DNA from: an uncultured Candidatus Saccharibacteria bacterium
GTDB taxonomy: Bacteria > Patescibacteriota > Minisyncoccia > Phycocordibacterales > UBA9973
Direction of reading: 5' to 3'
Assembly: GCA_964362545.1 (NCBI GenBank)
Contig: CAYIEM010000001.1
Location: 17,424-81,423 of the forward strand
DNA length: 64,000 bases
The position numbers and the translations under genes are program-made. How positions within the stretch are numbered: the stretch's first letter is position 1; every line of letters begins with the position of its first letter. This document shows, piece after piece, positions 1 through 64,000 of this stretch. Below the pieces are notes generated by a model. That model worked only from the letters and a program-made list of their open reading frames with translations. It was not told the DNA's origin and ran no database searches.

Positions 1-528
1 AATGGGACTCAAAGAATACAGGAAGAATTTGCGAAAAAGCTGAGTGATGGTGCCAAACAAATTGGAAAGACCCATTAAAATGGGAGAAAGAAGCATGATT
101 CTAGAAAACAAAATCACTTTGGCCTGCATTACAATATCGAAACCAGGGGTAACGACAGATATCAGATAAGGCATGAAGAGATAAGCGATAGTGGAAATTA
201 ATATCATAGTAATAAAAAAAACAGTAAAGACGTTGTTTAAAAGTTTCCGCGCTTCTTCGGTAACCTGCTCTCTGTTCATCTTTTTCACGATAAAAGGAAT
301 AAGCACCGTGATGGAAGCCAGAGAAGCGATAGAAATAAAAATAAAATCTGGCACCCGGAAAGCGGCGTAATAGGCATCGAGCGAGGATGACGGCCCTATG
401 AAATGTGCGATAAATCTGTCTCGAAAAAGCGCCAAAATCTGGGAAAGAAAAGTGAAAGAACCGAGGAGAAGCGCAGCCTGGTTTATATTCACATATTCCT
501 TACTGAAGATTCTAAAGATTTTCTGCAT
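1..528 (-). CDS. murJ: Lipid II flippase MurJ/MviN, N-terminal part (gene runs off window start)
   Basis: Hand translation of the minus strand from ATG at 526-528 gives MQKIFRIFSKEYVNINQAALLLGSFTFLSQILALFRDRFIAHFIGPSSSLDAYYAAFRVPDFIF..., which matches the conserved MurJ N-terminus (RDxxIAxxFG ... DAYxxAFRIPN). No stop before position 1. Start lies 2 nt downstream of the leuS stop. Confidence 0.7.
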   Translation of the reverse strand, partial: MQKIFRIFSKEYVNINQAALLLGSFTFLSQILALFRDRFIAHFIGPSSSLDAYYAAFRVPDFIFISIASLASITVLIPFIVKKMNREQVTEEARKLLNNVFTVFFITMILISTIAYLFMPYLISVVTPGFDIVMQAKVILFSRIMLLSPILMGLSNLFGTITQLFRKFFLYSLSPI

Positions 529-530
529 TT

Positions 531-3524
531 TTACTCAGATAATATATTGATAAGTCGGTTTTTCACGTAAATCACCTTTTTTATATTTTTGCCGATGTAT
601 TTTAAGACATTCTTGTCGGTCATGGCCTTGGCCTTCACATCATCCTCTCCATCACTATCTTCTATCATAACCTCAGCTCGCCATTTGCCATTTATTTGGA
701 CTACGATTTTGATTTCGTCATCTCTTATCAAACTCTCGTCCCACTTCGGCCACTTTGAAAAATGAACGCTTTTCTTCTCTCCTAAGTCGAACCATAAATA
801 TTCAGCCACATGCGGAGCAAACGGAGTTAATATCTGTAAAAATTTCTTGTAATCTTTCGCGTCTATGTTTTCTGCTTTTTCCATTTCCGTGGCAAGTATC
901 ATCATTGCGGAGATAGCTGTATTGAAACGCATGTTTTCTATGTCCTCTGAAACTTTCTTGATGGTTTTGTGTAGAAGTTTTGGAAGAAGAACAGGCAAAG
1001 GATTTTTAAGAGTCGTGGGTCCCCTGTCCTCATGACTCCGAGGGCGAAGACTCGGAAAATCCTTTGCCTGTTCTTCTTTTACTTTGTGCCTAATCCTCCA
1101 AACCTTTTCCACAAACCTTCTTGAGCCAATGATGCTCTCCGTGCTCCATGCTACCGATTCATCAAAGGGCCCCATAAACATTTCATAAATACGTAAAGTG
1201 TCCGCGCCATAAATCCTGACAATATCGTCCGGATTTATCACGTTGCCCAGAGACTTCGACATCTTTACCCCACCTTCTCCTAAGATCATTCCATGAGAAG
1301 TCCTCTTTTGGTATGGCTCTTTCGTCGGCACCAGCTTCAAATCATATAAAAATTTATGCCAGAAACGTGAATATAAAAGGTGTAGCGTCGTATGCTCCAT
1401 ACCTCCGTTGTACCAATCGACTCCACCTGTGCCACCTTCGCTGTGCTTCGGCGAGCCAAGCCAATATTTCAAATTTTTCTTGCTTGCAAACTCTCTGTTG
1501 TTTCTTGGATCCGTGTACCGTAAGTAGTACCAAGAACTTCCCGCCCAGTTGGGCATTGTATCCGTCTCTCTTTTAGCAGGGCCTTTGCACTTCGGACATT
1601 TGATGTTGACCCATTTCGTAATCGCAGCGAGCGGAGATTCTCCATTGTCTGTAGGTTTATAATTTTTCACTTCCGGCAGTTTTACCGGCAGATCTTTTTC
1701 CGGCACCGGTATCCAACCAGCATTCAACTTGGTAGTCGGAGTACCAAATTTGGTACTCCGACTACCAAGTGAGTCTTTCTTCGCGCAATTCTCGCAAAAA
1801 ATTAAAGGTATCGGCTCACCCCAGTATCTTTGCCTTGAAAAAACCCAGTCGCGGAGCTTGAATTTCGTGACAACTTTCCCACCGACAAACTCGGTGATTT
1901 TTTTCTTAGCTTCTGCAGAATATAGACCGTCAAACCTACCAGAATTTGCTAAAATTCCTTCGCCAGCGTAAATACTTCTCTTCCCCTGGAACGTCTCCCA
2001 GTCGCGAAGAGCAGCTTCGTTCAAAATCTTAGATATCTCTTCGGGAGTAAGCCACCTTGGTTCGTGCTTCTCTTTCTCTTCTTCGGATAGTTCCACACGT
2101 TCTCCGTTCTTCAGCTCAAAATATAGATGAGTAAAATGGACAAAACGATTTTCTTTTTTCAGAATATGATAAAACTTCTCGTGAGAACGACATAGTTCCT
2201 TCACAAGTACTGGGTTTAAATATCCGGTTTCCTCCTTTATTTCCCTGATCGCGGATTGTATGGGATCTTCCCCCGCTTCAATTCCGCCGGTTACAAATGT
2301 AATCCAATTTCCCTTCTTCCAAAACAAGATCAGGTATTTCGCCTCCGACCAATGCTTAACGATTGCATGTATGGCATTTCTCTCGACAAAAGGCAATCCT
2401 TCTTTTGGCCTATCGGTCTCACTAATATAGAACGGCTCAATAACTTCCTTTATCGTCAAATCGTATTTCCTCGCAAACTCATTATCTCTCCCATCATGCG
2501 CGGGAACAGCCATTAATGCACCCGTGCCATAATCTGCCAAAACATAATCGGAAACCCAAACAGATATCTCCTCATTGTTTGCCGGATTGATTGCTTTAAT
2601 TCCTTTCAGCTCCACTCCTGTTTTCTCTTTTTTGTCATCTGTCCTGTCAATCTCTGTTTTTCCCTTCGATTTTTTTACATATTCCGAAACTTCGTTCCAG
2701 TTGGTAATTTGTGATTTTAAATTTCCAACCATAGAATGTTCCGGCGCTAGTACCAAATACGTCGCTCCGAAAAGCGTATCTGCTCGGGTAGTAAAAACTT
2801 TGATTCGCAACTCTTGATCTTTAATTGCAAACTCGATTTCACTCCCTTCAGACTTCCCTATCCAATTCCTCTGCTGAATTTTTATTTTTTCCAAATAATT
2901 AACATCATCCAAGTCCTTATGAAGCCTGTCCGCGTATTTAGTGATCGCCAGCATCCATTGCTCTTTTTCACGCTTTTCCGTATCGCCACCACAACGTTCA
3001 CACTTGCCGTTCACAACTTCTTCGTTTGCGAGCCCTATCTTACAAGAAAGGCACCAATTTATATAAGACCTGGCCTTGTACGCCAATCTTTTTTTAAAAA
3101 ATTGCAAAAAAATCCATTGAGTCCATTTGTAATACTTTGGATCGGTAGTATTTATCTCTCGCGACCAATCAAAAGAAAAACCAAGCGCTTTAAGCTGTCT
3201 TCTGAACGTATCAGTGTTTTTTTTAGTAACGACACTGGGTTTCTTGCCGGTTTTTATAGCATAGTTCTCAGTAGGAAGACCGAAGGCATCCCAGCCGATC
3301 GGATACAATACATTATAACCCTCCATTCGGCGCTTGCGAGAAATGATATCCATGGCAGTGTTGCTCCTGATATGTCCAACATGCATTCCATCGCCAGAAG
3401 GGTACGGAAATTCAATTAGAGAATAAAATTCCTTGCCTTTGCCATTCTTCGCTTGATAAATTTTTTTCTTTTCCCATTCTTTTTGAATATTTTTTTCGAT
3501 TCTAGCGTGATTATATTCTTTCAT
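531..3524 (-). CDS. leuS: Leucyl-tRNA synthetase with an inserted Nudix hydrolase domain
   Basis: 997 aa. HIGH-type motif HVGH, KMSKS, CP1 editing hallmark TTRADTLFGATY and GTGALMAVPAHDGRD, C-terminal anticodon-binding region. Residues ~375-510 form a Nudix fold with the box GGIEAGEDPIQSAIREIKEETGY, inserted between the KYDLTIKEVI and GEGILANSGRFDGL segments. Confidence 0.9.
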   Translation of the reverse strand: MKEYNHARIEKNIQKEWEKKKIYQAKNGKGKEFYSLIEFPYPSGDGMHVGHIRSNTAMDIISRKRRMEGYNVLYPIGWDAFGLPTENYAIKTGKKPSVVTKKNTDTFRRQLKALGFSFDWSREINTTDPKYYKWTQWIFLQFFKKRLAYKARSYINWCLSCKIGLANEEVVNGKCERCGGDTEKREKEQWMLAITKYADRLHKDLDDVNYLEKIKIQQRNWIGKSEGSEIEFAIKDQELRIKVFTTRADTLFGATYLVLAPEHSMVGNLKSQITNWNEVSEYVKKSKGKTEIDRTDDKKEKTGVELKGIKAINPANNEEISVWVSDYVLADYGTGALMAVPAHDGRDNEFARKYDLTIKEVIEPFYISETDRPKEGLPFVERNAIHAIVKHWSEAKYLILFWKKGNWITFVTGGIEAGEDPIQSAIREIKEETGYLNPVLVKELCRSHEKFYHILKKENRFVHFTHLYFELKNGERVELSEEEKEKHEPRWLTPEEISKILNEAALRDWETFQGKRSIYAGEGILANSGRFDGLYSAEAKKKITEFVGGKVVTKFKLRDWVFSRQRYWGEPIPLIFCENCAKKDSLGSRSTKFGTPTTKLNAGWIPVPEKDLPVKLPEVKNYKPTDNGESPLAAITKWVNIKCPKCKGPAKRETDTMPNWAGSSWYYLRYTDPRNNREFASKKNLKYWLGSPKHSEGGTGGVDWYNGGMEHTTLHLLYSRFWHKFLYDLKLVPTKEPYQKRTSHGMILGEGGVKMSKSLGNVINPDDIVRIYGADTLRIYEMFMGPFDESVAWSTESIIGSRRFVEKVWRIRHKVKEEQAKDFPSLRPRSHEDRGPTTLKNPLPVLLPKLLHKTIKKVSEDIENMRFNTAISAMMILATEMEKAENIDAKDYKKFLQILTPFAPHVAEYLWFDLGEKKSVHFSKWPKWDESLIRDDEIKIVVQINGKWRAEVMIEDSDGEDDVKAKAMTDKNVLKYIGKNIKKVIYVKNRLINILSE

Positions 3525-3596
3525 TTTTTTACTTGCCCGTCCGAAGCTTAAGCGAAGGCGGGTGGTCGTAATTTTTCATAAATTAACCTCTTGTTT

Positions 3597-4646
3597 TCAC
3601 ATTGTTGGTTTCGAAAATGGCGGATATAGGTCTTTATCTATTATTCTCTCAAAGCAAGTCCTGCCTGTCTCGTGTTCCCAGGATTCGTTTATCCCGCCAC
3701 CTGGATAAGGATAAGAAGTCGCGATATCCCTTCCGCCGTAATCCATCATTGGTACAACTCCGCCGCCTTTATATTCTATCCATCCTTTCGGTATCGGTAG
3801 AGCAAAAGTCGCGCAAAGCTCAAACTTTAATTTGTCCTTTACCGCATATTCGTAAGTTTTTCCTTTTTCAAATTCTGGATCAATCGGCAGAGAGTATCCT
3901 GTAAGCGGGTTAGCCAAGTCGGACAATTTTTCCGGAAGTTTTTCCTTTAATTGCCAATAATTTATCACTTGATATTGAATGCCCTGCAGATCTCCCACTC
4001 TCCTGTCGTCAAACCTTAGCAACCTTTGCTTCGCAGGACTTCCCATGACTAGAAAACTACAGGAAATAGCCACGACTACGAATGCAATCCCCAATACACC
4101 TAAGATTAGACTGGCTTTAGACGAAACATCTTTCCCTTTAAGCACAAATATATGATAAATACCAATCAAAGCTACAACCGCAAGCACAACTATTACTTTC
4201 AAAATGAATCGCGTGGTCACCTCGCCGGAAACAAAGTACTTTATCAAGGCGACCAAGTCTACCATGGTCACGATGGCAGACAGAAATAATATGATATATA
4301 CTATCCATTTTTTTATAACTTCATCTACGGAACCCATCATTCCTCTGGCAAACTTCCTCCAGAAACGAGAAACAATCAAATAGACAGGGAAAAATATAAT
4401 GAGTGTGGCTAGAGCCATGCGGATACTCTCGTATTCATAGGTGGAGTACCCATACTGATAACTCGCATTTAAAACGTCCGGGAACTTCTTATTTAAGGTC
4501 TCGAAAACTAAGTTAAGGAAAGAAGTGACAGAAGTTATTAATGTTATTAATAATCCTAGAGACAAGAAAAAGAAACCTGCACTCATTCCTCGCCTACCGG
4601 TAGGTAGGTTAGGCTTATCCACTTGCAAATTTTGTTGTGTTTCCAT
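3597..4646 (-). CDS. Hypothetical multi-pass membrane protein with Gly/Pro-rich C-terminal soluble domain
   Basis: 349 aa ORF with at least 5 hydrophobic helices in the N-terminal 200 aa. C-terminal domain (...GGGVVPMMDYGGRDIATSYPYPGGGINESWEHETGRTCF) has no recognised family. Confidence 0.45.
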   Translation of the reverse strand: METQQNLQVDKPNLPTGRRGMSAGFFFLSLGLLITLITSVTSFLNLVFETLNKKFPDVLNASYQYGYSTYEYESIRMALATLIIFFPVYLIVSRFWRKFARGMMGSVDEVIKKWIVYIILFLSAIVTMVDLVALIKYFVSGEVTTRFILKVIVVLAVVALIGIYHIFVLKGKDVSSKASLILGVLGIAFVVVAISCSFLVMGSPAKQRLLRFDDRRVGDLQGIQYQVINYWQLKEKLPEKLSDLANPLTGYSLPIDPEFEKGKTYEYAVKDKLKFELCATFALPIPKGWIEYKGGGVVPMMDYGGRDIATSYPYPGGGINESWEHETGRTCFERIIDKDLYPPFSKPTM

Positions 4647-4683
4647 ATTTTATAGTATATCATATCTCCGTAATATAATTAAT

Positions 4684-5034
4684 ATGAGAAAAAAGTTTGA
4701 GAACTTTTCAAAGAAACTAACTCACTGGATTGGCTCGCCCCAATCTATTATTTTACATACTATTTTTTTTGTGGGAATATTTTTTTTGAGATTTTTTAAT
4801 TTCTCTTCTTCCGATGTTCTTCTGATTTTAACCACAATAGTTTCGCTCGAAGCTATATATCTTTCTATTTTTATACAAATGACTGTAAACAGGCATACAG
4901 AGGAGCTCGAAGAGGTATCCGAAGATGTGGAGGAAATACAAAAAGATGTCGACGAGATTCAGGAAGACGTCGAGGACATAGTAGAAGACATGGAAGAAGA
5001 AGACAGGACGAGGGTCATAGAGGATGCCAGATAG
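4684..5034 (+). CDS. Small 2-TM membrane protein with acidic coiled-coil tail (DUF1003-like)
   Basis: ATG at 4684 (MRKKFENF...) avoids the overlap with the upstream convergent gene. Two hydrophobic helices, then EELEEVSEDVEEIQKDVDEIQEDVEDIVEDMEE. The segment LSIFIQMTVNRHTEE resembles the DUF1003 core. Paralog at 39478-39924. Confidence 0.45.
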   Translation: MRKKFENFSKKLTHWIGSPQSIILHTIFFVGIFFLRFFNFSSSDVLLILTTIVSLEAIYLSIFIQMTVNRHTEELEEVSEDVEEIQKDVDEIQEDVEDIVEDMEEEDRTRVIEDAR

Positions 5035-5944
5035 CAGTGCTCGCTAGCGATATAAAACGATCTTTCGATTTTTCTTTCAGACAAAGTTCTCCTTGTTTTG
5101 TTTCTCCCCCAAAGTCTTTCATCGTCTCCTCTAACGCATATCCTAGGGAGAGTGGAGAAAAATCTACAGCATAAGAAGTCAAAATAACAAAAAGGGGCTT
5201 ATCGCTTAAAACCCTTCGCATACTCGCGAGAAGTTTCGATAAATCTTTTTCTATTTCCCAAGTTTCCCCTTTTGGTCCGCGACCGAATTTAGGCGGATCC
5301 ATGATAACAGCGTCGTATCTGTTTCCCCTTTTCACCTCCCTCTCTAAAAATTTCACAGTGTCATCTAAAATAATCCGAAGTGGCATTTTATCTAATCCAG
5401 TATCTGTATTGAGTTTCTGATTTTGTTTTACCCATTCGAGTGTTTGTTTTGATGCATCCACGTGCGTTACTTCGGCGCCTGCTTTAAGCGCAAACAAACT
5501 AGCCACACCAGTATATCCGAATAAATTTAAAAACTTAATTTTTCTTTTTTGCGGAAGTCCGACTTCCACAAATTTTAACTTCTCTTCAATAAAATCCCAA
5601 TGGCTGGCCTGTTCCGGAAAGAAGCCCAAATGACGAAAAGGTGTGGGAGAAGCTAAAAATTTGATACCCTTATATGACATTCCCCATTTTGAACCAATGT
5701 CAAAGGCTACCTTTGACATTTTCCAACCGGACTTAGCGCCTTCTTTTGAGCTCCAAAATTTGCCATTAGCTTTAGCCCAAGTTTTTTGCACTTCCGGCGT
5801 CAGTGCCTTCGGCCAAACAGCATCTTCGTAAGGCCGCACGAAAATAAAAGGACCGAACCTCTCCAGCTTCTCTCCATCGCCCGTATCTAAAAGTTCATAA
5901 TCTTTCCAATCTTCCGAACAAAAAATTTCTATTTTATTTTTCAT
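5015..5944 (-). CDS. Class I SAM-dependent (rRNA) methyltransferase, RlmI-like (PF10672-type)
   Basis: 309 aa. Rossmann motif FLNLFGYTGVASLFALKAGAEVTHVDAS. N-terminal YELLDTGDGEKLERFG resembles the RlmI-family core. Confidence 0.6.
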   Translation of the reverse strand: MKNKIEIFCSEDWKDYELLDTGDGEKLERFGPFIFVRPYEDAVWPKALTPEVQKTWAKANGKFWSSKEGAKSGWKMSKVAFDIGSKWGMSYKGIKFLASPTPFRHLGFFPEQASHWDFIEEKLKFVEVGLPQKRKIKFLNLFGYTGVASLFALKAGAEVTHVDASKQTLEWVKQNQKLNTDTGLDKMPLRIILDDTVKFLEREVKRGNRYDAVIMDPPKFGRGPKGETWEIEKDLSKLLASMRRVLSDKPLFVILTSYAVDFSPLSLGYALEETMKDFGGETKQGELCLKEKSKDRFISLASTAIWHPL

Positions 5945-5954
5945 ATTTTTAATA

Positions 5955-6944
5955 CTATATCAAAAATTCTACGACATCTCCGTCTTTCACGATGTATTCT
6001 TTTCCCTCTGTTCGCACTTTTCCTTTTGCTCTGGCGTTTGCGTATGACCCGGCATCCAGCAACTCCTGCCAATTTATGACCTCCGCACGAATAAATTTCT
6101 CTTTGAAATCTGTATGTATCGCCATACCGGCTACGGGCGCTGTAGAGCCTATTTTTATAGTCCAGGCTCTAGTTTCATCCTCGCCAGTTGTAAAAAAGGT
6201 CTCAAGGCCAAGTAGAGCATAACTTTGTTTTATCAACTCATCAAATCCTTTTTCGAAAACTGGATCTATTTTTACTGAAAGACCAGGCAACTCTACTTCC
6301 GCGTTTTCACTCGCCTCTGAAATATTCAAGACATAAAGCATGGGTTTTAAGGTAAGTAAGTTCAAAGATTTTATTTTTAATTTTTCTTCTTCATGCAAGT
6401 TCGCTTCAGCAGCCATTTTCCCATCGCTTAAAACTTTCTCTATTTTTTTTAAAATACCTTCTTCGAAAATCGCTTCCTTGTCTCCTTTCTTTAAATCTTT
6501 CCCTAAGTTTATAATTCTTTTTGAAACTATTTCCAAATCGGCCAAGGCAAGCTCCAGATTTATTACTCCGATATCCTGCATCGGATCTACCTTATTCGCT
6601 ACATGGATCACAGAATTATCTTTAAAGACTCTTACAACATGAGCTATCGCATCTACTCCGCGGATGTTGGTAAGAAATTTATTGCCCAAACCCTCTCCCT
6701 TTGATGCTCCAGCTACAAGCCCGGCAATGTCTACGAACTCTATGACCGCGGGGATGGTTTTTGCTGATTTTGAAAAATCGGAAAGTTTTTCCACTCTCTC
6801 GTCTGGCACAGGTACAATACCAACCGACGGGTCAATGGTGCAAAAAGGATAATTTTCCGCCGGCACGCTTTTCTTTGTGAGTGCATTAAAGAGAGTGGAC
6901 TTACCTACATTTGGCAGACCGACGATGCCGATAGATAATGACAT
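5955..6944 (-). CDS. ychF: Ribosome-binding ATPase YchF (Obg-like ATPase)
   Basis: GIVGLPNVGKSTLFNALT P-loop, coiled-coil insert, C-terminal TGS domain (VRTEGKEYIVKDGDVVEFL). Confidence 0.85.
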   Translation of the reverse strand: MSLSIGIVGLPNVGKSTLFNALTKKSVPAENYPFCTIDPSVGIVPVPDERVEKLSDFSKSAKTIPAVIEFVDIAGLVAGASKGEGLGNKFLTNIRGVDAIAHVVRVFKDNSVIHVANKVDPMQDIGVINLELALADLEIVSKRIINLGKDLKKGDKEAIFEEGILKKIEKVLSDGKMAAEANLHEEEKLKIKSLNLLTLKPMLYVLNISEASENAEVELPGLSVKIDPVFEKGFDELIKQSYALLGLETFFTTGEDETRAWTIKIGSTAPVAGMAIHTDFKEKFIRAEVINWQELLDAGSYANARAKGKVRTEGKEYIVKDGDVVEFLI

Positions 6945-6980
6945 ACTTAAAATATAACAGACTTATGGTAAACTAATCAA

Positions 6981-7841
6981 ATGCTTTCGCTTTATGTCGC
7001 CGCTTGGATTGCTTCCATTTCTTCTGGGTTTGAAGCAATTGTTGGTAAAATAATCAGCAAACATAGCGTCTCAAACCCGTGGCTTTTTAATTTCTTCTGG
7101 AGTTTTTTTGTTCTAATTGGAATTACTATATCGGGTTTTTGGTTCGGACTTGGTATTCCAGAAAAATGGACTTACATAATTTTTGGGTCTTTGATGTATG
7201 CTCTCGTCAAAATCTCTTTCACCTTAGCACTTTACAAAATTGATGTTTCAGTAATGGGTCCAATGTTTGCGCTACGTACTGTCATGGCTGTGTTAATCGG
7301 ATCTATTTTCCTCGGTGAAATACTTACGCCATACCAATACTTACTTATAGGAATAGTTTTTCTAGCTGGGATATTTGTCAGTCTAGATGAAAGATTGAAC
7401 TTGAAATCGTTTTTCAATAAGTGGATAGGTGTATTGCTTATTTGTATGCTTTGTCTTGTATTTTTGGCTATGTTTATTAAAAAATCTTCAACCGTAAACG
7501 ATTTTTGGGATACTATTGTTTGGGTCGCTCTCCTGGGTCAGATTTGGCTTCTTTTTACTGTGAAATTTTTCAAAAAAGATTTAATCCTGACCACTCCACA
7601 ACAATACGGCTATATCGGAGTCATGGCTCTCATAGGAACAATTACTAGTATTTTCGCTAACTTTGCATACTCTAAAAATATCAGCTTATCGGCAGTAATA
7701 ATCTCTCTCCCCATTTCTATGGTTTTAGCCTTCCTTCTTTCCAGATTTGTGCCAGAGCTCCTCGAAAAACATACCCTCAGAATTTATGCGATCAGGTTTG
7801 TAGCGGCTGCTGTGATGATAACAGTAGCGTTGAATTTATAG
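6981..7841 (+). CDS. DMT/EamA-like membrane transporter
   Basis: 286 aa, about 10 predicted TM helices, two-repeat architecture typical of EamA/DMT family. Confidence 0.5.
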   Translation: MLSLYVAAWIASISSGFEAIVGKIISKHSVSNPWLFNFFWSFFVLIGITISGFWFGLGIPEKWTYIIFGSLMYALVKISFTLALYKIDVSVMGPMFALRTVMAVLIGSIFLGEILTPYQYLLIGIVFLAGIFVSLDERLNLKSFFNKWIGVLLICMLCLVFLAMFIKKSSTVNDFWDTIVWVALLGQIWLLFTVKFFKKDLILTTPQQYGYIGVMALIGTITSIFANFAYSKNISLSAVIISLPISMVLAFLLSRFVPELLEKHTLRIYAIRFVAAAVMITVALNL

Positions 7842-7856
7842 CTCAAGAATATGAAT

Positions 7857-8072
7857 CTACACTAGTTTTTTCAACTCTTCTTCGTATTTTTTCATCACTT
7901 CCATTCCGGCCGTATCTTGATCCATTCCACTTTTTACTTTTGCTTGTATTTCTTCTGCGATAGTTTTGAAAAGCTCCGGATTTTTCTCCATCATCTTTAT
8001 AAACATATCAATCTGCGCTTCCGGCACACTCTGTTTGGCAAGCATCTTTTTTAATAAATAATTTTTAAACAT
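7857..8072 (-). CDS. Hypothetical small K/E-rich helical protein
   Basis: The ORF track ORF 7857-8201 overlaps the upstream gene. Internal ATG at 8070-8072 (MFKNYLLKK...) gives a non-overlapping 71-aa product. No homology recognised. Confidence 0.3.
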   Translation of the reverse strand: MFKNYLLKKMLAKQSVPEAQIDMFIKMMEKNPELFKTIAEEIQAKVKSGMDQDTAGMEVMKKYEEELKKLV

Positions 8073-8094
8073 AAAACCAGTATAGCATAAATTT

Positions 8095-8937
8095 TTATTC
8101 CAATATCTCAAAATCACTTCCTGGACTTTCTCCTCGGGGTTGTTGCCTGTTGCGGTAACGAATGTAGTATGCTGCGCCTGCACCGATTCCAGTGAGAACA
8201 ATTAGTCCGACAACGCTAGACCATAGATTATTCGCTGTATCCAAATCGTTCTCGATAACCTCTGCTAATAAATTTTCAGCCGGTATCTCCATTTCTTTTT
8301 TTGGCAATTCTTCTATTGGTAAAACTTGCTTTTCTTTTTTGATAGAAACTTGAACATCTTTCTTTGGAGCATCCACAGTTTTGGGTATTTTTATTGAAGC
8401 AGGGCTCGGAGTTGGAGTTTTAATCGGTTCGATAATTTTATTCTCCATCCCTGGAGTAGGCGAAGCGGCAACCCAAAAATTTACTTTTCTTTGTAGAGAT
8501 TTACCATCTCCTTTAGCCCCCAAGGAAGAATTGTAAACATATTGATCAATAATATTTAAATCTTTGTCTTTGAGCGCCAAAGTTTCCCCACTATTGCCTA
8601 ACGAGAAAGTCGAATCGAAGATAGTTCCAGAAAAACTAGGCCAATCTGCCCTAAATTTAACCGGATTAGAAGCAATCACCGCATAGCTCTGCGCCTCGAT
8701 ATTTTGATTTCCCTGAAACAAAATGAGTTTGTGATTCGTGTCCGCTTCAAAAAATCTATAAGATGCTAAGTCCACTGACACATTCCCATTATTGAATATT
8801 TCGATCCACTCTCTACCATCGTCGGTACCTGTCTTTAGATCATACATTACTTCGTTTATCAAGAGTTCGGCCTGCGCTAGATTGAAAGAAAAAAATGCAA
8901 TAAGTCCTAAATGAAATAAAATTGTTTTCCTAAACAT
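8095..8937 (-). CDS. Membrane-anchored lamin-tail-domain (LTD) protein
   Basis: Signal peptide (MFRKTILFHLGLIAFFSFNLAQA), LTD signature LLINEVMYD...GREWIEIFNNGNVSVDLASY...GETLAL, Pro/Thr linker, C-terminal TM helix plus basic tail. Confidence 0.6.
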   Translation of the reverse strand: MFRKTILFHLGLIAFFSFNLAQAELLINEVMYDLKTGTDDGREWIEIFNNGNVSVDLASYRFFEADTNHKLILFQGNQNIEAQSYAVIASNPVKFRADWPSFSGTIFDSTFSLGNSGETLALKDKDLNIIDQYVYNSSLGAKGDGKSLQRKVNFWVAASPTPGMENKIIEPIKTPTPSPASIKIPKTVDAPKKDVQVSIKKEKQVLPIEELPKKEMEIPAENLLAEVIENDLDTANNLWSSVVGLIVLTGIGAGAAYYIRYRNRQQPRGESPGSDFEILE

Positions 8938-8953
8938 ATGCTATAATAATAAC

Positions 8954-9973
8954 ATGAATAAGATAGACTTCTTGGCGATCGGGGACACAGTGATAGACGC
9001 CTTTATTAAGTTGAAAAAAGCCGATATTCTAGGTGAACCGGACAAGCCAGGATACGAGATTGCTCTGCCTTTCGGAGAAAAAGTGGAATATGAGGACGTT
9101 TTCGTGATTCCGGCTGTAGGCAATGCGGCGAACGCGGCTATTGCCGCCGCGCGACTTGGGCTATCAACAGCAATCGTTACAAACCTAGGCGATGACCGCG
9201 AGGGAGAAGATTGCCTGAAAGAATTGAAGCGCAGCATGGTCAACACCGAGTTGGTAAAAATTAACAGCGGCAAGAAAACCAATTATCACTATGTGCTGTG
9301 GTATGGCGCGGAACGCACGATTTTAATCAAACACCAAGATTATGACTATACGATGCCCGACGTGGGTTCGCCTTCCTGGCTTTATTTTAGTTCTGTAAAT
9401 GAGACCGCCTTCCCTTTCCATTATGTAATCGCCGATTATTTAGATTCTCATCCGGAAATAAATTTCACATTTCAACCGGGCAAATTTGAAATTAAGCTCG
9501 GATACGAAAAAATGGAACGCTTTTACCGCCGCGCGAAAATCTTTTTCTGCAACGTAGAAGAGGCAGAAAAAATTTTAGGATTGCAGAGTATAGGCGAGAG
9601 GCACGAGAATCCGACAGAGGGCGTAAAAGATTTACTCGCAAAAATGCATGATCGGGGTCCCGAGATAGTCGTTATTACCGACGGGCCGAAAGGCGCTTAT
9701 GCTTTCGACGGCAAAGAATACCTTTTCATGCCGATTTATCCGGATCCTAAACCGCCCTACTCACGTACCGGGGCGGGTGATGCCTTTGCTTCGACGACCA
9801 CCTCGGCACTTGCCTTAGGTAAAACTCTACCTGACGCCTTGGCTTGGGGAGGCATCAACTCCATGGCTGTGGTACAACAAGTGGGCGCCAACGTCGGCCT
9901 CCTCTCTCGTAAAAAGCTGGAAGAATATCTCAAAAACGCGCCGGAGGGTTATAAACCAAAAAAGTTGACTTAG
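8954..9973 (+). CDS. PfkB-family carbohydrate/nucleoside kinase
   Basis: 339 aa, ribokinase-like fold with anion-hole motif TGAGDAF near C-terminus and N-terminal GDTVID-type motif. Confidence 0.75.
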   Translation: MNKIDFLAIGDTVIDAFIKLKKADILGEPDKPGYEIALPFGEKVEYEDVFVIPAVGNAANAAIAAARLGLSTAIVTNLGDDREGEDCLKELKRSMVNTELVKINSGKKTNYHYVLWYGAERTILIKHQDYDYTMPDVGSPSWLYFSSVNETAFPFHYVIADYLDSHPEINFTFQPGKFEIKLGYEKMERFYRRAKIFFCNVEEAEKILGLQSIGERHENPTEGVKDLLAKMHDRGPEIVVITDGPKGAYAFDGKEYLFMPIYPDPKPPYSRTGAGDAFASTTTSALALGKTLPDALAWGGINSMAVVQQVGANVGLLSRKKLEEYLKNAPEGYKPKKLT

Positions 9974-10034
9974 ATATACTGAGCGTTGTATTATTAAAGA
10001 GTCGAAATATAAGATTTTAAAATAAACAAATTTT

Positions 10035-10205
10035 ATGGCTATAGAATCAACTCCCGAAAGTAAAAAAGACCTGCTGGAGAGAATAAATGTAGAAATACAA
10101 ATGTACGAGGATGAAATAAAGAAGAGAGAAAGTAGAGGAGAAGATGTTTCGCACCTTAGAGTAAGCTTAGAAAGTTTAAGAGAACAGGCTGGAAAACTAA
10201 AATAA
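10035..10205 (+). CDS. Hypothetical 56-aa coiled-coil protein
   Basis: Hand-translated ORF not in track: MAIESTPESKKDLLERINVEIQMYEDEIKKRESRGEDVSHLRVSLESLREQAGKLK*. Followed 30 nt later by an intrinsic terminator. No clear SD. Confidence 0.25.
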   Translation: MAIESTPESKKDLLERINVEIQMYEDEIKKRESRGEDVSHLRVSLESLREQAGKLK

Positions 10206-10234
10206 GAAGACTGCAAAAGAACAACGAAAAAAAA

Positions 10235-10261
10235 CCGGCTAGCTTAGCCGGTTTTTATTTT
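10235..10261. terminator. Bidirectional rho-independent terminator
   Basis: Stem CCGGCTA/TAGCCGG with 3-nt loop, A8 run upstream and TTTTTATTTT downstream. Lies between the convergent small ORF/PfkB unit (+) and the transposase (-). Confidence 0.6.
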
Positions 10262-10339
10262 CAGCACTCTTTTCACCGCCTTTTTGATATCCTTCACCCC
10301 CATGCCGTAATGCTCGATGAGCTCATCCAGCTTGAACTT

Positions 10340-10358
10340 GACAAGGTTAAACCTTGTC
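10340..10358. repeat. REP-like 19-bp palindrome copy 1 (GACAAGGTTAAACCTTGTC)
   Basis: 9-bp stem GACAAGGTT/AACCTTGTC around a single A. Overlaps the 3' end of the transposase gene. Confidence 0.8.
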
Positions 10359-11075
10359 CGCGTTGTTGTCCGCGCTGTCTTCGTTAGCATCCTTAAACTT
10401 CAGCCATTCCTTTACAAAATCTCCAAAATCCAACTTGGAGCTAAAGTATTCTGGAAATTCCGATACGTCAATAATTTTGCTTTCTACCCTACTGACCCCA
10501 GCGAGATCCAAGTAACTGGAATATCTATATTCGCTCAGGTATTTTTCCGATTCATGCAGATTTTTAATTCCATTCTCTTTCCACTCAGGGTCGATTAATT
10601 TAACTGGATTTAAGTTTATATAAGCAAAAAGATATTTCAAATATTCGTCTTTCGTCACATGCTTCGCCTTAAAAGTACCTTGGAAAAGCGAACCATTTCT
10701 GTCGTTCTTCTTGTTGAAATACATCGTGTAAGCTGTTTGCAATTTTTGCATGAACTTACTAACCCCATTGTCTACCCTCTCTTTAATCAATAAATGAAAA
10801 TGGTTTGGCATCAAACAAAATGCGCCTATACTAACCAATGTTTCTTTTCTATCCATTTGAAAAATCTCGGACAAGGTTAAACCTTGTCTTAACTGGTCGC
10901 CAATATCCACCCTTTCGTAACTGTTGCATGAGTAAAGCAGAACCAGAAAACGCGAGTAATCATTCGCGTTTGTAAAAATTTTCCTTTTATCAGTACCTCT
11001 GTTATATAGATGGTAATATTCGCCTATTGAGAATTCCAAGTTTCTTGTCATGCATACATGATAACTAAAAAACAA
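10347..11075 (-). CDS. IS200-like / REP-associated tyrosine transposase (Y1 HUH, COG1943)
   Basis: EYYHLYNRG...DYSRFLVLL...AFCLMPNHFHLLIKE (HUH motif)...MQKLQTAYTMYFNKKNDRNGSLFQGTFKAKHV...YINLNPVK. Start may be the internal MTRNLEF. Confidence 0.75.
   Translation of the reverse strand: MFFSYHVCMTRNLEFSIGEYYHLYNRGTDKRKIFTNANDYSRFLVLLYSCNSYERVDIGDQLRQGLTLSEIFQMDRKETLVSIGAFCLMPNHFHLLIKERVDNGVSKFMQKLQTAYTMYFNKKNDRNGSLFQGTFKAKHVTKDEYLKYLFAYINLNPVKLIDPEWKENGIKNLHESEKYLSEYRYSSYLDLAGVSRVESKIIDVSEFPEYFSSKLDFGDFVKEWLKFKDANEDSADNNADKV
10870..10888. repeat. REP-like palindrome copy 2, inside the transposase coding sequence
   Basis: Exact 19-mer. Encodes RQGLTLS in-frame within the tnp ORF. Confidence 0.8.
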
Positions 11076-11081
11076 GATTTT

Positions 11082-11100
11082 GACAAGGTTAAACCTTGTC
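11082..11100. repeat. REP-like palindrome copy 3
   Basis: Exact 19-mer immediately upstream of the tnp start and abutting the tkt C-terminal-subunit stop. Confidence 0.8.
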
Positions 11101-12099
11101 CGGTTTATTTCGATCGAGGATTTTATGCGCTGCTTTTTGGATGTCCTTCACCCCCATTCCGTAATGCTCGATGAGTTCGTCGGGTGTACCGGACTGGCCG
11201 AATTTGTTTTGCACCCCGATGAATTCCATCGGCACCGGGTAATTTTGCGCGAGCACCTCGGCAACTACGCTCCCCATGCCGCCGGAAACTTGGTGTTCTT
11301 CGACTGTAATAATCGCTTTGCACTCTTTTGCCAAAGCTATGATGGCTTCGTCGTCTGTCGGCACGATTGATGACAGATTCATTACTTTAGTTTTTACACC
11401 TTCCGTCTCCAATTCTTTAGCCGCGAGCATCGCGCGGTGAACAAGCGCGCCGGTGGCGATGATTCCGACATCTGCTATCCCGACATCCGGAATCCAAAAT
11501 ACCCGCGCCTTGCCTATTTCAAAAGGAGTTTCTTCAGTAGTTATGATAGGTGTCTTCTCTCGAGCCAGACGCAGGTATGCCGGCTTTTTGGTTTTAGCGA
11601 GAACAAGCGTCACCTTTTTTGCCTCTATGCTATCGCACGGGCTAAGCACATCCATATTGGGAAGCACTCGCATCAGCGCGATGTCTTCAAGCGCTTGGTG
11701 CGTGCCACCATCAGGACCCACAGAAATACCCGCGTGCGAACCGACTATCACCACCTTTCTGTCGTTGTAAGCAATCGTCGTCCTTATTTGTTCCCAATTG
11801 CGCCCTGGAGAAAACATCGCGTAAGAAGAACAAAAAGGAATTTTACCCATAGCGGCCATCCCCGAAGCCACAGTCACCAAATTCTGCTCCGCCACACCTA
11901 CTTCAATAAATCTCTCCGGAAATTTTTCTTTGAAAAAATGCATTTGCGTAGACTCCGTCAAATCCGCGCAAAGCGCCACCACATTTTTATCCGCCTCTCC
12001 TGCCAACACGAGTCCCTGCCCGAAACCTTTGCGAATAGGCGCCTGTTCGCAGTCTTGATTGAAAATCTTCGGATTTAATTTTAATGCTGGGTTTAACAT
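11089..12099 (-). CDS. tkt: Transketolase, C-terminal (pyrimidine-binding) subunit
   Basis: 336 aa. FGQGLVLAGEADKNVVALCADLTEST...IEVGVAEQNLVTVASGMA, typical split-Tkt subunit B. Confidence 0.85.
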   Translation of the reverse strand: MLNPALKLNPKIFNQDCEQAPIRKGFGQGLVLAGEADKNVVALCADLTESTQMHFFKEKFPERFIEVGVAEQNLVTVASGMAAMGKIPFCSSYAMFSPGRNWEQIRTTIAYNDRKVVIVGSHAGISVGPDGGTHQALEDIALMRVLPNMDVLSPCDSIEAKKVTLVLAKTKKPAYLRLAREKTPIITTEETPFEIGKARVFWIPDVGIADVGIIATGALVHRAMLAAKELETEGVKTKVMNLSSIVPTDDEAIIALAKECKAIITVEEHQVSGGMGSVVAEVLAQNYPVPMEFIGVQNKFGQSGTPDELIEHYGMGVKDIQKAAHKILDRNKPDKV

Positions 12100-12222
12100 G
12101 TTGTTTGTTTAGTTTTTTGAAATATACTTTTCACAGGGGTTTGGCGAGCATCGGCGAGCCAACTTCAGGAATTTTTATGCTTCAAAAATTCCGTACCGGA
12201 GAAAAGTGATATTTCAAAAAAC

Positions 12223-13098
12223 TTACTGATGCTCACTCCTAATTTTACCGCCAAGCGTACGCAACTCTTCTAATGCAATCTTTGCTTCATCTTTGTTTGG
12301 TGTTTTACCATGCCAATGATAATCTCTGTCAAATTCTTTCACTCCTTTACCAGGGATGGTTCTCGCTATCAATACGGACGGTTTTTCAAAAACTGCCTTC
12401 GCTCGCTCTATCGCGCTATTTACCTCTTCAAAGTCATGCCCGTTTACCTCCTGTGCATGCCAGCCAAATGCTTCGTATTTCAAGACCAAGTCGCCAAGAG
12501 GCATTATGTCTTCGGTGTAACCATCTATTTGAATATTGTTTCTATCCACTATCACTATCAGATTATTTAATTTTTCCTTGGACGCCAAAAGAATAGCTTC
12601 CCAGGTGTTCCCTTCATCGTGCTCGCCATCGGAAAGTAGTGCATAAATATATCTCTCGGAATTTCTATCTCTATCGATCCTATCCGCGAGTGCCATGCCT
12701 ACCGCTTGCGAAAGCCCAGCACCTAGCGGTCCAGAGGAAGTTTCAAGCCAAGGCATGTATTCCCTATGTGGATGACCTTGAAGTCTAGTACCAAACTTGC
12801 GCAAAGTCTTCAATTCTTCTATGGGAAAATATCCTGCGTGCGCCATAGTCGCGTATAATACCGGACATATATGCCCGTTTGAAAGCACCAATCTGTCGCG
12901 CTCTTCCCCAATAGGACTTCCTAGCGGATTTTTAGGGTCGTGTTTCAAAACATGAAAATAAAGAAGAGTAAAAATATCAGCCATACCGAGAGGTCCCGCC
13001 GTATGCCCACTCCCGGCTTCTACCAACATCTCAATAATGCTTTCTCTAATGTCGTTAGCTTTTATCTCTAGCTCCTGTATTTTTTCTTGAGTTAACAT
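12223..13098 (-). CDS. tkt: Transketolase, N-terminal (TPP-binding) subunit
   Basis: 291 aa. GSGHTAGPLGMADIF, GHPH, DGEHDEGNTWEA motifs. Confidence 0.85.
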   Translation of the reverse strand: MLTQEKIQELEIKANDIRESIIEMLVEAGSGHTAGPLGMADIFTLLYFHVLKHDPKNPLGSPIGEERDRLVLSNGHICPVLYATMAHAGYFPIEELKTLRKFGTRLQGHPHREYMPWLETSSGPLGAGLSQAVGMALADRIDRDRNSERYIYALLSDGEHDEGNTWEAILLASKEKLNNLIVIVDRNNIQIDGYTEDIMPLGDLVLKYEAFGWHAQEVNGHDFEEVNSAIERAKAVFEKPSVLIARTIPGKGVKEFDRDYHWHGKTPNKDEAKIALEELRTLGGKIRSEHQ

Positions 13099-13163
13099 AT
13101 TAATCTATATTATAACAAAATAAATTTACAAATACCATACTTCTGCTTTACATATTCAATTTG

Positions 13164-13181
13164 CTACAATATACTGTAGTA
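13164..13181. promoter_or_regulatory. 18-bp palindromic motif CTACAATATACTGTAGTA (site 1, upstream of TrpR-like gene)
   Basis: Inverted repeat CTACA-N6-TGTAG (7-bp arms with flanks), in the divergent intergenic region between tktN and the HTH gene. Confidence 0.4.
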
Positions 13182-13218
13182 GATTATTAGTAATAAAATT
13201 AGTTTTTAGATATAATTT

Positions 13219-13638
13219 ATGCCACACGTATCAAGCAAAAAATTAAATCCCAAGCTTTTAGAAGAATTATTTGGAAAACTTCTTGCAGTCTTTGGGCAAG
13301 CACAAAACAAAAGATACTTGAAAGAAGTAACACGGGAGCTGTTCACCCGAACAGAAAAAATTATGCTTGCTAAACGCTTGGCTATTGTTCTTATGCTCGC
13401 GAATAATACTCCACAGCATAGGGTTGTAAATATATTGAAAGTCAGCCCAACTACTGTGGCGAAAACATCTCTCGGAATTGAAATCGGCAAGTACGACGCT
13501 ATTCTAAAAATTTCTAAAAAGGAAAAGACTGATATCGAGAAATTAGTATGGAATATTCTCACCGTCGGAGGAATTATGCCTCCAAAAGTAGGAAGAAAGT
13601 ACTGGAGAAAATATTCAAATAATAATACTACTTCCTAG
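13219..13638 (+). CDS. TrpR/YerC-family HTH DNA-binding protein
   Basis: 139 aa. LFTRTEKIMLAKRLAIVLMLANNTPQHRVVNILKVSPTTVAKTS parallels the TrpR/YerC LTPDExxALxxRxxIxxxLL...S.RxIxxxLGVSxATITRGS helix-turn-helix. Confidence 0.55.
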   Translation: MPHVSSKKLNPKLLEELFGKLLAVFGQAQNKRYLKEVTRELFTRTEKIMLAKRLAIVLMLANNTPQHRVVNILKVSPTTVAKTSLGIEIGKYDAILKISKKEKTDIEKLVWNILTVGGIMPPKVGRKYWRKYSNNNTTS

Positions 13639-13663
13639 CGTCTCACTTAATTAATCACCATCA

Positions 13664-13681
13664 GATTAATTTACTACAATA
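13664..13681. promoter_or_regulatory. 18-bp palindromic motif CTACAATATACTGTAGTA (site 2, downstream of TrpR-like gene)
   Basis: Identical 18-mer exactly 500 bp from site 1. Shared 5' flank AATTTxCTACA. Confidence 0.4.
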
Positions 13682-13731
13682 TACTGTAGTAAAATTCGAT
13701 ACGGTAAGAAAGAGAGAGCATTGTTCTATTT

Positions 13732-14460
13732 TTATAAATTTTTAAACTCTTCTATCTTTTCAATTATATCATCTGCATTAAAAATCGCTGAACCTATAAT
13801 GAGCTTCGTCGCTCCGGCTTCTACTAGTCTGGGCGCCGTCTCTTCATTTACCCCAATATCAACTGCAATGGGTATGTCAACGTATTCTTCTCTGAAACTC
13901 TTAATTTTTTCATAGACCTTTTCATCTAGCTCTATTCCTGCTCCTTGGTATCCTTCCCTGTCGTTGCCCATAAACTGCACGAAATCAACACACGAAACCA
14001 GGGGATAAATCTGTCCTAGGGGGGTGCTAGGATTCATGGCTACACCTATATCTATGGCATCCCGAATATAATTATCCATGCCTTCCAAAAAATTTTTAAA
14101 TTCTTCCAATTTGCCAACAGCCTCTAAATGAAAAACTATTTTCTTCGGACCTAGTTTGGTATAAATATCAAAATTCTCCACCGCATCTGCTACCAGTAAA
14201 TCAATCTCAAAATCGACGTCCTCCCAAAAAGGCATACCCTCCTCTTCGTTTAGAATTTTTCTAAAATGCTCGTCTAGATTGTTTTCCAAAAAAAGCGCAT
14301 CTCTCCTAGAAGGCGAGTTGAATGGCCAGGTTATGGACGGAACAAAAACTCCATCGCATATATCCACTTGAACAACACCCGCTGTCCCACGAACAAGCGC
14401 GACTTTATTCTTCAAATCCTCGTAACTTTTTGTCAGTATTGATGGAATTATTTCTACCAT
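13732..14460 (-). CDS. rpe: Ribulose-phosphate 3-epimerase-like
   Basis: IIPSIL...VDICDGVFVP signature. 242 aa TIM-barrel epimerase. Confidence 0.7.
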   Translation of the reverse strand: MVEIIPSILTKSYEDLKNKVALVRGTAGVVQVDICDGVFVPSITWPFNSPSRRDALFLENNLDEHFRKILNEEEGMPFWEDVDFEIDLLVADAVENFDIYTKLGPKKIVFHLEAVGKLEEFKNFLEGMDNYIRDAIDIGVAMNPSTPLGQIYPLVSCVDFVQFMGNDREGYQGAGIELDEKVYEKIKSFREEYVDIPIAVDIGVNEETAPRLVEAGATKLIIGSAIFNADDIIEKIEEFKNL

Positions 14461-14480
14461 AATTTAAAGAAGCGAAGTTA

Positions 14481-14957
14481 TTATTCTATTTTTATTTTAT
14501 CTATTTTACCTAGACGACGAACATGTCTCTCGTCCCCAGAAAAAGGAGTGTCGAGCCAAAGATTAACTGCGCTCATTATGTTGTCTTCTGTAAAATATCT
14601 GGCACCCAAGGAAAGAATGTTTGAATTGTTGTGCTGCCTTGAACGTATTATGATGTCTGAATCATTGTCTACGACTGGCTTCGCATTACCATAGTCTACG
14701 ACAGCCCTGACATGAGGAAACTTATTGGCGGTAATCGCCTCCCCTTCTCCTGTACCGCCTAAAACAATTCCCCTGACATTTTCTGAATCCTTCGATACCT
14801 CCTCTGCCACAGGAATGACAAAATCTGGATAGTCATCGTGCTCGTTGTATTCGTATGCGCCCTTGTCTATGACCTCATGTCCCTGAAGTTTTAAAGAAGA
14901 TACGATCTTCTCCTTAAATACATAACCAGCGTGATCTGTGCCAATAAAAATTTTCAT
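14481..14957 (-). CDS. rpiB: Ribose-5-phosphate isomerase B
   Basis: MKIFIGTDHAGYVFK... RpiB/LacAB family, 158 aa. Confidence 0.85.
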   Translation of the reverse strand: MKIFIGTDHAGYVFKEKIVSSLKLQGHEVIDKGAYEYNEHDDYPDFVIPVAEEVSKDSENVRGIVLGGTGEGEAITANKFPHVRAVVDYGNAKPVVDNDSDIIIRSRQHNNSNILSLGARYFTEDNIMSAVNLWLDTPFSGDERHVRRLGKIDKIKIE

Positions 14958-14992
14958 AATAATATTATAACACCTTTTACGTAAAACCCAAT

Positions 14993-15652
14993 CTACTGTA
15001 TATTTGTCGCCCTGTGTAAATCCGAAAACAAAGCGACGGTCTTACCGAAATCCTTCTCCGCCACTATAAAAATAAACTCAGTAGAGGTAGACACAAGTTC
15101 TTCTATATTTATGCGGGCGCGGGCAGTAACTGAGAGAAGAGAGAAGAAGATATTGGGCATGCCAAAAACTTCCGGACCGAATGACACACCTATAGCAGCC
15201 AAATTGTGATTTATAATCTTTGGTTTGACCTTAAAATGTTTTAATATTTTATTTTCCAGATTAGACGAACAGATTACCTCTACTTCGGCCGTACCAATGG
15301 TAGTCGTTAGAAAATCCTCACCAGAAACTGAAATGCTTTTGTGCAACGACTCGAGCTCAAAAATCAGCTCGCTTGTTTTTTCGTAGACAAACTCGGAAAG
15401 CGGTAATTTAGTAGAAATATTTTTTATAGCGACATCGTAAATAAGGGGTTTTTCTTTTTTAAACTCTTTCCGAAGACGCGAAAGTGAAACAACTAAGCCA
15501 TTAATAGTTACTTGTTTTTTTGTGAGCTCTTCCACCTTTTTGCGTATGCGATACGCATAACTACTCATATTCATATAACCATTCGTAAGCGCGACGTAGG
15601 CCTCAAACTCCCCTAAAACTATTTCCCGCACTACTCCTTGTATTTTTATCAT
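14993..15652 (-). CDS. Hypothetical protein, possibly tandem ACT-like regulatory domains
   Basis: Start set to MIKIQG (ATG 15650-15652). The track start at 15718 leaves only 27 bp to divergent cysK. No confident family match. Confidence 0.3.
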   Translation of the reverse strand: MIKIQGVVREIVLGEFEAYVALTNGYMNMSSYAYRIRKKVEELTKKQVTINGLVVSLSRLRKEFKKEKPLIYDVAIKNISTKLPLSEFVYEKTSELIFELESLHKSISVSGEDFLTTTIGTAEVEVICSSNLENKILKHFKVKPKIINHNLAAIGVSFGPEVFGMPNIFFSLLSVTARARINIEELVSTSTEFIFIVAEKDFGKTVALFSDLHRATNIQ

Positions 15653-15745
15653 GCTCAATATTCTATCATTTTTAACAAAAAGTTGAAATATCAAGATAAA
15701 TGTTAAAAAACTTGGCATTTAAAGTAAAGAGAGTATCGTAAAGAA

Positions 15746-16663
15746 ATGAGAAAACAAACGAACGATCTACTAGATGCTATCGGAAACACTCCTATGGTAA
15801 AAGTGCCTTTCGATACCAAAGCGAAGATCTTCGCCAAGCTTGAATACTTGAATCCCGGAGGAAGCGTGAAAGACCGTCCCGCCTTATTTATGGTGGAAGA
15901 GGCGGAAAGAAAAGGATTATTAAAACCAGGCGGAACAATTATAGAAGCATCTTCGGGAAACCAAGGGATAGCATTGGCTATGATCGGTGCCGTAAAAGGA
16001 TATAAAGTGATAATAGCAGCTTCCGACAAAGTAAGCGAGGAGAAAATAAAAACTTTGCGTGCATACGGGGCGGAGGTCATGATATGCGACAGCTCTATTC
16101 CCCTACACGACCCAAAGAATTATCACAACGTACCGGAAAATATGGCGAAAAATATTCCGAATTCGTTTGTGCCAAACCAGTACTACAATCTTTCAAATCC
16201 CAAAAGTTATTATTTTTCGCTAGGACCTGAGATATGGAAACAAACCAAAGGCAAGATCACTCATCTATTCGCTCCAGCAGGCACCGGAGGAACAGTCAGC
16301 GGAACCGGAAAATTTTTAAAAGAACAGAATCCGAAAATAAAAATTATTGCTGTTGATGTCAATAATTCTTCCCATTCGACCAAAGGAAATCCGAAGCCAT
16401 ACAAATTGGAAGGCATTGGTATCGACTTTGAGACTCCTGTGCTTGATGAATCAGTAATAGATGAGTTTCTGCCTGTATCCGATGAGCAAAGCTTTACTAT
16501 GTTGAAAAAGATGGCTTCTCAATATGGATTGCTTTTAGGGGGAAGTGGCGGATCTATAGCTTATGCGGTAAAAAATTACGCTAAAAAACTAAAAAAGGGT
16601 GACGTAGCCGTAATGATTCTCAGTGATTCTGGACGAGCATATTTGTCTAAAAATTATTTTTAA
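15746..16663 (+). CDS. cysK: Cysteine synthase / PLP-dependent CysK-CBS family enzyme
   Basis: LLDAIGNTPMVKV, PLP-lysine motif LNPGGSVKDRPA, GGTxSG glycine loop (APAGTGGTVSG). Confidence 0.8.
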   Translation: MRKQTNDLLDAIGNTPMVKVPFDTKAKIFAKLEYLNPGGSVKDRPALFMVEEAERKGLLKPGGTIIEASSGNQGIALAMIGAVKGYKVIIAASDKVSEEKIKTLRAYGAEVMICDSSIPLHDPKNYHNVPENMAKNIPNSFVPNQYYNLSNPKSYYFSLGPEIWKQTKGKITHLFAPAGTGGTVSGTGKFLKEQNPKIKIIAVDVNNSSHSTKGNPKPYKLEGIGIDFETPVLDESVIDEFLPVSDEQSFTMLKKMASQYGLLLGGSGGSIAYAVKNYAKKLKKGDVAVMILSDSGRAYLSKNYF

Positions 16664-16671
16664 AATCTTAA

Positions 16672-18402
16672 ATGAAAAAAATTTTAATAGCAATCGCCCT
16701 ACTTTCCATAAGTCCGTATGCAAACGCGACTGACATTTCTTACACAATTATCGAAAATGTATCGAAAAAAAGTGCTTCAATTGTGGTCAATAATATTATA
16801 AAGAAAACAAATTACTTATGTAATCTTTCCACTTACAAATGCGAAAAAACTAGAGAACAAAATACAGAACGAATAGAAAACCCGCTGAAAAAAATAACCC
16901 TCTCTTTCTTGGAAGACAGGGATGAAAATTTGGCAAAAGCTGAGAAAAAGCAAAAAGATATTAAACCTCCTACTACAATACCTACGCCAAATCCGCAAAA
17001 AAGCTACGGAAAATTCACTATACCCAAAAAAGCAACTCACGTAACAATTTCGCCCGACAATAAGAAAATTGCTTATTTTCTTGAAGAAGGAGACATGGTG
17101 GTGACAGCTAGAAAATTCGTCATCAAACTTGATAACGGTAAAAAAATAGAGTATTCCGGTACAACTAATAATCTTGAATTATTAAGAAACTATGAAGAAC
17201 TTTTTGCATTCACTGAAGATAGTTCTAAACTTGTTTACCTAGATGACCGAGCTGGCTTTGCACAATTATACCTAGTAGATTTTAAACAAAAACCAAAAAA
17301 TCTATCAGGTAGACAAATTATAAAAAAACCATATACCGTCTACGATTTCGCGGTCAAAGAAGAAAAAGTCTACTATATCGCAAACCGACAAGAACCCAAC
17401 AAGTGGGATCTTTATTCTCTCGGACTTAATAATAACAAGTTAAACACCATAAGCGAAGATGTGATGTATACTAACAAACTCACATTCACTGGTGATAATC
17501 TGTTATTCACTGAAAATGAACGAGGTACTGGAGTACTAAAAAGTTTTAATATAAAAGAAAAGAAAATAAAAAATTTTATCGGCATAGAACAGGAAAAGGT
17601 GGAAATAGAAAAAATTATTCGTGAAAATATTTTCACAGAAAATCTAAAAGGTATTCTTTTGAAACCCGATAAAAATACAGATCAAAAGAAAACTATTATT
17701 TGGCTTCACGGCGGACCATATAGACAAGCAAGCCCTTTAAGACACTCATGGGGTAGCTATACAACTTATGATTGGATATTGGATGAAATTGTGTTAGCTG
17801 GTATCACCGTTCTGAAACTTGATTATCCCGGGAGTATGGGTTATGGCAAAGATTATAGTTTAAGCTTGGTAAATAATATCGGCGTAATTGACGTAAAAAA
17901 TGTTGAGGAAGCTATCGCTTATCTGAACAATTTGGGATTAAGAGAAATTTACCTTTTCGGCAATAGTTATGGTGGTTATTTAGCGCTGAAGGGTTTAACA
18001 AAACTCGACTCAAAACTTTCAGGTGCTTTAGCGGTAGCGCCAGTAACCGATTGGCAAAAACTGATAGAAAAAGTACATCCGACTCCATTTGAGGCATATT
18101 TAAGAGGAATTCCGAACGAAAAAAATCAGGATATACACGACCGATCAAGCGTAATCAATAATCTTGAAAAAATAAGCAAACCGATTGTGCTCTTCCACGG
18201 AGAACTTGATAACCAGGTTCCGTTCAGTCAGTCTGAATATTTATTCAAGGAAGCTAAAAGTGTCGGTAAGAACATCCAATACTACTCGATACTTGGAGAG
18301 AAACATGTGATAAGCGGAGTATCGCAAAACGAAGCGATATGTAAAAAAGTTGCTGATTTTATAGGAATTAAGTCAACTGAAAATATTTGTATTATGGAAT
18401 AA
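16672..18402 (+). CDS. Secreted S9-family serine peptidase (prolyl oligopeptidase/dipeptidyl peptidase fold) with N-terminal beta-propeller
   Basis: Signal peptide. C-terminal alpha/beta-hydrolase domain with nucleophile elbow GNSYGGYLA and LHGGPY. Confidence 0.7.
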   Translation: MKKILIAIALLSISPYANATDISYTIIENVSKKSASIVVNNIIKKTNYLCNLSTYKCEKTREQNTERIENPLKKITLSFLEDRDENLAKAEKKQKDIKPPTTIPTPNPQKSYGKFTIPKKATHVTISPDNKKIAYFLEEGDMVVTARKFVIKLDNGKKIEYSGTTNNLELLRNYEELFAFTEDSSKLVYLDDRAGFAQLYLVDFKQKPKNLSGRQIIKKPYTVYDFAVKEEKVYYIANRQEPNKWDLYSLGLNNNKLNTISEDVMYTNKLTFTGDNLLFTENERGTGVLKSFNIKEKKIKNFIGIEQEKVEIEKIIRENIFTENLKGILLKPDKNTDQKKTIIWLHGGPYRQASPLRHSWGSYTTYDWILDEIVLAGITVLKLDYPGSMGYGKDYSLSLVNNIGVIDVKNVEEAIAYLNNLGLREIYLFGNSYGGYLALKGLTKLDSKLSGALAVAPVTDWQKLIEKVHPTPFEAYLRGIPNEKNQDIHDRSSVINNLEKISKPIVLFHGELDNQVPFSQSEYLFKEAKSVGKNIQYYSILGEKHVISGVSQNEAICKKVADFIGIKSTENICIME

Positions 18403-18474
18403 AATGCAAAAAATTATAAATCGATGTTATAATCACTGGTATAAAACATATCGTATACTAAGAAAAAACTAGAA

Positions 18475-19266
18475 ATGAAAGAAGGGCTTAAATTCTACAA
18501 ATATCACGGCGCCGGGAATGATTTTATCATGATAGACAATCGTGGTGAATGTTTTGATGTTAAAGATGTGGAAAAAATAAAGTTTCTCTGCCACAGACGT
18601 TTTGGTATCGGCGCAGATGGAATGCAGATCGTGCAAAATCATCCAGATTATGATTTTGAAATGATATTTGTAAATTCAGACGGGAGTATGGGCTCGATGT
18701 GCGGCAACGGCGGGCGCTGTATTGTTCACTACGCGCACTACGTTCTTAAAATGATCAAAGACCCAAAGCATGTGAAGTTTCTCGCCCCAGACGGAGAACA
18801 TGAAGCAGAAATAAATGAAGAAATAATTAGGCTCAAAATGCGAGATATGGCTAACGTGACAGAGCGCAATGGTTTGCCTTTCGTCTATTGTGGTACTACC
18901 CCGCATAATATAAAGTTCGTGGAAAATCTAGAAAACTTCCCTGTATTTCCTGAAGGTAAAAAGCTAAGATATTCCGACCCGGATGGAGTCAATGCGAATT
19001 ATGTTGAAATAAAAAACGGCGTATTTAACGTTCGAACTTATGAACGTGGTGTGGAAGACGAAACGATGGCCTGCGGCACGGCTGCCACATCCGTAGCTAT
19101 CATTTCGCATAAACTTGGGATTTTGAAAGAAAATATTTGCCACATCAAAATGCCCGGTGGTAATCTCACAGTAGAATTTGAACCTTGCGTTAGGCAAGAC
19201 CTAACGACATACAAAAACATCTGGCTCACCGGTCCGGCCGTGTGCGTGTTTGAGGGAAAAATTTGA
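18475..19266 (+). CDS. dapF: Diaminopimelate epimerase
   Basis: YHGAGNDFIMIDN and MCGNGGRC catalytic Cys motifs. Confidence 0.85.
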   Translation: MKEGLKFYKYHGAGNDFIMIDNRGECFDVKDVEKIKFLCHRRFGIGADGMQIVQNHPDYDFEMIFVNSDGSMGSMCGNGGRCIVHYAHYVLKMIKDPKHVKFLAPDGEHEAEINEEIIRLKMRDMANVTERNGLPFVYCGTTPHNIKFVENLENFPVFPEGKKLRYSDPDGVNANYVEIKNGVFNVRTYERGVEDETMACGTAATSVAIISHKLGILKENICHIKMPGGNLTVEFEPCVRQDLTTYKNIWLTGPAVCVFEGKI

Positions 19267-19277
19267 CTTAGTGTCAA

Positions 19278-19305
19278 CTTAGTACTTCGACTACTAAGTA
19301 CTAAG
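19278..19305. terminator. Hairpin between convergent dapF and gap (CTTAGTACT-N10-AGTACTAAG)
   Basis: 9-bp perfect stem. No flanking U-tract, so terminator function is uncertain. Overlaps the gap stop codon. Confidence 0.3.
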
Positions 19306-20335
19306 TAGTTACATCTTGTCCAGTTTTTATAACATGATCCACGAGTGTGTAGGTATACCCCATCTCGTTGTCGTACCAAGCGAGAACTTTTACCAGATTA
19401 CCACCAACTACTCTGGTCATTTCGAGATCCGCAATAGATGCATGCCTGTCTCCAATAATGTCGGAAGAAACAAGCGGGTCTTCTGTAACATCAAATATTT
19501 CTTCCCAACGCGGATCCCTGGCAGCTTCTTTTAGGATCTCATTCACTTCTTCCCTTGTTGTGTTTCTCTTTGAAATAAAAGTAATGTCCACCATTGAACC
19601 GGTAATCATAGGAACTCGTAGAGAAATGCCGTCAAATAGTTGAGCAAGTTTAGGGAGCGCCTTTGTGACAGCAATGGCTGCGCCAGTAGAAGTGGGAACA
19701 ATGTTATGGCCACCCGCTCTTCCCTCTCTGACGTTATGTTTATTTATACTGTCGACAGTTGGCTGGCTGTTGGTAAGAGCATGAGTAGTATTGAGGAGCG
19801 CCTTCTCTATGCCTATTTTCTCATCAAGAATCGCCATCAACGGACTGCTTGCATTGGTAGTGCAAGAAGCGTTCGAAGTGATACTGCAACCAGCCAACTT
19901 GTCTTCATTTACACCCATGAGTATGGTGGCTCCCTGTAAACCCCCTGCGGGCTCATCTTTCATTGGAGCAGTCACTACCACCTTCTTCGCGCCCGCATCG
20001 AGATGAACCTTCGCGCCTGCATAGGTGACAAATATACCAGTCGCTTCCACAACCACATCTATGTCTAAATCTTTCCAAGGCAATTTAGCAGGATCTTTTT
20101 CTGCTATAAATTTAATTTTCTTGCCGTCTATTATTAAATACCCTTCTTCGTGTTTGATATCATTATGCTTCCATTTTCCATAAGCCGTATCGTATTTAAG
20201 TAGGTATGCCATGTTGGCGACATCGCCAAGATCGTTTATCGCTACTATCTCAATCTCAGACCTATCCCATGCAACTTTTAAGAAAGCTCTGCCTATTCTT
20301 CCGAAACCATTTATAGCAACTCGTGTTTTTTTCAT
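19301..20335 (-). CDS. gap: Glyceraldehyde-3-phosphate dehydrogenase (type I)
   Basis: Start at MKKTRVAINGFGRIGR (ATG verified at 20333-20335). SNASCTTN active-site motif. The 27 codons upstream in the track ORF are hydrophobic junk. Confidence 0.9.
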   Translation of the reverse strand: MKKTRVAINGFGRIGRAFLKVAWDRSEIEIVAINDLGDVANMAYLLKYDTAYGKWKHNDIKHEEGYLIIDGKKIKFIAEKDPAKLPWKDLDIDVVVEATGIFVTYAGAKVHLDAGAKKVVVTAPMKDEPAGGLQGATILMGVNEDKLAGCSITSNASCTTNASSPLMAILDEKIGIEKALLNTTHALTNSQPTVDSINKHNVREGRAGGHNIVPTSTGAAIAVTKALPKLAQLFDGISLRVPMITGSMVDITFISKRNTTREEVNEILKEAARDPRWEEIFDVTEDPLVSSDIIGDRHASIADLEMTRVVGGNLVKVLAWYDNEMGYTYTLVDHVIKTGQDVTT

Positions 20336-20356
20336 ATTTATAATATTATAACAGAG

Positions 20357-23300
20357 ATGACTGAAACACAACAAGAAAAAAAAGTGAACTTCGTACACCT
20401 TCATACCCACAGCCATTATTCCCTTTTAGACGGACTCTCTAAACTTCAGGACTTAGTCAGACTGGCTAAAGAACACAAAATGCCTTCTTTGGCTATCACC
20501 GACCATGGCAATATGTACGGCGCTATTGAATTTTATAAGCTCGCTAAAAAAGAAGGGGTCAAGCCAATCATCGGAGTGGAGGCATATATGACCGCCGGCT
20601 CTCGTAAAGACAGAACCACCGAGGCGGGAGGAAGCAAGCGCTACTACCACCTTACTTTGCTTGCGAAAAATTTAGAGGGATATAAAAATTTAATAAAACT
20701 TGTAACCTTGGCGAACCTCGAAGGATATTACTACAAACCAAGAATGGATAAAGAAATATTGCGAAGGTACAGCGGCGGTATTATAGCGCTGTCAGGATGT
20801 CTTGGAGGTGAACTTTCGCAGAGCGTGTTGAATAACAATGAAGCCAAAGCGGAGAAAATAATAGAAGAATATCAAGAAATTTTTGGCAAAGAAAATTATT
20901 TCATAGAAATACAATGCCATCCATCTGTGGAAAATGATAAGCGAGTACGCGACACATTAGTGGGACTCGCCAAGAAACACGACATTATGATCGTGGCTAC
21001 CCAAGACTCTCACTATCCGTGCGAGGGTGACCATGACGCGCACCATACCTTACTTCAGATAAATACTCAGGGTGACGGAAAGGAAGCTTCAAAGTTTGAA
21101 TTCTCGGATGACGACTTTTCCCTGATCAGTACAGAAAAGGCGCTTGAGGCTTTTAAAGATCATCCAGAAGCAGTCGCCAATACGGAAAAGATCGCCGATA
21201 TGTGCAATCTCGAATTAGAACTCAAAAAATGGGTGTTTCCCGATATCAAAATCGAGGAAGGAAAAACTTACGATGAAAAATTACGCGAGCTTGCTTATGC
21301 CGGTTTCGAAAATTTGCATATAGAAAAAACGCCCGAAATTACAAAGCGCGTGGAGTACGAACTTACAATTATTTTCAATAAAGGCTATTCGCCGTACTTT
21401 TTGGTGGTAAGTGACCTTTTGCGTCATGCCAAGGAAAACGGTATCCTGACCGCGATCAGAGGCTCGGTCGCCGGGTCAATGGTAACCTATCTCATCGGCA
21501 TCACCAACATAAACCCGATAGAATATAAAATACCTTTTGAAAGATTCTTGAATCCATATCGGCCTTCCGCGCCTGATATTGATATGGATTTTGCCGATGA
21601 CAGAAGAGATGAAATGATTGAGTACGTCAAAAGAAAATATGGTGAAGACAAGGTGGCGCAAGTCGGAACCTTCGGTACGATGATGGCACGTGGCTCAGTA
21701 AGAGATGTCTCTCGCGCGTTAGGATACCCTTACACTGTCGGCGACAGGCTGTCGAAAATGATTCCAATGGGTTCACAGGGCATGCCGATGACCATAGAAC
21801 ACGCGATGGAGATTATCCCGGAATTAAAAGACGCCTACAAAAATGAAAAAGATACCAAAAAAATAATCGACTTGGCAAAAAAACTGGAAGGGTGTGTAAG
21901 GCACATTTCAGTACACGCGGCCGGGGTCGTTATTTCTCCAACCCCGCTAACTGATTTCACACCTCTTCAATACGATCCAAAAGGCGAGAAAAAAATAATA
22001 ACTCAATACGATATGTATTCATTAGACCCAGATTATGGCGGGGGTGCAGGACTGTTAAAATTTGATTTTCTGGGTATTAGAAACTTAGCTATTTTGGCAG
22101 ATGCAGTAAATTTAGTTAAAAAATTCTACAATATAGACATAGACCTGGAACATATTCCCCTCGATGATAAAAAAACTTTCGCGTTACTCGCAAGCGGACA
22201 AACGGAGGGACTTTTCCAATTGAATGGCGCCGGCATGACTAGATACTTAAAAGAATTGAAGCCATCGTCTATTCATGACATAAATGCAATGGTCGCTCTA
22301 TATCGCCCGGGACCGATGGAATCAATTCCGGAATATATAAAACGCAAGCATAATCCGAAATTAGTAAAATATTTAGACCCAAGGATGAAAAAATTCTTGA
22401 GCGAATCGTATGGACTCATTGTCTACCAAGACGACCTGCTCTACTGCGTTCTTGAAATGGCAGGATACACATGGGAAGAAGCTGATAAATTCCGCAAGGC
22501 CGTCGGAAAGAAAATACCAGCTGAGATGGCAGCCCAATATAAGAAATTCACTAAAGGAATCGTAGCGAACGGACAAACTCCCGAATTCGCTGAAAAACTC
22601 TGGAAACTCTTCGAACCATTCCAAGCTTATGGTTTCAATAAAGCGCATGCGGCCTCTTACGGCAGAGTCGCTTATCAAACAGCTTATATGAAAGCAAATT
22701 ATCCTGTCGAATATATGGCTGCCATACTCACCGCCGAATCAGGCGACGTTGAAAAAATATCTGAAATAATCAACGAATGTAAAAACATGAATATCCCTGT
22801 CCTTCCTCCGAATATAAACGAAAGCTACGGGGGATTCACCTGCCTGGGAGACAAAGATGAAGCAATAGACACAAATAATAAAAGCAAAAAAATAAGATTC
22901 GGATTTTATACGATAAAAAATCTGGGAACTGATATCGGGGATGCTATCATTGCTGAAAGAAAGAAAAACGGAAAATTTAAATCCATTACGGATTTTCTGG
23001 ATAGAGTCAAGCATAAAAATTTAAACAAAAAATCCATGGAAGCATTGATCAAGTCTGGTAGCATGGATGAATGGGGCGATCGAGGAACCCTTCTTTTTAA
23101 TCTCGAAGAAATGCTTCTGTACAATAAGGAATCGTCGAATAAAAATGAAAATCAAACTTCTCTTTTCGGAGAATTGCCGGATTCGAGTGTTTCCATATTT
23201 CAAATGAAGAATTCCGCGCCGGCCACGGTAGCTGAAAAATTACTTTGGGAAAAAGAACTCTTGGGACTATACATTTCCGGCCATCCGCTAGACCGACTGC

Positions 23301-23605
23301 GCGAAAAATTAGAAAGTCGCGAAATGAATATTAAAAAAATAAAGGAAGAAGTGGGCAATGGCATACCCGTGACCATCGCCGGCATAATAGAGACAGCGAG
23401 AGTTATTATTACCAAAGGTAATGAACAAATGGCATTCCTGAAAATTACCGACCTCACCGGCACGATTGAGGCCGTAGTTTTCCCTAGCATTTTCAAGGAA
23501 TCTAGCGAAATTCTAGTACCTGAAAAATGCATCGCTCTTTCTGGCAAAATCTCCTTGCGCAATGGCGAAAAAAGTATCATAATAGAGGGATTAAAAGAGG
23601 TATAG
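20357..23605 (+). CDS. dnaE: DNA polymerase III alpha subunit
   Basis: 1082 aa. PHP domain HLHTHSHYSLLDG, polymerase core, C-terminal OB fold. Confidence 0.9.
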   Translation: MTETQQEKKVNFVHLHTHSHYSLLDGLSKLQDLVRLAKEHKMPSLAITDHGNMYGAIEFYKLAKKEGVKPIIGVEAYMTAGSRKDRTTEAGGSKRYYHLTLLAKNLEGYKNLIKLVTLANLEGYYYKPRMDKEILRRYSGGIIALSGCLGGELSQSVLNNNEAKAEKIIEEYQEIFGKENYFIEIQCHPSVENDKRVRDTLVGLAKKHDIMIVATQDSHYPCEGDHDAHHTLLQINTQGDGKEASKFEFSDDDFSLISTEKALEAFKDHPEAVANTEKIADMCNLELELKKWVFPDIKIEEGKTYDEKLRELAYAGFENLHIEKTPEITKRVEYELTIIFNKGYSPYFLVVSDLLRHAKENGILTAIRGSVAGSMVTYLIGITNINPIEYKIPFERFLNPYRPSAPDIDMDFADDRRDEMIEYVKRKYGEDKVAQVGTFGTMMARGSVRDVSRALGYPYTVGDRLSKMIPMGSQGMPMTIEHAMEIIPELKDAYKNEKDTKKIIDLAKKLEGCVRHISVHAAGVVISPTPLTDFTPLQYDPKGEKKIITQYDMYSLDPDYGGGAGLLKFDFLGIRNLAILADAVNLVKKFYNIDIDLEHIPLDDKKTFALLASGQTEGLFQLNGAGMTRYLKELKPSSIHDINAMVALYRPGPMESIPEYIKRKHNPKLVKYLDPRMKKFLSESYGLIVYQDDLLYCVLEMAGYTWEEADKFRKAVGKKIPAEMAAQYKKFTKGIVANGQTPEFAEKLWKLFEPFQAYGFNKAHAASYGRVAYQTAYMKANYPVEYMAAILTAESGDVEKISEIINECKNMNIPVLPPNINESYGGFTCLGDKDEAIDTNNKSKKIRFGFYTIKNLGTDIGDAIIAERKKNGKFKSITDFLDRVKHKNLNKKSMEALIKSGSMDEWGDRGTLLFNLEEMLLYNKESSNKNENQTSLFGELPDSSVSIFQMKNSAPATVAEKLLWEKELLGLYISGHPLDRLREKLESREMNIKKIKEEVGNGIPVTIAGIIETARVIITKGNEQMAFLKITDLTGTIEAVVFPSIFKESSEILVPEKCIALSGKISLRNGEKSIIIEGLKEV

Positions 23606-23614
23606 GTTAAAAAT

Positions 23615-23800
23615 ATGAAAGAAGATACCCCAAAAGAAAGAACCCGGAAAGAACTAGCGGAAAGTATACAACGAAAACGTGCATCAGGAGAATCTTTAGA
23701 TCTAGAAGAACAGGCCCTCGTTGAAGACGAACAAGAAGCGGATAGACGCGATTTAAACGACCCTTATCCTAGACACAAAAGAAAAAAGGAGTTTAGTTAA
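23615..23800 (+). CDS. Hypothetical 61-aa charged protein
   Basis: ORF immediately after dnaE with an AGG-rich stretch upstream. 3' end overlaps pth stop by 8 nt. No homology. Confidence 0.25.
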   Translation: MKEDTPKERTRKELAESIQRKRASGESLDLEEQALVEDEQEADRRDLNDPYPRHKRKKEFS

Positions 23801-24320
23801 ACAAACTCATCGCTTTGTCTTTGCCTTCAGTAAAAATAGTTTCTATAGCTTCGGCGACCTTTTTTGAAAGCTTTTTAAGAGTTTCGAGTTCGGGCTTTTT
23901 AAATTCACCCAACAGAAAATTCAGCACCGCTTTCTCCCCTTTTGGCTTTCGCAACTTGCCTCCCGGCGTTTCCGGAGATATACCTATCCTAATGCGCAAG
24001 AACTCTTCGGATTTTAGCGCCTTGATGATAGAACCGAGACCATTGTGTCCACCAGAGGAACGATTGAAAGAAATTTTTGTTTTGCCTAAAGGTAAATCAA
24101 TGTCGTCATAAATAACAACAAAATCTTTCAAATCTTTTTTGGATTTAACGAGTGGGGCGACTGCCTTACCGGAATTATTCATAAAGGTATCGGGGGTGAC
24201 AAATTTGACCTTGACGTTTTTTATCTTATCCTCAATCATACCGACTAAAATACGCCCAGTATTGTGTCTGGTATTTTTATATTCTTCGCCTGGATTGCCC
24301 AATCCCACTACTAGTTTCAT
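23793..24320 (-). CDS. pth: Peptidyl-tRNA hydrolase
   Basis: MKLVVGLGNPGEEYKNTRHNTG signature. Confidence 0.85.
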   Translation of the reverse strand: MKLVVGLGNPGEEYKNTRHNTGRILVGMIEDKIKNVKVKFVTPDTFMNNSGKAVAPLVKSKKDLKDFVVIYDDIDLPLGKTKISFNRSSGGHNGLGSIIKALKSEEFLRIRIGISPETPGGKLRKPKGEKAVLNFLLGEFKKPELETLKKLSKKVAEAIETIFTEGKDKAMSLFN

Positions 24321-24421
24321 TTTTACATCATAGCAAAAATCTGTAATTCTTAATTCTTAATTCTTAATTAGACAATGAGGTAATGCATTGTGTCAATATC
24401 TTTCTATGCTAGAATGTAACG

Positions 24422-25030
24422 ATGGAAGAAGAAATAAAACAAACGGACGGTACTTTAAGTGGAGCTACGGAAAATGTCGAAAAATCTGCCAAGCAGTCCT
24501 TTTGGGAAATTGTGCGTTTTGCGCTCCTGGCTATAGTCATAGTAGTCCCTATAAGGATGTTCATCGCGCAGCCCTTTGTGGTCTCCGGATCTTCTATGGT
24601 ACCAACGTTTGAAGACGGACAATATCTAATAATAGATGAAATATCATACAGACTAAACGACCCACAAAGAGAAGATGTTGTTGTCTTCCGATACCCAAAT
24701 GACACAAAAAAATTCTTCATTAAAAGAATTATTGGGTTGCCTGATGAAATTATTGATATAAAAGGTAGTTCTATTACCGTCACAAACAAAGAACATCCGA
24801 ATGGGCTGAAGCTGGAACAGCCTTATGTCAAAAATACTACAGAAAACAATATACACTTCGAATTAAAAAGTGATGAATATTTTGTGATGGGCGACAACAG
24901 GCCTGCCAGTTCAGATTCCAGATACTGGGGCGCAGTGCCAAGAAAACTTCTAGTTGGAAAGGCCTTTCTAAGACTATTGCCTGTAAACAGAATAAACTTA
25001 TTCCCTGGCAGTTATAAACAAGCAGAATAA
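24422..25030 (+). CDS. lepB: Signal peptidase I
   Basis: GSSMVPTF (catalytic Ser), KRIIGLPD (Lys), GDNRPASSDSRYWG boxes. Confidence 0.85.
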   Translation: MEEEIKQTDGTLSGATENVEKSAKQSFWEIVRFALLAIVIVVPIRMFIAQPFVVSGSSMVPTFEDGQYLIIDEISYRLNDPQREDVVVFRYPNDTKKFFIKRIIGLPDEIIDIKGSSITVTNKEHPNGLKLEQPYVKNTTENNIHFELKSDEYFVMGDNRPASSDSRYWGAVPRKLLVGKAFLRLLPVNRINLFPGSYKQAE

Positions 25031-25034
25031 AAAC

Positions 25035-26339
25035 ATGAAAAAAATAAAACAAAATGCAGCTAAAGTTAAAAACATTTCTTCGCCCAGAGGAATGCGAGAT
25101 TTGATGAACGAAGAATATTACAATTTTCAGGGATTCTTCGAAAAAGCGCAAGAAGTGGCAGTGTATTATGGTTTTAAACCAATTTCAACTCACATACTGG
25201 AAAATGAAGATATCTTTACCTCTAGTATAGGCGAAGGCACAGACATAGTGGACAAAGAAATGTACACATTAAAGACAAAAGGCGGAGACCATTTAGCACT
25301 ATCACCAGAACACACCGCGCCAGTAGTACGAGCCTACATAGAGCACGGAATGCAAAACATGCCCCAACCGGTAATGCTTTATCACTATGGCCCTGTCTTT
25401 AGACATGACAATCCTCAACGCGGACGCTATAGACAATTTTGGCAGTTTGATGCTGATGTGTTGGGAAGTGACAAAAGTATTATGGATGCAATGGTGATAA
25501 AAACTTGCATGAGCATACTCGAAGAAGCTGGTTCCGAAAATCTTTCCGTTGACATTAATTCAATCGGTGATAAGGAATGTAGAAACATTTACGTAAAAGA
25601 GCTCGCAAGTTATTACAGGAAACACATCAATGAATTAGCCCATATAGACCGCGAACGTCTTAAAACCAATCCTCTCCGGATTCTAGATTCGAAAGAAGAA
25701 AAAACACAGGAAATAAACGAGGGTGCACCTGAGGCCATAAGTTTCCTTTGCACTTCTTGCAAAAAACACTTCAAGGAAGTGTTGGAGTATCTGGAAGAGA
25801 TGAACATTGGATATAATATAAATAAAAATCTGGTAAGAGGACTTTCATATTACACCCGCACCGTCTTTGAAATATCAGAACAAGGAGGCGGAGACGACGG
25901 AAAACCTTTGGCGCTTGCGGGAGGCGGACGATACGATTATCTGGCACGTCAAATAGGCGGTAAAAAAGACGTGCCTGCGGTGGGCTTCTCTATCGGAGTA
26001 GACCGAATCATCGCATCTCCTTGGTATAAAAAAATCGCTCCTCGCATATTGAAAAAACCAAAAATTTATTTCATCCAGCTTGGCTCTGAAGCCAAATTAA
26101 AAAGTTTGAATATCATCGAAATCCTCCGCAAAGCGCATGTGCCCATCGCCCAATCGCTCTCCAAAGACAGTCTCGGCTCTCAGTTGGCCATCGCGGAAAA
26201 ACTGGGAGTCCCTTATGCTCTTATTTTCGGCGTGAAGGAAGCGCTGGAAGATTCAGTGATAGTCCGCGACATGTCCAATCGATCTCAGGAAACAGTGAAA
26301 TTGAAAAAACTTTTAGATTACCTGAAGGAAATTAAATAG
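25035..26339 (+). CDS. hisS: Histidyl-tRNA synthetase
   Basis: Class II motifs. LSYYTRTVFE, GGGRYDYLA, C-terminal anticodon-binding domain. Confidence 0.85.
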   Translation: MKKIKQNAAKVKNISSPRGMRDLMNEEYYNFQGFFEKAQEVAVYYGFKPISTHILENEDIFTSSIGEGTDIVDKEMYTLKTKGGDHLALSPEHTAPVVRAYIEHGMQNMPQPVMLYHYGPVFRHDNPQRGRYRQFWQFDADVLGSDKSIMDAMVIKTCMSILEEAGSENLSVDINSIGDKECRNIYVKELASYYRKHINELAHIDRERLKTNPLRILDSKEEKTQEINEGAPEAISFLCTSCKKHFKEVLEYLEEMNIGYNINKNLVRGLSYYTRTVFEISEQGGGDDGKPLALAGGGRYDYLARQIGGKKDVPAVGFSIGVDRIIASPWYKKIAPRILKKPKIYFIQLGSEAKLKSLNIIEILRKAHVPIAQSLSKDSLGSQLAIAEKLGVPYALIFGVKEALEDSVIVRDMSNRSQETVKLKKLLDYLKEIK

Positions 26340-26354
26340 ACGAACAAAACAAGA

Positions 26355-26915
26355 ATGACAAAGATAGTTCAAAAAGAAGATAACATCTTACGTCAGATCG
26401 CCAAAGAGATCCCCGTGAACAAAATAGCGACTCTTGGAACAAGAAGGGTCTTGAAAGAAATGTCCTTAGCGCTCAAAAGCCAGGACGATGGAGTAGCCAT
26501 AGCCGCGCCGCAAGTAGGATACTCCCTGTCTGTTTTTATTGTTTCCGGAAAAATATTTGACAAAGATTTTGTCACTAATCGAAAAGAGAGATTCTCTAGA
26601 GAGAAGGCTGTAGATGACGTTGAGAAAACAGAAGAAAAAACAAAAAATATTGTATTTATAAATCCGAAAATTTCAAAACTATCCAAAGAGAAATATTGGG
26701 TTCCGGAGGGGTGCCTGTCCGTCAGGTGGCTATATGGTAAAACTTATCGATCAAAAAAGGCGACAATCACAGCCTACGATGAAAACGGCAAGAAATTCCA
26801 GCGAGGCGCATCAGAATTACTTGCTCAGATTTTTCAGCACGAGACTGATCATCTAAAAGGGATACTCTTCACCGACCACGCCAAAGATATTAAGGAAGAA
26901 TTACCACAGAAATAA
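26355..26915 (+). CDS. def: Peptide deformylase
   Basis: GxGxAAxQ-like (VAIAAPQVG), EGCLS, HETDHLKG metal-binding motifs. Confidence 0.85.
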   Translation: MTKIVQKEDNILRQIAKEIPVNKIATLGTRRVLKEMSLALKSQDDGVAIAAPQVGYSLSVFIVSGKIFDKDFVTNRKERFSREKAVDDVEKTEEKTKNIVFINPKISKLSKEKYWVPEGCLSVRWLYGKTYRSKKATITAYDENGKKFQRGASELLAQIFQHETDHLKGILFTDHAKDIKEELPQK

Positions 26916-26928
26916 ATACTAAAAAAAT

Positions 26929-27786
26929 ATGCAGTATGGCCAAGATAAAAAACTCAATTTCGCATTCTGGGGTACTCCAGATGTAGCGGCGGAAACCTTA
27001 GAGATTCTGAAAAGAAACGGTTATTTACCGTCTCTTGTTATCACTTCCCCTGATAAACCGCAGGGGCGGAAAATGATAGTTACTCCCACGCCCGTAAAAG
27101 TTTGGGCGATTGAGAATAATGTTCCATATTTGCAACCAGAGAAGTTAGAGCAAGAAGAAATCTGGAGTGTTTTGAGAACTCATAACCCTCTTCTCTTCTT
27201 GGTAGTCGCCTACGGGAAAATAATCCCAGAGAAAATAATCAATTTGCCCAAGTTGGGTTCTATCAATATTCACTATTCTCTGTTACCGAAATATCGCGGA
27301 GCTTCCCCAGTAGAAAGCGCTATCTTAAGTGGCGATGAAGAAACAGGAGTTACTATCCAAAAAATGGAATACAAAATGGACACTGGCCCTGTGGTGGCAG
27401 AAGAAAAAGTGGAAATAGGGCCGGATGAAAAAGCAACAGATTTGCGTAAGCGCTTAATAAAAATAGGAGGAGAACTTTTAGTAAAAACCTTGCCAGACTT
27501 TATGAATGGAAAAGTAACTCCAATACCACAAGACGAGAATCTAGCCACCTACTGCAAAAAAATAAAAAAAGAAGACGGGCTTGTCGACTTGGCGACCGAA
27601 CCGCCAAGCACGCTGTACAACAAATTTCGCGCCTATGCCACTTGGCCCAGAACCTATTTTTTCCAAAACGGCAAACGAATAATCATAACCGACGCTACAT
27701 TAGAAAACGGACAATTTGTAATCAAAAAAGTCTTACCTGAAGGAAAGAAGGAAATAAGCTGGAAAGAGTTTTCCAGACAAGGTTAA
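26929..27786 (+). CDS. fmt: Methionyl-tRNA formyltransferase
   Basis: HYSLLPKYRGASPVESAILSGDEETGVTI formyltransferase motif. Stop codon lies inside the REP-like palindrome. Confidence 0.85.
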   Translation: MQYGQDKKLNFAFWGTPDVAAETLEILKRNGYLPSLVITSPDKPQGRKMIVTPTPVKVWAIENNVPYLQPEKLEQEEIWSVLRTHNPLLFLVVAYGKIIPEKIINLPKLGSINIHYSLLPKYRGASPVESAILSGDEETGVTIQKMEYKMDTGPVVAEEKVEIGPDEKATDLRKRLIKIGGELLVKTLPDFMNGKVTPIPQDENLATYCKKIKKEDGLVDLATEPPSTLYNKFRAYATWPRTYFFQNGKRIIITDATLENGQFVIKKVLPEGKKEISWKEFSRQG

Positions 27787-27798
27787 ACCTTGTCTGGA
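27774..27798. repeat. REP-like palindrome copy 4 (extended 12-bp stem CCAGACAAGGTT-A-AACCTTGTCTGG)
   Basis: Contains the exact 19-mer. Sits between convergent fmt and hpf and encodes the last residues (RQG) and TAA stop of fmt. Confidence 0.8.
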
Positions 27799-28194
27799 TT
27801 AGTATTTCGACGTAAACGGATTCCTTTTGGAAAGCCCTTTCAGCATTTTTTTGACACTGCGCGCCCCACGAACAAACATGGTGTTGCTACGTTCTTTATA
27901 CCTCCTGATTTCCTCATAAAGATTCTCTCTGATTTCATCGATCGCTTGATATAAGTCCTCCTTATCAGAACTAGAATAAAATTCTTTACCATTGATGTTA
28001 ATCAGGCAATCCGAATGAAAAACCGCACCTGACTTGTGGTGGTTAGTGTTTTTACCGAGTTCGAAATTTACCAACACCTCTCCCTCCCCCTCCAGAGTGG
28101 AAAGTAATTTTTCTAGATTGGTAACTTTTTTCAAAACATAATCTTTAATAGCACCTGTAAGTTCAATATTTTTACCCTGTAAATTTATTTTCAT
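27799..28194 (-). CDS. hpf: Ribosome hibernation promoting factor (RaiA/HPF family)
   Basis: 131 aa. MKINLQGKNIELTGAIKDYVLKKV... long-HPF-like C-terminal extension. Confidence 0.8.
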   Translation of the reverse strand: MKINLQGKNIELTGAIKDYVLKKVTNLEKLLSTLEGEGEVLVNFELGKNTNHHKSGAVFHSDCLININGKEFYSSSDKEDLYQAIDEIRENLYEEIRRYKERSNTMFVRGARSVKKMLKGLSKRNPFTSKY

Positions 28195-28229
28195 GTCGTT
28201 ATTATATCATAAAAAATTCTAATAATTAA

Positions 28230-30161
28230 TTAATATTTCAGACTATGCACCAAAGTTTTAAGGAGAATTTCGAGTTCTATAGTGGCAACACCGACGACTC
28301 TGTCTCCCCCGCCGTAGTAAATATAGAGCATTTTCCCTCTTACAACCATCCCGCAGGGAAAAACCACATTGTTCACAATACCCGCTTTTTCATATTGCTC
28401 TTCCGGTTCGAAAATAGGTTCAGTACTCCGAGCAAGCACTATAGCTGGATCTTTTAAATCAAGCAGAACACACCCGACACGATACGTACTGTGGCTCTTC
28501 GACACACCATGGTAAAGTAAAAGCCAGCCATACTTTGTTTTAATGGGCGGAGCAGTTATGCCGACTTTGGCGCTATCCCACGTGTTTGCTCGAGGTCCGA
28601 TAATTCTTATGCATCTTTTCACGCTTTCATGTTTAAAATCAAGCGAGTTTAAATAATCGCCACAAATTTCATCACCTATGCGATGTAGAATAAAATAACC
28701 AGATGGGAATTTTGTGGGAAAAAGACAGGCATCTTTATCTTCAAATCCCGGTGGAGTAATAAGAAATGGTTTTTTCCAATTCCAATTATGAGAAACAAAA
28801 TCTTTTTCTGTGATAGAAGAGACAGCAACTCTCCAAGGTCCAGTGCTGTTGAATGCTGTATAGCATAAATAAATATTACTACCAATCTTGGTTAACCTCG
28901 GGTCTTCACAGCCAGAACTTTGGCCACTATTCTTTTTGCTCTCAAAATCTTCGCGCGGAATATAAACAGGCAACGGAAAACGTTTTATTATGTCACTGCC
29001 ATTTCTTGTGACTGCGTATCCGAACGTGGATGTATTGTCTCCCGACATTGCGCGATATAAAATATGTGTTTTTCCATCGAGCATTATCGCCCCGGGATTG
29101 AAGGTGGCCTGTGATTCCCATTCATTTTCATTTATGGGAACGATAATAGGGTTTTTGGGAGAACGTTTAAAACGAAAACGGTCTTTATATTCGTAATGTA
29201 TACTAAGAACGAGATCCGTCAAGTTAAGCTGAAAAGAGCATGCTGTGGTATCAGCCGCCCCGTAATATACAGTAAGAACGTCCTTCTTGGCTATAGCTCC
29301 AGTTGGAAAAACTACATTAGGAACGTAACCAGAAAGTTCATATGGTTCCTCGGGCACCAGCATCGGTCCTGCAGTTCTGCCGATTATTTTCATAGGATTT
29401 TTTAAATCAAAGAGAACAGCCTCAATACCGAATATTTTGTCGAGATTGTTGGGATTCGGAAAATAATTTTGAATATGGGAATAAACGATCAACCATCCAT
29501 ATTTGGTTTTTATAGGCGGAGCCCCGACCTCTACATGATCATAGGGAGAGCGTTTTAGATCAATAGTGTAATCGTCAATTTTTTCTTCCCATTTACTCCA
29601 AAACGCTGGCAACCATAATTCCTCCATCTTATCAAGAGTGGCAAAAACAAGCTTTGCGGGAGGAGAATCGGTATGGAAAGAAAACATCACCACAATCTTG
29701 CCATTTATTCGTTCCGGAAAAAGAGTCATTGCCTTTGCGTTAAATGGAGTCACTAAATGTCGTTCATGAACTTTTTTTAAGTTACGCGATAGCGCCACAG
29801 CCACCTTTATGCCTTCCGCGTTAAATGGAAATTCTCCAAGCGCAGTATAAAAAGTATAAAAAGTACCTTCAAAGTAAGTGACCCTTGGGTCCTCGCAACC
29901 AAACTTTTCCCATTTTTCTTGAGGAGTGATAAAAGGAGTACGATTTTTAAAATGCACCCCGTCTTTACTTGTACCAATGCCTATGACCGACACTTGGCGA
30001 GGATTTTGTAATATATCCACCGCGGAAATAGCTCTAAAAAGCCCGTAAAAAATACTACCGCGCTTAATGGGACAAAGATTAAAAGTTGCAAACTCTTCCC
30101 AGTAATGATCTATATCTGGAATTAGTATTGGGTTATGTTTAGATCTTCTTACTACATACAT
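28230..30161 (-). CDS. Tandem GH130-like (DUF377) beta-propeller glycoside hydrolase/phosphorylase-family protein
   Basis: 643 aa = two GH130 modules. Each has NP(I/A)I...FNPGAI and GCEDPR motifs (GCEDPRVTYF, GCEDPRLTKI). Confidence 0.6.
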   Translation of the reverse strand: MYVVRRSKHNPILIPDIDHYWEEFATFNLCPIKRGSIFYGLFRAISAVDILQNPRQVSVIGIGTSKDGVHFKNRTPFITPQEKWEKFGCEDPRVTYFEGTFYTFYTALGEFPFNAEGIKVAVALSRNLKKVHERHLVTPFNAKAMTLFPERINGKIVVMFSFHTDSPPAKLVFATLDKMEELWLPAFWSKWEEKIDDYTIDLKRSPYDHVEVGAPPIKTKYGWLIVYSHIQNYFPNPNNLDKIFGIEAVLFDLKNPMKIIGRTAGPMLVPEEPYELSGYVPNVVFPTGAIAKKDVLTVYYGAADTTACSFQLNLTDLVLSIHYEYKDRFRFKRSPKNPIIVPINENEWESQATFNPGAIMLDGKTHILYRAMSGDNTSTFGYAVTRNGSDIIKRFPLPVYIPREDFESKKNSGQSSGCEDPRLTKIGSNIYLCYTAFNSTGPWRVAVSSITEKDFVSHNWNWKKPFLITPPGFEDKDACLFPTKFPSGYFILHRIGDEICGDYLNSLDFKHESVKRCIRIIGPRANTWDSAKVGITAPPIKTKYGWLLLYHGVSKSHSTYRVGCVLLDLKDPAIVLARSTEPIFEPEEQYEKAGIVNNVVFPCGMVVRGKMLYIYYGGGDRVVGVATIELEILLKTLVHSLKY

Positions 30162-30167
30162 ACAAAT

Positions 30168-31397
30168 TTATCCAAACTTTAGTGATTTTTTCTTCTCTAA
30201 TTTGACTGCGCCATTTTTCTTCATACTCTCTATCAAATCATCAAGCACGATAGACGCCACGCCAACATGTTTATCTCCGCCGCCGTAATAAACGAAAAGC
30301 CTGTCGTCTTTAACTATGGCTCCACTTGCGTATATAATTCCCTTTTTCCAATCGTTTTCGTACCACAAATCCGGTTCTAGAATTGGATGTTGTGCTCGAT
30401 ATAAAATTCTCTCAGGATATTTTAAATCAAGTAAAAGCGCGCCCAACTTATAACGATCTCCATCATCCTTGTCCATGGCATGGTAAAGTAGAAGCCACCC
30501 GTCTTTTGTCTTGATCGGTGGTGAGGCGGCACTCCTCGTACGCTTATGCCAAGCCACTATGTGATCTGGCAAAGTCTGTGGGTCTGGAGCACCCGTATCC
30601 CTAGTGGGTGTTTCCCTGTCATCGAGCTCGCTTACGTAGGCAATTTTGACCCTGGTTGGATCACCAACATCTGGATTATGAAAAATTGCAAACTTACCGT
30701 TGATTTTTTCTGGAAATAGAACCCAATTCTTTTGTCTGTCTCCGGGACGAGAAAGATAAGCAAACTTACTCCATAACCATTTCTTATTTAACAAATTACC
30801 TTCCTTTATCGAAGTCACGGCGACGCGCATAGAGTTCCACCCATTGAACATATTGAAAGTCATATGTACATAACCATTCATCAAAACCGCGCGAGGATCC
30901 TCGCATCCACCCCATCCTCCTCCTGATGAATAAAGTACACTATCATATTCTGGTCTGGCTGGAGAAGTGTACGGCCAATGCTTTTTAACTTCTTCGATGT
31001 TCTGTACGAAATACACCGGCCAAAGAAGTCTTTCGTCGAAATTTATACCGTCTTTACTAGAAGCGTATCCAATGCGAGAAATCCCGTCTTCCCCTAGTGC
31101 TCTATAGAATAGATGTACTCGCCCGCCAGAAGAGATGGCAGCGGGATTAAAAACGGCTTGGGACTCCCAAAAATACGGTCTTGGCTCAACTATTGGATTG
31201 CGAAGAGACCTTGTAAGCTTGAGGCCTTTTTCCGATTTAGTTTTCTTAAGAATTTTTATCTTCCTGGGCAGAGTTTTAACTTTTGCTTTTTTTGAGAGTT
31301 TGACAACTTTTTTGCCTTTTTTCAACATCTTAGTTGAAACCCTTCCACTGACTATTTTTTTAATAGTCTTTTTTGTTGTTTTTAATACTTTTTTCAT
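30168..31397 (-). CDS. GH130-like (DUF377) protein with Lys-rich N-terminal tail
   Basis: N-terminal 60 aa are about 40% Lys (KKVLKTTKKTIKKIV...). Then SQAVFNPAAI...GGCEDPRAV GH130 module. Confidence 0.6.
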   Translation of the reverse strand: MKKVLKTTKKTIKKIVSGRVSTKMLKKGKKVVKLSKKAKVKTLPRKIKILKKTKSEKGLKLTRSLRNPIVEPRPYFWESQAVFNPAAISSGGRVHLFYRALGEDGISRIGYASSKDGINFDERLLWPVYFVQNIEEVKKHWPYTSPARPEYDSVLYSSGGGWGGCEDPRAVLMNGYVHMTFNMFNGWNSMRVAVTSIKEGNLLNKKWLWSKFAYLSRPGDRQKNWVLFPEKINGKFAIFHNPDVGDPTRVKIAYVSELDDRETPTRDTGAPDPQTLPDHIVAWHKRTRSAASPPIKTKDGWLLLYHAMDKDDGDRYKLGALLLDLKYPERILYRAQHPILEPDLWYENDWKKGIIYASGAIVKDDRLFVYYGGGDKHVGVASIVLDDLIESMKKNGAVKLEKKKSLKFG

Positions 31398-31501
31398 AAA
31401 AAACTAGCCTTCCTAAACTTACAGAGTATTATATCCCATAGTAAAACTTTTAGAAAGTTCTACTATAGGATTATACTCCTAAATGAAAAGCTAGCCAATA
31501 C

Positions 31502-32005
31502 CTATTTTTTTATCTTTTTCGAGTATTCCCTTAAAAGCTCCGAGGAACTTCTCACTTTGCCCCCACGCCCAATATTAAAGACCATTTCAATACCCAATCT
31601 TTCGCACGTTTCTACATCATAATATAAAGAGGAATTCGGATTTCTGGCGTCTTCTTCATTTCTATCTCCCCCATTTGCAAAGACATGCGGTTTGATTTTA
31701 AACAATTCTTTGCTCACGCTCATATTCTTGGGACCTTTCGGATTTCTAGAATGTCCACTAATAATTACCCCATCTACACAAGCCAAAGCTTCTATAATCT
31801 CTTTGCGTTCGTGATCAGGCATAAAGACATGCTTCCTTTTTTGTCTTTTCCAATTATCATTATTTATGATAACAATTAATTTATCTCCCAATTTTTTAGC
31901 TTCCTGAAACATACGAATATGCCCGATATGAAGCGGGTCAAAACCACCGCTGACTGCCACCACTTTTTTATTTTTCCTGTTTTTGTTCTTCTTAGTAAAT
32001 GACAT
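31502..32005 (-). CDS. Cytidylyltransferase-like (HxGH) nucleotidyltransferase domain protein
   Basis: VVAVSGGFDPLHIGHIRMF HIGH-type motif of the CTP/ATP transferase superfamily (TagD/RfaE-II/PPAT-like). Basic N-terminal tail. Confidence 0.5.
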   Translation of the reverse strand: MSFTKKNKNRKNKKVVAVSGGFDPLHIGHIRMFQEAKKLGDKLIVIINNDNWKRQKRKHVFMPDHERKEIIEALACVDGVIISGHSRNPKGPKNMSVSKELFKIKPHVFANGGDRNEEDARNPNSSLYYDVETCERLGIEMVFNIGRGGKVRSSSELLREYSKKIKK

Positions 32006-32064
32006 TTTTTATTTTTATTTCTTTAATTTGCTAGATTTTCTGCGATAGCAGAATTTCTAGCACT

Positions 32065-33861
32065 TTAATACACTTCCTGTTGATAACATTTCTCACAGTA
32101 AACTATTTCTGGTCTGTCTGGTGCATAACCAGTTTTGAATTTCTCATTGCAAGGATTATCTCCATGCTCATGACTTACTGTGTTTTGATAAACACCAGTA
32201 CTGTCTTTCTCTCCCGCGCACATACAGGACCGTTCGTATAAACCTACCTTTAACCTGTCACTTATTCTGCGCTCGTGCCTACATTCACCGCAAATACGTG
32301 GTATCGACAATTTTTCCTTTTTAAAAAATAAAAATTCATTCTCTAGAATTTTATACGGATTTTTACATTCCTTACATTCTACTACTTCTTTTAAAATATT
32401 ATCGCTGACTTCGTTGATTGAATTTTCAAGCTCTGTTGCCTTTTTTGTCATTTTATAGTTGCCCCGGGACACTTCTATCCACGTATATCCTTTTTTCCTT
32501 GCTTCTGCTTCTGTTAGCGAAAAATGCTGCATCGCGACAGTATTGTTGTAACCGAGTGGAGAAAGTTCGGTAGGAAAAAATTCTCCATATTTATAAGTCA
32601 AACCCTGTGAATCTGTGTAAGGCATTTCATCCATGTGTTTTTTTATTTTGGGCACAAGTTTTTCATACTCTTCTTTAGAATATTGTTTGTTTAAAATACA
32701 ATACTGTTTCTTTTTTAAACCAACACAACCAAAGCAGTCTGAAGAACTAAAAAGGTGCGTACAATATTCATTGTTCCTTGAAGATGGCCAGCAACTGCGC
32801 GAGAATTTATTATTGTAAGAATTGTCTCCGCATTCTAAAGTTTCATAATTCATTTCGGTATGATCCCCCCAATTACAAGAATCATAATTATCTTTGTTGC
32901 CCGGAACTTGCATATATTGGCAATAGCGCATATTTTCGCTTTCTCTGATAAGATAACTGTCGTTTACGTTTTTGCAATTAGTGACATAAGATCCGGAAGA
33001 ATTTAAGTTTTTTAAACCCTGAAGATATTTGAAGGGAAAGGTGTTCCAAAAATTTCTGGCTTTTATTCTGGAGGCTTCAATGCTCAAGGCTGTATCAAGA
33101 TTCATTTTTTTCAATTCTTTAAAATATTCCTCCTTTGCGTATTTTTTATTAAAAATACAATATGAAGAATTGCGCAGATTAGCGCAACCGAAACAATTAT
33201 GACACGAAACACAATCCTTGCAAAACCACAAATCCCTGGAATCTGAAGACATTATTGTGAAATAGCACTGATAACAATTTTCTAACCAAAGACATTCGTA
33301 GCAACGCTCGGAATGTTTTACGTGAGAATTATCGACACAATCTTTACAAGAATCTATCCCGTTTCCATACATACAATCTTCAGAATCATTTGAGTTAACA
33401 ATCAAGTAACTATTCTTTACATAAGAAGCATTGAAAACATATGGACTATTGACAATTCCAATATTATTAAAGTTATATACCGGTACAACTTTATTTAATT
33501 CCTCAATTTGGATTAAAAACGGCTTCGTGAAGTCAATATCCACACTATACTTTATTGCATCAAAGTTGTCTCCGAACCATTCTTCTCTGGTCATTATTTT
33601 CCGACCACTTTCTTTTGGATATGAGGAAAAAATCTCTTTGCCTGTCAAAAAATTGACAACTTTGAAAAGTTTGCGCTCATTTCTCCAAGCCAACCTCCTC
33701 TGCGCCCGGCACAAGGGACAAAAAGTTGGTGGCGGCACCTGCATTTTTTCATAAAAAGAAAAATCATCCGGCTCAATGATGAAGTCTTTTTTACAGTTCT
33801 GGCAGTTTTTTGTTTCGTCTTGCATATCTTTTGCTTTTTGCCCTGTGGTGAATTCTAGCAT
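32065..33861 (-). CDS. Cys-rich repeat protein, paralog A (unknown function)
   Basis: 598 aa, about 50 Cys, no signal peptide. True start probably M13 (MQDETKNCQNC, ATG 33823-33825) by comparison with paralogs. Shares N-terminal CQNCKKxFxIEPDDFxFYxxxxVPPP..CP.CR..RR and C-terminal YxPDRPEI(V/I)YCExCY(Q/K)QEVY with paralogs B and C. Confidence 0.5.
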   Translation of the reverse strand: MLEFTTGQKAKDMQDETKNCQNCKKDFIIEPDDFSFYEKMQVPPPTFCPLCRAQRRLAWRNERKLFKVVNFLTGKEIFSSYPKESGRKIMTREEWFGDNFDAIKYSVDIDFTKPFLIQIEELNKVVPVYNFNNIGIVNSPYVFNASYVKNSYLIVNSNDSEDCMYGNGIDSCKDCVDNSHVKHSERCYECLWLENCYQCYFTIMSSDSRDLWFCKDCVSCHNCFGCANLRNSSYCIFNKKYAKEEYFKELKKMNLDTALSIEASRIKARNFWNTFPFKYLQGLKNLNSSGSYVTNCKNVNDSYLIRESENMRYCQYMQVPGNKDNYDSCNWGDHTEMNYETLECGDNSYNNKFSRSCWPSSRNNEYCTHLFSSSDCFGCVGLKKKQYCILNKQYSKEEYEKLVPKIKKHMDEMPYTDSQGLTYKYGEFFPTELSPLGYNNTVAMQHFSLTEAEARKKGYTWIEVSRGNYKMTKKATELENSINEVSDNILKEVVECKECKNPYKILENEFLFFKKEKLSIPRICGECRHERRISDRLKVGLYERSCMCAGEKDSTGVYQNTVSHEHGDNPCNEKFKTGYAPDRPEIVYCEKCYQQEVY

Positions 33862-33876
33862 ATGCTAGAATTCACC
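33847..33876. promoter_or_regulatory. Perfect 30-bp palindrome GGTGAATTCTAGCATATGCTAGAATTCACC
   Basis: Self-complementary over all 30 nt. Centred on the annotated ATG of paralog A, about 21 nt upstream of the more likely start. Confidence 0.5.
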
Positions 33877-33894
33877 GCGCTTAAATGTCATTCC

Positions 33895-35610
33895 TCAGTA
33901 TACTTCTTGTTTGTAACAACTTTCGCAATACACTATTTCGGGTCGGTCGGGAGAGTAGGAAGTCTCTATTGCTATATCGCATTTGTCACATTTGCGATTA
34001 TAAGTTTGCATTCCATTTAATTGCTTGATACGAGCTCTATCTCGACAAAGCGGGCAATGGCGCGGAATAGGTAAATTAAAACGTTTCAAGAACTGTAATT
34101 CTTTGGGGATTATCTGATAATTCTTCCCACATGCCTCACATTTCAAAATCGCCTTCAAAACATCGTCTGTGACATCTTTAATATGGTCGGGCAATATAAT
34201 GGTAGCATCTAAATATTCTCGTTGGTCAGGATCCCGCCAGGCAAAACCTCTCCCTATGGCCTCTTCTTTAGTGAGCGGAAAGAATTCGTAGGCAGTGGAC
34301 TCATTGTATGGCCAGGGACACAAATCAATTGGTATCTGTCCACCATACTTGTGCTCTAGTCCCCTTCTGTCAATGAAAGGAACTTCCATCATTTGTTTTT
34401 TAATTTTTTCAACCAATGGGAAATATTCTTCTTTGGTATATTGTTTATTAAAAATGCAATATTCGGCCTTTCGCAAACCGACGCAACCAAATAAATATCC
34501 ACATCCATGACAGCCAAAAGTATATTCCGTATCGTGATTGCGATAATTCCAGACGCTGAATTTTACATTGGAAGTATTATACCCCGTCCAAGTCGCCTCA
34601 TAGACCCATTCTGAAGTGGTGCCAAAAGCGGTAAAATCATAACAATTGTGCGCTGGACCCTTCAAAAACAGTTGCGCATATTTCAAATTTTCCGAGTCAG
34701 GAACATAGTACGCGTTATGAACATTCTTTGAATTATAAATATATTCTCCAGAGATGTTGTTGTTATTCCTGCCCAAAGTCGCCCGACGCGGATAATTTAG
34801 TGAAAAAGCATATGCCTGTTTTTTTAGTTTTTGTAAATTTTTTGCAGATCCCAAGTCAAATTCTTTTAATTTTTTAATATACTCTTCTCTTGTAAATTGT
34901 TCATTAAAAATGCAGTAATTTTTATTGCGCAAGCTTGTACAGCCAAAACAATCCCCGCAATTAATCAAATCGCGCGAAAAATAAATGTTTTGACAATTTT
35001 CACAATCCTGCGAGAAAAAAGTCTGGAAACATTTGCGAACATCTACTATCTCATAACAGAGTTCTGGGTCTGCTGAATATGCCACCTCTAGAGAATCTTT
35101 GGTGTTTAAAGCGACATTAGTATACGCAGAATCTTCGCCAGTAATATGTTTAAAACACAGGTAATCATTTTTTTGGAAACTGGCGGCATTGCAATATTCG
35201 CTATTCACCATAGTGCTGTATTCCGTATGAAGCGACGCTTTGGGAACCTCATCCATCAATTCTTTAAATTGTTCAAAAAAGGATCTAGAAAAATCATATT
35301 CCCTGCCGTAACTTTTCGGATCCCATTTGTCACCCCACCAAATATCTTGTTTATATACTTTATACGGTAAATCCGGATGGTAGAACGTGATAATATTCTC
35401 TCCGGTAAAATCACATTTGCGTTTGTATAATATCCTATAACCGTACCAAGCCATTCTGCGAAGCAACCTGCAATGCGGGCACCACACGGGAGGCGGCACT
35501 TTCATCTGCTCATAAAATCCAAAATCGTCTGGTTCAATAATGAAGTTTTTTTTACAGTTTTGACATTGTTTAGTTTCACTTTGTGTATTCATTTTGTCGT
35601 TTTGCAACAT
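33895..35610 (-). CDS. Cys-rich repeat protein, paralog B (unknown function)
   Basis: 571 aa. Likely start M7 (MNTQSETKQCQNC). Internal repeats CxNCxxIYFSRDLINCGDCFGCTSLRNKNYCIFNEQFTREEY and CHGCGYLFGCVGLRKAEYCIFNKQYTKEEY. Confidence 0.5.
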   Translation of the reverse strand: MLQNDKMNTQSETKQCQNCKKNFIIEPDDFGFYEQMKVPPPVWCPHCRLLRRMAWYGYRILYKRKCDFTGENIITFYHPDLPYKVYKQDIWWGDKWDPKSYGREYDFSRSFFEQFKELMDEVPKASLHTEYSTMVNSEYCNAASFQKNDYLCFKHITGEDSAYTNVALNTKDSLEVAYSADPELCYEIVDVRKCFQTFFSQDCENCQNIYFSRDLINCGDCFGCTSLRNKNYCIFNEQFTREEYIKKLKEFDLGSAKNLQKLKKQAYAFSLNYPRRATLGRNNNNISGEYIYNSKNVHNAYYVPDSENLKYAQLFLKGPAHNCYDFTAFGTTSEWVYEATWTGYNTSNVKFSVWNYRNHDTEYTFGCHGCGYLFGCVGLRKAEYCIFNKQYTKEEYFPLVEKIKKQMMEVPFIDRRGLEHKYGGQIPIDLCPWPYNESTAYEFFPLTKEEAIGRGFAWRDPDQREYLDATIILPDHIKDVTDDVLKAILKCEACGKNYQIIPKELQFLKRFNLPIPRHCPLCRDRARIKQLNGMQTYNRKCDKCDIAIETSYSPDRPEIVYCESCYKQEVY

Positions 35611-35635
35611 ATTTGAATATTCTCATTCTATAATT

Positions 35636-35935
35636 CTATAGAATATTAGAATAGTTATTCATAAATTTATAAGAAAAGGGTTCCGCGTATTTTTCTAAAA
35701 CAATTCTCTCGTATTTATCTAGCTTATCAAATCCTAGAATAAAATTCTTAACCACATTCCATTCTTCTCTCCCAGCAGGAATTATATCTCTAAAATTTAA
35801 TATTTTATTTACAATGTCTAATGAACGAATCTGAGCATTTTGCGCGGCCTCTATTTTCCCAGAATCTAAAAAGGAAAACATTCTTCTGATTTCCGGATAT
35901 AAGTTTGCCATATAAAAAAGCGAATCTTTTTTCAT
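35636..35935 (-). CDS. Hypothetical 99-aa protein interposed in Cys-rich paralog cluster
   Basis: Co-directional and tightly spaced. No homology recognised. Confidence 0.4.
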   Translation of the reverse strand: MKKDSLFYMANLYPEIRRMFSFLDSGKIEAAQNAQIRSLDIVNKILNFRDIIPAGREEWNVVKNFILGFDKLDKYERIVLEKYAEPFSYKFMNNYSNIL

Positions 35936-35980
35936 AATTTTCTATTCTAATATTCTATAGAATTATAGAATACTTTCCCC

Positions 35981-36352
35981 TTACTTCTTCAAATCAATAA
36001 ACTTATGAATAATCTCCCTGGCTTTTTTCATTATCTCTTCATTGCCTATATTCCTGGAGCGGTTGCCAAAATTTGGTTTTATGTTAACCATGGAATCGAA
36101 CTCCAAAGCCCCATTCGGATTTTCCTCAAAGCGAATATTGAAACCCCAAATATCTTCAAATTTTGAACCAGTACCCGTCAACAACTCAGAACCCTCGATA
36201 TGATAGTCACCGCCTAAAGCAACTCTGCCAATCTCTATATCGACAGCCCCTTTTATCATAGTTCCATACCAAAAATCCGCCAATCTCTTTACCTCCTCTA
36301 TAAAAATTTTATGGTCTAGAATCGTTATCTTCGTATCCATATTTGTGAGCAT
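35981..36352 (-). CDS. Hypothetical 123-aa protein interposed in Cys-rich paralog cluster
   Basis: Co-directional and tightly spaced. No homology recognised. Confidence 0.4.
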   Translation of the reverse strand: MLTNMDTKITILDHKIFIEEVKRLADFWYGTMIKGAVDIEIGRVALGGDYHIEGSELLTGTGSKFEDIWGFNIRFEENPNGALEFDSMVNIKPNFGNRSRNIGNEEIMKKAREIIHKFIDLKK

Positions 36353-36384
36353 TTTAGCACGATTCTAGCTTGATTGAAAGAATG

Positions 36385-38097
36385 CTAGTACACCTCCTGC
36401 TGATAACACTTTTCGCAATAGATTATTTCTGGACGGTCGGGTGTATAAGAAGTTTTGAATTTATTATCGCATCCTTCTTTCATGCAAGACCTTTCCCAAA
36501 GTTTTAACGGATTTCTTAGTTTCAAACGTTCATAATGCCTGCAGTTTGGACAAAGTCTCGGCAACGGCAAGTTCATTCTCTTGTAAAATTTAAGCTCTTC
36601 AGAAACTATTTTAAATGCCTCGGTACATTGATCTTTGCATTTGCCTCCGTGGCTACAGGCTATGACCTTGCTTATTATGTCGTCTGAAACATCTTTTATA
36701 TTGTCAGGTATATCTTCGTTTTCTATGTCTATTTTATAATTCCTAACCTCTCTATCTTGCCACAGGTATCCCTTCGCTAAAGCCTCTTCCTTAGTCAGCG
36801 GAAAATATTCTTGCGCGATAGTTTCGTTATAAGCAAACGGTGAAAGTTCTGAGGGAAAAAATTCACCGTATTTGTAAACTATTTCTCTCTTGTCTATGTA
36901 AGGCATTTCCTCCATGTGTTTGATAATTTTTGGCAACAATTGTTCATATTCTTCCTTGGTATATTGTTTGTTTAGGATACAATAACTTTTCTTTCGTAAA
37001 CCTTCACAACCGAAGATATTTGAACAATCATGACACTCTTCGTTATAACGAGAGTCGTGATTTGAGTGATTCTTTACACCAAAAGCCGTATTCGAACCAC
37101 TAAAACCATGGGCTATTTCATATAGTAACTCAGCGCCAAAACCTTGAAATGATGTGTCATAACAATCTTTTGATTTATTTCTACAGAAAAAAAGATACTT
37201 CGAATCTTCCACTTGTCGAGAACTGAAAGCATTGTGGGTGTTGCGGGCTTCAAACAAATCGTCTCCAGTAGAATTAACAGATTTATAAACCTGAGCATAG
37301 CGACGAGGTATGGTCAACGCCAAGTCGTATAATCTCTTTCTAATATCAGCATGAGATTTTAAACCGCCTAAGTTGATTTTTTCTATAAATTTTTGATATT
37401 CTTCTTTTGAAAATTGTTGGTTAAAAACATTGTGTTGTTTGTTGCGTAAGCCCACACACCCGAAACAACTTAAACAATTCTTGCAATCTAGAAGATACCA
37501 GCTGTCTACACAATCTTCAGAATAAGAACTGAAAAATAATTTATTGGTCCTGGCGCACTCAAAAAGCTCATAACTAAATTCCAATTTTTCAGAAAACGCC
37601 ACATCCAGAGAGTCTTTGGAATCAAACAATTGATTTGCGAAATAAACTCTTTCGTTATTGATACCTCCAAATACAAGGTAGCATTCCTTCATGTCAAGCC
37701 CATAATTGCAATACTCACTAGAAATGAAATTTGTTTGATACATATTTTCTCTAGGCACTGCAACCTGAAGCGCGCGAAATTGGGTAAAAAATGGTACAGA
37801 AAAATCATGTTCTTTCCCATAACTTAAAGGGTCCCACTTATCGGAAAGCCAACACTCACGACAATAGATGGTATATGGTTTGTCTTTGGAATAAATAGTT
37901 AGAAGATTTTTTTTACACATACCACATTCACGTCTATAAAAAACCCTATTATTACGGAACAACAATCTTCTTTGAAACCTGCAATCCGGGCAAAATGTCG
38001 GTGGAGGCACTTTTATTTTTTGGTAAAAATTAAAATCATCCGGTTCGATAGTAAAATCTTTCTTGCAATTTTGACATACCTTCGTCTCAGAATTCAT
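36385..38097 (-). CDS. Cys-rich repeat protein, paralog C (unknown function)
   Basis: 570 aa. MNSETKVCQNCKKDFTIEPDDFNFYQKIKVPPPTFCPDCRFQRR...CYQQEVY. Same architecture as A and B. Confidence 0.5.
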   Translation of the reverse strand: MNSETKVCQNCKKDFTIEPDDFNFYQKIKVPPPTFCPDCRFQRRLLFRNNRVFYRRECGMCKKNLLTIYSKDKPYTIYCRECWLSDKWDPLSYGKEHDFSVPFFTQFRALQVAVPRENMYQTNFISSEYCNYGLDMKECYLVFGGINNERVYFANQLFDSKDSLDVAFSEKLEFSYELFECARTNKLFFSSYSEDCVDSWYLLDCKNCLSCFGCVGLRNKQHNVFNQQFSKEEYQKFIEKINLGGLKSHADIRKRLYDLALTIPRRYAQVYKSVNSTGDDLFEARNTHNAFSSRQVEDSKYLFFCRNKSKDCYDTSFQGFGAELLYEIAHGFSGSNTAFGVKNHSNHDSRYNEECHDCSNIFGCEGLRKKSYCILNKQYTKEEYEQLLPKIIKHMEEMPYIDKREIVYKYGEFFPSELSPFAYNETIAQEYFPLTKEEALAKGYLWQDREVRNYKIDIENEDIPDNIKDVSDDIISKVIACSHGGKCKDQCTEAFKIVSEELKFYKRMNLPLPRLCPNCRHYERLKLRNPLKLWERSCMKEGCDNKFKTSYTPDRPEIIYCEKCYQQEVY

Positions 38098-38151
38098 CTA
38101 TTTATTATAACAAAACTAGTCAATTTTCCCAGTGTTTGGTACAATTTATTT

Positions 38152-38601
38152 ATGTATATAATATATGCTTTGCTTGGGGCGATCATGGCAAGTTTGGGTA
38201 CCATTTTCGCAAAATTAGGACTTAAGGGAATTGACGCGAACTTACTTACCGCTATTCGCGGCATCGTAATGGCTATCATTGTCTCTATCGCTGCTTTATC
38301 TTTTGGTAAGTTTACTGTAACATCTGTTTCCTCGCTCTCCACGAAACAATGGGTCTTCGTCATTCTTTCGGGACTGGGTGGCGCCTTGTCTTGGATTTTC
38401 TTTTACCAAGCTCTCTCCATAGGTCCGACAGTCGCCGTGACAGTCATAGATAAACTGTCTATCGTCTTTACTGCTATCCTTGCAGTCGTGGTTCTAACAG
38501 AAGGAGTTACTTTGCAAGCAGGAATAGGACTTCTGCTCGTAGTCTTGGGTACGTTACTTGTCGCTATTCCTTGGGAGAAGATACAAAAATTATTTATTTA
38601 A
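38152..38601 (+). CDS. Small EamA-like (4-TM DMT/SMR-like) transporter
   Basis: ATG at 38152 (MYIIYALLGAIMASLGTIFAKLG...). 149 aa, four TM helices. The track's upstream extension overlaps paralog C. Confidence 0.5.
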   Translation: MYIIYALLGAIMASLGTIFAKLGLKGIDANLLTAIRGIVMAIIVSIAALSFGKFTVTSVSSLSTKQWVFVILSGLGGALSWIFFYQALSIGPTVAVTVIDKLSIVFTAILAVVVLTEGVTLQAGIGLLLVVLGTLLVAIPWEKIQKLFI

Positions 38602-38670
38602 GCAAAAACCGGAGAGAAGAAACCACGCGGATTTTTTTGTATTCTGGTGAACCGGGATTTTTGTCCGTTA

Positions 38671-39438
38671 CTAATTTGCCCAAATAACGAAAGTATAAGC
38701 TTTTTCGCCATTGCCAAAATCTCGCTCATACAAAGAGCTTCGCTTGTTTCTATCTTTAGATTCACGAACTTTCTTCCCCCATTCTGCTCTATCATCTAGA
38801 TCAACTGAAACATTCGCAGAAATAATTTTACTGAAAGATGTGTTCACTGTGTCTAAATGCGAATAGATGGATTCGAGTTGGTCATAATCATGTTGGTTTG
38901 GATGTTGGTTGCTTGTAGGGTCGTTGGTGTAATCCATGCATGTACCTAAATTCGCGTTACTAAAATTCTCGTCTTGATGGTCTAGGCCAAATGTATGACC
39001 GATTTCCTGACACATAACCAAGTTTCTCCAAGCGGTAGTGTTATAAGTCGGGGTGTTAAAATAAGTATCGTTGTTTTTGACAGTGCCTTGAGTAATATGA
39101 GAACCTGAAATCCAGATTTGGGCTATCCCCAACCAACCGTTATTGCCATATTTATTATTGCATACCTCCACTCTTCCTTTGGTCGGCCGGCAATTTTTAG
39201 GACTGCTTCGTCCGGCGATGACATTGGTATCAAGCACCGTGGACGCGCTCCAGTCACCGGAAGTCGTGACTAAAATAGAATCCCAAACACCGGATACATT
39301 GTCGCCAAGTTTGAGAGCAAAAGGATTTGCCGTTCGTGCCCAATGATAAGTACCCCAAGAATGATTGGCCTGAACTGTGCCAACAACAACAAACGCTAAT
39401 AGTACAACTATCCCTAAAATTATGCTATATTTTTTCAT
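38671..39438 (-). CDS. Secreted metzincin-like protein with variant QEIGHTFGLDH motif
   Basis: Signal peptide. Motif QExxHxxGxxH where canonical metzincins have HExxHxxGxxH. Downstream Met-turn-like CMDY. Confidence 0.35.
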   Translation of the reverse strand: MKKYSIILGIVVLLAFVVVGTVQANHSWGTYHWARTANPFALKLGDNVSGVWDSILVTTSGDWSASTVLDTNVIAGRSSPKNCRPTKGRVEVCNNKYGNNGWLGIAQIWISGSHITQGTVKNNDTYFNTPTYNTTAWRNLVMCQEIGHTFGLDHQDENFSNANLGTCMDYTNDPTSNQHPNQHDYDQLESIYSHLDTVNTSFSKIISANVSVDLDDRAEWGKKVRESKDRNKRSSLYERDFGNGEKAYTFVIWAN

Positions 39439-39477
39439 ATATCTATACTATACAACAATATTAATAAATTACCAGTA

Positions 39478-39924
39478 CTATTCTTTTCTTTCTAAATCCT
39501 CTTCAATGTCAGTTAAACGATGAGATATTTCTTTTACCTCCTTCTTTATTTCCCCTATCATTCCTGTTTCAGTTTTTATCTCCTCTTCCGTTTTTTCTTC
39601 CAGTCTTTCTTCTCCCCTTATTCCTGAGATTATAGCCTGACTGCCGATGAAATCGAAAACAAACAGCCCGGTGGATAATAGCAGGATCGATCCGATGGCT
39701 ATAGAGAGTGGTCCATCCCACCAGGGTAATGTGCCTAGGTCGATGGTTTCATTCTGCTGGAAAGTAAAAATTACTTCTGTTAAAAAATCAGCCGTGTGCC
39801 AAACGCCTCGCCAAAATATCACAATGCCGACTCCGCCTAGGAACGCGTACAGTATGGGATAGCGGGAAAGCTTCCCCCTGATTTCATCCTCGAGTTTATC
39901 AAAAAATCTATATATGCGCTTCAT
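39478..39924 (-). CDS. Small 2-TM membrane protein with acidic coiled-coil tail (paralog of 4684-5034)
   Basis: Same architecture: two hydrophobic helices, then EERLEEKTEEEIKTE...IEEDLERKE. Confidence 0.4.
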   Translation of the reverse strand: MKRIYRFFDKLEDEIRGKLSRYPILYAFLGGVGIVIFWRGVWHTADFLTEVIFTFQQNETIDLGTLPWWDGPLSIAIGSILLLSTGLFVFDFIGSQAIISGIRGEERLEEKTEEEIKTETGMIGEIKKEVKEISHRLTDIEEDLERKE

Positions 39925-39968
39925 GCTATGTATATATTATAGCAGAAATCCTATTTTGTAGTATTTCT

Positions 39969-41018
39969 TTACTTGCCTTCGCTGGAGTAATCTATGCTAT
40001 CGGTGATAACCAAGTTGCGGTTGCTAAAGTAATAATTGGCAACGAAAATCGCGCCAATAATGGCAAGAGCGATGAGTCCGTTTGTTAAGAGATCAGGATA
40101 CTGATGTTCAATCTTAATGAAAATATTTAAAAGTAAAGCAACCACGATTATCCCAAACATAATAAACAAAACAATATTCGTGGTACTGCGAGGCGAAGCA
40201 AGCATCTTTTGCCAGAAGGTAGGTTCGCTTGGAGTACTATTCGTCTCACTTAGCGTATCGCTCAGTACTTTTTCTTCCGTTTCCACTTCTACTGGTTGTG
40301 CCTCGGGAACCTCTTCTACATCTTCTGTATTGTTCGCAACCTCTACCCCTAGAACATTTATCGGCTCCTCCCTAGGTACACTGACTACCCTACTTACTGG
40401 TTCAACTGGAACAGTTTGGCTTACAGGTCGCTCAATATTTTCTACAATCGGATTAGCGTATACCTGTGCCACAAATATAGCCCTCTCCCCCTTATAAAAT
40501 CCTGTGGCTATCCCTGTTCCTACTTGTGTGTATTGATCTTTCACGATATTTGCTCGGTGAGTAGGGCTATTCATCCATGCATCCGTGACATCTTTCGAAT
40601 CATTAAAATTGACAGCCAGATTTTCTCCAGCATACTGGTATTTGTAACCAACCTTGGAAAGCCAGTACCAAGGAGTTATGCCTTCTGGACTTGTATGGGC
40701 AAAGTAACTTTTCGTAGCCATATCATTTGCCTTAAGTTCTGCGGCCTTGGTAAGCAGAGGGCTAATGGCAAGAGCAGAAAGATTTTGGGATTGTCGTTCT
40801 TCGTTTGCAAGACTAGCCAAAACTGCCGGGAGCACCGCTGCCATACCCCCTGTCATATTTATACGGGCTATAGTCGGTATTAAAAAGGTTATTACCTCTA
40901 AAACAATAACAAGAATAACAATATTGCGAATATTGTTACCGCGCAACACATATGGTCTGTGATCATTGCCTTCGTGCGGAATGAAATGCTTTTTGAACCA
41001 TTGATGCAAGCTTTTCAT
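39969..41018 (-). CDS. CAP/SCP/PR-1 (YkwD-like) domain membrane protein
   Basis: N-terminal TM. CAP motifs AAELKANDMATKSYFAHTSPEG...GENLAVNF...AWMNSPTHRANIV. C-terminal Glu/Val-rich linker and TM segments. Confidence 0.6.
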   Translation of the reverse strand: MKSLHQWFKKHFIPHEGNDHRPYVLRGNNIRNIVILVIVLEVITFLIPTIARINMTGGMAAVLPAVLASLANEERQSQNLSALAISPLLTKAAELKANDMATKSYFAHTSPEGITPWYWLSKVGYKYQYAGENLAVNFNDSKDVTDAWMNSPTHRANIVKDQYTQVGTGIATGFYKGERAIFVAQVYANPIVENIERPVSQTVPVEPVSRVVSVPREEPINVLGVEVANNTEDVEEVPEAQPVEVETEEKVLSDTLSETNSTPSEPTFWQKMLASPRSTTNIVLFIMFGIIVVALLLNIFIKIEHQYPDLLTNGLIALAIIGAIFVANYYFSNRNLVITDSIDYSSEGK

Positions 41019-41256
41019 ATTTTTATATTATACACCAATTTAGATGGAATGTCAATGACTAACTCTCCTAGCCTTTTTCAAAAGCATGAGTCTCTTTATT
41101 TCAAGTCGCTTTTTGGTCTTATGGGAGTGCCTTGATTTTTTCTTTGGACTAAGTGTTGTGCCTCGTTTTGCCATATTATTTTTTTCTTTATTATTAATAA
41201 AATATATCAGACTATTTTAGTATACTTTAAATCTAAGAAATACCATAATCTATTTT

Positions 41257-43191
41257 CTATATGCCTTCTTTATTTCTTTTACTAGTTATGCCGACTAGAG
41301 TCAATATCATCATGATAATGACAACGACAATCACTACAACCACATAGAGATTGTCATTCTTAAGCAACCCAGGTTTATCAGCGCTCGCAGCTTCCGCGAT
41401 ATTGGTGTCTAAGAGAGTCACGGCTTCTGCAGTCTTAGTGAACAGATAAGGGGAACTCTTTGCAATAATATTTCCGGAATTATTAACTGTCGCAGTGTAG
41501 ATGGTATGGTCGCCATTTTCTAATTCTTTGTCTAATATATATTGCCACTCTCCCCTCTCATCAGTTTTAACGGTAACAATTATAGGCGTACTATATATGT
41601 ATAGAGTGACAAAACTATTCGGCAAGGCCTGACCCTTAATGACAACCTTTTTTTCTTCGGTCAACGTCATTTCTTTGACTTTGTATGTCAGAACTGTGAG
41701 CGCGCCAGACTCCACTGGCTCTTCTTTTTCTATCTTCACCAACTCAGTTTTAGCCGGATCAAACCCTAGTAAAACTTTCTCTGAGGCTCCAATATCTTTT
41801 CCTTCGTAGGTGGAAACAGGGGAAGGCGCGACAGGATTTATGTTGTAAACATATATGGAGTCATAATCGGAAATACCATCACTGTTGCTATCTTTGTAGA
41901 GAAGGTCGGCCTCTTGCCTCTTCAGTGGCAGAGACTGATTGCTTACCGCTTCAGATAACAAGTCCAAGGCCTCTGCCACATCCTCCAAATCTGTGTCATT
42001 CGTAGCTGTTTTGGAAATAGTAGTGGATTCGGAAGTGACTAATTCTATATATTTGATTGCTTCATTCATCTCTGTTTCCAATTCCTTGATATCCGTAGGG
42101 GTGACTATTGCTTCAGTAGACAAACTTTCGTCTACATTCTCTAAAAGCTCATCGCGCAAAGCGTTGATTTTAGTTGTATCAGTTTCCTGACTTGAACCTT
42201 CGTTATTTTCAATAATTTTCGTGACACTTTGATTAATTATCTTCTCCAACTCTTCTCTAGAATCATCCACCACATCTTGGTGATCTTCTACAACAATTCC
42301 TAGGTTTTGGATTTTTAGTGAAGAATCATTTATAAGCGGAGTGGGCGCAACGGTTGTTGTAGTTGTTGGGTCAATCCCTGCTGTAGTGCCCTTAGTACCA
42401 CTCGCAAACTCAGTACCTGTAGCACCTTGAAATGACACAATACTATCGTGTGGAGTAGTAACCTTGTGTAAATAAGCATACTCGGAACAGCCAATTTCCG
42501 GATAACAAGCTTTGATGCGATAGTCGTAGGTTCTCCCCGCTACCACAGTATTGTCATAGTAAGAAACAGCGCTTGCGCGTTTTATTTCAGCTAAATTGGA
42601 CCAGCTGGACTCGTCGCTCGACTTCCTGCTTATACTAAATCCGTACACATTGGCAGCTTTGTTTGTCCACTTTAAGGGAATGTATGTTGACGTCGGAGAG
42701 CCATTTAGCGACAAATTCTCTGGAGCAAGTGGAATAGTTTTTGTAGTGGTCAATTGAGTTGATGAAGATGGTTCTGTGCTACTGCCACTCGAAGTCGAGG
42801 AGGTGGTCGTCGTGGTTGTAGTCGTAGGTACTGTCGTAGTCGTGGGTGTATTAGTGGAATCTGTGCCGCTGGTATTTGAAACTGTATCTGTGGTCATGGG
42901 GGTATATGTCGTGGTAGAGCCAGTGTCACCACCACTACTTGAAGTCGTAGTCGTAGAAGTCGTGCGCGTTGTGGTGGAGCCGGTGCCGCTACCACCTGAT
43001 ATCCCTGATGTAGTGGACGTAGAAGTAGTATATGTGCTCGGTGTTGTATTAGTGTTGATACCGCCCAGGCTTGAAGTTGAATCCTCCGCAAGTATAATGC
43101 CCCAAATTACGGATAGGATTATCACAAAAACAACAGCTAAGATAATTTCTTCTATCCTCGTAGATAATAAGTTTGAAGTTCTTTTTTTCAT
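41257..43191 (-). CDS. Thr/Ser-rich cell-surface protein with fibronectin type III domain, N- and C-terminal TM anchors
   Basis: Long poly-T/S low-complexity region. FN3-like segment PLAPENLSLNGSPTSTYIPLKWT...YDYRIKACY. C-terminal hydrophobic helix VVVVIVVVIIMMILTLVGI. Confidence 0.5.
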   Translation of the reverse strand: MKKRTSNLLSTRIEEIILAVVFVIILSVIWGIILAEDSTSSLGGINTNTTPSTYTTSTSTTSGISGGSGTGSTTTRTTSTTTTSSSGGDTGSTTTYTPMTTDTVSNTSGTDSTNTPTTTTVPTTTTTTTTSSTSSGSSTEPSSSTQLTTTKTIPLAPENLSLNGSPTSTYIPLKWTNKAANVYGFSISRKSSDESSWSNLAEIKRASAVSYYDNTVVAGRTYDYRIKACYPEIGCSEYAYLHKVTTPHDSIVSFQGATGTEFASGTKGTTAGIDPTTTTTVAPTPLINDSSLKIQNLGIVVEDHQDVVDDSREELEKIINQSVTKIIENNEGSSQETDTTKINALRDELLENVDESLSTEAIVTPTDIKELETEMNEAIKYIELVTSESTTISKTATNDTDLEDVAEALDLLSEAVSNQSLPLKRQEADLLYKDSNSDGISDYDSIYVYNINPVAPSPVSTYEGKDIGASEKVLLGFDPAKTELVKIEKEEPVESGALTVLTYKVKEMTLTEEKKVVIKGQALPNSFVTLYIYSTPIIVTVKTDERGEWQYILDKELENGDHTIYTATVNNSGNIIAKSSPYLFTKTAEAVTLLDTNIAEAASADKPGLLKNDNLYVVVVIVVVIIMMILTLVGITSKRNKEGI

Positions 43192-43239
43192 TGCAATATA
43201 AGAATTTTAACTCAAATTAATAATAAAATCAATCCGCCA

Positions 43240-44628
43240 TTATGCCAACAACGGAAAAGAAACTATAAAATGAGAGCCGACCCCTTTTATGGATTCTACC
43301 GAGATGTTTCCATTCATTTCTTTTATCATCTTGAATGTTATCCAGAGACCCAGACCCGTCCCCCTTATGTCTTTCGTCTCCTCCGTTCTAATACGATAGA
43401 ATTTTTCGAACAGTCTTGTCTTTTCTTCCTCAGTCATACCCATCCCTGTGTCAATAACCCTTATATATAAACGCTCTTTTTCCTCATATTCTTTTACAAC
43501 AATCTCGCCCTTAATTGTATATTTGACAGCATTACCTATCAGGTTGACCAAAATCTGTTTTAAGCGATCCAAGTCAATATTTATGTATTGGTCCTTCTTC
43601 ATTTTTGATTTATCGAAAGATATTTTGAGTCCTTTTTCTTCGGCAGGTAAAGCAAAAGACGTGACCACTTTCTCAATTGTTTCGTTAGGATTTATTTTTT
43701 CCATTTTGAATATCATTCTCCCCTGGTCTATCCTAGATACATCCAAAATATCTGAAACAAGAAGGTCAAGCTCTTTGGTGGATATATCTATTTTGGATAC
43801 AAAATCTTTAGTCTTAGGGGAAAGCTCCGGAGCTGCGTTAATAAATTCCGCATACCCTCGAATAATGGTAAGCGGTGTTCGGAGTTCATGAGAAGCCATA
43901 GAAACGAAATCATCTTTCAGTTGATCTACTTCTTTTAATTTTTTATATAAATCCATATAGTCAATGATCTTGGAATGTCGGAAAAACAGAAAAAGAATCA
44001 GTAAGGTAACAATGAAAAGTAAAATTCGACTGTTCTTTATACTTCCCTCTATTGCTATGTCGGCCAAAGACAGGGTCTGTGTTGTCATGACAACCCCTAG
44101 AACATTTCCCATATCATCCGTGATAGCTCTAGCAGTTTTAAACAATCGCTCACCATTTTCATTGAGAGGCACGGTCATAGAGTTCTCAGGATCACTAGAG
44201 GCTAGGGTATATAAAAAGGAAGCTTGATAATCCCCTTCATCTATCTCTTCCTTATTGTCTGAAGCTATTATTATAAAAGGAGTAAGCCCCCCTGTTTCCT
44301 TGCTTTGACTAGCTATTGGTTTTCTTACAATTACCCTGAAACTTTTTATCGTTTCATTCGCGCTTATTATTTCTTCTATTTTTTTATTTAAATATTCTGG
44401 ATCTTCTATTTTATCCCCTGCAAAAGAAACGAAGGCGTCTTGGAGTGACCCCACGCGTACATTTATCAAACGCTCCTGCGCGTCATTTGCAATACCTATA
44501 AATCTATCAGCCATGAAGACGAAAGAACCTGTTATGAGCACAGCTACCACTACTGTGTATATGAGTTGAGGGTTGTCTGCTACTTTCTTAATTCCCTTTT
44601 TTAGGTTTGAGGAAAAGAAACTAAACAT
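43240..44628 (-). CDS. Sensor histidine kinase (two TM helices, HisKA + HATPase_c)
   Basis: H-box MASHELRTPLT, N-box IGNAVKYT, G-boxes IDTGMGM and GTGLGLWI. Confidence 0.8.
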   Translation of the reverse strand: MFSFFSSNLKKGIKKVADNPQLIYTVVVAVLITGSFVFMADRFIGIANDAQERLINVRVGSLQDAFVSFAGDKIEDPEYLNKKIEEIISANETIKSFRVIVRKPIASQSKETGGLTPFIIIASDNKEEIDEGDYQASFLYTLASSDPENSMTVPLNENGERLFKTARAITDDMGNVLGVVMTTQTLSLADIAIEGSIKNSRILLFIVTLLILFLFFRHSKIIDYMDLYKKLKEVDQLKDDFVSMASHELRTPLTIIRGYAEFINAAPELSPKTKDFVSKIDISTKELDLLVSDILDVSRIDQGRMIFKMEKINPNETIEKVVTSFALPAEEKGLKISFDKSKMKKDQYINIDLDRLKQILVNLIGNAVKYTIKGEIVVKEYEEKERLYIRVIDTGMGMTEEEKTRLFEKFYRIRTEETKDIRGTGLGLWITFKMIKEMNGNISVESIKGVGSHFIVSFPLLA

Positions 44629-44697
44629 ATTTTAATAATACCACATTGATAGACAAAAAATCCCCTAAAAGGGGATTTTTTGTCTTATTCTTCTATT

Positions 44698-46344
<1,647 letters not shown>

Positions 46345-46683
46345 TTACTTTATAATCGCTAAAATATTTTCTTCCTTCAAAATAAGCAACTTCCTGCCGT
46401 CCATCCTAACCTCATCGTAGCCGTATTTAGAATAAATAACTTTGTCTCCGACTTTTACGCCCACAGGTATAAGCTCTCCGTCGTCATAGCGACCTTTCCC
46501 TACTGCTACGACCCTCCCTTCTTCTCTTTTTTCTTTATCTATGCCTTCGGGAATAAAAATTCCGGAAGAAGTCTTTTTGTGTGTATCACTACTATCTGTC
46601 TCGATGGGTTCAACCAATACCCTGTCACCGAGCGGAGTAATTTTGTTAAAAATTTTACTTTTTGTTTTGTTTTTTTCTTTCAT
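46345..46683 (-). CDS. groS: Co-chaperonin GroES
   Basis: ITPLGDRVLVEP mobile-loop motif, 112 aa with basic N-terminal extension. Confidence 0.9.
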   Translation of the reverse strand: MKEKNKTKSKIFNKITPLGDRVLVEPIETDSSDTHKKTSSGIFIPEGIDKEKREEGRVVAVGKGRYDDGELIPVGVKVGDKVIYSKYGYDEVRMDGRKLLILKEENILAIIK

Positions 46684-46822
46684 TTTTGTTTGTAACCCCG
46701 AAATTATTCAATAAAAACGAGGTAAATTAGGTTTATAATTAAATCATAGAACCACTTCAAACCAATTAAAGCGCTTTTATGATACAGAGCATTCTATAAG
46801 AAAAACTATCGCTTTGCAAGGA

Positions 46823-47341
46823 CTAGTCCAAGATACTATCCCTGGCCTCTTTTAGAATCAACAGGTCTCGTACGTTTATGAACTTTCCTTCATAGTGTTC
46901 CAATTCTCTCTCGCTCTCTAGTGTTTTAATTGCATCATGTATACCCATCCACACTGTCTCAAATCCATCTTCAATCTCATCTGCTTCAAACTGCGATACT
47001 CCTTTCTCCCCGTCGAGATCTGCGGTAAAGCAAAAAGATAACTGGTGTAACGAAAAGTAATTTCTGAATTCCTCGACTATTCCGATTTCCTTTATGTTGA
47101 CAATCTTACAACCAATCTCTTCCGTAACTTCTCGTTTAAGCGTATCTAAGATATCCTCACCCTCTTTTGACCCTCCTCCTGGTAATTTATGATAACCCTT
47201 GTTTTTGATATAAAGTAGGGCAATATTCTTATTCTTGTCTGAAACTACCGCGCGCGAGGCCTTGCGTTCTTGGGTATAGAAAATTGGATCCTTAAGGTCT
47301 GACCCTAGATCTTTATCTTTTATTGTTTTTAGAATTTTCAT
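46823..47341 (-). CDS. Nudix hydrolase
   Basis: Nudix box GGGSKEGEDILDTLKREVTEEIG. Confidence 0.7.
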   Translation of the reverse strand: MKILKTIKDKDLGSDLKDPIFYTQERKASRAVVSDKNKNIALLYIKNKGYHKLPGGGSKEGEDILDTLKREVTEEIGCKIVNIKEIGIVEEFRNYFSLHQLSFCFTADLDGEKGVSQFEADEIEDGFETVWMGIHDAIKTLESERELEHYEGKFINVRDLLILKEARDSILD

Positions 47342-47393
47342 GTTAATTAAACGTTAAAACCAAACATTAAGACAGATATTTTTCGGATAATCT

Positions 47394-47861
47394 TTATTTC
47401 TTTTGCATGTATCCCATTTCTTCAAAAAACTCCTTGCCTCCCGGGATTTGCTCGACTTTCGACAACGCCTCTTTGTTAAACCACTTGGCTTCCACCAGGT
47501 CATCGCTCAGATGCAATTTGATATCATTTGCATTTTGGTCATCAATGTGAACTTCAAACCGATTGAATTCCATTTCGCACCAAACTTTCTCACCAGTGCC
47601 TTCTAGTGTTTTTTCACTGGCGCCTTTGCCAATTATCGGGATCCGAACTTTGGGGTAATTGGTTACATCTAGACCAACTTCTTCTTTTATTTCGCGAATT
47701 AAAGTTTGCTCCATTGTTTCTCCTTCTTTGATTCCCCCACCAGGTATATGCCAAGCATTGGGAAAAACGCCACCTTTGCTCGGGTCTTTCTTTCCCATCA
47801 AAATTTTCCCATCTTTACTGAAAATTATGGCAGAGACTATGGTTCTTTGAATGGTTCTCAT
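47394..47861 (-). CDS. Nudix hydrolase
   Basis: Nudix box GGGIKEGETMEQTLIREIKEEVG. Confidence 0.75.
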   Translation of the reverse strand: MRTIQRTIVSAIIFSKDGKILMGKKDPSKGGVFPNAWHIPGGGIKEGETMEQTLIREIKEEVGLDVTNYPKVRIPIIGKGASEKTLEGTGEKVWCEMEFNRFEVHIDDQNANDIKLHLSDDLVEAKWFNKEALSKVEQIPGGKEFFEEMGYMQKK

Positions 47862-47906
47862 GTGAGAGCTTTACTAGCAAGTACGGCCCTTGCTAGGGGC
47901 ATCCTT

Positions 47907-48269
47907 CTAATTTTTATTTCTGTAAAAATAATAAAGCGCGAGTGGCGCTGCCCAGTTGGCGAAACGTTCTATGAAATCCCATACCGGCAAACCTACCAGC
48001 GGGCGAACGAGAGCAGTCCAAAAGCCCCAAAATGCCATCCATAATAAGAGAGGACGAATCGGTTTCCAAAGCACAAGAATCGCCAATAATATATCGACTG
48101 CTCCCACCACCGTCATGAATATCGTGGCCGTCCCAGTATCTAGTCCGGTCAATTGCTCAGTCCATTTTATCCAATCTGGCTTGCCTAATAAAGCAAAGAC
48201 ACCATGGCCCAAAAACTCACCCGCTACGCCTATCCTCAAAACCCACTCCAACTTTTTTTCATTTGTCAT
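47907..48269 (-). CDS. DoxX-family small membrane protein
   Basis: 120 aa, 3-4 TM helices, DoxX-like N-terminus (LRIGVAGEFLGHGVFALLGKP). Confidence 0.45.
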   Translation of the reverse strand: MTNEKKLEWVLRIGVAGEFLGHGVFALLGKPDWIKWTEQLTGLDTGTATIFMTVVGAVDILLAILVLWKPIRPLLLWMAFWGFWTALVRPLVGLPVWDFIERFANWAAPLALYYFYRNKN

Positions 48270-48329
48270 AAATAAAATTATAAAAATAATTATGCTTTTA
48301 ATAGTTACATAACTATTGTAGCATGGAAA

Positions 48330-49014
48330 TTAAATTAATTCTTTTGCATAACGACAATCAAACACCCCTCCGCGCTGGACTACCAGACTCCTTAACTTAT
48401 CTTTCTGCCTATAGGTCACACCTCCTGCTAGAAAGAAATTTTTAATGTTGAACATTTCAGATAATTTAACTACATTTTGCTCAAAATTATTAGATACCTC
48501 TCTCTCTCCACTCATCATCGTTTAATTCTGAAATCTGCCTGTTTAGTCTTTTTCTAATATTATTTCCTCCACATTCTTGCTCAAACCTTCCTAAGTGTTC
48601 AGAATGGTTGAGTTTCTCTATAACAAAACTGTCTTTCTTTTTTTGAAATTTTGTTCCTCCTATGCCCGTGCCCTAAGCCAAATAAATATATTTTCCATCT
48701 TGCAAATCGTTATATAGTTCACTAAAAGACGCCAGAACAACGTCATTGTCCAAAAAAACAGGGCAGCCATGTCTTTCCATGAGTATTTTGGTAAATTCAA
48801 TATTTATCCACTCTGGCAAATGATTTGAACTAATAAGCACACTTTTATTATCACTTACTGTTCCAGCAATCCCAACAGCAATTGCCTTAAAGACTTTTTC
48901 TTTGCAGTTTTTGTCAAAAATTTCAAAAATCTTTTTTAAATCATCATCCAAATGATGAGATAATGGAAATTTTTCAACAGCAAAAAAATTAGAAACATCG
49001 TTTCTATCTGAATT
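48330..49014 (-). pseudogene. ROK-family sugar kinase (glucokinase-like), interrupted by in-frame TAG and lacking N-terminal ATP-binding segment
   Basis: Fragments KAIAVGIAGTVSDNKSVLISSNHLPEW...GCPVFLDNDVVLASFSE...YIYLA-TAG(48673-48675)-GTGIGG...FFLAGGV are colinear with ROK glucokinase motifs in one frame. Upstream extension hits a stop at 49015-49017 before any DxGGT motif. Confidence 0.5.
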
Positions 49015-49156
49015 TTATCTTACATTAGATACGATTATATTTAAGTTCGAACTTACTATAAGGTAGGAAAAATAATCTTTATAAAAAAAGCTTCAAATTT
49101 TGCTTCACTGGCTAGAGAATGTTAGGACCTGTTTTATAAAAAGACATTAGGATTAC

Positions 49157-49897
49157 CTATTTAATGAAACACTTTTCTTTGCGCTCTTCAGGTGTAAGCC
49201 CTTCATAATATTTCCAAATTGTAGGAGCAAATTCTTGCAGAGCTTTCTTGCATTCTTCTAACATACTATAAGCATGTTGCTCATCCACCCACCCTTGGCC
49301 AAGCATGTGTCTAGTTATTTCACTAACCTCTTTTCCTCCTTTGACAAATCCTTCTGCAGCTCTGGCCATCAATTCAGCTGAGGTCTTCGATTCTTTTATT
49401 GCATCCTCAAGAATTTGGAGTCCTTTAATTAGTTGTTGTTGGTTGGTCTTTGTATCTTTTTCAAAATCAAGCTCAAGATATGCAATTAGCATTCTTGGAA
49501 GAGAAAATCCTGGGAGTTTATTTAATGGTGCTAACCTTTCTTTATAGTTCTTTGGTACTGATTGTTCTTCATATTTAACAGGAGATTCGCCTTCCTTCCT
49601 TTCAACAGTTTCAGAAAATTCTTTAAACATTGCGTCGTTTTTGGAAGCTTCAATCGCGCGACTGATAAAGCCGAACCAAAAATTTACTTCGGCATATCGT
49701 GGCGTCATTTTTTCTGCTCCACCACGTTTACTTGATGGACTAGTTAGCTCGTCGACTACTGGACAACCATTATACCAACCTAAACGTCTCGCTTGCTCTT
49801 GTATGGGCAGTTTGAAAAATTCTTTATAATGCTTATTTATGTGGCCTATAAACGAACCTGTTCCAAATTTTAATTCTTCTAGGATTGGTTCTTTCAT
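49157..49897 (-). CDS. Hypothetical 246-aa soluble protein
   Basis: Intact ORF, no recognised family. Confidence 0.35.
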   Translation of the reverse strand: MKEPILEELKFGTGSFIGHINKHYKEFFKLPIQEQARRLGWYNGCPVVDELTSPSSKRGGAEKMTPRYAEVNFWFGFISRAIEASKNDAMFKEFSETVERKEGESPVKYEEQSVPKNYKERLAPLNKLPGFSLPRMLIAYLELDFEKDTKTNQQQLIKGLQILEDAIKESKTSAELMARAAEGFVKGGKEVSEITRHMLGQGWVDEQHAYSMLEECKKALQEFAPTIWKYYEGLTPEERKEKCFIK

Positions 49898-50112
49898 ATT
49901 TTTATTCTAACACAAGTTCGAACCCGACGAGGGGTATTAAAAATAACTATTATAAAATATGGCTAAAAAATTTGGCTCCATATAATAAACAAATTCAGAA
50001 CCTTAAATTGGGCCAAGATTAAAAGCGAGCTTGATTTTAGCGGGATTTTTAATCTGTTTCCGCAATTATCTTAAATCATGAATTATCCTATTTTGCGTCT
50101 TTTATATTTAAA

Positions 50113-50646
50113 TCATTTCTCTAGCTCCGTATACATCTTTATCCCCTCCAAGATACCAGAAGTGAAATATTTGGTCAGATCTATTCCTTCCAAATCCAAC
50201 CATTGGTAATCGGTGTGCTCGTGGTTTATTTTCACATCGCCTGTCAAATACTCGGCTTCAAAAAATAAATACAGCACATGAATATCTTTTCCTGTACGAG
50301 TCAAAGACGATGGTATAAGATGTCTGCCTGTTGCCACTGGCGATTTTGATTGTATGCGAAACTCGATATCGCCTATCTCTTCAGATATTTCTCTGGAAAT
50401 AATTTCAGAAAAATCTGTTTCGAATTCATCTATGTCGATTCTTCCACCTGGCACATCATAGTAGCCAGCATAGCTTCCATTGTCAACGGCTTTTAACGCG
50501 AGGATGTCTCCTTTGTTATTCTTAAGTAATAATTTAAGCGATATTTGATAAAAATCTCTTTCTTTTTTCATGGATTCAGCGAACCATGGCAGACCCATTA
50601 GGATTAAGTACTTATAATCTAAATCATTATAGGTATATCCTATCAC
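50113..50646 (-). CDS. Divergent Nudix-like hydrolase
   Basis: PGGRIDIDEFETDFSEIISREISEEIG resembles a Nudix box with a 3-residue longer loop. Confidence 0.45.
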   Translation of the reverse strand: MIGYTYNDLDYKYLILMGLPWFAESMKKERDFYQISLKLLLKNNKGDILALKAVDNGSYAGYYDVPGGRIDIDEFETDFSEIISREISEEIGDIEFRIQSKSPVATGRHLIPSSLTRTGKDIHVLYLFFEAEYLTGDVKINHEHTDYQWLDLEGIDLTKYFTSGILEGIKMYTELEK

Positions 50647-51239
50647 TTTTCTCTAGATTTTGTTGAGGCGTGTGAGTTGCGGGCTATAAGTTTTAATATA
50701 AGCCATAATACGGCAGTAATAACACTTGGAATTATTAGCACTCGGTAAACAAAATCCCATATATTATTACAATCGTAGACCGTAACATTCTTATATCGTA
50801 CATCGTCCAGCAATTTTTGGTTCTTCCACTCGTTGAACATCGCTATTTGCTCTTCTTCGTTCAGCATATCTTTTTTTATTCTTAGTTCACCAACAGTAAT
50901 GTTATTGGAATAGCGATCGATAAATTCGGAAAGTTTCATAAGTCTCTTGCAATCATCTCCTGATATGTATTTATTGCCCTCATCCGATCGTCTAGTTTGC
51001 CATTCAAAAGTATCCAAGAAGACTGAACCGCATTTAGTTTCTGGAAATCTGCCTTTGAAAATTCCATGCAAGGAATCGTAACCTGGTTCCCAGCTGTATG
51101 CGCGACCGTAATGATATGCATAATCAACTGGACCGCCACCAATCCATCCGCCTCCTCGATCAAGAGAGTGTTTTACCAAACCCCAGAGCGCAACCATCAA
51201 AAAGACAATTATTAAAATAATTACCTTAGCCTTGTTCAT
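50643..51239 (-). CDS. Hypothetical bitopic membrane protein (N- and C-terminal TM)
   Basis: 198 aa. Overlaps the downstream gene by 4 nt (operon). Confidence 0.35.
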   Translation of the reverse strand: MNKAKVIILIIVFLMVALWGLVKHSLDRGGGWIGGGPVDYAYHYGRAYSWEPGYDSLHGIFKGRFPETKCGSVFLDTFEWQTRRSDEGNKYISGDDCKRLMKLSEFIDRYSNNITVGELRIKKDMLNEEEQIAMFNEWKNQKLLDDVRYKNVTVYDCNNIWDFVYRVLIIPSVITAVLWLILKLIARNSHASTKSREK

Positions 51240-51251
51240 AGTGATATTATA

Positions 51252-52085
51252 CTACGGTTTTAATGCTTTACATTCATTGTTATCTGTTGTCCAAGACTTA
51301 TACACTGGATGAAAAGAACTACACTCAACTTGCGACGCACAATAACTTGAAATTTCTGTCGTTGAAATTTCACTACAAAGAGACTCATCGTGACGTTTTA
51401 TTGCTTGATTTAAAAAACAGATGTCTTCTGTTGTAGAGTATATTCCTCTCTTACACCACTCAGTAGAGGCTTGTTTACTACCCAATCTCTCATAGCTTGA
51501 AATTTCTCTTTCATGATCTTGAAGTTTTTCACTAGCATACCAAACCCCAATGTATGAAATAAAAACAAAAAGAATGGCCATACATAGCGACCAACGTATT
51601 TTAACTCGTTTAAATCCATCTTTAATGAGTACTGGCCAACTCATGGCAAATATAAATACAGGAAGGCTGAAGATAGCAACAAGTACTCCCTGCTCTCCAA
51701 AATCCGAGCAACTCATCATTAAACAAAATTTTGTATTATATCCAATAATAATAATCACCCCCAATATTGGAATCAAAAAAAAGAACACCTTCCAAAAAAT
51801 ACGTCTGCGATCTTTATCATTATAAAAAGACAGAACCGATGCGAGTAAACTTGCTGTAAATGTAATAATGGATGCGTTTTCTAACCAATGTGCGTAAACA
51901 GAATAATCTTGATACGAGATACCTCCGCTAGGAGTAATATATAATTCTTGAAAGAATCCTTTGCCTTCCGTATACATAAAAACGCATATCATGGAAATAC
52001 AAAAAAAGAATATAGAAATTAAAAACCATTGTCTAGGAGATAAAAGGTTACACCAAGCTGATATTTTTGTTTTCCACGATTTCAT
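51252..52085 (-). CDS. Hypothetical polytopic membrane protein with Cys-rich C-terminal tail
   Basis: 277 aa, about 6 TM helices. C-terminal about 90 aa has 10 Cys. Confidence 0.35.
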   Translation of the reverse strand: MKSWKTKISAWCNLLSPRQWFLISIFFFCISMICVFMYTEGKGFFQELYITPSGGISYQDYSVYAHWLENASIITFTASLLASVLSFYNDKDRRRIFWKVFFFLIPILGVIIIIGYNTKFCLMMSCSDFGEQGVLVAIFSLPVFIFAMSWPVLIKDGFKRVKIRWSLCMAILFVFISYIGVWYASEKLQDHEREISSYERLGSKQASTEWCKRGIYSTTEDICFLNQAIKRHDESLCSEISTTEISSYCASQVECSSFHPVYKSWTTDNNECKALKP

Positions 52086-52088
52086 AAA

Positions 52089-53123
52089 TTAGTCGCTCCA
52101 ATCTATACCACCTTCTCTCATTTTTTGCTTAATAAACTTATCGTGCTTTTCTGACTTTTCATCGTCGTTTTTACCTTGAAAGTTAGTGGTTTCCGCTTCT
52201 AGAAATATAGGATAGCGTTTAATGTACTCACTAGGATTATTAAAGTAATCAAGGGCTGTTTTAATCCAATCTGATGGTGTTAAAAAAACTGTGATTAAGT
52301 AATCTACGGCACCGAGTTGTATTCCCTTAGTAATGTTCTCCCTTAGACTCATATTGCTTACAAAAATGACTGGTATGTCTTTAGTTCTCTCATCTGCCTT
52401 TAACAATTCAATAGCTTCATATCCGAATCTGCCTGGCATGACAATATCTAGGAAAATTAGATCTGGCTTGATATTAAAAACTTTCTCCACAAAATCACCA
52501 TTGGCATTTTCTAGCGCATCAACCAAAAAACCAACCTGCCCAAATTTGGTTTTATACATATCTCGTAAAACCTCATCGTCGTCAACAAGAAGAATCTTAC
52601 CTTTTGTTTTCATGTTGTTTTTAGTTTTTAGTTTTTCTCTTAATTCATCTATTTTTTCTGGTCTAATAAAATTAAGACTATTATTACCCTGAGCGATCAT
52701 TAACATATCGGGTTCAAGGTATGTTTTATGAATTTCTCCTTTCTTAAATTTTTTATATAAAGCAATCTGTTCAAGAATATTTTGAAAATTTTCAGGGTAA
52801 ATCACGCTTTCCTCAGGGTTATAATCATCAGAATAAATCGAGTTGGGGTCCTCGACTAGTTCAAGGTCACTAACTCCTAAATTTTCTTTAAAAGCATCTA
52901 TCTTTTTGAATTCCTCATTTTTTATAAGTTCTTCTTGATTTTCTTTTATTAACTTAAATGGGTAACTTATAATCTTGAAAGGCAGTAAAAATAACTTCCG
53001 AATCAGCTCTAAAAAACCAGAAAGAAGTTCTCTGCCTTTTTCTGTAGAGTAAAGTATAGCTAGTAGTATTAAGAAAAGTAGGAGTGTCATTTTTTTATAT
53101 CCCGTGCACCAATACCTCCACAT
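52089..53123 (-). CDS. Membrane-anchored protein with C-terminal CheY-like receiver (REC) domain
   Basis: N-terminal TM. ILLVDDDEVLRD...DLIFLDIVMPGRFGYEAIELLK...IPVIFVSN REC motifs. No output domain. Confidence 0.6.
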   Translation of the reverse strand: MWRYWCTGYKKMTLLLFLILLAILYSTEKGRELLSGFLELIRKLFLLPFKIISYPFKLIKENQEELIKNEEFKKIDAFKENLGVSDLELVEDPNSIYSDDYNPEESVIYPENFQNILEQIALYKKFKKGEIHKTYLEPDMLMIAQGNNSLNFIRPEKIDELREKLKTKNNMKTKGKILLVDDDEVLRDMYKTKFGQVGFLVDALENANGDFVEKVFNIKPDLIFLDIVMPGRFGYEAIELLKADERTKDIPVIFVSNMSLRENITKGIQLGAVDYLITVFLTPSDWIKTALDYFNNPSEYIKRYPIFLEAETTNFQGKNDDEKSEKHDKFIKQKMREGGIDWSD

Positions 53124-53389
53124 ATACCACCGACTAAACCAAGAATAGACATAAGCAAACCTGTTGCAAAAGGATTACCGAATAATTTCGTCAGACCTTC
53201 TGGAACAGTATGAAAAAGTTTAGCAATCAGTTGGAAAGAAGTTAAAATGGCTAGTCCCCAAAAAGCGCTCCAACCCAAATATTCAAAATCACTAATTTTT
53301 GATTGAGATTTGCTGGAGTGTCTATACATCCAAACCGCTACAAACCCAGATAAAATTATTGCGAAATAAGAATATGCTTCAAAATTCAT
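53087..53389 (-). CDS. Hypothetical 100-aa 3-TM membrane protein
   Basis: ORF overlapping the start of the REC gene by 37 nt. Hydrophobic. Confidence 0.3.
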   Translation of the reverse strand: MNFEAYSYFAIILSGFVAVWMYRHSSKSQSKISDFEYLGWSAFWGLAILTSFQLIAKLFHTVPEGLTKLFGNPFATGLLMSILGLVGGICGGIGARDIKK

Positions 53390-53609
53390 ATCTTGATGAT
53401 ACTACTTAAATGCAATTTATTCAATTAAAAAAAATATAGAAAAATAAAACATATATCAAACAAACTATTTTAGATAACAATCACGCTCACGCTCATAGTA
53501 ATGAGTTTGCGCGTAACATATAAACATATTAAGCTAACACGTAATTTATTTTTATTTCAAAAAACGAGTTAGATATTTTATTTAAAAATTTCTTGTATTT
53601 TTGTAAGAC

Positions 53610-53643
53610 AAATGAAGGACCCGAGCTCGGACCCTTCATTTGA
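53610..53643. other. Strong GC-rich hairpin in ORF-free AT-rich region (AAATGAAGG-ac-CCGAG/CTCGG-ac-CCTTCATTT)
   Basis: 9-bp + 5-bp stems with a symmetric 2x2 internal loop. Possible terminator or 3' end of an unannotated RNA. Confidence 0.4.
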
Positions 53644-54525
53644 CATCTATTTTCCTTTCTTATTTTCAGCTTCAGCTTAATGCTCAAGCTATAAATAATT
53701 ATAAGACCCCTAGATTTATAACCAAAGCTATAAATAATAGTAGGCGTTTTAAATAAATTCAAACGAAAAATCTCTGCGTCTGGTTAGCGGATAAGCGTTA
53801 CTGGTTTTCTTTTTCTAGCAGGTAGTTCTACAATCTAGAGATTACTCATCTGTGATTATTCTTTGCAATCACGATGATTTTAGTGCAGTCTAGAAAGGCA
53901 GAAATGAAACTCAGCAAAAACAATAAGATACTCAAATGGTTACCGCTGGAATGGTTACATAATTATGCGTTCCGAGCGTACGGGCAGGTTTTTAGGCCTA
54001 GATTTGGTGGACTGGACAATAGATATTATTCTAAAGCCATTTGTCGAAGTGTGTATTTTTGCAAGCAACCTTTGTAACGGAAATCCCTATTCATTACAAG
54101 ACACCTCCAACTCTTTATATTTTAGACCATGCTCCTTCACTAAATCGTCCAACATGGTCCCTCAACTTGCTTATTCGAACTCCTCTATGTAGCCATTATT
54201 TGCTGTTGAGAGCAGTGATACTGGCATTGTATGAGCCTTCGTATTTCGGCATCAATGGATTCATTACAGATAATCTTCCCAATAGGTGAAGATGGTCGAT
54301 CCATGATATAGCTTAACGAGCGGTTCATTTATAAAACAAAAAATCTCTTCAGGGCGTATCTAGGATAATAGATACATCGTGAAAAGATTCTTTTACAATA
54401 TATCTTTATTCTATAAGCCCTGGTTAGCCGTAACTATTGACTAACAGATACATTATAGCATAATTTCAAGCAGAAAACAAGGAGTTTTACTACACTTTTA
54501 TTACTTAGTTTGTACAACTTTTTGC

Positions 54526-55029
54526 CTATTTAATATAGCCAATTTGGTAGAGAAAATCGGAGGTCTCATCAATTATATCCCTTACGAGAGAAGAGCAGTA
54601 GAAGGTCTTTTTGTAAACGGGTTTTATTTTATTGTAAGCTTTTTTATCAAAAGTTAAGATAAGTGCGTCAAGATCTATCCCAATACAGATAATTAAAAAA
54701 TCAGCTGTGCGTAAGCTCGTGGCAGAACTTCCAGGTTTTAGAATTTTCTTGGCGTGTTTAAAAGCTGATGTTTCTGCAATAGAAAGTATGACAATCTTCT
54801 CTTTGTGTAGAAGTCTCATAATAGCTCCTTCAACTTTTTTATAACTAATACCTTTTCGAATAAGAGTCGCTATTACTTCATATATTGCTATTGGTGGAAT
54901 AATAATTCTTACGTCAATAGATTTTTTTAAAAGTATTCCAAATATATTAACCGCATCCCGATGAAATGCATCGGATGAATCTATAGTGGCAATAATGAAA
55001 CAACTATCTATGACGACGTTTTGTTTCAT
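54526..55029 (-). CDS. PIN-domain (VapC-like) toxin
   Basis: Conserved acidic positions VIDSCF (D), YEV (E), RTADFLI (D), LTFDKK (D) in PIN spacing. 167 aa. Confidence 0.6.
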   Translation of the reverse strand: MKQNVVIDSCFIIATIDSSDAFHRDAVNIFGILLKKSIDVRIIIPPIAIYEVIATLIRKGISYKKVEGAIMRLLHKEKIVILSIAETSAFKHAKKILKPGSSATSLRTADFLIICIGIDLDALILTFDKKAYNKIKPVYKKTFYCSSLVRDIIDETSDFLYQIGYIK

Positions 55030-55207
55030 TTTTATGAGAAGATTTAATTATTATACCTTTTAGTTCTTTTGAAGCATCTCCATATCCCGCCTTAGGTATT
55101 CTTTCTATGGTAACCGTACTGGGTCGTCTGCGAGCTTCTCGAATTGGAATAAATTCTCCTGTCCTAGAGTCTCTTCCAAGTGGAAATGTTTTACTACTCT
55201 TACTCAT
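55004..55207 (-). CDS. Putative antitoxin-like small basic protein upstream of and overlapping the PIN gene
   Basis: 67 aa MSKSSKTFPLGRDSRTGEFIPIREARRRPSTVTIERIPKAGYGD.... Overlaps the PIN start by 26 nt (TA-operon arrangement). Confidence 0.4.
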   Translation of the reverse strand: MSKSSKTFPLGRDSRTGEFIPIREARRRPSTVTIERIPKAGYGDASKELKGIIIKSSHKNETKRRHR

Positions 55208-55291
55208 AAATTTATGATAACATTATTTCTTACAAATAAAAAAGCTCTCCCCAAAAAGAGCCATTTTATCTCGTTCTAGTTTTACTTAGAA

Positions 55292-55438
55292 CTACTTACG
55301 CTTAGTGTCTCCATGTCCTGATTTTGGAACCCTCTCTACCGTTGTAGAGTTGGGGCGCTGTCTAGCTTCTCGGACAGGTATGAACTCACCTGTCCTAGAG
55401 TCTCTTCCAAGTGGAAATGTTTTTGAGTTTTTACTCAT
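55292..55438 (-). CDS. Paralogous copy of the small PIN-associated gene (48 aa)
   Basis: Hand-translated: MSKNSKTFPLGRDSRTGEFIPVREARQRPNSTTVERVPKSGHGDTKRK*. About 70% identical to the first 45 aa of 55004-55207. Not in track (under 60 aa). Confidence 0.35.
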   Translation of the reverse strand: MSKNSKTFPLGRDSRTGEFIPVREARQRPNSTTVERVPKSGHGDTKRK

Positions 55439-55774
55439 AAATATTTAGTTGCTTGAGTTTAAAGTTGATAAGCAGGTGTCAGCTATGGTATACTAAAAGT
55501 CTATTAGGTTCTTAGCATATTGATAATTAGCTTCTCGAATTGACCGACACAGAGTAAATAATTTTGATTTTATATAAGGGGGAATCTCCTAATCCGATTT
55601 AAACACCTGAATACTGTTTTTTGTCTTCCTGATAGGTCTGTATTTCTTTACCAAACAAACAGATATTTTTATAATATCACAAACTTACCACCATGTCCCT
55701 GTGAATAACTTTTTTATTCTTTAATCTGAAAAATCAGACACGACCTCGACTTTTCCTACAGTTAATCTTTATAT

Positions 55775-58700
55775 CTAAACCGTTGGCTTTATCATCTTTT
55801 CAATAAATTTAATTTCATCTTTCGTTAATTTATACTTTTTATATAATTGCTTATCAATTTCTCCTATTGATTGTTTCCAGTCTATATCTGATTTTGAAGT
55901 AAAATCTTGAAGCGGAACAAATTGGTATACATTTTGAAGAACATTCTGAGAAGTTTTTAAAATGCCCACCATGTATCTAAAAAATTTTGTTTTTATGTAA
56001 GATGCAAGAGCGAGGGCTTCAAGTTGTGTATTAAACTGACCAATTGGAATCAATGAATCTGTGCACACAGATTTTGGTCCAGCTAAATATGGTTTACCCA
56101 AGATTGAGACTTCTTTTTTGTCTGTTAATAACCCAGCACCTCCATTACCTTTAGAAATGAAAATTTTCCATTTATCAGCTAAATTAGTGTTTTTAGTAAT
56201 GTATTTTTTTTCGACGTATCTAATTTCTTCATACTTACATCTTAATTTATAGTATTTATCCTTCTTTTTGTTTGTCGATATTTTTTTTGTGTCTTTACCT
56301 AATATACCAAATGCATTTCTACCTTTTGTAATATTTGTTATAGACTTAAAATCATTACTTTTTACTTTGCTTATTATATTGTGACTAAAACTACTACTTA
56401 GAATTATATCAAGACCTTCTTCAAATAAAGGGCGTTTTTTAGTAATAAAATTTTGCTCATCATAAAACTCAGTGAATTCAACATCTCCTCGATATTCTGG
56501 ATTATACAAAAAGTAATTAACACCACCACTGATCTCTACATCTGGAAAAACTTTACTCGAGATTGGAATATTAACAATACTTTGTAAATGATTATTTTCT
56601 TTAAAAAACTCTCTCAGCCTTAAAAACGATTTGTCTTGCGCATCACCAGTAAACCATCGCGACGGAGTAACCAACGATAAATATCTTGGATTAAGGCCAA
56701 TTGACATTTTAATGAAATCTGGAAAAATCTGTCTACTTAAAGATTTATTCTTTGAATTATTACTAATTGTCTGCTGGTATGGTGGGTTTCCCACAATTAC
56801 ATCAAATTTCATATAGTTATTGTTTATTATAACACTTTCATTCTTGATTAGTTCATCTTCTTCAATCAACTCATAAGACGTAATATTTTTTTCGATGTGT
56901 TCGATATTTAATTCTAGCAGAGCATATACTTTTCTTGTAAATTCATAGGCTATCTTAGATGTGGGGATAGAATAAAAATTATTTGCTACATCTTTACCAA
57001 ATTTCTTATATACAGCGTAGATAAATTCACCTCGTTTTGAAGCGATATCAAGTAGTTTTGTAGATTTACTAATTGCTTTTTCTGGTAATGTGCTAATGAT
57101 TTTATCTGCCATAAATTCAGGAGTTACAATTTCAGAATCAGACAAACGACTAAATTTTTTCAGAGCATTACTTGCTCTTTCTACTGGTCTAATGGTTGAA
57201 TCGTTTGCTAATGAATTTATATTGTGAATTTTGTAATCCAACTCACTGAGCACAAATGGATTGATATGTTTTTGAAACAAAGTAAGTATATTTTTACTAA
57301 TTCCTATATTTGAAACAATACGCACATTCTTTTCATCACTTTCAATTGCATGGATTACATCTTGGAGTGATTTGATTCTTGAATCAGTAAGGAGCGCAAA
57401 AAATAATATTTTAGCGTAGTACATCGCAAACTTTTTCTTATAATCTTCTTCTAAACCGTTTTCATCTGCGTCAGATTTTTTATCCAGCTCATTTGTTTGC
57501 GTGTTTTCTTTTACAACTTCTCCGAGGTCAATATCATCGCCTTCACCTTCAGCAGATTTGACTTCTAATCCCTGCCTTGATCCTATCTCATTTTGTCTTT
57601 CAATTTCAGCTTTAATTTCATCTATATTTAATAGAGAAAGATCCACCCCAATTGAGGTTGCCTCATCAATCACACTTCTATTACTTGAGTACTGTCTTAC
57701 TGCATCAATAATATTTGCTGGTTGGATTTCTACGATTTTATTTTTGTTTAAAACAATAATCGGAGATATGGCGAGTTCTCTTCTGATTCTTTCTTCCAAC
57801 TTAGAATTGCCATTCGATTCTATGTTTACATTATAAATTTGAGACTTATGCTCCTGCATTTCAAACATTCTGTTTGGATTAAAATCCACAAGGAGCGTTT
57901 GAGGCTTCATATTATATTTCACCGTGTCACCACCTTGTTCTTTATAAACTCGTACATACTGATTCTGCAGACGGAATATTGCTTGATCATATTCCTGAGG
58001 TGATGATGTATCTTTGAAATACAACATTGTATCCCATTCTGGCACCGTGCTCCCTGTGAGCATTCTGTTCACCGTTAACGTGATTGTTTTTATATCTTTA
58101 TTTTCACACTCTTTAATCTTTAATTGTACCGATTTGATATCTTTATAATTCTTATCACCATTAACACCTGAAATATTTATAATTTTATATTTACCAAGAT
58201 TTTTGAATGTATTCTTTTTAATTAATTCTTCTAACGCGTCACACGATGCTCTGAAAGGCAATACGCAGATAATATGACGACACATGTTACCTTTTTTTAA
58301 TTTATCGTAGTCAAGAAAACTTAATATATTTTCATCTTCTTTTGATCCGTCTATTACCTTTAATAACTCAATTATTTCTTTTTCGTGTTCAAATTTTTTA
58401 TGTAAATTATTTTTTGTATCTTTAGTTATTGATATAGGTTTAAATAATACAGAAAATGTGTAGGTAATACCATTTCTTTTAAATTCCTCCATTTTTTTAC
58501 GTGAGGACTCATTTGGATTAAATGCGAATCGAACCATCTGCGGAAACCCATAATATGGATTATCCCATTCTTTTACTTCGTCTTTATGTAGATTGTCTCT
58601 ATCCCATCTCTCTTGATCTTCTGCAATATTCGAAAACTGATAGAAAGCAATAATGTCTTCATCTGTAAATTCACTATTCATCAAAATCCGATATGGTGTT

Positions 58701-59740
58701 CCAGAGAGATGAAGGCGAACCTTAGCATTAATTGTTTTTATTGTTTTATCTAAATCATCTAAAGTATTATCAGCTAACTTTAGTTCATTTTTCATCTCTT
58801 TTACTGAGAGTGGATATTTCAATACCTTTCCATACTGTTCTGCTCGTGCACCAAAATGAGTTTCATCAATAATCAATAGATCAATTTTATTATCGAATAT
58901 TTCTTTATGTTTTGACTTTATTCCATCACCTTGTAAATCTTGCAATGTTAGAAACAAAACAATTTTTTCTTTTGCTTTCTGCTTATCTTTTACTATTGTT
59001 TTACCTTGCAAAAGATCCTTGCTATCTAGAAAACTATAGCCAGTAAATTTTTTATGACTTTCTACTGTTCTTTTCCATTCTTCTTTCACATCTGCTTTTG
59101 CAGATACAACCAGTACTAGATTTGTTGACATTTCAACCGCACAACACATAGAGGTGAACGATTTACCAAATCGCATCACCGCATACATCAATAAGTTAGT
59201 TCGTCCCTTGGTCAAAGCCTCCTTAAATCTATTTATAGTTGCTTGCTGATTTGGTCTTGGGTCATAATCTTCATCTCTTGCGTATGTATGAAAAACAGGA
59301 ATACGGCTTGTATCAAATTTGTAGTATTGATATTTATTCTCTTTATTCTTATGATTTTTTTTAATGTCTTTAATTGCACCAATCAGATCATTTTTTGAGG
59401 TATTTTTAAAAAATTCCTTAGAATAATATGGAGCTTTCCTAAGACTATCTGGAAGAAGCCGTTCTTTTTGTAGTTCTTTTTCGAGGTAATAATGAACAGC
59501 ATGATCTCTAAAAAAAGTTTGATCATCAACTTTTGCAACCTCATCAAACTTTTTTTCTAAATTAGGAAAATACTTTCTCCACTCACCAAGTCGTGTCTCA
59601 AGTGGACGATAGGTATCACCAATTTTTATATAATTAGGAATTATCTCTGTAGTAAACGCGTAAATCCTTGGTTCAACTCTCCCAATAATAATATGATCGA
59701 GTACGCTTACATCAATTTTGTTTAATTTTTTCATATCCAT
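55775..59740 (-). CDS. Single-chain restriction-modification-like enzyme: T5orf172/GIY-YIG-like N-domain + SF2 helicase + N6-adenine DNA methyltransferase + C-terminal (TRD-like) region
   Basis: 1321 aa. N-terminal IYAFTTEIIPNYIKIGDTYRPLETRLGEW (T5orf172-like). Helicase motifs MRFGKSFT (I), LLIIDETHFGA (II, DExH), LHLSGTPY (III). MTase motif IV VIVGNPPYQQ at about aa 985 with about 330 aa following. Confidence 0.6.
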   Translation of the reverse strand: MDMKKLNKIDVSVLDHIIIGRVEPRIYAFTTEIIPNYIKIGDTYRPLETRLGEWRKYFPNLEKKFDEVAKVDDQTFFRDHAVHYYLEKELQKERLLPDSLRKAPYYSKEFFKNTSKNDLIGAIKDIKKNHKNKENKYQYYKFDTSRIPVFHTYARDEDYDPRPNQQATINRFKEALTKGRTNLLMYAVMRFGKSFTSMCCAVEMSTNLVLVVSAKADVKEEWKRTVESHKKFTGYSFLDSKDLLQGKTIVKDKQKAKEKIVLFLTLQDLQGDGIKSKHKEIFDNKIDLLIIDETHFGARAEQYGKVLKYPLSVKEMKNELKLADNTLDDLDKTIKTINAKVRLHLSGTPYRILMNSEFTDEDIIAFYQFSNIAEDQERWDRDNLHKDEVKEWDNPYYGFPQMVRFAFNPNESSRKKMEEFKRNGITYTFSVLFKPISITKDTKNNLHKKFEHEKEIIELLKVIDGSKEDENILSFLDYDKLKKGNMCRHIICVLPFRASCDALEELIKKNTFKNLGKYKIINISGVNGDKNYKDIKSVQLKIKECENKDIKTITLTVNRMLTGSTVPEWDTMLYFKDTSSPQEYDQAIFRLQNQYVRVYKEQGGDTVKYNMKPQTLLVDFNPNRMFEMQEHKSQIYNVNIESNGNSKLEERIRRELAISPIIVLNKNKIVEIQPANIIDAVRQYSSNRSVIDEATSIGVDLSLLNIDEIKAEIERQNEIGSRQGLEVKSAEGEGDDIDLGEVVKENTQTNELDKKSDADENGLEEDYKKKFAMYYAKILFFALLTDSRIKSLQDVIHAIESDEKNVRIVSNIGISKNILTLFQKHINPFVLSELDYKIHNINSLANDSTIRPVERASNALKKFSRLSDSEIVTPEFMADKIISTLPEKAISKSTKLLDIASKRGEFIYAVYKKFGKDVANNFYSIPTSKIAYEFTRKVYALLELNIEHIEKNITSYELIEEDELIKNESVIINNNYMKFDVIVGNPPYQQTISNNSKNKSLSRQIFPDFIKMSIGLNPRYLSLVTPSRWFTGDAQDKSFLRLREFFKENNHLQSIVNIPISSKVFPDVEISGGVNYFLYNPEYRGDVEFTEFYDEQNFITKKRPLFEEGLDIILSSSFSHNIISKVKSNDFKSITNITKGRNAFGILGKDTKKISTNKKKDKYYKLRCKYEEIRYVEKKYITKNTNLADKWKIFISKGNGGAGLLTDKKEVSILGKPYLAGPKSVCTDSLIPIGQFNTQLEALALASYIKTKFFRYMVGILKTSQNVLQNVYQFVPLQDFTSKSDIDWKQSIGEIDKQLYKKYKLTKDEIKFIEKMIKPTV

Positions 59741-59741
59741 T

Positions 59742-60740
59742 TTAACTCTTAAGAAGTTCTATGAATGTAATCTCTCGACCTTTTTTCCCATTAACTGACC
59801 AATCTTTTATTACACAATATATACCATTATGTTTTTTAATATCATTATTAGTACAACCTAAACATTTTGACTTACTAACAGTTTTTCCTCCAAAAGTGTC
59901 AATAGTTGTACTACTTTCTTCTTTACAAGAATTAGGAATTACACCCTTTAATCCGTCCATTTGCCATACATTCCAAGAGATAATATTTGCGATACTTTTT
60001 ATTGATTTAACTTCTGGATTTTTCCCAAACTTCAAAGCATAATTTTCAATGAAAGTATACAGCATCGCTTCTCGTGCTAGCAATAAACTGTCTCCCTGCC
60101 ATTCATATCCATAGATGCTTTGGTAAGCAATTTGAGCTGCACTAGCCCATTCTTTAAGAGAACTTACATTTTCATTAATAATTCTCAATTTTCGATCTAA
60201 TATTCCAACTCTTTCTTTCACAGGAATAAATTTTCCTGTGGTTGTATCGTATCTACTTGTAATATATGGAGCTTCGCCACAAGCTATTTCTAGACGCATG
60301 TCCTTTACGTAATCTCTCCACGTCTTATTTTTAGGAAAAATTATTTTTTTAAAATTTGTTTTCCATTTCAGACCACTGTCAGATAAATCAGTTTCTTTAT
60401 TAAAGAGATCTTTTCTTTGAAACCAAGCATTGTCAACTTGATTATTTTGAGCATTACATATCCAGGCTGGAGTATAGACCTCTGCCATATTTTTGATTCT
60501 AGTATTTTGAAGAGTTTTATTCTTCAAAACTCTAGGCATTATCACCTTATTATTTTTTCCCGTAATCAAGCCTATCTTAATAAGTGATAGAAATTTATAA
60601 TCATCACCAAGATACTGGTAATTATCAGTGGCCCAAAAAATATTCCTATTTGTTGTTTGGTCACACAACAGGATATTAAGTACTTCTGGATATTTTTTTA
60701 AGATGTCATTTTCGAGGATATCTGTTTCACCCTGTTTCAT
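59742..60740 (-). CDS. Hypothetical 332-aa protein in defence operon
   Basis: Co-directional. 1-nt spacer to the downstream RM gene and 4-nt spacer to the upstream GmrSD-like gene. No recognised motifs. Confidence 0.35.
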   Translation of the reverse strand: MKQGETDILENDILKKYPEVLNILLCDQTTNRNIFWATDNYQYLGDDYKFLSLIKIGLITGKNNKVIMPRVLKNKTLQNTRIKNMAEVYTPAWICNAQNNQVDNAWFQRKDLFNKETDLSDSGLKWKTNFKKIIFPKNKTWRDYVKDMRLEIACGEAPYITSRYDTTTGKFIPVKERVGILDRKLRIINENVSSLKEWASAAQIAYQSIYGYEWQGDSLLLAREAMLYTFIENYALKFGKNPEVKSIKSIANIISWNVWQMDGLKGVIPNSCKEESSTTIDTFGGKTVSKSKCLGCTNNDIKKHNGIYCVIKDWSVNGKKGREITFIELLKS

Positions 60741-60744
60741 ATAT

Positions 60745-63207
60745 TTATTTTAATATATTCTCTAACCATAATATTGCTGCTTCTCCATTGCGTTTATCTA
60801 CCTCATTTAAATCCCTATTGTGTTTGATAGAGTTACGATAATTTTTAAAAGCACGAAAGTGTTGTTCTACTTGACCCTTGCTACCAAAGTATCTACCAAA
60901 TAATTCCCAGTTTGTTAAAATAATTTTTTCGTAATCCATTAAATCAAGAAAAGTTATTCTAACCTCGTCACGCATGTACTCTTCAAGTTTATATGGATGG
61001 CGACGCAAATCATCTTGTATTTTTTTATCTACAACATTCTGAATGTCTGATGGAACATATTCCTCCCAATATGAACCTTCTGTATCTCCTTTAAGTTTTT
61101 CATGCACAAACGAACGAACACGACCCTCAATAATATCTATTGGTTTAGTTGGGTTATTGTCAAAGTGTGCTTCGGACGCAGAACCAATACCAGTCTTAAC
61201 ACGGAACGCTTGTACTATTTTTTCAGCACGATAATCTAGAAACTTTAAAAATTCATTTGAAAGAAGTCCTGACTCTTGCATATTTGGAATAAAGTGATGT
61301 GTAAGTATTTCTGGAAGTTCGGTGTTTGTTTTTTGAAAACCTACAAAATAATCACCTGGTGCTGTGTCTAAAATTCCCACATTTGTAATTGCAGGAATAA
61401 GCATAATATTTACGATACTATCAAATACCTCTTTGTTTGCTGGTTCACTTTGTCGTAAATATGCTTGAGGAAAAACATGATGAAGATTGTGCTTGTAATA
61501 CCCAGTAAAGGCTCCATCAAGAGATATTGATCTTCCATCTGTAAGATTTTTAGGTTCAGCATTAGCATAAAGAGAAAGGACTGTTTTCACGAAAGCATTA
61601 CGTAAATTATATCTCTGCGCTATTAGATTATTCTTTAATGAAGCCCAATCAATAAGGTATGCGAATTGCGGATTTTTGCCGTCTAAAAACTCATCAAAAG
61701 CAGAACAGTCCTCTTCTATTTTTGATTCTACTGTTGAGTCATATCTATTAGATAGTGATGCGCGCCAAAACCATTGTTCTAATGCTGTAATTTCCGAATG
61801 AGATAATTCTTTCTTTTTGTGAAATATGTACGCAAGTGGTACAAGTAATCCATCAAATGGTAAGTAACTAAAATTCTTGATATGAAGTTTAGATTGTATA
61901 AACTCAACAGCAAGCAGAAGAGACTGTATAAGTGTATCCCACTCAGATTCAAGTTTCCTAATACTTGTTCGTTCTAGAATATCACGAGAACGACACTTGC
62001 GGTAATTTAGTATTACAGAGAATGTTTGAAGGATTGTTTCTTCGCGAATAGGTTCAAGAGCAGGATGTTGTTTGTAAAAATCGTCTAGAGCTTCGCGAAG
62101 TTCAAATCCTTCTCCCCAGCAACGTGCAACCATTTTAGCTACAACTGTCAATTTTTTTCCTGTTTCATTTATGCGTGAAAACATTCTTACTACCTGCTTA
62201 ACTCCTTCACTTTGTTCTTCTTCAGAAGAAGTATTTTTATCTATGACATCAATAACGGAAAAACGATAACTGGATAATCTTTCATACAATATAACTAGCA
62301 CTGACCGATATTCTTCTGGATATTTTTGAGCAACTATGTTATATGAAGCGAGACCAAGAAATAATGCACTCAACGGAACAAGAAGATTCTCATGGTCATT
62401 GTCTTCGTTACCTTCTTCGTTATTATTTTTTCGAACAACAAATTTTTTACTACGGACATCAAACAAAAAACGATAATTTTCTCCATCTATGGTGGAACCT
62501 TTTATAGCAGCAAAAAGAGATGTAATACGCTGTTGTCCATCAAGTACATATGAAATCTCAGTTCCAGGGTTAATATCTCCATGGTCAAGTTCTAGACTAC
62601 CAATATTGCGTGTATGTGGAAGCTTACGAATTGTTTTCCAGAAAATAAAACTACCAATAGGGTATCCTCGATAAATACTATCTAATAGAAAACGTATATC
62701 ACTAGGACTCCAAACAAAGGAACGTTGAAATGGAGGTATTTGAATACGACAAGTACTAATACCAGATAATAAATTCTGAAAGGTAATATCGCCTGGTTTA
62801 ACTTCCATAAGAACTTCAGGCTCGTCCTCGATTTCTTCCGAATAATCAGTCTCGTAGTCTTCAGTTTTATTTTCTGAACTCCATTTATAGTATGCTTTTC
62901 CAGAAAGATCAAAAATTTCTTGTGGTGATAAGGTTATATGTTTTTTACCTTCATCTGTGAGAATCCATTTTCCACCTGTTTTTTTTATCCAATCTGCCTT
63001 AGTAAGATTTATTGAATAAAAACGAAAAGTCGTTATCCATCTAAATTGACCAGAATTGTTTAAGCTCTTTTCCCATTCTGTGAAAGTTAGTCTCTCTTCC
63101 ATATATTTAATGAGTTCTTTTGTTGGACACTCTCCTCCTTTTTCTGCAAGGATATTAAGTGCGGTTAAAAGGTATTCACCTATTCTTTTGCTGGTTATTT
63201 TTGCCAT
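60745..63207 (-). CDS. GmrSD-family type IV restriction endonuclease-like protein (Mrr_N wHTH + DUF262 + DUF1524) with HEPN-like C-terminal motif
   Basis: 820 aa. N-terminal Mrr_N-like wHTH (NSGQFRWITTFRFYSINLTKADWI). DUF262 motifs IPPFQRSFVWS and VLDGQQRITSL. DUF1524 His-Me finger LHHVFPQAYL. C-terminal RNSIKHN (Rx4H). Confidence 0.7.
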   Translation of the reverse strand: MAKITSKRIGEYLLTALNILAEKGGECPTKELIKYMEERLTFTEWEKSLNNSGQFRWITTFRFYSINLTKADWIKKTGGKWILTDEGKKHITLSPQEIFDLSGKAYYKWSSENKTEDYETDYSEEIEDEPEVLMEVKPGDITFQNLLSGISTCRIQIPPFQRSFVWSPSDIRFLLDSIYRGYPIGSFIFWKTIRKLPHTRNIGSLELDHGDINPGTEISYVLDGQQRITSLFAAIKGSTIDGENYRFLFDVRSKKFVVRKNNNEEGNEDNDHENLLVPLSALFLGLASYNIVAQKYPEEYRSVLVILYERLSSYRFSVIDVIDKNTSSEEEQSEGVKQVVRMFSRINETGKKLTVVAKMVARCWGEGFELREALDDFYKQHPALEPIREETILQTFSVILNYRKCRSRDILERTSIRKLESEWDTLIQSLLLAVEFIQSKLHIKNFSYLPFDGLLVPLAYIFHKKKELSHSEITALEQWFWRASLSNRYDSTVESKIEEDCSAFDEFLDGKNPQFAYLIDWASLKNNLIAQRYNLRNAFVKTVLSLYANAEPKNLTDGRSISLDGAFTGYYKHNLHHVFPQAYLRQSEPANKEVFDSIVNIMLIPAITNVGILDTAPGDYFVGFQKTNTELPEILTHHFIPNMQESGLLSNEFLKFLDYRAEKIVQAFRVKTGIGSASEAHFDNNPTKPIDIIEGRVRSFVHEKLKGDTEGSYWEEYVPSDIQNVVDKKIQDDLRRHPYKLEEYMRDEVRITFLDLMDYEKIILTNWELFGRYFGSKGQVEQHFRAFKNYRNSIKHNRDLNEVDKRNGEAAILWLENILK

Positions 63208-63272
63208 AATTTAATAAGTAAAAACTTTAAAAATCATAGCATTTTTAGCTTAAATTTTAAAGTGATTTGAGA

Positions 63273-63328
63273 TCAAACAAAAAAGGTGGCATCCTGCGCG
63301 GAATACCACCTTAATTGTTTTTTATTTC
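63273..63328 (-). terminator. Rho-independent terminator (AAGGTGG-N16-CCACCTT with U-tracts on both strands)
   Basis: 7-bp GC-rich stem. On the minus strand it is followed by TTTTTTGTTTG, immediately downstream of the 63327-63569 gene and upstream of the defence operon start. Confidence 0.5.
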
Positions 63329-63569
63329 ATTCCCACTTCCCACTAGAAAACTGATACAAGGAATAATCCGCATCCGCTTCCGTCATATCTTCGAGCTCCA
63401 TAAGTTTCAATTCTCTTTCATCCTCGTCAAGAATATTCTGGTAAATAAGAGCAGTGAGTCTTTCTTTTTGGCTCTTGCTTATCATCGGAGTTTCTTCCAG
63501 GTCATATTTTGGAGGCCAGTAAAATCTTCTTGGACCATCCATATTGGCTGTAATTGTGTTCGTGTTCAT
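63327..63569 (-). CDS. Hypothetical 80-aa acidic protein
   Basis: Intact ORF followed by intrinsic terminator. No homology. Confidence 0.3.
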   Translation of the reverse strand: MNTNTITANMDGPRRFYWPPKYDLEETPMISKSQKERLTALIYQNILDEDERELKLMELEDMTEADADYSLYQFSSGKWE

Positions 63570-63591
63570 ATTTGTTTGATTAAGCTGATAA

Positions 63592-63984
63592 TTATTTCAC
63601 TGGTAAAAGAGAATTGATAAGCTCCGAGCATTCGAATTTAGAAAGATAGGGAGACTTTAGATGGTTCAGATATTCTTCTTTGCTATCATTGTCGCATTGT
63701 TCGTCTATTAACTTGGTTAAGAAGTTGCGCTGTTTGTCCGTAGCTATTTGCGGTAAATCATTTTCTGAATAGAAAGCTTTTTTGTCTCGACCTTCCAAAT
63801 CTTCTTCTTTCTGATTATTCGGCATGATATATAGCGCATCGAGTATCTTTGTTGAACGGACCATTGCATCCACGAGACTGGCATTATAAGCAAAACGGAC
63901 CGTTCTTTCTACAAATTTGTTTAGTCTGTTAAGTACGAAATTGTATTCCATAAGGCGCAGATAAGTCGCATAATGACTGACCAC
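63592..63984 (-). CDS. Hypothetical 130-aa protein
   Basis: Intact ORF co-directional with downstream small gene. No homology. Confidence 0.3.
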   Translation of the reverse strand: MVSHYATYLRLMEYNFVLNRLNKFVERTVRFAYNASLVDAMVRSTKILDALYIMPNNQKEEDLEGRDKKAFYSENDLPQIATDKQRNFLTKLIDEQCDNDSKEEYLNHLKSPYLSKFECSELINSLLPVK

Positions 63985-64000
63985 GAAAAGTTGAAGTCCA

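Follow-up and report, generated by a model that had tools for sequence, protein, structure and literature searches.

Aminoacyl-tRNA synthetases (aaRSs) are among the best-studied enzymes, and domains added to them have proved time and again to bring in new biology, from editing to signalling and regulation. The leucyl-tRNA synthetases (LeuRSs) of Thermus thermophilus (Tth) and Escherichia coli contain a leucine-specific domain, which is not universal and is a variable rather than a defining feature. Additions of enzymatic domains to class Ia aaRSs are recognized by curated families such as ileS_w_GNAT (NF040702), and the NadM-Nudix models (NF003785-NF003791) provide a precedent for a Nudix domain covalently joined to a maker of adenylylated products. 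Ap4A is formed by the aaRSs themselves and broken down by Nudix enzymes (PMC10148737). The protein described here, encoded in a 64,000-nt stretch of DNA (the window), is different from all of these. It scores 72 bits against an ileS_w_GNAT cutoff of 1999, that family combining a different synthetase with a different domain, whereas NadM-Nudix, a weak match among the NCBIfam models, is an end-to-end fusion of an ADP-ribose pyrophosphatase-type Nudix with a different partner enzyme. No equivalent curated NCBIfam model exists for a LeuRS with a Nudix domain, no description of such an embedded architecture was found in the literature searched, and it is seemingly undescribed. Also new here are a distinct Nudix subfamily occupying at least five LeuRS loops in one to three copies, the canonical and variant box types, often paired, in which it occurs, and its weak tracking of the host. 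A predicted catalytic Nudix domain sits inside the proofreading domain of an essential LeuRS and is conserved over a large uncultured clade.

A bacterial-type LeuRS with a Nudix domain in its CP1 editing domain

The reading frame that the earlier note had assigned to a 997-residue LeuRS at nt 531-3524 was recovered on the minus strand, with every peptide quoted for it in its place (Table 1). The whole protein passes the equivalog cutoff of the NCBIfam model leuS_bact (TIGR00396; 930.3 bits versus 548.4), and its full-length AF2 model (pLDDT 85, pTM 0.76) gives target-normalised TM-scores of 0.78-0.83 against solved bacterial LeuRS structures. The overall fold and the domain order are those of the Tth (1H3N/2BTE) and E. 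coli (4AQ7) enzymes, with which it shares the HIGH and KMSKS motifs, the CP1 T-rich motif and conserved Asp, both zinc-binding CxxC pairs, the anticodon-binding domain and the C-terminal domain. H48, G50 and H51 of the HIGH motif are invariant among 91 relatives, as are the KMSKS motif and the CP1 residues T245, T246, R247, T250, G333-G335, H343 and D344; the LeuRS editing-domain model PF13603 matches the protein with 203 bits. The view that CP1 is intact, which had been based on its sequence motifs, was thereby upheld, FTTRADT and GTGALMAVPAHD being present here and invariant in the same 91 relatives. Judged by these motifs, both the synthetic and the editing site of this LeuRS appear to be intact. 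It departs from the Tth and E. coli enzymes in three respects: a Nudix domain takes the place of a CP1 loop, additional loops occur at aa 585-606 and 820-843, and the leucine-specific domain before KMSKS is missing, the alignment to Tth LeuRS showing no counterpart of Tth 581-636 and query residues 750-754 aligning to Tth 580 and 637.

The alignment maps the insertion to the 12-residue CP1 loop Tth 364-375, which is replaced by 154 residues. The Nudix insertion claimed earlier therefore stands, but its proposed extent of nt 1995-2402 was slightly narrow, the alignment giving nt 1974-2435 (aa 364-517). The Pfam search suggested as a check returned NUDIX (PF00293) at aa 404-500 with 53.2 bits in context (gathering score 21.1, E 4e-14), and the insert alone scored 57.8 bits against the same threshold. 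This match is nested between two stretches of PF13603, in agreement with the proposal of an additional module within the CP1 domain of an otherwise intact LeuRS. The Nudix box had been called near-canonical, and GGIEAGEDPIQSAIREIKEETGY indeed fits GX5EX7REUXEEXGU save for the last U position, which is Tyr and not Ile, Leu or Val. The predicted structure of the domain (pLDDT 96.6) displays the alpha/beta/alpha arrangement of the Nudix fold, a prediction of very high confidence for the insert alone as well as in the LeuRS context. Proteins of this kind are annotated only as 'class I tRNA ligase family protein'; we attribute this sparse annotation to the embedded-Nudix architecture, and a dedicated family model for Nudix-bearing LeuRSs would be needed.

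Table 1. Features of the leuS gene and of its Nudix insert; nucleotide positions are those of the window.
Feature	Residues	Nucleotides	Strand	Basis
leuS, bacterial-type leucyl-tRNA synthetase with embedded Nudix	997 aa	531-3524	(-)	ORF and TIGR00396
HIGH motif (HVGH), synthetic active site	48-51	3372-3383	(-)	translation
CP1 editing domain, N-terminal part	219-363	2436-2870	(-)	PF13603 positions 1-143 and Tth LeuRS alignment
T-rich motif FTTRADT of CP1		2775-2795	(-)	translation
CP1 motif GTGALMAVPAHD with conserved Asp344		2493-2528	(-)	translation
Inserted Nudix hydrolase domain, 154 aa	364-517	1974-2435	(-)	Tth LeuRS alignment and Pfam
Nudix box GGIEAGEDPIQSAIREIKEETGY, predicted catalytic metal-binding helix	413-435	2220-2288	(-)	regex and translation
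Subfamily-specific strand FYHILKKENR	451-460	2145-2174	(-)	conservation in 120 relatives
HEPRW, conserved His and invariant Trp of subfamily	487-491	2052-2066	(-)	conservation in 120 relatives
CP1 C-terminal part and return to catalytic core	518-560	1845-1973	(-)	second PF13603 stretch; aligns with Tth 376 onward
KMSKS motif	754-758	1251-1265	(-)	translation
Anticodon-binding domain	850-957	654-977	(-)	PF08264, 75 bits

Nudix subfamily and predicted chemistry

Among 120 relatives, G413, G414, E428, E432 and G434 of the box are invariant and E431 is found in 119. The strand that follows holds an aromatic pair 16-17 residues past the box together with K456 (119 of 120), N459 (119) and R460 (112); F451 recurs in 106 sequences, and position 452, 17 residues after the box, is nearly always aromatic (Tyr in 84, Phe in 31, Trp in 4). 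H487 is present in 114 and W491 in all 120. Besides the glutamates and glycines of the box, about eight subfamily-specific residues are at least 93% conserved, whereas mean identity over the whole insert is only 46%; such conservation of the box and of the subfamily residues is the mark that selection on an active site leaves. About a fifth of the relatives carry a variant box, with E419Q and loss of R427, in which catalysis may be reduced or altered; even there the three metal-binding glutamates are invariant. Both box types keep the putative ligand contacts R382, F/Y452, K456, N459, R460, H487 and W491.

Sequence comparison places the insert in a distinct Nudix subfamily, centred on Patescibacteria, whose members are also found as free-standing genes of about 160 aa. 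Curated NCBIfam subfamilies (RppH, NudB, MutT, NudI) were rejected as assignments, all being far below their cutoffs (about 14-26 bits versus 95-259): the RppH/NudH models NF001934-NF001938, the best though weak matches, gave 13-24 bits with the insert against cutoffs of 116-259 and a likewise insufficient 15-27 bits with the free-standing homologs, and the MutT 8-oxo-dGTPase models TIGR00586/NF008044 gave 17-18 bits against 98-148. Among the solved proteins nearest to it in sequence and fold, ApnA hydrolases are prominent, namely the Ap4A hydrolases of lupin, Aquifex, C. elegans and human together with Chlamydia CT771, Thermus Ndx1 and Rv2985, and a profile search against the PDB also ranks the decapping-type AvrM14, NUDT12, Dcp2 and DIPP highly. 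By sequence and fold, the insert thus seems closest to Nudix enzymes of the Ap4A/ApnA-hydrolase and decapping types, but only narrowly so: the top fold match is a protein with no assigned function, and the lead of the ApnA hydrolases over other Nudix subfamilies is small. Like the insert, the ApnA hydrolases (aq_158 3I7U, lupin 1F3Y, C. elegans 1KT9, NUDT2, CT771 and Ndx1) are single-domain Nudix folds with a canonical box, and they are of about the same size. Their specificity tyrosine is located in the X-loop region (PMC5389931), where the insert has its conserved aromatic position 452, a putative counterpart of human Tyr87. Unlike them, the insert is embedded in another enzyme, is only 19-24% identical to them and has a conserved set of its own (R382, K456, N459, R460, H487 and W491). 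The free-standing E. faecalis MutT/Nudix protein 2AZW (19% identity) offers no clue to the substrate, since its PDB description gives no function.

Genes for free-standing homologs adjoin MurL/PhoD-like or HAD/cupin-like genes or, in one lineage, lie directly upstream of thrS and miaA, the other homologs having no aaRS neighbour. The thrS-miaA adjacency is a second link to aaRS and tRNA genes in that one lineage; as evidence of a deep association it was downgraded, its two clusters representing a single lineage (ThrRSs 78% identical). No free-standing homolog was found adjoining leuS, as a fission or fusion signature. The two free-standing Nudix ORFs of the window were rejected as paralogs of the insert, scoring 27 and 22 bits against 210 bits with the subfamily HMM; with two other, unrelated Nudix genes in the genome, the insert is not simply the cell's only MutT. 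A HAD-Nudix gene pair in Staskawiczbacteria was likewise rejected as a counterpart of the HAD-Nudix tandem insert of P0177, the HADs lacking significant similarity.

The protein is the genuine LeuRS of a Patescibacteria (CPR) bacterium and carries an autonomously folding Nudix domain; we consider that there is about an even chance that this domain is an active pyrophosphohydrolase, a self-contained tethered module with an Ap4A-like or NTP-like substrate. Since every metal-binding residue of the Nudix box is kept, the domain, complete and placed in a surface loop of CP1, most likely hydrolyses a nucleoside-polyphosphate compound in a Mg2+-dependent manner; the invariant E428, E431 and E432 point to metal-dependent pyrophosphohydrolase activity. 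As to the substrate, our best guess would be a dinucleoside polyphosphate (Ap4A-like) or an NTP-like compound, which would be split into NMP and the remainder. The LeuRS most likely serves as a tether through which the module is co-expressed with the translation apparatus, and there is probably no direct hand-over of substrate from the LeuRS active site to the Nudix domain. A clearance of Ap4A/Ap3A coupled to aminoacylation, which had been proposed earlier, is plausible and would be compatible with the evidence. To our knowledge, however, LeuRS is not a notably strong producer of Ap4A, so that Ap4A does not account for the choice of LeuRS, and a catalytic coupling specific to LeuRS is weakened because the free-standing homologs do not lie next to leuS, because the domain occupies five different loops and because unrelated hydrolase domains fill the same loops in relatives. 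If Ap4A-type by-products or alarmones are indeed degraded, this would be the first instance of an enzyme class that makes Ap4A being covalently joined to the hydrolase for it, and it would open a way into the nucleotide housekeeping of the genome-reduced, host-dependent Patescibacteria.

Distribution, insertion sites and alternative readings

The LeuRS with an embedded Nudix domain is common to hundreds of related genomes, and the survey of orthologs that had been suggested indicates that it is typical of a large Patescibacteria clade and not a one-off fusion. An insert is present at the same site in all 120 closest LeuRS relatives, with a PF00293 call in 119 of them, and within one continuous leuS frame in 35 of 39 species-representative Patescibacteria genomes, the latter scanned with a profile built from 8 close sequences and hence biased towards close relatives. 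With the insert alone as query, a word-indexed search gave no more than 2 fragments, and an exhaustive search of representatives and an alignment query were used instead. The subfamily occupies at least five LeuRS loops, with 1-3 copies per protein, and LeuRSs with several copies typically combine one canonical with one variant copy. Most sites lie within or adjoin the mobile CP1 domain; those near residues 206, 580 and 650 are outside it. This multi-site, multi-copy, host-decoupled spread amounts to a natural experiment on which LeuRS loops accept insertions of 150 aa, and it is a possible case of domain-level mobility.

It is conceivable, though we think it unlikely, that the Nudix domain is a passenger, one of several hydrolase modules that settled time and again in permissive surface loops of the LeuRS of this clade, kept because it is harmless or mildly useful in house-cleaning and functionally unrelated to leucylation, and that its spread reflects domain mobility or recombination and not selection for a LeuRS-linked task. 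Several observations speak for this. A copy at a non-canonical site often has its closest match among the canonical-site copies of other proteins, and the copies at the sites near residues 206 and 237 fall, for each site, into at least three unrelated groups. The divergence of the insert appears barely to track that of its host: insert identity correlates with LeuRS-core identity at r of about 0.1, as compared with r = 0.55 between the two halves of the core, in a test whose power is limited by the narrow range of core identity (SD 0.04-0.05). Inserts of the variant type cluster together in the domain comparison yet are scattered over LeuRS hosts; DUF559 nuclease, Ser-hydrolase, Ham1, HAD and nucleotidyltransferase-like domains are found in the same loops of relatives; and the free-standing copies mostly have no aaRS neighbour. 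On the other hand, all fused forms with a recognizable flank among the best 150 representatives are LeuRSs, with no other aaRS or housekeeping protein as host, the embedded copies strictly conserve the catalytic and subfamily-specific residues, nearly all members of a deep clade have kept the insert, and no DNA-level repeats were found at its boundaries.

A further, equally tentative proposal is that the Paceibacteria-type LeuRS is a landing platform for in-frame enzymatic cassettes, one Nudix subfamily having moved repeatedly, and largely independently of the host, between at least five loops and between genomes; a canonical-plus-variant pair could then form an intramolecular catalytic/regulatory dimer linking an Ap4A-like alarmone to proofreading or charging. 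Were this true, it would represent a new mode of domain mobility in an essential gene as well as a new form of aaRS regulation.

Somewhat less probable still is an enzyme acting on RNA ends in the manner of RppH or decapping proteins (on 5' triphosphate, NAD or Np4A caps) or, more speculatively, on the tRNA end at the editing domain, for example by removing a toxin-added 3'-pyrophosphate. The decapping-type enzymes among the best PDB profile matches and the RppH models at the head of the NCBIfam matches would fit such a role, as would the location of the insert in the domain to which the tRNA 3' end binds and the free-standing homolog next to thrS and miaA, both of them tRNA-handling genes. 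Yet the RppH scores of 19-27 bits are far from their cutoffs of 116-259, the insert is not basic (24 K+R versus 27 D+E), and the sites near residues 206, 580 and 650, outside CP1, do not suit an enzyme in need of the tRNA 3' end; in addition, mature tRNA 5' ends are monophosphates.

We regard as improbable a regulatory role in which the domain, especially in its variant type, binds Ap4A or ppGpp as a sensor and allosterically tunes LeuRS editing or aminoacylation, hydrolysis being secondary or serving to reset it. Non-catalytic regulators with a Nudix fold do exist (PMC5389931), and the typical pairing of canonical and variant boxes in multi-copy LeuRSs, the retention of the putative ligand contacts in both types and the position of most sites in or next to the mobile CP1 domain are consistent with this idea. 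The box of the single copy in the present protein, however, is fully canonical, the three metal-binding glutamates persist even in the variant type, and the sites near residues 580 and 650 lie outside CP1.

That the insert arose by frameshift, mis-assembly or a chimeric contig, which the earlier note had named as grounds for abandoning its claim, is practically excluded, given a single uninterrupted ORF in which the LeuRS sequence before and after the insert is in frame, the recurrence of this architecture in NCBI, ENA, JGI and Logan assemblies (119 of 120 relatives) and in 35 species-representative genomes that are independent of one another, the lack of a step in GC content or of a repeat at the insert boundaries, and a full-length model that is confident across both junctions. 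The sole oddity of the gene is a 44-nt perfect palindrome at nt 1727-1770, which may be real or a fold-back artefact and was rejected as a repeated mobile element since it is unique within the window; it is located about 200 nt from the insert and leaves the boundaries untouched.

Architecture of the host enzyme and its insert

The leuS frame is called a bacterial-type leucine-tRNA ligase by NCBIfam (TIGR00396, 930 bits against a cutoff of 548), and Pfam finds in it a class I catalytic domain, the LeuRS editing domain (PF13603) in two stretches and an anticodon-binding domain. Between the two editing stretches lies a NUDIX match (PF00293, residues 404–500), which scores 53.2 bits against a gathering score of 21.1 and rises to 57.8 bits in a scan of the insert by itself. 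The nested LeuRS–Nudix architecture proposed in the earlier note is thus borne out, and the peptides cited there are all found in the translated ORF. In the alignment to the T. thermophilus enzyme (Tth; 1H3N), query residues 1–363 are collinear with Tth 1–363 and collinearity restarts at query 518, equivalent to Tth 376, which locates the insertion inside CP1; the segment therefore stands in for a short CP1 loop. The HIGH, KMSKS and T-rich motifs, GTGALMAVPAHD and both CxxC pairs are found in the query and do not vary in an alignment of 91 relatives. Given these motifs, the host looks, to judge from its sequence, like a LeuRS with working synthesis and working editing, in agreement with the earlier claim of an intact CP1 editing domain. 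The AF2 model of the full-length protein (pLDDT 85, pTM 0.76) has a well-folded CP1 and superposes on solved bacterial LeuRS structures with a target-normalised TM of 0.78–0.83; the Nudix segment is among its most confident parts (10-residue block means of 88–96). Unlike Tth, the query has no counterpart in the alignment of the leucine-specific domain (Tth 581–636). The catalytic core is joined to the anticodon-binding domain by a 24-residue segment, AKDFPSLRPRSHEDRGPTTLKNPL, which is predicted to be disordered (pLDDT about 38) and is little conserved among relatives.

This architecture is clade-wide. An insert of 146–167 residues occupies the query's position in all of the 120 best LeuRS relatives (52–77% identity; from NCBI, ENA, JGI and Logan), 119 of which have a precomputed PF00293 match and which, where named, are assigned to Paceibacterota, Nomurabacteria or Minisyncoccia. 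Species-representative genomes, scanned with close sequences alone as seeds, yielded 39 loci from MAGs labelled Nomurabacteria, Paceibacterota, Staskawiczbacteria, Moranbacteria, Saccharibacteria or 'Patescibacteria group'; at 35 of these loci one continuous leuS frame encloses the Nudix match. With no GC step at the insert boundaries and no direct or inverted repeats found flanking it, the chance of an artefact, such as the frameshift or chimera considered in the earlier note, is negligible. At one locus (L010) the Nudix-bearing frame ends after 622 codons and is not followed in frame by the C-terminal part of LeuRS; the locus may hold a frameshift, a pseudogene or a split gene.

Among the 120 relatives, mean identity to the query is 46% for the insert versus 68–79% for the Rossmann-fold and CP1 core regions; it is 61% for the C-terminal region. 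Yet within this less conserved insert G413, G414, E428, E432, G434 and W491 are invariant, E431 is kept in 119, and R382, K456, N459, R460, E483 and H487 are conserved at 93–99%. In the Nudix helix, E428, E431 and E432 serve as metal ligands (Nudix motif as stated in PMC10148737). Such fixed catalytic and subfamily residues argue that the domain is catalytically active and has a defined ligand pocket.

Features of the window and of related proteins and loci (P, relative proteins; L, genomic loci of relatives; aa, query residues unless a protein is named)
Feature	Location	Strand	Remarks
leuS ORF	531..3524	-	997 codons
HIGH motif	aa 48-51		HVGH
Editing T-rich motif	aa 244-250		FTTRADT
GTGALMAVPAHD	CP1 editing domain		with Asp344
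Nudix insert	aa 364-517, nt 1974-2435	-	154 residues in place of 12-residue CP1 loop
Leucine-specific domain missing before KMSKS	1251-1280, aa 750-758		query reads GMILGEGGVKMSKS
KMSKS motif	aa 754-758
Core-anticodon domain joining segment	996-1067, aa 820-843
Palindrome	1727-1770		inside leuS, codons ~586-600
Free-standing Nudix ORF	46823-47341	-	172 aa
Adjacent free-standing Nudix ORF	47394-47861	-	155 aa
ResIII helicase + Eco57I methylase protein	within 55775-63207	-	1321 aa
ORF	within 55775-63207	-	332 aa
Mrr_N + GmrSD_N protein	within 55775-63207	-	820 aa
Canonical site	after aa 363		about 219 domains
Site just before CP1 linker	after aa ~206		16 domains, some two in tandem
Site inside CP1, just before T-rich motif	after aa ~237		13 domains
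Site following first CxxC	after aa ~580		1 domain
Site by second CxxC	near aa ~650		4 domains
No flank			43 domains
DUF559/MTES_1575 nuclease	CP1, after aa ~234-240		P0019, P0042, P0045, P0047, P0056, P0062, P0088, P0112
Ham1/ITPase-like domain	P0073, aa 250-390		~237 loop
Ser_hydrolase domains	P0076, P0089		~580 loop
Unassigned domain, ~130 aa	P0072		~580 loop
HAD_2 domain	P0177, aa 385-539		directly before Nudix domain, canonical site
Short leuS frame	L010, 2825-4690
Nudix-thrS-miaA loci	L003-L005 and L045-L047, about 8001-12300

Insertion sites, cargo and history

Through their flanks, 296 domains of the subfamily from 272 proteins were placed on query coordinates (Table). Twenty proteins have two copies, nine of these being close relatives from the 120 best LeuRSs, and two have three (P0123, P0124); some have the domain at a non-canonical site only (P0142, P0126, P0231 and locus L035). 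Non-canonical copies are often nearest to canonical-site copies of other proteins (for example, 68% identity), and the copies at ~206 and at ~237 each fall into several unrelated groups, implying repeated duplication or re-insertion. The Nudix box occurs in two types, a canonical one with Glu419 and Arg427 (GX5E..RE..EE.G; 95 of the 120 relatives) and a variant with Gln419 and the Arg lost (GX5Q..[A/M/L/T]E..[E/Q]E.G; 23 of 120), the other conserved residues being kept in both. The query has one copy, with the canonical box. Multi-copy LeuRSs usually combine one copy of each type (P0028, P0050, P0066, P0072, P0074, P0076, P0085, P0101, P0109, P0123, P0124 and P0143), a pairing suggestive of a catalytic domain with a pseudo-enzyme partner, or of an intramolecular dimer.

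In pairwise comparisons of the 120 relatives, identity in one half of the LeuRS core correlates with identity in the other (r = 0.55), and insert identity correlates only weakly with that of the core (r about 0.1, Mantel p = 0.004), with mean core identity flat at 0.72–0.75 over all insert-identity bins; the comparison uses pairwise identities, not reconciled trees, over a narrow range of core identity (SD 0.04–0.05). The nearest neighbour of a variant-type insert is also variant in 21 of 23 cases; for the host LeuRSs this holds in 11 of 23. Taken at face value, the cassette would have been exchanged or replaced among LeuRS genes.

This clade's LeuRS evidently tolerates insertions. Eight relatives carry an in-frame PD-(D/E)xK-type nuclease in CP1, alone or beside a Ser-hydrolase-type alpha/beta hydrolase or nucleotidyltransferase-like domain (P0019, P0056, P0062); as the constant element of these ~237-loop cassettes, the nuclease suggests that they are of homing-endonuclease-like origin. 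The cargo, Nudix included, is dominated by small nucleotide or ester hydrolases. The reading of the Nudix domain as a passenger or mobile cassette, for which these signs of exchange speak and against which the fixed catalytic residues do, seems unlikely.

Nudix subfamily and possible function

When the insert was searched exhaustively (HMMER) against 1.84 billion representatives, 558 proteins passed E ≤ 1e-3, of which 188 also passed E ≤ 1e-10. Of the best 150 matches, the majority are flanked by LeuRS sequence on at least one side; some 30 are proteins of 150–190 residues with a Met start and no LeuRS flank at the end. In these 150, the partner in every fused form with a recognisable flank is LeuRS, and a few proteins have instead N-terminal regions of unknown nature, a further, generic Nudix domain or a tail resembling an alpha/beta hydrolase. 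A profile search of a named database gave about 90 free-standing proteins (35–58% identity, contigs up to 214 kb), whose annotation reads 'MutT (NUDIX family)' or 'NUDIX hydrolase' and, in one case, 'leuS'. The insert thus belongs to a distinct Nudix subfamily that includes free-standing forms. In Kaiserbacteria-like and Staskawiczbacteria genomes these adjoin unrelated genes. In one abundant lineage the copy lies 70–90 nt upstream of a co-oriented thrS, with miaA just beyond, directly after thrS in L045–L047 and one gene further on in L003–L005. This synteny is kept between two 90%-identity clusters, which are close kin (ThrRS 78% identical) and therefore count as a single observation. About 5 kb downstream in the same loci is a Nudix–RNase H (RVT_3) fusion gene.

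The best PDB matches of the single insert are Ap4A hydrolases of Aquifex, lupin and C. elegans (E about 2e-4 to 8e-4). The top family-profile match is the lupin Ap4A hydrolase (1e-7), followed by the decapping effectors AvrM14, NUDT12, DIPPs and Dcp2, and the top NCBIfam matches, NudB and RppH, reach 19–26 bits, under cutoffs of 103–259. Position 452, 17 residues past the box, is aromatic (Tyr in 84, Phe in 31 and Trp in 4 of 120); ApnA hydrolases have a specificity tyrosine in this X-loop region (PMC5389931), to which the aromatic residue may correspond. The subfamily assignment suggested by these similarities is not decisive. Ap4A is made by aminoacyl-tRNA synthetases and broken down by Nudix enzymes (PMC10148737). 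We hold with about even confidence that the insert is a Mg2+-dependent pyrophosphohydrolase which is tethered to LeuRS and whose substrate is a dinucleoside polyphosphate or an NTP-like compound. Tethered in this way, and sometimes encoded beside ThrRS, the domain would be made with, and placed at, the translation machinery generating such by-products. The domain is unlikely to depend on direct channelling from the LeuRS active site, given that any of five different loops serves it equally well and that it also occurs in free-standing form. An enzyme directed at RNA ends, towards which the decapping-effector and weak RppH matches point, is doubtful, and a regulatory or sensor role, for which the variant boxes speak and against which the invariant glutamates do, is improbable.

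Full-text literature searches turned up no account of a Nudix domain within LeuRS or within another aminoacyl-tRNA synthetase, and the clan-wide Nudix survey PMC5389931 is without mention of tRNA synthetases or ligases. Nudix-bearing LeuRS proteins are present in public databases, often named just 'class I tRNA ligase family protein'. Unlike IleRS with a GNAT domain, which has a special NCBIfam model, no LeuRS-with-Nudix model is among the query's NCBIfam matches. The architecture is therefore a seemingly undescribed combination of a known enzyme and a known domain, clade-wide and positionally plastic.

Other features of the window

The two free-standing Nudix ORFs of the window score 27 and 22 bits with the subfamily HMM, against 210, and were rejected as members; the 155-aa product is weakly NudI/MutT-like (51 bits against a cutoff of 95). 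With the LeuRS insert, this brings the Nudix domains encoded by the genome to three or more. On neither strand of the 64 kb was there an Rfam match that reached the gathering score of its family (no tRNA, rRNA or riboswitch matches). Three minus-strand genes (Table) form a defence-type cluster. Inside leuS lies a perfect palindrome of 44 nt whose 22-nt arms meet without a spacer; it is unique in the window (0 matches expected by chance) and encodes a loop disordered in the model (pLDDT below 50 at residues 589–596). Its first arm encodes LGSRSTK, also present in the closest relatives P0002 and P0003; the second, its exact reverse complement, encodes FGTPTTK, which both lack. The palindrome thus has the look of a recent inverted duplication in frame (+7 codons), or else of a fold-back artefact of assembly.

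Follow-up and report, generated by a model that had tools for sequence, protein, structure and literature searches.

Organization of the locus

The window analyzed here, a 64-kb stretch of DNA, belongs to a Nomurabacteria/Paceibacteria-like genome of the Patescibacteria from groundwater, which supports the CPR-like lineage suggested in a sequence-only reading of the same DNA. It contains a 761-bp unit whose ends are direct repeats of the 23-mer TTGACAAGGTTAAACCTTGTCCG (10338-10360 and 11080-11102) and whose sole gene is an intact 234-aa HUH-Y1 ORF (11051..10347, minus strand). Both properties had been described in that reading and are confirmed, and all transposase motifs that it quoted are present in the ORF. 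Four exact copies of the 19-mer GACAAGGTTAAACCTTGTC are found in the window (10340-10358, 10870-10888, 11082-11100, and 27776-27794), each with A as the centre base on the plus strand. The chance expectation from shuffles is 0.01 matches, and no further copies with up to three mismatches occur in the 64 kb. In single-stranded form, each 19-mer pairs over 8 bp and leaves a loop of 3 nt (-7.1 to -7.2 kcal/mol); for the copy with the extended stem (27772-27798) the energy is -12.6 kcal/mol. The hairpin proposed earlier is thus retained, with a stem of 8 bp instead of 9 bp. The features are as follows:

11101..11181, minus strand: tail B, the transketolase (TK) C-half 3' tail in current use; its distal part is derived
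11082..11100, minus strand: upstream hairpin H1, which holds the stop codon (11089-11091) of the transketolase C-half gene
11058..11086, minus strand: promoter-like site TTGTCA-17-TATCAT, 5' of the RAYT ATG (consensus match only, 10/12)
10347..11051, minus strand: predicted RAYT-class HUH-Y1 gene, 234 aa (HUH H84-F85-H86; Tyr Y144 in YINLNP)
10870..10888, minus strand: internal in-frame hairpin (codons 55-61, RQGLTLS)
10340..10358, minus strand: 3' hairpin H3, which holds the RAYT stop codon (10347-10349)
10244..10339, minus strand: tail A, the putative displaced ancestral transketolase tail, which abuts the H3 foot and encodes ...DELIEHYGMGVKDIKKAVKRVLKIKTG*
10230..10256, minus strand: intrinsic terminator of the putative ancestral transketolase 3' end (12-bp stem, then T-run), now 3' of the RAYT gene
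27772..27798, plus strand: solo hairpin with the stem extended to 12 bp, between the convergent genes fmt and hpf

Stop codons lie inside the 19-mers at the ends of the transketolase (copy 11082), the transposase (copy 10340), and fmt (copy 27776), where the solo hairpin provides the end RQG*. Neither these stop-codon positions nor the in-frame location of copy 10870 nor the tail duplicate beside the unit had been noticed in the sequence-only reading. Since the RAYT stop codon lies within H3, the protein terminates in ...DKV*, a C-terminus found in 18 of 120 homologues. One arm of H1, TTGTCA, doubles as the -35-like hexamer of the promoter-like site. The same layout is found in one related locus (L006) and is absent from another (L015), and we therefore set it aside as a conserved feature. 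An Rfam scan of the entire window matched no family, indicating that the hairpin is no known RNA motif. A role of the hairpin copies as terminators was considered and rejected: two of them scored as terminator-like through T-rich tails, one of these in antisense orientation to the two genes, and the true terminator is the one at 10230-10256.

Class and fold of the encoded protein

The 234-aa protein matches Pfam Y1_Tnp (E 1.1e-11, 45.3 bits, cut-off 23). The best-scoring NCBIfam model is REP_Tyr_transpos with 52.7 bits, which does not reach the equivalog cut-off of 80 (NF047646), and the IS200 model (NF033573) yields 15.7 bits (cut-off 55). Database searches returned 6,483 homologues at E <= 0.001, and the window itself holds one RAYT copy (tblastn). 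NHFH spans residues 83-86, and the HUH motif is invariant in 57 homologues. The same holds for Y144, N148, and P149 of Y144-I-N-L-N148-P149, so that a Tyr of the catalytic type, as presupposed by the sequence-only reading, is present in the alignment. The Y---NP tyrosine signature is that of TnpA-Y1 class 2 (PMC6006769).

In the AF2 model (pLDDT 89.6), the tyrosine motif lies on helix 135-152 and the peptide encoded by the internal hairpin lies at the periphery, in the loop joining helices 50-55 and 60-63. The best PDB match in Foldseek is 4ER8_A (E 3.9e-6, target-normalised TM 0.65), the structure of E. coli TnpA-REP bound to a REP hairpin, and the TnpA structures of IS608, ISDra2, and IS200 rank behind it. 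A profile search of PDB sequences gave no match at E <= 1; the HUH motif aligned weakly with PDHVH of ISDra2 TnpA (E 0.36). Motifs and predicted fold together place the protein among the RAYT-class (TnpA-REP) Y1 HUH enzymes, with a catalytic-type Tyr.

Hairpins at homologous loci

Hairpins of the form AGG-N5-CCT accompany the gene widely. Among 91 homologous loci, 74 have one upstream, 66 have one at the 3' end or stop codon, and 39 have one that lies in frame within the gene, always at the identical codon position. The cores of the upstream and 3' copies match in 54 of these loci and those of the upstream and internal copies in 36. The exact 19-mer occurs at the identical three positions in L001, L006, L015, and L037, whose proteins are 71-75% identical. 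Hairpin copies agree within a locus and compensatory changes separate lineages. When only stem positions not imposed by the hairpin filter are counted, Watson-Crick pairs are present in 61-64 of 72 loci compared with 20-27 in shuffles, and all four pair types are used. The internal-site peptide changes along with the hairpin sequence from lineage to lineage and follows the pattern x-G-x-[T/S/P]-[L/F]. The conserved part of the hairpin is the apical AGG-N5-CCT; the bases beside the 19-mer differ among loci (cg, tt, ag, ca, and others), and no conserved 5' GT[AG]G (or CGTC) tetranucleotide was found beside it among the flanks compared. As judged from these alignments, hairpin and gene co-evolve by compensatory changes around an invariant AGG-N5-CCT core, and the gene is flanked by its own cognate hairpins in a REPtron-like layout.

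The transketolase 3' end and the same locus in relatives

A duplicate of the transketolase 3' end of ~85 nt adjoins the unit. The two tail copies are ~80% identical, with ~91% identity nearer the gene body and ~60% distally (own count). Compared with 97 related transketolase tails, tail A shows the higher likeness (8.0/13 residues, tail B 5.3/13) and, by this sequence comparison, is the ancestral transketolase tail; positions 10328-10339 of it may belong to the copy. We infer that the 761-bp unit was inserted near the end of the transketolase C-half gene, in its 3' part, and displaced the ancestral tail and terminator behind the H3 foot.

The two closest relatives found differ at this site. 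In L138 (transketolase identity 87%), the TK/PfkB site is empty and carries a decayed hairpin, and no RAYT lies there or elsewhere on the 4-kb contig. L137 carries a different RAYT between its TK-N and TK-C genes. Two further relatives (L012 and L041) have empty sites. Presence and absence of the cassette, the comparison that had been recommended as a check, thus differ between related genomes. In L003 and L006 the TK/PfkB locus is occupied, and vertical inheritance rather than insertion could therefore account for part of the pattern. A classical target-site duplication was sought and rejected: the intergenic cassette of L137 has neither a flanking duplication nor a target-site duplication.

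The tail duplication could have been created by a process other than the activity of the cassette's own enzyme. Transformed DNA might have brought the cassette by homology-facilitated illegitimate recombination, with a crossover in transketolase and an illegitimate joint at the hairpin foot. The identity gradient of the tails would fit such an event, and an equal gradient is seen in L053, where a 68-nt RuvA tail duplication surrounds the RAYT gene. The cleanly intergenic L137 cassette without flanking duplication and the L006 cassette, which starts 7 nt past the TK stop, are compatible with it as well. However, the 97 related transketolases include no donor-like source of tail B, the clear cases number only two, and tails A and B have lineage-specific synonymous states in common, indicating duplication within the genome. 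We regard this origin as possible but somewhat doubtful.

The sequence-only reading had also described the element as IS200-like. In its strict form, this would mean an autonomous minimal IS200/IS605-type IS that recently moved into the transketolase gene as a single strand, by peel-and-paste transposition. Such an element would account for the compactness of the 761-bp unit, its single Y1 gene, and its terminal hairpins, as well as for the interrupted gene tail and the variable presence among relatives. Nevertheless, the IS200 score is far below its cut-off, the Tyr motif Y---NP is of class 2 and not of the IS200 type (PMC6006769), and the end hairpins are identical instead of distinct LE and RE. 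Furthermore, the unit is present in one copy in the window, and the 19-mer scan shows one triad per related genome. The tail copies are only ~80% identical, arguing for an old event. IS200/IS605 transposition leaves the target without duplication. A recent IS200/IS605 insertion is therefore very improbable and the IS200-like label is not upheld.

Solo hairpins and dispersal

The two 19-mer copies other than those at the unit ends had been taken as signs of dispersal. This holds for the solo copy at 27776, whereas the copy at 10870 is no evidence of dispersal because it is a conserved in-frame coding part of the RAYT gene. Hence, three of the four copies in the window are located at the RAYT gene and one in 64 kb is solo. 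Outside the window, a scan of 185,579 representative genomes for the exact 19-mer returned 46 stretches, 36 from labelled Patescibacteria lineages, 4 from unclassified MAGs, and 6 from other phyla, and the palindrome is thus not confined to this DNA. The maximum is 7 exact copies per representative genome, with one triad per related genome. The dispersed REP family proposed earlier therefore exists beyond the window and is tiny. Classical REP families are abundant dispersed extragenic repeats with tens to hundreds of copies per genome; the four copies of the window and the maximum of seven in the genome scan do not make up such a family. In relatives, 31 hairpins lie outside cassettes in 458 kb, compared with ~2 expected (own arithmetic), and ~20 agree with the cognate hairpin of their locus. 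Most solo copies in relatives are in frame within housekeeping genes, including TK, UvrC, MurI, LeuRS, and a P-type ATPase. The dispersed hairpin family is thus very small, and its solo copies in relatives are mostly intragenic rather than extragenic.

The copies in TK, MurI, UvrC, and the P-type ATPase replace an equal length of sequence and keep 19/19 bases intact, against 21-34% divergence of the flanks. Solo copies that replace an equal length are not accounted for by simple hairpin insertion. In transketolase, the solo hairpin recurs at exactly the same codons in three or more separate lineages, and the nearest neighbours of these lineages lack it. Quasi-palindrome correction from a half-site was rejected, since hairpin-free orthologues of MurI and the ATPase show little similarity; it is plausible for transketolase, where GQGL already codes for a GACAAGGTTTA-like sequence. 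A DNA-uptake sequence was rejected as well, as 4-7 copies of the 19-mer per genome are far too few for uptake bias. No 19-mer was found in the viral contigs scanned, which gives no sign of a phage vector. Intergenic inverted doublets of the hairpin are present in L054.

An unlikely reading, which we nonetheless set out, is that the hairpin overwrites resident DNA of the same length and is afterwards kept base-perfect via RAYT-dependent conversion or cassette exchange. The in-frame copy inside the RAYT gene may then be an obligatory self-recognition site, and the cassette may enter the 3' ends of essential genes, bringing a replacement tail (TK here, RuvA in L053). The equal-length in-frame copies, their 0/19 changes, the recurrence at one TK site, and the decay in L138 fit overwriting. 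L138 suggests that hairpin copies decay once a genome has lost its cognate RAYT. If true, tail-replacing integration would be a mode not described for HUH elements. Equal-length in-frame copies together with tail-duplicating cassettes lie beyond current REP/RAYT models.

The palindromes might instead be regulatory or structural. A domesticated protein would bind them as operator or terminator elements, possibly as duplex dyads, and control itself and a few loci, and copies elsewhere would mark former sites of the cassette, left behind by recombination between H1 and H3. The overlap of the upstream hairpin with the promoter-like site, the copies on stop codons between genes, the very low copy number, and the decayed hairpin in L138 exactly at the expected cassette position agree with this, as does the generally domesticated appearance of RAYTs (PMC5581495). 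Yet the internal RAYT copy and those in TK, UvrC, MurI, LeuRS, and the P-type ATPase occupy non-regulatory positions, and at none of the window's three gene ends with a hairpin is that hairpin followed by a T-tract in the sense of the gene. Moreover, stem positions co-vary freely, as expected for structure rather than for base-specific duplex contacts. We consider a purely regulatory or structural role quite improbable. Palindromy by itself fits a hairpin in single-stranded DNA as well as a duplex site with dyad symmetry. Regulation and the REPtron-like cassette that we favor below are mutually compatible.

A probable REPtron-like cassette in Patescibacteria

Taken as a whole, the region is likely a REPtron-like cassette, in which a gene for a RAYT-class HUH-Y1 ssDNA endonuclease/transferase lies amid three cognate stem-loops. 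By analogy with E. coli TnpA-REP and the TnpA proteins of IS608 and ISDra2, the enzyme would bind the hairpin extruded in ssDNA and cut and rejoin the strand beside it. Such cutting and rejoining would seed or maintain hairpin copies. The hairpins lie upstream over the promoter-like region, in frame in a surface loop, and at the stop codon. Through them, the protein would probably sense its own gene, which would amount to autoregulation.

Among domesticated transposases that have a population of short replicators of their own, RAYT/REP is the best known. To our knowledge, it has been studied almost solely in Proteobacteria and a few other phyla. A search of the literature on RAYT/REP-associated transposases together with CPR/Patescibacteria found only incidental mentions. 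The cassette represents a REP/RAYT-type system with very few dispersed copies in Patescibacteria, a phylum for which the literature searched holds no described case. The present case shows that a very large clade in Patescibacteria, the 6,483 database proteins mentioned above, has a stripped-down RAYT/REP logic in which a single gene goes with three hairpins at fixed places and a few solo copies. Because the genomes are ~1 Mb in size, the copies few, and the hairpin simple and perfect with an invariant AGG-N5-CCT core, recognition rules as well as copy gain and loss should be easy to trace comparatively. Oligonucleotide tests of hairpin recognition should likewise be easy in such systems.

Comparison with known systems

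The closest counterpart is E. coli TnpA-REP (RAYT, subclass 2.2; 4ER8) with its REP/BIME sequences (Quentin et al., 2018), which has the same HUH-Y1 fold and Y---NP signature. The E. coli REPtron likewise consists of a single gene flanked by cognate palindromes, with co-evolution of hairpin and gene. In contrast to it, the GTAG guide tetranucleotide is absent here, the stem is short and perfect (8-9 bp) with an AGG-N5-CCT core, and the copies are few per genome instead of hundreds. In addition, the protein has an extra C-terminal helical region of ~80 aa and an NCBIfam score under the equivalog cut-off. IS200/IS605 elements (IS608, ISDra2) would share the Y1 HUH chemistry and the recognition of subterminal hairpins in ssDNA, both assumed here by analogy. 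The present unit differs in its tyrosine motif, its identical ends, its single copy, the lack of tnpB, and its poor IS200 score.

In-gene palindromes are known from subclass 2.4 (RAYT group 4; Cyanobacteria/Bacteroidetes), where REP sequences lie in frame inside the tnpA-REP gene (PMC6006769). As in that subclass, the cognate palindrome keeps the frame and is located away from the catalytic site. Here, however, there is one copy, whose codon position ahead of the HuH motif is fixed, the peptide tracks the hairpin, and the motifs (NHFH, FQ, YINLNP, SS) do not match. Intragenic REPs and Rickettsia palindromic elements, which add 20-80 residues to host genes (PMC3733652), resemble the solo copies as in-frame palindromes in housekeeping genes, notably for DNA repair (UvrC here). 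Unlike these, the 19-mer replaces an equal length with all 19 bases unchanged.

By published motifs, compared by eye, the protein is similar to subclass 2.1 (RAYT group 1, TIRYT), which is characterized by NH[YF]H, FQ, Y[IV]HLNP, SS, and ~238 aa (Table 1, PMC6006769). It contains NHFH, LFQG, YINLNP (one residue off), and YSSY in 234 aa, and flanking repeats at low copy number are a further likeness. Members of subclass 2.1 are reported to lack REP-like hairpins adjoining the gene and to have a C-terminal HTH/Bac_DnaA_C-like domain and GGGGWSAS repeats (PMC6006769; PMC5581495; PMC3733652). By contrast, upstream hairpins are present in 74/91 loci here, Pfam matches no Bac_DnaA_C or HTH C-terminal domain in the protein, and the GGGGWSAS repeat motif is absent. 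Two distant homologues are flanked by longer repeats in a TIRtron-like manner, inverted in L115 and direct in L060. Among these flanking repeats, perfect DnaA boxes occur only in L115, and L060 has a box with one mismatch.

Structural features and classification of the Y1 protein

The 19-mer GACAAGGTTAAACCTTGTC matches exactly at four positions of the 64-kb window, no additional copies are found in the window at up to three mismatches, and shuffled sequence yields 0.01 matches. The 23-mer TTGACAAGGTTAAACCTTGTCCG forms a direct repeat, and one ORF lies between its two copies. The main features are arranged as follows:

10244-10327, second copy of the transketolase (TK) gene tail (tail A)
10338 and 11080, the two copies of TTGACAAGGTTAAACCTTGTCCG
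10340-10358, 3' hairpin, containing the Y1 stop codon (protein end ADKV*)
10347-11051, minus strand, Y1 gene, ATG at 11051, 234 aa
10870-10888, internal hairpin, in frame at Y1 codons 55-61 (RQGLTLS)
11082-11100, upstream hairpin, containing the stop codon of the TK C-half gene (protein end KPDKV*)
27776, fourth 19-mer copy, containing the fmt stop codon (protein end SRQG*)

The sequence-only reading is confirmed in its observations, as both repeats and the 761-bp unit are present and all quoted motifs lie in the ORF, while its interpretation is supported in part. Each 19-mer copy folds in single-stranded form into a stem of 8 bp and a loop of 3 nt (about -7.2 kcal/mol) instead of the proposed 9-bp hairpin; at 27776 the stem is lengthened to 12 bp (-12.6 kcal/mol).

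The Y1 protein matches Pfam Y1_Tnp (E 1.1e-11). REP_Tyr_transpos is the top NCBIfam model with 52.7 bits, which is below its equivalog cut-off of 80, and the NCBIfam IS200 model reaches merely 15.7 bits. H84, F85 and H86 of the HUH motif as well as Y144, N148 and P149 are invariant in an alignment of 57 homologues, and Y---NP marks the class 2 (TnpA-REP) transposases (Quentin et al., 2018, PMC6006769). The AlphaFold2 model (pLDDT 89.6) has the E. coli REP-associated tyrosine transposase (RAYT) bound to a REP hairpin (4ER8_A) as its top PDB match, followed by the IS608, ISDra2 and IS200 transposases. In the model, the segment that the internal hairpin encodes (residues 55-61) is a peripheral loop preceding strand β-2, and about 80 C-terminal residues form additional helices. 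Hence, of the earlier "IS200/RAYT-like" label the RAYT part stands and the IS200 part does not: the system is of the RAYT/REPtron type. Judged by eye, NHFH, FQ, YINLNP and SS together with the protein length would fit subclass 2.1 (PMC6006769; Bertels group 1, TIRYT).

Two distant RAYT homologues lie between flanking repeats of 52-66 nt, which are inverted in L115 (2906-2970/3714-3778) and direct in L060 (2881-2932/3682-3732). The L115 repeats carry a perfect DnaA box, TTATCCACA, and those of L060 a one-mismatch version, which is reminiscent of the TIRYT/TIRtron type and of the C-terminal DnaA-like domains that have been reported in subclass 2.1.

Co-evolution of hairpin and transposase gene

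Relatives of the protein are numerous (6,483 at E <= 0.001), and the nearest full-length ones share just 74-75% identity. Among the best 120 of the 6,483, every source-given name belongs to Patescibacteria (Nomura-, Kaiser-, Yonathbacteria, Paceibacterota, Minisyncoccia). The suggestion of a REP/RAYT-type system in a CPR-like host is supported. Literature searches on RAYT with CPR or Patescibacteria yielded incidental mentions only, and the clade is very large and apparently undescribed.

Co-evolution of gene and palindrome is the defining trait of REP/RAYT systems. Loci L001, L006, L015 and L037, whose proteins are 71-75% identical, carry the exact 19-mer at all three places (ahead of the gene, codon ~55, stop codon), and L003 and L049 carry it at some of these places only, with variants or nothing at the others. 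More distant homologues have other hairpins at the three equivalent places, for example AAAGGACGGTCCTTT (L054), CGGAAGGTTTAACCTTCCG (L055), CCCGAGGTTCGACCTCGGG (L062) and CCCATAGGCGAGGCCTATGGG (L081). We counted perfect hairpins with an AGG-N5-CCT centre and a minimum stem of 6 bp over 91 loci. Besides the window, these comprise nine close loci (L001, L003, L006, L015, L037, L049 and similar), four more distant ones retrieved through their proteins (L053-L056) and 80 taken from a metagenome scan.

Hairpins at the three places (loci out of 91)
Upstream, no more than 200 nt before the ATG: 74
3' end, at the stop codon: 66
Internal, CDS nt ~152-187: 39
Upstream core matching the 3' core: 54
Upstream core matching the internal core: 36

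By our own arithmetic, such hairpins are expected by chance about once per 260 kb. Moreover, stem positions outside the filter are Watson-Crick paired in 61 (inner pair) and 64 (outer pair) of 72 loci, compared with 27 and 20 in shuffles, and all four pair types are seen there. The peptide at the internal site tracks the hairpin (RQGLTLSE, REGLTFTE, KGRSFPE, IQGLPLDK), with the near-invariant Gly57 encoded by the GG of AGG. In these comparisons, hairpin and Y1 gene show the co-evolution that defines REP/RAYT systems. A REP in frame within its own gene, as in the Y1 gene, has a precedent in subclass 2.4 (PMC6006769). The fixed in-frame hairpin, very low copy number, equal-length intragenic solo copies and duplicated gene tails are unusual features of the system.

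Solo copies and dispersal

A dispersed REP family had been proposed. Some copies do lie outside the gene, but dispersal is only slight: the window holds one solo copy, and the 10870 copy, previously counted as a further dispersed one, sits in frame inside the transposase ORF. A scan for the exact 19-mer in one genome per species (185,579 species) returned 46 stretches, 36 in Patescibacteria-labelled records, four in unclassified MAGs and six singletons in other phyla, where about four would be expected by chance (own arithmetic). The highest numbers per genome, with the three copies at the gene counted in, are seven (DATDVS01) and six (JACPXJ01). The flanks of the 91 loci, 458 kb in all, contain 31 AGG-N5-CCT hairpins outside cassettes (RAYT gene plus hairpins), roughly 20 of which match the cognate hairpin of their locus.

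Many solo 19-mers are located in frame within long ORFs (as QGLTLS, TRFNLV, TRLNLV or DKVKPC), with transketolase, UvrC, MurI, LeuRS, a P-type ATPase and an aminopeptidase-like protein among the host genes. Hairpin-free orthologues are equal in length for transketolase, MurI, UvrC and the ATPase and show small indels for LeuRS, a second UvrC site and a Cys-rich family. Orthologue pairs sharing the hairpin have no changes in its 19 bases, whereas comparable flanks differ at 19-31 positions per 90 nt. Among the closest 120 transketolases, five have the TK-internal hairpin; they belong to three lineages, each with nearest neighbours that lack it, and L041 is a fourth carrier. REPs inside genes are already known (PMC3733652). 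For equal-length replacement combined with perfect conservation, we found no explanation in the literature on REPs.

In L054 (Nomurabacteria, RAYT 59% identical), intergenic inverted doublets of the local hairpin, AAAGGAC[G/C]GTCCTTT, at 14810-14876 and 16754-16830 are 42-53 nt apart and REPIN-like. The window also contains an AGG-N5-CCT hairpin of another lineage, CGTTAGGCAAGACCTAACG (19188-19206), which has exactly the core sequence of the L106 RAYT-flanking hairpin and lies in frame within dapF (18475-19266, plus strand; CVRQDLT). As the window has no second RAYT gene, this hairpin could be a relic, or its RAYT could be encoded elsewhere in the genome.

Cassette turnover and duplicated gene tails

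The TK-N/TK-C/RAYT/PfkB neighbourhood recurs in L003 and L006, and the Hainich groundwater contig L139 has the window's arrangement. An empty TK/PfkB site is found in L012, L041, L055 and L138. The L138 transketolase, 87% identical to that of the window, is one of the two closest found (P0122, P0123). Six nt past its stop codon lies a decayed hairpin, AACAAGATTAAACTTTGTC, with a T-run (1772-1830), and the TK-internal hairpin (~850) has one mismatch, GACAAGGTTTGACCTTGTC; this suggests decay following cassette loss. In L137, also at 87% transketolase identity, a different RAYT (207 aa, opposite strand, 4283-4968) lies between TK-N and TK-C. Its hairpin CTTGGTAGTCGGAGTACCAAG, which is not of the AGG-N5-CCT type, occurs four times: upstream, twice in frame within the gene and at the 3' end. 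Thus, cassettes have been gained, lost or replaced within ~13% transketolase divergence.

Just past the 10340 copy, a repeat of the final ~85 nt of the transketolase gene follows at ~80% identity, and after it a good intrinsic terminator. Both hairpin feet adjoin the two tail copies, so the interval between these copies is exactly the 761-bp unit. Tail A (10244-10327) precedes a terminator and a small ORF as in the empty site and resembles the tails of 97 relatives at 8.0 of 13 residues, compared with 5.3 of 13 for the tail in use (tail B); hence it is the displaced ancestral end. The small ORF (56 aa, 10035-10205, between PfkB and the transketolase terminator) has counterparts, matched by position only, in L138 (66 aa), L139 (56 aa) and possibly L055 (71 aa).

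The two tails share lineage-specific synonymous states, and their identity falls from ~91% near the gene body to ~60% distally (own count). A duplication of the same design flanks the RAYT cassette of L053, where the RuvA 3' tail is repeated (68 nt, 90% identical, 7417-7483/8218-8284) with the remnant 3 nt from the upstream hairpin. The tails could go back to a joint that the enzyme made at the hairpin foot and that was resolved by homology, to illegitimate recombination of imported DNA facilitated by homology, or to an old duplication. Since the L137 cassette has no flanking duplication, a classical target-site duplication is unlikely.

Proposed mechanism and other features of the window

The analysis shows the protein fold and its motifs, the layout with three hairpins, the co-evolution, the small number of solo copies and the turnover of cassettes. 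By analogy with TnpA-REP and IS608/ISDra2 biochemistry, the protein would bind the stem-loop in single-stranded DNA and would cut and rejoin beside it. The invariant AGG/CCT would serve as a common recognition element and the outer stem would set lineage specificity. The upstream hairpin overlaps a promoter-like site (TTGTCA-17-TATCAT), whose spacing is not kept in L015; given this overlap, autoregulation is plausible.

No Rfam family reaches its gathering score over all 64 kb, and thus tRNA, rRNA and known riboswitches are absent from the window. The stretch 32000-38100 holds a cluster of about six Cys-rich paralogues whose products end in ...EKCYQQEVY (repeat families D1-D6), and a member of the family in L010 and L039 carries the 19-mer in frame (DKVKPC). 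Within this cluster lies a 41-nt AT-rich inverted repeat (35625-35665/35931-35971), the arms of which are 88% complementary and spaced by 265 nt.

Follow-up and report, generated by a model that had tools for sequence, protein, structure and literature searches.

Two copies of one palindrome enclose a small helix-turn-helix (HTH) gene among pentose-phosphate genes, and the question that this locus raises is whether the palindromes are read by the protein encoded between them or are there for some other reason. The locus lies in a 64-kb window, by which we mean the whole stretch of DNA that was analysed; its features are collected in Table 1, where the upstream and the downstream palindrome are called U and D.

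A search of the 64-kb window with the 18-mer CTACAATATACTGTAGTA found exactly two copies on the plus strand, at 13164-13181 and 13674-13691, with a copy-to-copy spacing of 510 bp. The preliminary description of this DNA had the first copy right; the second had been placed at 13664-13681, and the spacing, given as "exactly 500 bp", was off by 10. The similar 5' flank that it mentioned is present, AATTT[G/A] preceding both copies, and the two form a 24-nt direct repeat, AATTT[G/A]CTACAATATACTGTAGTA, which occupies 13158-13181 and 13668-13691 and is identical at 23/24 positions. Both are imperfect palindromes of about 28 bp; the symmetry of copy 2 spans TTTACTACA/TGTAGTAAA, and the outer arm of copy 1 carries two G·T-type mismatches. 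Across the window no third site was found at up to three mismatches to CTACAATATACTGTAGTA, and the looser CTACA-N6-TGTAG, with one mismatch allowed, gave one additional, unrelated match. Shuffles led to an expectation of 0.06 matches to CTACAATATACTGTAGTA per 64 kb, and the two copies observed were reached in 0/100 shuffles. The region is AT-rich, with 39% GC.

U lies in the 120 bp that separate tktN from the divergently transcribed HTH gene. The dyad of D stands 43 nt past the HTH stop codon, and D itself is 40 nt ahead of the stop codon of rpe. The layout described earlier, with the HTH gene divergent from the split-transketolase genes and convergent with rpe-rpiB, was recovered. The 64-kb window holds no second member of the HTH family. 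The neighbours of the gene are tkt, rpe, rpiB and pfkB; no his or histidine transporter genes were found nearby, and no trp genes in its neighbourhood.

Table 1. Features at and around the bracketed HTH gene (positions in the window)
Feature	Position	Strand	Remarks
IS200-like Y1 transposase	10347-11075		2 kb from the bracketed unit
tktC, split transketolase gene	11089-12099	-	Pfam; with tktN spans 11089..13098
tktN, split transketolase gene	12223-13098	-	Pfam; divergent from HTH gene, 59 nt from copy 1
Predicted sigma-70-like promoter, TTTACA-17-TATACT	13147..13175	+	10/12 consensus match; -10 = centre of U
U, upstream palindrome (predicted operator), AATTTGCTACAATA / TACTGTAGTAGATT	13158..13185	.	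Dyad 13171/13172, 47 nt to ATG
139-aa TrpR-fold HTH gene	13219..13638 (stop included)	+	ORF between U and D
D, downstream palindrome (predicted operator), AATTTACTACAATA / TACTGTAGTAAAAT	13668..13695	.	Dyad 13681/13682, between convergent 3' ends
rpe	13732-14460	-	Pfam; convergent with HTH gene, 40 nt past copy 2
rpiB	14481-14957	-	Pfam; convergent with HTH gene

The 139-aa protein matched the Pfam model Trp_repressor with E=1.7e-5 and 25.2 bits, under the gathering score of 27, and nearly all of the 120 homologs listed have a precomputed match to PF01371. Its only NCBIfam match was a weak one to the TrpR equivalog TIGR01321 (20.5 bits vs. a cutoff of 67.25), the YerC/YecD model giving none. 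When a profile of 25 homologs was compared with the PDB, the TrpR-like/YerC structures 3FRW, 3G1C and 3KOR came first, with full-length but weak matches (E 0.08-0.28). With the AlphaFold2 monomer model (pLDDT 83, 7 helices) as query, all chains on Foldseek PDB ranks 1-30 were TrpR or TrpR-like; E. coli TrpR occupied ranks 1-25 at probabilities of 0.84-1.0, 3frw and 3kor followed on ranks 26 and 30. TM scores on the target were 0.58-0.67 for the top matches, the foremost E. coli TrpR chains combining a probability of 1.0 with 0.65-0.67. Alignment by hhalign laid residues 20-85 onto TrpR 21-87 and, within them, residues 73-85 (LKVSPTTVAKTSL) onto TrpR 75-87 (LGAGIATITRGSN), which makes T78 the counterpart of TrpR Ala80 and S76-P77-T78-T79 the start of the recognition helix.

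Because the Pfam score is below gathering, the equivalog model is missed and TrpR tops the structure matches, the modelled protein is best taken as a remote member of the TrpR fold and not as an ortholog of TrpR or HisR/YerC. Orthology with TrpR was rejected on the equivalog score and on the absence of trp genes nearby, and orthology with YerC/HisR on the missing YerC/YecD match, the length (139 aa vs. about 100 aa) and the conserved terminal extensions. The label "TrpR/YerC-like" given earlier therefore holds at the level of fold and superfamily, but neither the YerC/HisR nor the TrpR equivalog model bears it out. Invariant throughout the family are two extra motifs, MPHxS at the N-terminus and GGIMPP..KYW in the C-terminal part. 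An identical protein is present on Hainich groundwater contigs, annotated homologs come from Nomurabacteria and Paceibacterota (Patescibacteria), and the family comprises 747 clusters at 50% identity (E<=1e-10).

The bracket turned out to be a property of this family. Our comparison set consisted of 80 loci with relatives of the gene, taken from GTDB species genomes (other Paceibacteria) and including 14 orthologs (55-80% identity) and many paralogs at 30-45%. In 72/80 loci, one lineage-specific palindrome stands 0-60 nt before the ATG and is repeated 0-60 nt past the stop codon, and 6 further loci of the 80 have a weaker U/D pair with the same core. In all ortholog loci, a palindrome of 24-28 bp of the AATTTnCTACnnTATAnnGTAGnAAATT type precedes the ATG at a short distance, and another closely follows the stop codon. 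A de novo comparison of U with D, the window included, revealed a matching element in 69/80 cases, nearly all of them exceeding the maximum of the 20 shuffles run per locus, and correction of over-extended ORF starts added three loci to the 69. In locus L015, D is present only as a half, and in L052 the two ends bear different palindromes. The dyad of U is a median of 25 nt from the ATG and that of D a median of 34 nt from the stop, with a U-D spacing of 471 bp (median of 72 loci, interquartile range 458-487). The palindromes are symmetric to +/-13, and the identity between U and D amounts to 90% at positions 1-12 from the dyad and 44% at positions 13-20.

Subfamilies have sharply distinct palindromes (CTACAATATACTGTAG, CTACGATATATCGTAG, CTATCATATATGATAG, TTCGATTAATCGAA, GTAGCGATGCATCGCTAC), and paralogs of one and the same genome differ in theirs (L009/L039, L014/L074, L010/L018). 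A 99-aa gene at 35636-35935 served as a control: it has twin palindromes in the window, which are absent from four homologous loci. With no conserved bracket in that gene family, twin palindromes as a generic trait of small genes were rejected.

The palindromes vary together with the protein. When the loci are sorted by half-site, kinship being ignored, residue 78 (in S-P-X-T) follows the base at position 4 from the dyad. Thr78 goes with A in the half-site CA(A/G/T)TA (17/21 loci), Ser78 with G in CGATA (24/31 loci) and Ala78 with C in TCATA (16/17 loci). At least three independent co-switches of residue and base were found inside clades that are 70-83% identical, namely between L208 (Thr) and L210/L212 (Ser), which are 79-81% identical and share the same synteny, between L054 (Thr) and L067 (Ser) at 73% identity, and between L033/L034/L029 (Thr) and the Ala-type members of their subfamily at 70-83%. 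In the syntenic orthologs U and D have been altered together, both being CTACAATATACTGTAG in the window and L208 and CTACGATATATCGTAG in L210 and L212. Of all arguments for a binding of both palindromes by the encoded protein, this joint change is the strongest.

The family-wide bracket and the covariation of protein and DNA lend strong support to the two-operator autoregulation that the preliminary description had put forward as one of its options. We consider it likely that U and D are the cognate operators of an autoregulated TrpR-fold repressor encoded between them, although both the binding by the protein and the sign of the regulation are inferred from sequence. A repressor dimer would read each dyad-symmetric site of about 26 bp, and residue 78, where the recognition helix begins, would touch base pair 4 in both half-sites. 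U would overlap or abut the gene's own promoter, leading to negative autoregulation, and D would be a second operator in the 3' untranslated zone, usually facing a convergent gene. There, D could cooperate with U via a DNA loop of about 470-510 bp around the gene, or a protein bound to it could act as a roadblock that shields the small gene from neighbouring transcription; one of these, looping or roadblock, is probably how D acts. In the spacing between U and D no helical periodicity was detected at 9.5-12 bp (p>0.2), which gives looping no positive sign; at about 470 bp, phasing is not required.

The promoter that U is predicted to overlap in the window is uncertain in its exact position, and the -35 of the candidate is not positionally conserved in L208/L212. 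Among the loci with a CATATATG core (n=28), the right arm reads TATACT in 22/28 cases at U vs. 5/28 at D, and the TATACT hexamer of U is found 5-25 nt ahead of the ATG. This points to an additional -10-like constraint on U and implies short or absent leaders. The best -10 candidate of tktN is about 50 bp off U and not overlapped by it. The preliminary description had also raised a control of the pentose-phosphate genes, and co-regulation of tktC/tktN with the HTH gene is possible.

Could the palindromes be recombination sites, dif/pdif-like (11-6-11) or attC-like, of a mobile cassette, the HTH gene being open to excision, inversion or insertion and its protein helping site recognition at most? 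Units of palindrome, gene and palindrome are indeed found in many differing genomic contexts, mostly in convergent intergenic zones that tolerate insertions; the ortholog in L008 (80% identity) has a different location. In many other Nomurabacteria, rpiB-rpe-tktN-tktC are contiguous, rpe and tktN being neighbours at 4-70 bp, and a paralogous family member flanked by palindromes of its own stands before them; in the window, the HTH unit splits rpe from tktN. Placed in reversed orientation between rpe and tktN, the HTH gene of the window looks like an insertion. Furthermore, solitary palindromes of the family type occur directly past stop codons, for example in L205 and L094, and in their 28-bp size and 6-bp centre the palindromes resemble Xer sites.

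Among near relatives, however, the unit stays where it is. L208, L210 and L212/L213 keep the order and orientation of tktC-tktN, HTH gene and rpe-rpiB as well as both palindromes, and their proteins are the closest orthologs placed (P0002 with 85% identity in L208, P0009 with 77% in L210, P0018 with 76% in L212/L213). Since three orthologs at 76-85% identity are syntenic, a presence/absence cassette among near relatives, the second option of the preliminary description with its delimiting direct repeats, is not supported; over long times, the bracketed unit relocates as a whole. In the syntenic loci no recombinase lies next to the unit, and the Y1 transposase of the window (10347-11075) is missing from L208, L210 and L212. 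How the two imperfect copies are oriented towards each other varies between loci, and sites that are specific to each paralog and covary with the HTH recognition residue would be unexpected for a single host recombinase. A recombinational cassette is thus an unlikely explanation of the bracket.

Hairpins acting in RNA or DNA would be another explanation, with D as a bidirectional terminator or an mRNA-stabilising stem-loop, U as the terminator of the preceding gene, and their similarity incidental or due to gene conversion. The positions would suit it: convergent 3' ends enclose D in 46/65 loci, and the gene that precedes U is co-directional in 48/66. As the downstream neighbour is convergent that often, D is generally not a promoter operator for the next gene. 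D is also symmetric further outward than U (Wilcoxon p=5e-5), arms of at least 16 being found in 32 D sites vs. 17 U sites, and a symmetry that exceeds both the shared core and what a dimer of TrpR size needs hints at an added hairpin or structural role of D. The hairpins of the window fold with -8.4 to -10.5 kcal/mol, with z scores of -2.2 to -3.1 on 3/4 strands.

On the other hand, the D hairpin of the window (-8.4 to -8.8 kcal/mol) has no U-tract, a terminator scan of 12900-14000 revealed no terminator-like site, and in 72 loci neither arm is followed by an excess of T; D as a canonical intrinsic terminator was rejected for want of a site with GC-rich stem and U-tract and of T enrichment. 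The sense strand shows no excess of G·U-compatible mismatches (21 vs. 53 for U, 28 vs. 20 for D), and an Rfam scan of the whole window matched no family. Where canonical GC-rich terminators are visible, they fall outside U and D (L009, L016, L020, L025, L056, L073, L081), which marks U, gene and D as a single unit. With a -10-like hexamer inside it, U would not enter a transcript as a complete hairpin, and the 90% identity between U and D, the paralog specificity and the covariation with residue 78 would all be left unexplained. We therefore regard hairpins as an improbable basis of the pair.

A still weaker case can be made for sites of another factor, such as a global regulator or LexA, or for a generic bidirectional promoter element, the HTH gene merely lying in between. 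The outer arms TAAATT/TAGATT and the centre TATACT do resemble -10 hexamers, and the core, which includes ACTGTA, is reminiscent of SOS boxes. In addition, a metagenome scan with CTACARTATAYTGTAGTA hit at least 120 loci, and among the matches listed 116/120 had no adjoining family gene and 4 had one. Most of the matches listed, however, lack the outer arms of the family and come from contigs with 23-64% GC, one recurrent match among them being TTGCAAAATCGCGGCTACAGTATACTGTAGTATCGATTGCCCTA in gut-type contigs; most of these listed matches are, judged by their sequence, unrelated or due to chance. The palindromes accompany the gene family in about 78/80 loci although they are very different from each other, base 4 tracks the identity of residue 78 in the protein between them, and the second small gene family, our control, has no conserved bracket. 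The LexA-box reading was rejected, since the motif changes along with the protein that it encloses, and we judge the involvement of any such foreign factor to be very unlikely. A chance pair of palindromes, to which the AT-rich region (39% GC) might incline, is refuted by the shuffles and by the conservation of the pair across dozens of genomes, and its probability is next to nil.

If U and D are operators of the enclosed regulator, sites elsewhere become of interest, as a regulator with none but self-flanking sites would be pointless. Additional copies of a locus's own motif are rare in the roughly 450 kb of family loci and occur in L011, L012, L016 and L071. Among the metagenome matches listed, at least about 17 solitary sites show the full AATTTACTACA..TGTAGTAAATT signature. 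One of them separates dprA from serS (L161), one follows rpoD (L095) and one stands behind pgk and ahead of a TrmB-type regulator (L205); others are found between two Cys-rich ORFs that are paralogs (L133, L173) or in frame inside reverse-transcriptase genes (L088/L119, L139, L148). No coherent regulon emerges from these solitary sites, and the 64-kb window contains none; further targets probably exist.

More tentatively, and with doubt outweighing confidence, the hundreds of TrpR-fold regulators of Patescibacteria may be self-bracketed, portable and insulated autoregulatory modules that diversify by co-switches of residue 78 and base 4. In each module, the protein would use the operators at the 5' and 3' ends to set up a loop or two roadblocks around the gene that encodes it. 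Patescibacteria (CPR) have few regulators and cannot be grown alone, and their transcriptional regulation is almost unstudied. Here, a large regulator family of 747 clusters gains predicted operators from sequence alone, and a simple rule of residue-to-base recognition is proposed for the TrpR fold. If true, this would be a natural recognition code for that fold, pairing Thr, Ser or Ala at residue 78 with A, G or C at position 4, and genomes that are reduced and tightly packed would contain a context-independent, insulated autoregulatory unit. The layout, with a predicted operator at either end of the gene, would also lend itself to a natural test of autoregulatory looping or of roadblock insulators in compact genomes. 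The rpiB/rpe/tkt genes adjoin two different HTH subfamilies, and these two, standing beside pentose-phosphate genes, would provide a first handle on a possible control of central sugar metabolism.

Among known systems, E. coli TrpR shares with the window protein the fold (Foldseek probability 1.0), an HTH specificity residue that opens the recognition helix and, as predicted, a dyad-symmetric, AT-rich operator overlapping its own promoter. Unlike TrpR, to which it is 13-19% identical, the window protein has 30 extra residues, and the family adds a second predicted operator behind the gene, a feature that TrpR is not known to have. A repressor gene flanked by its own operators, here predicted ones, is also known from phage lambda, where cI lies between OR and OL and cooperative looping by CI encloses cI and tunes its own promoter. 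In lambda, however, the operators are triple and 2.4 kb apart, the fold is unrelated and octamerisation is involved, whereas in our loci the gene is chromosomal and the palindromes are single, at a distance of about 470-510 bp. In REP/RAYT REPtrons and pdif modules, a gene stands between short palindromes that are recognised by RAYT or XerC/D, and the palindromes on both sides as well as the 28-bp site are reminiscent of them. REP/RAYT units enclose a gene for a Y1 HUH transposase, and their palindromes are dispersed in many copies. Here the enclosed protein is a TrpR-fold HTH without a catalytic domain, only 2 copies occur in 64 kb and few additional ones in about 450 kb of related loci, each paralog has sites of its own, and synteny is kept among close relatives.

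HisR/YerC, a TrpR-family regulator of Firmicutes, has lineage-specific palindromic motifs of about 20 bp and frequently regulates itself (PMC9413887). The window protein is similar to HisR (YerC/YecD) in being a small TrpR-family protein with lineage-specific palindromes, and HisR/YerC structures were its best profile matches, but it has no his or histidine-transport genes nearby. HisR sites precede target operons, and PMC9413887 describes none on the 3' side of hisR itself. Repression loops of the lac, gal and deo type, which employ auxiliary operators (PMC3001091), share with our loci two cognate operators, here predicted ones, up to hundreds of bp apart, with one at the promoter and one downstream. 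Those loops control target operons, the auxiliary site lying inside or before the first structural gene, whereas the putative loop here would have the entire gene of the regulator itself inside it, and this throughout the family. We found no description of TrpR-like regulators or operator brackets in Patescibacteria in the searchable literature. Autoregulation itself is known; what appears to be new is a TrpR-family autoregulator with a self-bracketing pair of predicted operators throughout its family and a specificity rule that can be read from the sequences.

The pentose-phosphate genes are linked to two different subfamilies of the TrpR-fold proteins, since, besides the gene found here between tktN and rpe, there is a paralogous subfamily (36-45% identity, with palindromes of the TATCATATATGATA type) whose genes in other Nomurabacteria immediately precede rpiB-rpe-tktN-tktC and run in the same direction. 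None of the syntenic loci (L208, L210, L212) carries the IS200-like Y1 transposase gene located between pfkB and tktC in the window; this gene is therefore probably a lineage-specific insertion. For L208, the closest relative (85% ortholog), each transketolase half was called as two fragments (130+178 aa and 169+115 aa): either the genes have become pseudogenes or the assembly contains frameshift errors.

Coordinates of the features discussed
Locus	Position	Strand	Feature
Window	1735-1762		GTCGGAGTACCAAATTTGGTACTCCGAC
Window	10347-11075		Y1 transposase, 242 aa (PF01797)
Window	32065-33861; 33895-35610	-; -	paralogous Cys-rich ORFs, ~570-600 aa
Window	33848-33875		GTGAATTCTAGCATATGCTAGAATTCAC, between the Cys-rich ORFs
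Window	35625-35652		reverse complement of ATTCTAATATTCTATAGAATTATAGAAT
Window	35636-35935	-	99-aa ORF
Window	35944-35971		ATTCTAATATTCTATAGAATTATAGAAT
L026, L033, L036, L045, L048, L051, L053, L059, L077	~4000-8300 in each		rpiB-adjoining subfamily
L049	3970-4450		hybrid sites
L052	3960-4440		differing ends
L088	7340		palindrome in RVT_1 ORF
L119	2924		palindrome in RVT_1 ORF
L133	4525-4542		TACTACAATATA[CT]TGTAGTA
L139	1386		palindrome in RVT_1 ORF
L148	6063		palindrome in RVT_1 ORF
L173	4048-4065		TACTACAATATA[CT]TGTAGTA
L208	3763-5619		fragmented transketolase halves

Exceptions to the family pattern were found at L052, whose ends differ (TATCATATATGATA upstream vs ACATACAATATACTGTATAT downstream), and at L049, where a Ser78 protein is accompanied by hybrid sites of one CGATA and one TCATA half. 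The window also holds a perfect 28-bp palindrome, GTCGGAGTACCAAATTTGGTACTCCGAC.

A second small gene of the window, a 99-aa ORF without Pfam match, is likewise bracketed by twin palindromes (35625-35971), with ATTCTAATATTCTATAGAATTATAGAAT ahead of its ATG at a distance of 8 nt and an exact reverse complement (28/28) overlapping its stop. This bracket is not conserved, as the pair is absent around the homologue in the four homologous loci (L214-L217), in all of which a DUF5674 gene directly precedes it.

Among the matches listed, a family-type 28-bp palindrome lies in frame within RVT_1 reverse-transcriptase ORFs, encoding the peptide N-LLQY(I/T)V; this falls near aa 155 except in L148, the fourth ORF, where it is at aa 250. 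The palindrome is kept while its flanks have diverged. It may serve as an operator inside the gene, or its presence may be a coincidence of the coding sequence.

The perfect 28-bp palindrome GTGAATTCTAGCATATGCTAGAATTCAC separates two paralogous Cys-rich ORFs of the window, and a palindrome of group-A type is found at the corresponding position between homologous Cys-rich ORFs in both L133 and L173. This suggests that the Cys-rich genes are targeted by family members that differ in specificity.

Follow-up and report, generated by a model that had tools for sequence, protein, structure and literature searches.

Secretion loci of type IV and type VII typically place an ATPase of the FtsK/VirD4 class beside an array of paralogous substrates, and HerA/FtsK-class ATPases are also found in some defence systems. 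The type IV coupling proteins (VirD4/TrwB) with their substrates or adaptors and, by analogy, EssC of type VII with its paralogous substrate arrays are comparable to the gene clusters described here, where ATPases of this superfamily are encoded directly beside paralogous non-enzymatic arrays. At the level of single proteins, the zf_Tbcl-type zinc-finger families are the sole Pfam and NCBIfam matches that can be interpreted as homology, and all of these matches stay below the cut-off. CPR genomes encode 5,713 coupling-protein homologues, and just 148 of these have a type IV secretion system in their vicinity (2025 preprint). The gene-order link between this family and VirD4-like ATPases bears on the question raised in that preprint as to why such orphan homologues exist.

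Layout of the locus

The window, that is, the whole 64-kb stretch of DNA that was analysed, contains five same-direction minus-strand ORFs in its ORF list. These and the associated elements are, in the direction of transcription:

38104..38112, minus strand: candidate extended -10 promoter TGtTATAAT, read by eye, ending 6 nt before the P1 start codon
36385..38097, minus strand: large paralog P1, 570 aa
35981..36352, minus strand: DUF5674 protein, 123 aa, first of the small-gene pair
35944..35975, minus strand: second copy of the ATTCTATAGAAT-core palindromic element, between the DUF5674 gene and the 99-aa gene
35636..35935, minus strand: 99-aa protein, second of the small-gene pair
35625..35656, minus strand: palindromic element with core ATTCTATAGAAT, between the 99-aa gene and P2
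33895..35610, minus strand: large paralog P2, 571 aa as listed; likely start Met7, nt 35592
33847..33876, minus strand: perfect 30-bp palindrome in the P2-P3 spacer, predicted to fold into an RNA hairpin
32065..33861, minus strand: large paralog P3, 598 aa as listed; likely start Met13, nt 33825
32029..32062, minus strand: hairpin right after the P3 stop codon, before a cytidylyltransferase-like gene

The five-gene cluster agrees with what an earlier note on this DNA had described: the three large proteins are paralogs with pairwise identities of 42-45% over their full length, and they share the N-terminal and C-terminal motifs that the note had written out. P1, P2, and P3 are ancient paralogs within a very large family, here termed FAM. 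P2 and P3 have probably been annotated with starts too far upstream; alignment with the family favours Met7 and Met13, because the first CxxC of family members mostly lies at residue 8 or 10. The cytidylyltransferase-like gene comes after P3. The 123-aa ORF belongs to DUF5674 (PF18924; 70.5 bits against a gathering cut-off of 27, covering profile positions 2-109 of 109). For the 99-aa protein, 191 homologues (71-100% identical) were found and no Pfam or PDB match, the best hits, UPF0223 (E=0.09) and BAG5 (E=0.72), both being non-significant.

The palindromes that had been noticed at the gene junctions exist, and two of them fold far better than shuffled sequence (z about -6), namely the P2-P3 spacer hairpin (-24 kcal/mol, z=-5.96) and the hairpin following P3 (-17.6 kcal/mol, z=-6.5), with 0 of 200 shuffles as good in either case. 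The 28-32-nt palindromic elements that border the 99-aa ORF on either side reach -7.1 kcal/mol (z=-1.6) next to P2 and -8.9 kcal/mol (z=-2.7) next to the DUF5674 gene. The CTAGAAT motif common to the palindromes shows no enrichment in the window. Given the candidate -10 element, the P1 transcript would be leaderless or near-leaderless; a consensus promoter scan did not single out this element.

Architecture and cysteines of the large proteins

Self-comparison together with an AlphaFold model of P1 (pLDDT 90.8, pTM 0.91) divides the protein into five parts:

37813-38097, minus strand: N-terminal double zinc module
37363-37812, minus strand: solenoid module A
36922-37362, minus strand: solenoid module B
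36670-36921, minus strand: linker domain
36388-36669, minus strand: C-terminal double zinc module

FAM proteins are soluble, cytoplasmic proteins of about 570 aa. In the predicted fold they form a rigid pseudo-duplicated rod with a body of two narrow beta-solenoid modules made of 12-residue coils, capped at the N- and C-terminus by LIM-like double treble-clef modules that putatively bind zinc; an acidic linker domain sits ahead of the C-terminal zinc module. By profile self-comparison, residues 4-83 match residues 477-565 (E=1e-19), the second copy of the N-terminal module near the C-terminus that had been proposed, and residues 105-241 match residues 254-391 (E=1e-27), a duplication of about 137 aa. 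The internal CxxCxxCFGC...KEEY repeats are present as well, but there are two per protein rather than the several previously counted, each ending one of the duplicated ~137-aa modules. Membrane segments are absent from P1, P2, and P3 (maximum 19-residue hydropathy <=0.88) and from the family (above 1.6 in 0/181 members), and no signal peptide was found, the first CxxC usually lying at residue 4-10, all in keeping with the earlier description.

The conserved Cys4 sites of P1 are C8/11/36/39, C58/61/79/82, C481/491/516/519, and C538/543/561/564. The model shows treble-clef topology in both terminal modules, with strands 4-7 and 14-17 at C8/C11 and helix 37-45 at C36/C39 in the N-terminal one, and helices 517-525 at C516/C519 and 562-568 at C561/C564 in the C-terminal one, the second CxxC of the treble clef being placed at the helix N-terminus; these Cys columns are 74-100% conserved across FAM. 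Conserved putative Cys4 zinc sites number only three or four. In the solenoid, cysteines occur strictly at every third position (autocorrelation of FAM cysteine frequency 0.67 at lag 3 and 0.57 at lag 12) and are close to zero in the other two phases (<=4% in any module A column), and the 12-residue coils have an inward-facing small or Cys residue every third position. Because these cysteines exchange freely with Ser, Leu, Val, or Thr across FAM and keep the every-third spacing, they are read as a structural core ladder and look structural rather than metal-binding. The total number of cysteines, given earlier as about 45-55 per protein, is in fact 31, 29, and 35 in P1, P2, and P3, respectively; the family median is 38 (range 26-49).

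The family and its gene neighbourhoods

FAM is large, falling into some 2,100 clusters at 50% identity, and is seen almost only in Patescibacteria, a restriction that the earlier note had named as a check. The large paralogs fit no family in Pfam, NCBIfam, PADLOC, or the PDB, and the note had not been able to assign a known one either; FAM has neither a Pfam family nor a solved relative, and no literature on it was found. Tandem arrangement is a general property of the family: two or more copies occur in 55 of 84 loci, with the largest array packing nine into 21 kb, while many members stand alone in unrelated contexts (the other 29 loci; L163 and L164). Patescibacteria genomes are smaller than 1 Mb, yet a single 21-kb stretch can carry up to nine copies of a 570-aa protein; FAM must therefore matter to the biology of these bacteria.

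In other genomes, orthologues of P1, P2, and P3 and of the small-gene pair belong to one supercluster, which is set in the grpE-dnaK-dnaJ-rsmE heat-shock operon and bracketed by two P-loop VirD4/TrwB-like ATPases of the FtsK/HerA superfamily (Pfam TrwB_AAD_bind, TraG-D_C, DUF87). Its order is dnaK, a long ATPase that shares the zinc finger of FAM and bears it, as a true zf_Tbcl_2 finger, on a flexible tail, FAM members, the DUF5674 and 99-aa genes, a short ATPase, and dnaJ. The orthologues occupy fixed slots. P1 orthologues (72-75% identity) are the FAM gene following dnaJ (L001, L031); P2 orthologues (~60%) are the second FAM gene after the small-gene pair and precede rsmE, the short ATPase, and dnaJ (L086, L103, L110); P3 orthologues (68-69.5%) directly follow the long ATPase (L022, L101). 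The DUF5674 and 99-aa genes are an obligate pair, the latter directly following the former in 60/69 loci. Their association with FAM, likewise a check named beforehand, was found within three genes in 33 of the 69 loci, and in all four genomes looked up individually the pair lies inside the supercluster. A VirD4/TrwB-like P-loop ATPase lies near FAM in 31 of 78 loci (within 500 bp in 23), all from related genomes, and the loci, having been sampled by similarity to P1 or DUF5674, constitute a phylogenetically biased sample. ATPase, dnaK, and dnaJ genes are absent from the entire 64-kb window, which holds a condensed, motor-less version of the supercluster; since these most informative partners lie outside the window, they could not be seen by the earlier reader.

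The dnaK, purine, mreB, and secDF operons have FAM genes embedded in them. Where the synteny is of the secDF type, the cluster also encodes a 74-aa protein with two TM segments, a TM-anchored protein of 460 aa, and a protein with a single TM segment. Further recurrent neighbours are an MsbA-like ABC exporter inside the cluster (at least seven loci), CutA1 (five loci), and, beside or inside arrays, rsmE, a ribosome hibernation factor (recognised by eye from its sequence, not by HMM), and a sigma-like HARE-HTH protein; occasional insertions in the arrays are Fic genes and toxin-antitoxin genes (MNT/HepT, Gp49/HTH).

Possible functions

The reading that we tentatively prefer, at somewhat less than an even chance, is that FAM proteins are cytoplasmic zinc-finger-tipped scaffolds or adaptors, possibly hetero-oligomeric, working with the orphan VirD4-like ATPases. 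Their terminal zinc modules would be the docking points both for the motors, which would be hexameric ATPases, and for a client that is polyanionic or a protein, different paralogs would confer different specificities, and DUF5674 and the 99-aa protein may be accessory subunits of what would be a chaperone-linked, ATP-driven translocation or remodelling machine. Zinc would be bound just at the three or four terminal Cys4 sites, leaving the solenoid cysteines a structural role. We infer the physical coupling of FAM and ATPase from gene order alone, since the window lacks an ATPase and many family members are solitary. Also to be set against the scaffold reading, synteny within a single clade may reflect descent rather than function, and the zinc finger common to FAM and the long ATPase is a small, generic one for which FAM scores below the Pfam cut-offs. 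A search for catalytic or binding sites in FAM identified none. Rather doubtful is the more far-reaching proposal that the arrays, the two orphan ATPases, DUF5674, the 99-aa protein, and the small membrane proteins together constitute an undescribed Patescibacteria-specific, ATP-driven machine wired into the dnaK-dnaJ operon, whose solenoids would assemble as hetero-oligomers into a scaffold or filament, to be loaded, translocated, or remodelled by the motors. If true, such a machine would account for most of the orphan coupling-protein homologues, thousands in number, that CPR genomes encode. The placement in the dnaK operon provides a concrete, testable link to proteostasis or chaperone-assisted translocation.

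The resemblance of arrays beside VirD4-class ATPases to secretion loci could alternatively mean that FAM is beta-helical cargo, exported to the cell surface or to host cells by a membrane-associated route dependent on a VirD4-like coupling protein, where it would serve episymbiotic attachment with its Cys ladder oxidised to disulfides outside the cell. The membrane proteins of the secDF-type cluster and the ABC exporter would fit such a route, dnaK and dnaJ could hold the cargo export-competent, and the other known Cys-ladder 12-residue beta-helices are secreted antifreeze proteins. However, a signal peptide is lacking and both termini are folded zinc fingers, tightly folded zinc proteins being unusual as type IV substrates; conservation is housekeeping-like rather than diversifying, the orthologues hold their fixed slots, and virB4, relaxase, or channel genes are not among the annotated recurrent neighbour clusters. 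We regard export as unlikely. A similarly low probability is assigned to nucleic acid binding, in which FAM would work with VirD4-like DNA pumps in DNA uptake or processing by cells unable to make nucleotides, or in the handling of RNA or ribosomes. That CPR bacteria rely on DNA uptake has been discussed (PMC6744442), Pfam defines the families of TrwB/VirD4 relatives as DNA translocases, and rsmE, the hibernation factor, and the HARE-HTH protein recur at the arrays. Among family members, 99% have a basic C-terminal treble-clef segment (median charge +5), and both terminal modules of P1 have a pI of about 9, whereas the whole FAM protein is net negative (median charge -6) and N-terminal modules are weakly basic across the family. 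Moreover, profile and PDB searches gave no match to a nucleic-acid-binding family, and what the zinc modules resemble most, though not significantly, are the protein-binding LIM domains.

A metal-binding or redox role for FAM, whether in buffering zinc, iron, or copper, in carrying Fe-S clusters as a scaffold, or as a sink for thiol redox, appears improbable; the earlier note had raised it as a multi-metal-binding or redox scaffold. Cysteine makes up 5-6% of residues, the CxxCxxCxxC coil C205/208/211/214 is 81-96% conserved, and CutA1 and the ABC exporter are neighbours; yet the exporter is a generic MsbA-like one, module B, the duplicate, has not conserved this coil, Ser and Leu standing at two of four positions, and most solenoid Cys columns are just 30-55% Cys, with P1 lacking most of them. 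The pattern is indeed unlike that of ferredoxin or rubredoxin, as had been noted, with no Fer4 or rubredoxin match at E<=1. The idea of an anti-phage defence or conflict system fared worst and is now highly improbable. While the ATPase class, the Fic and toxin-antitoxin insertions, and, at a distance of about 18 kb within the window, an island with restriction and GmrSD genes speak for it, PADLOC-DB gave no significant match to the five proteins (best Cas5d/Csc1, E=0.0066, 14 bits over 52 residues; Csf1, E=0.096) and none whatsoever to the two small ORFs, FAM is essentially absent from viral contigs, and immediate neighbours, host operons, and evolutionary rate are all of a housekeeping kind.

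Comparison with known systems

In contrast to type IV systems, the Walker-A ATPases of FAM clusters are mostly soluble, without an N-terminal TM anchor, and are encoded inside a dnaK operon; the window has none. The zf_Tbcl and zf_Tbcl_2 families (PF13451, PF23477; TIGR04272, CxxC-x17-CxxC), described as probable treble-clef zinc fingers, have the same CxxC...CPxCR and CxxC...YCxxC spacings as FAM. The P3 N-terminus scores 17.9 bits with PF13451 (cut-off 24) and the P2 C-terminus 16.9 with PF23477 (cut-off 27) and 15 with TIGR04272 (cut-off 36), while P1 matches none of the three. Such domains span about 15% of a FAM protein, the solenoid and linker having no counterpart there. LIM domains (CRP1; 1b8t, 1ctl), which gave the best PDB sequence resemblance of the zinc modules at a non-significant E of 0.1-0.9, likewise combine two contiguous Cys4-type treble-clef-like sites in about 55-90 residues, but are eukaryotic and use mixed Cys/His ligands. 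Hexapeptide left-handed beta-helix transferases and gamma-carbonic anhydrases have an 18-residue coil instead of the 12 residues of FAM, in which neither a hexapeptide-repeat HMM match nor trimer-interface active-site residues were found. The predicted solenoid is closer to the antifreeze proteins of Tenebrio molitor (1ezg) and spruce budworm (1m8n), a fold analogy and not membership, as 4-8% identity amounts to no sequence homology and the FAM coil consensus lacks the Thr-x-Thr ice-binding face. The insect proteins are secreted, whereas FAM, five times larger and zinc-finger-capped, is cytoplasmic; a Cys-ladder solenoid that is cytoplasmic and has double treble-clef fingers as its caps would, if the predicted fold is correct, represent an unusual structural type.

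The five-gene cluster and its surroundings

The minus-strand cluster at positions 32065-38097 consists of five co-directional open reading frames (ORFs) with intergenic gaps of 25–45 nt, three of which encode large paralogous Cys-rich proteins (P1, P2, and P3):

36385-38097, minus strand: P1, ORF, 570 aa
35981-36352, minus strand: DUF5674 protein, ORF, 123 aa
35636-35935, minus strand: 99-aa protein, ORF
33895-35610, minus strand: P2, ORF, 571 aa as annotated
32065-33861, minus strand: P3, ORF, 598 aa as annotated

The paralogs align end to end with 42–45% identity, and no fourth member is present within the 64-kb window. The N- and C-terminal motifs described in the earlier note are invariant across the alignment; its figures of 45–55 cysteines and "several" CxxCxxCFGC...KEEY repeats per protein have to be lowered to 31, 29, and 35 cysteines and to two repeats. 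The annotated starts of P2 and P3 probably lie 6 and 12 codons too far upstream, respectively, as judged from the position of the first CxxC in the family, most often residue 8 or 10.

The common strand and the short gaps suggest a single transcription unit, which may run on into the genes for the cytidylyltransferase and the GH130 proteins. A TGtTATAAT element read from the sequence has its 3′ end 6 nt ahead of the P1 start codon and may constitute the promoter of a leaderless transcript. Strong hairpins occur in the P2–P3 spacer (−24 kcal/mol, z about −6) and 3′ of P3 (−17.6 kcal/mol, z about −6), and two weaker palindrome copies lie one on each side of the 99-aa gene; processing, stabilization, or attenuation could be their roles. 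The cytidylyltransferase-like gene directly downstream of the array (31502-32005) is possibly co-transcribed, and two neighboring GH130 (mannoside phosphorylase-like) genes after it (28230-31397, minus strand) possibly belong to the array transcript; one GH130 protein (643 aa) has two GH130 stretches in Pfam and may be a two-domain form. Upstream of the array, three minus-strand ORFs (41257-43191, 644 aa; 38671-39438, 255 aa; 39478-39924, 148 aa) lack a Pfam match at E≤0.001. The 255-aa protein displays, by eye, a signal-like N-terminus and an HTFGLDH metalloprotease-like motif.

The remaining window is ordinary chromosome, with LeuRS, DnaE, HisRS, GAPDH, GroEL, a two-component system, and GH130 enzymes. 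It belongs to an 81.8-kb Patescibacteria contig from groundwater, which is present in the Hainich samples. LeuRS (531-3524, minus strand, 997 aa) is an unusual fusion in which a NUDIX hydrolase domain at residues 404–500 (Pfam E=4e-14) is inserted after the editing domain. A restriction/defense island (55775-63207, minus strand) sits in a low-GC part of the window (0.30–0.35 vs ~0.40) and encodes a 1,321-aa protein in which T5orf172, ResIII helicase, and Eco57I-type methylase are fused, followed by a 332-aa protein without family and an 820-aa Mrr_N and GmrSD_N protein.

Architecture, size, and range of the protein family

Comparison of a 112-sequence family profile against itself revealed two mutually independent internal duplications, one of a terminal module (residues 4–83 vs 477–565, E=1e-19) and one of a central module (residues 105–241 vs 254–391, E=1e-27). 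The AlphaFold2 model of P1, built on the 112-sequence family alignment, is confident (mean pLDDT 90.8, pTM 0.91) and predicts a double zinc finger at each end: a CxxC knuckle in a beta-hairpin and a second CxxC at the N-terminus of a helix adopt a treble-clef arrangement, after which a second site of like kind follows. Three of the Cys4 sites are conserved in the family (C8/11/36/39, 96–100%; C481/491/516/519, 74–99%; C538/543/561/564, 97–98%), and only about half of its members retain all four cysteines of the remaining one, C58/61/79/82.

The central 300 residues form a narrow solenoid in two copies, with 12-residue coils (autocorrelation 0.67 at lag 3 and 0.57 at lag 12) and with cysteines at a strict period of three, nearly none occurring in the other two phases. 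The ladder columns are typically just 30–80% Cys, the alternatives being Ser, Leu, Val, and Thr; in P1, most of them are occupied by Val, Ser, or Leu, and the sole well-conserved CxxCxxCxxC coil (C205–C214) has C-S-L-C as its counterpart in the duplicated module. Because of these exchanges, we read the solenoid cysteines as an inward structural ladder like that of the 12-residue-coil insect antifreeze helices, rather than a series of metal sites. One 715-aa member (L086, 801-2945) contains three solenoid modules instead of the usual two, as judged from two overlapping profile matches; the module count can therefore vary inside the family.

Among Pfam and NCBIfam models, only zf_Tbcl, zf_Tbcl_2, and TIGR04272 give homology-like matches to family proteins, none of which reaches its cut-off. 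P1, P2, and P3 match no characterized family in these collections, in agreement with the first reading, which had assigned them to none. The proteins are cytoplasmic in character.

A word-indexed search returned at least 7,999 significant matches among 8,000 candidates scored, the best 120 of which are full-length, 67–83% identical, devoid of any Pfam domain, and all unnamed or "hypothetical"; the names among them are Patescibacteria lineages (Paceibacterota, Nomurabacteria, Staskawiczbacteria). An exhaustive search with the profile, covering 1.84 billion cluster representatives, matched 2,103 clusters below E=1e-30 and 4,839 below E=1e-3; its best 150 matches are mostly 540–610 aa long. In a one-genome-per-species scan, at least 574 family loci were found; the best 79 derive from Patescibacteria MAGs and a few bins labeled otherwise. 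Three loci, L031 (JAMPXW010000002.1), L034, and L074, belong to MAGs labeled Burkholderiales, Bacteroidales, or Gammaproteobacteria, yet hold family members. Since L031 shows full synteny with the Patescibacteria supercluster—a conserved group of dnaK, a long ATPase, family genes, DUF5674 with the 99-aa gene, a short ATPase, and dnaJ—these labels seem to stem from mistakes in binning or naming and not from occurrence outside the CPR. Among 2.9 million viral contigs searched, there was a single marginal match. In L011, a relative syntenic with the window, identity is 83% for HisRS, 66–73% for other neighbors, and 67% for the P1 orthologue; the family therefore evolves at an ordinary housekeeping pace.

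Gene context and the supercluster

When genes were called in 84 related loci and family members marked by profile, one copy was found in 29 loci, two in 22, three in 15, and four to nine, packed in about 21 kb, in 18. Tandem arrays, whose complete absence elsewhere would have told against a dedicated module, are thus common, 55 of the 84 loci holding at least two copies. By clustering, the commonest non-family neighbor is a VirD4/TrwB/HerA-like protein (Pfam domains TrwB_AAD_bind, TraG-D_C, DUF87, and T4SS-DNA_transf). If a Walker A motif is required, 31/78 loci contain an ATPase, which in 23 of them lies within 500 bp of a family gene; for loci of at least 15 kb the figure is 22/50, against an expected ~5% derived, with kinship ignored, from the published ~two such genes per CPR genome. 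According to a 2025 preprint, only 148 of 5,713 CPR VirD4 homologues lie near virB4, and exaptation is possible.

The soluble ATPases come in a short (~490 aa) and a long form (~650–790 aa), the latter with a low-complexity tail that bears a genuine zf_Tbcl_2 finger (43 bits); this finger, VIFPPEPGRAVYCKNC, is closely like the family C-terminal finger, SYTPDRPEIIYCEKC. A related Trp-rich protein of ~460 aa groups with the VirD4-like ATPases in BLAST clustering and has an N-terminal TM segment, without a Walker A motif or a Pfam match:

L026 6506-7885: ~460-aa Trp-rich TM protein; equivalents in L018, L027, L033, L036, L045, L068, L075, and L081

Downstream of secDF, it always comes after a sigma-like HARE-HTH protein and a 74-aa protein with two TM segments. 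Two gene orders illustrate the context. One comprises a divergent PaaX-like regulator, dnaK, long ATPase, one to three family genes, often rsmE, short ATPase, dnaJ, a family gene, a 6–7-TM protein, and arginase; the other runs secD, secF, sigma-like HARE-HTH, 74-aa 2-TM protein, TM protein, 1-TM protein, long ATPase, family array, cutA, short ATPase, and pgk. Further copies stand within purine operons or alone, and some, by gene sizes and order, look as if they lie within mreBCD operons. An MsbA-like ABC exporter (590–605 aa, fused TMD and NBD) is present in at least seven superclusters (L090, L092, L095, L102, L103, L115, L148), in several of them located between the long ATPase and family genes or DUF5674.

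The 123-aa protein matches DUF5674 over the full domain (70.5 bits). Its listed homologues are 73–100% identical, those of the 99-aa protein 71–100%, and they are spread over many Patescibacteria. The two genes are absent from the 78 loci sampled via P1; sampling via DUF5674 gave a different picture: in 4/4 genomes, the pair lies inside the dnaK/long ATPase/family/short ATPase/dnaJ cluster. Of 69 DUF5674 loci in a metagenome scan, 60 have the 99-aa gene directly after DUF5674, 33 have a family member at most three genes away, and 27 contain an ATPase, so that the family does occur with the small ORFs. DUF5674 relatives under ~60% identity have other gene contexts. The DUF5674 model (pLDDT 82.8) has no fold match in the PDB, and the 99-aa protein no significant match to anything searched. 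In L011 and L070, the window's closest syntenic relatives, the slot of this pair is taken by a 132-aa protein between family paralogs (L011 6066-6461, L070 4744-5139) that, by eye, looks like a ribosome hibernation factor (HPF/RaiA).

The family is thus linked by gene order to two VirD4-like P-loop ATPases, dnaK/dnaJ, and the small-gene pair. The paralogy is ancient, with fixed orthologous slots. Best-hit mapping pairs P1, as orthologue, with the family gene located after dnaJ (72–75% identity), P2 with the second of the family genes that come after the DUF5674/99-aa pair (~60%), and P3 with the gene directly after the long ATPase (68–69.5%). The window's five genes therefore represent a condensed supercluster minus ATPases, dnaK, and dnaJ, none of which is found anywhere in the 64-kb window.

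Possible roles and relation to known systems

The paralogs may act as rigid zinc-finger-tipped scaffolds or adaptors, possibly building hetero-oligomers. Their terminal double fingers would dock them onto hexameric motors and a client, and the long ATPase would be held to that target through its own finger copy. This scaffold or adaptor reading, drawn from gene order in a biased sample, is tentative, its chances somewhat below even. Membrane partners and the ABC exporter would also suit exported cargo or adhesin-like helices, but such a role is unlikely for slowly evolving proteins that have no signal peptide and whose ends are folded zinc modules. A nucleic-acid-binding partner of DNA pumps would agree with the basic C-terminal finger; the chain is net acidic, however, and matches no nucleic-acid-binding family, and we regard such a role as improbable.

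Two ideas of the earlier note fare worse. A metal-binding or redox scaffold is hard to reconcile with solenoid cysteines that swap with Ser and Leu, and is quite doubtful. A defense or conflict system is very improbable, given no significant PADLOC match, no mobility, housekeeping neighbors, and near-absence from viral contigs.

Family proteins passed no membership test against characterized families, and no paper was found on the family, DUF5674, or the zinc-finger models; Méheust et al. describe Parcubacteria-enriched families as mostly hypothetical. We therefore rate family and supercluster, with function read from gene order in a skewed sample, as fitting no known kind. The nearest named entities, zf_Tbcl and zf_Tbcl_2, span part of the protein below cut-off and are themselves without known function, and the resemblance to LIM domains is non-significant. 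Antifreeze-type 12-residue beta-helices offer an analogy of fold only, and coupling-protein-plus-substrate modules an analogy of gene order only.
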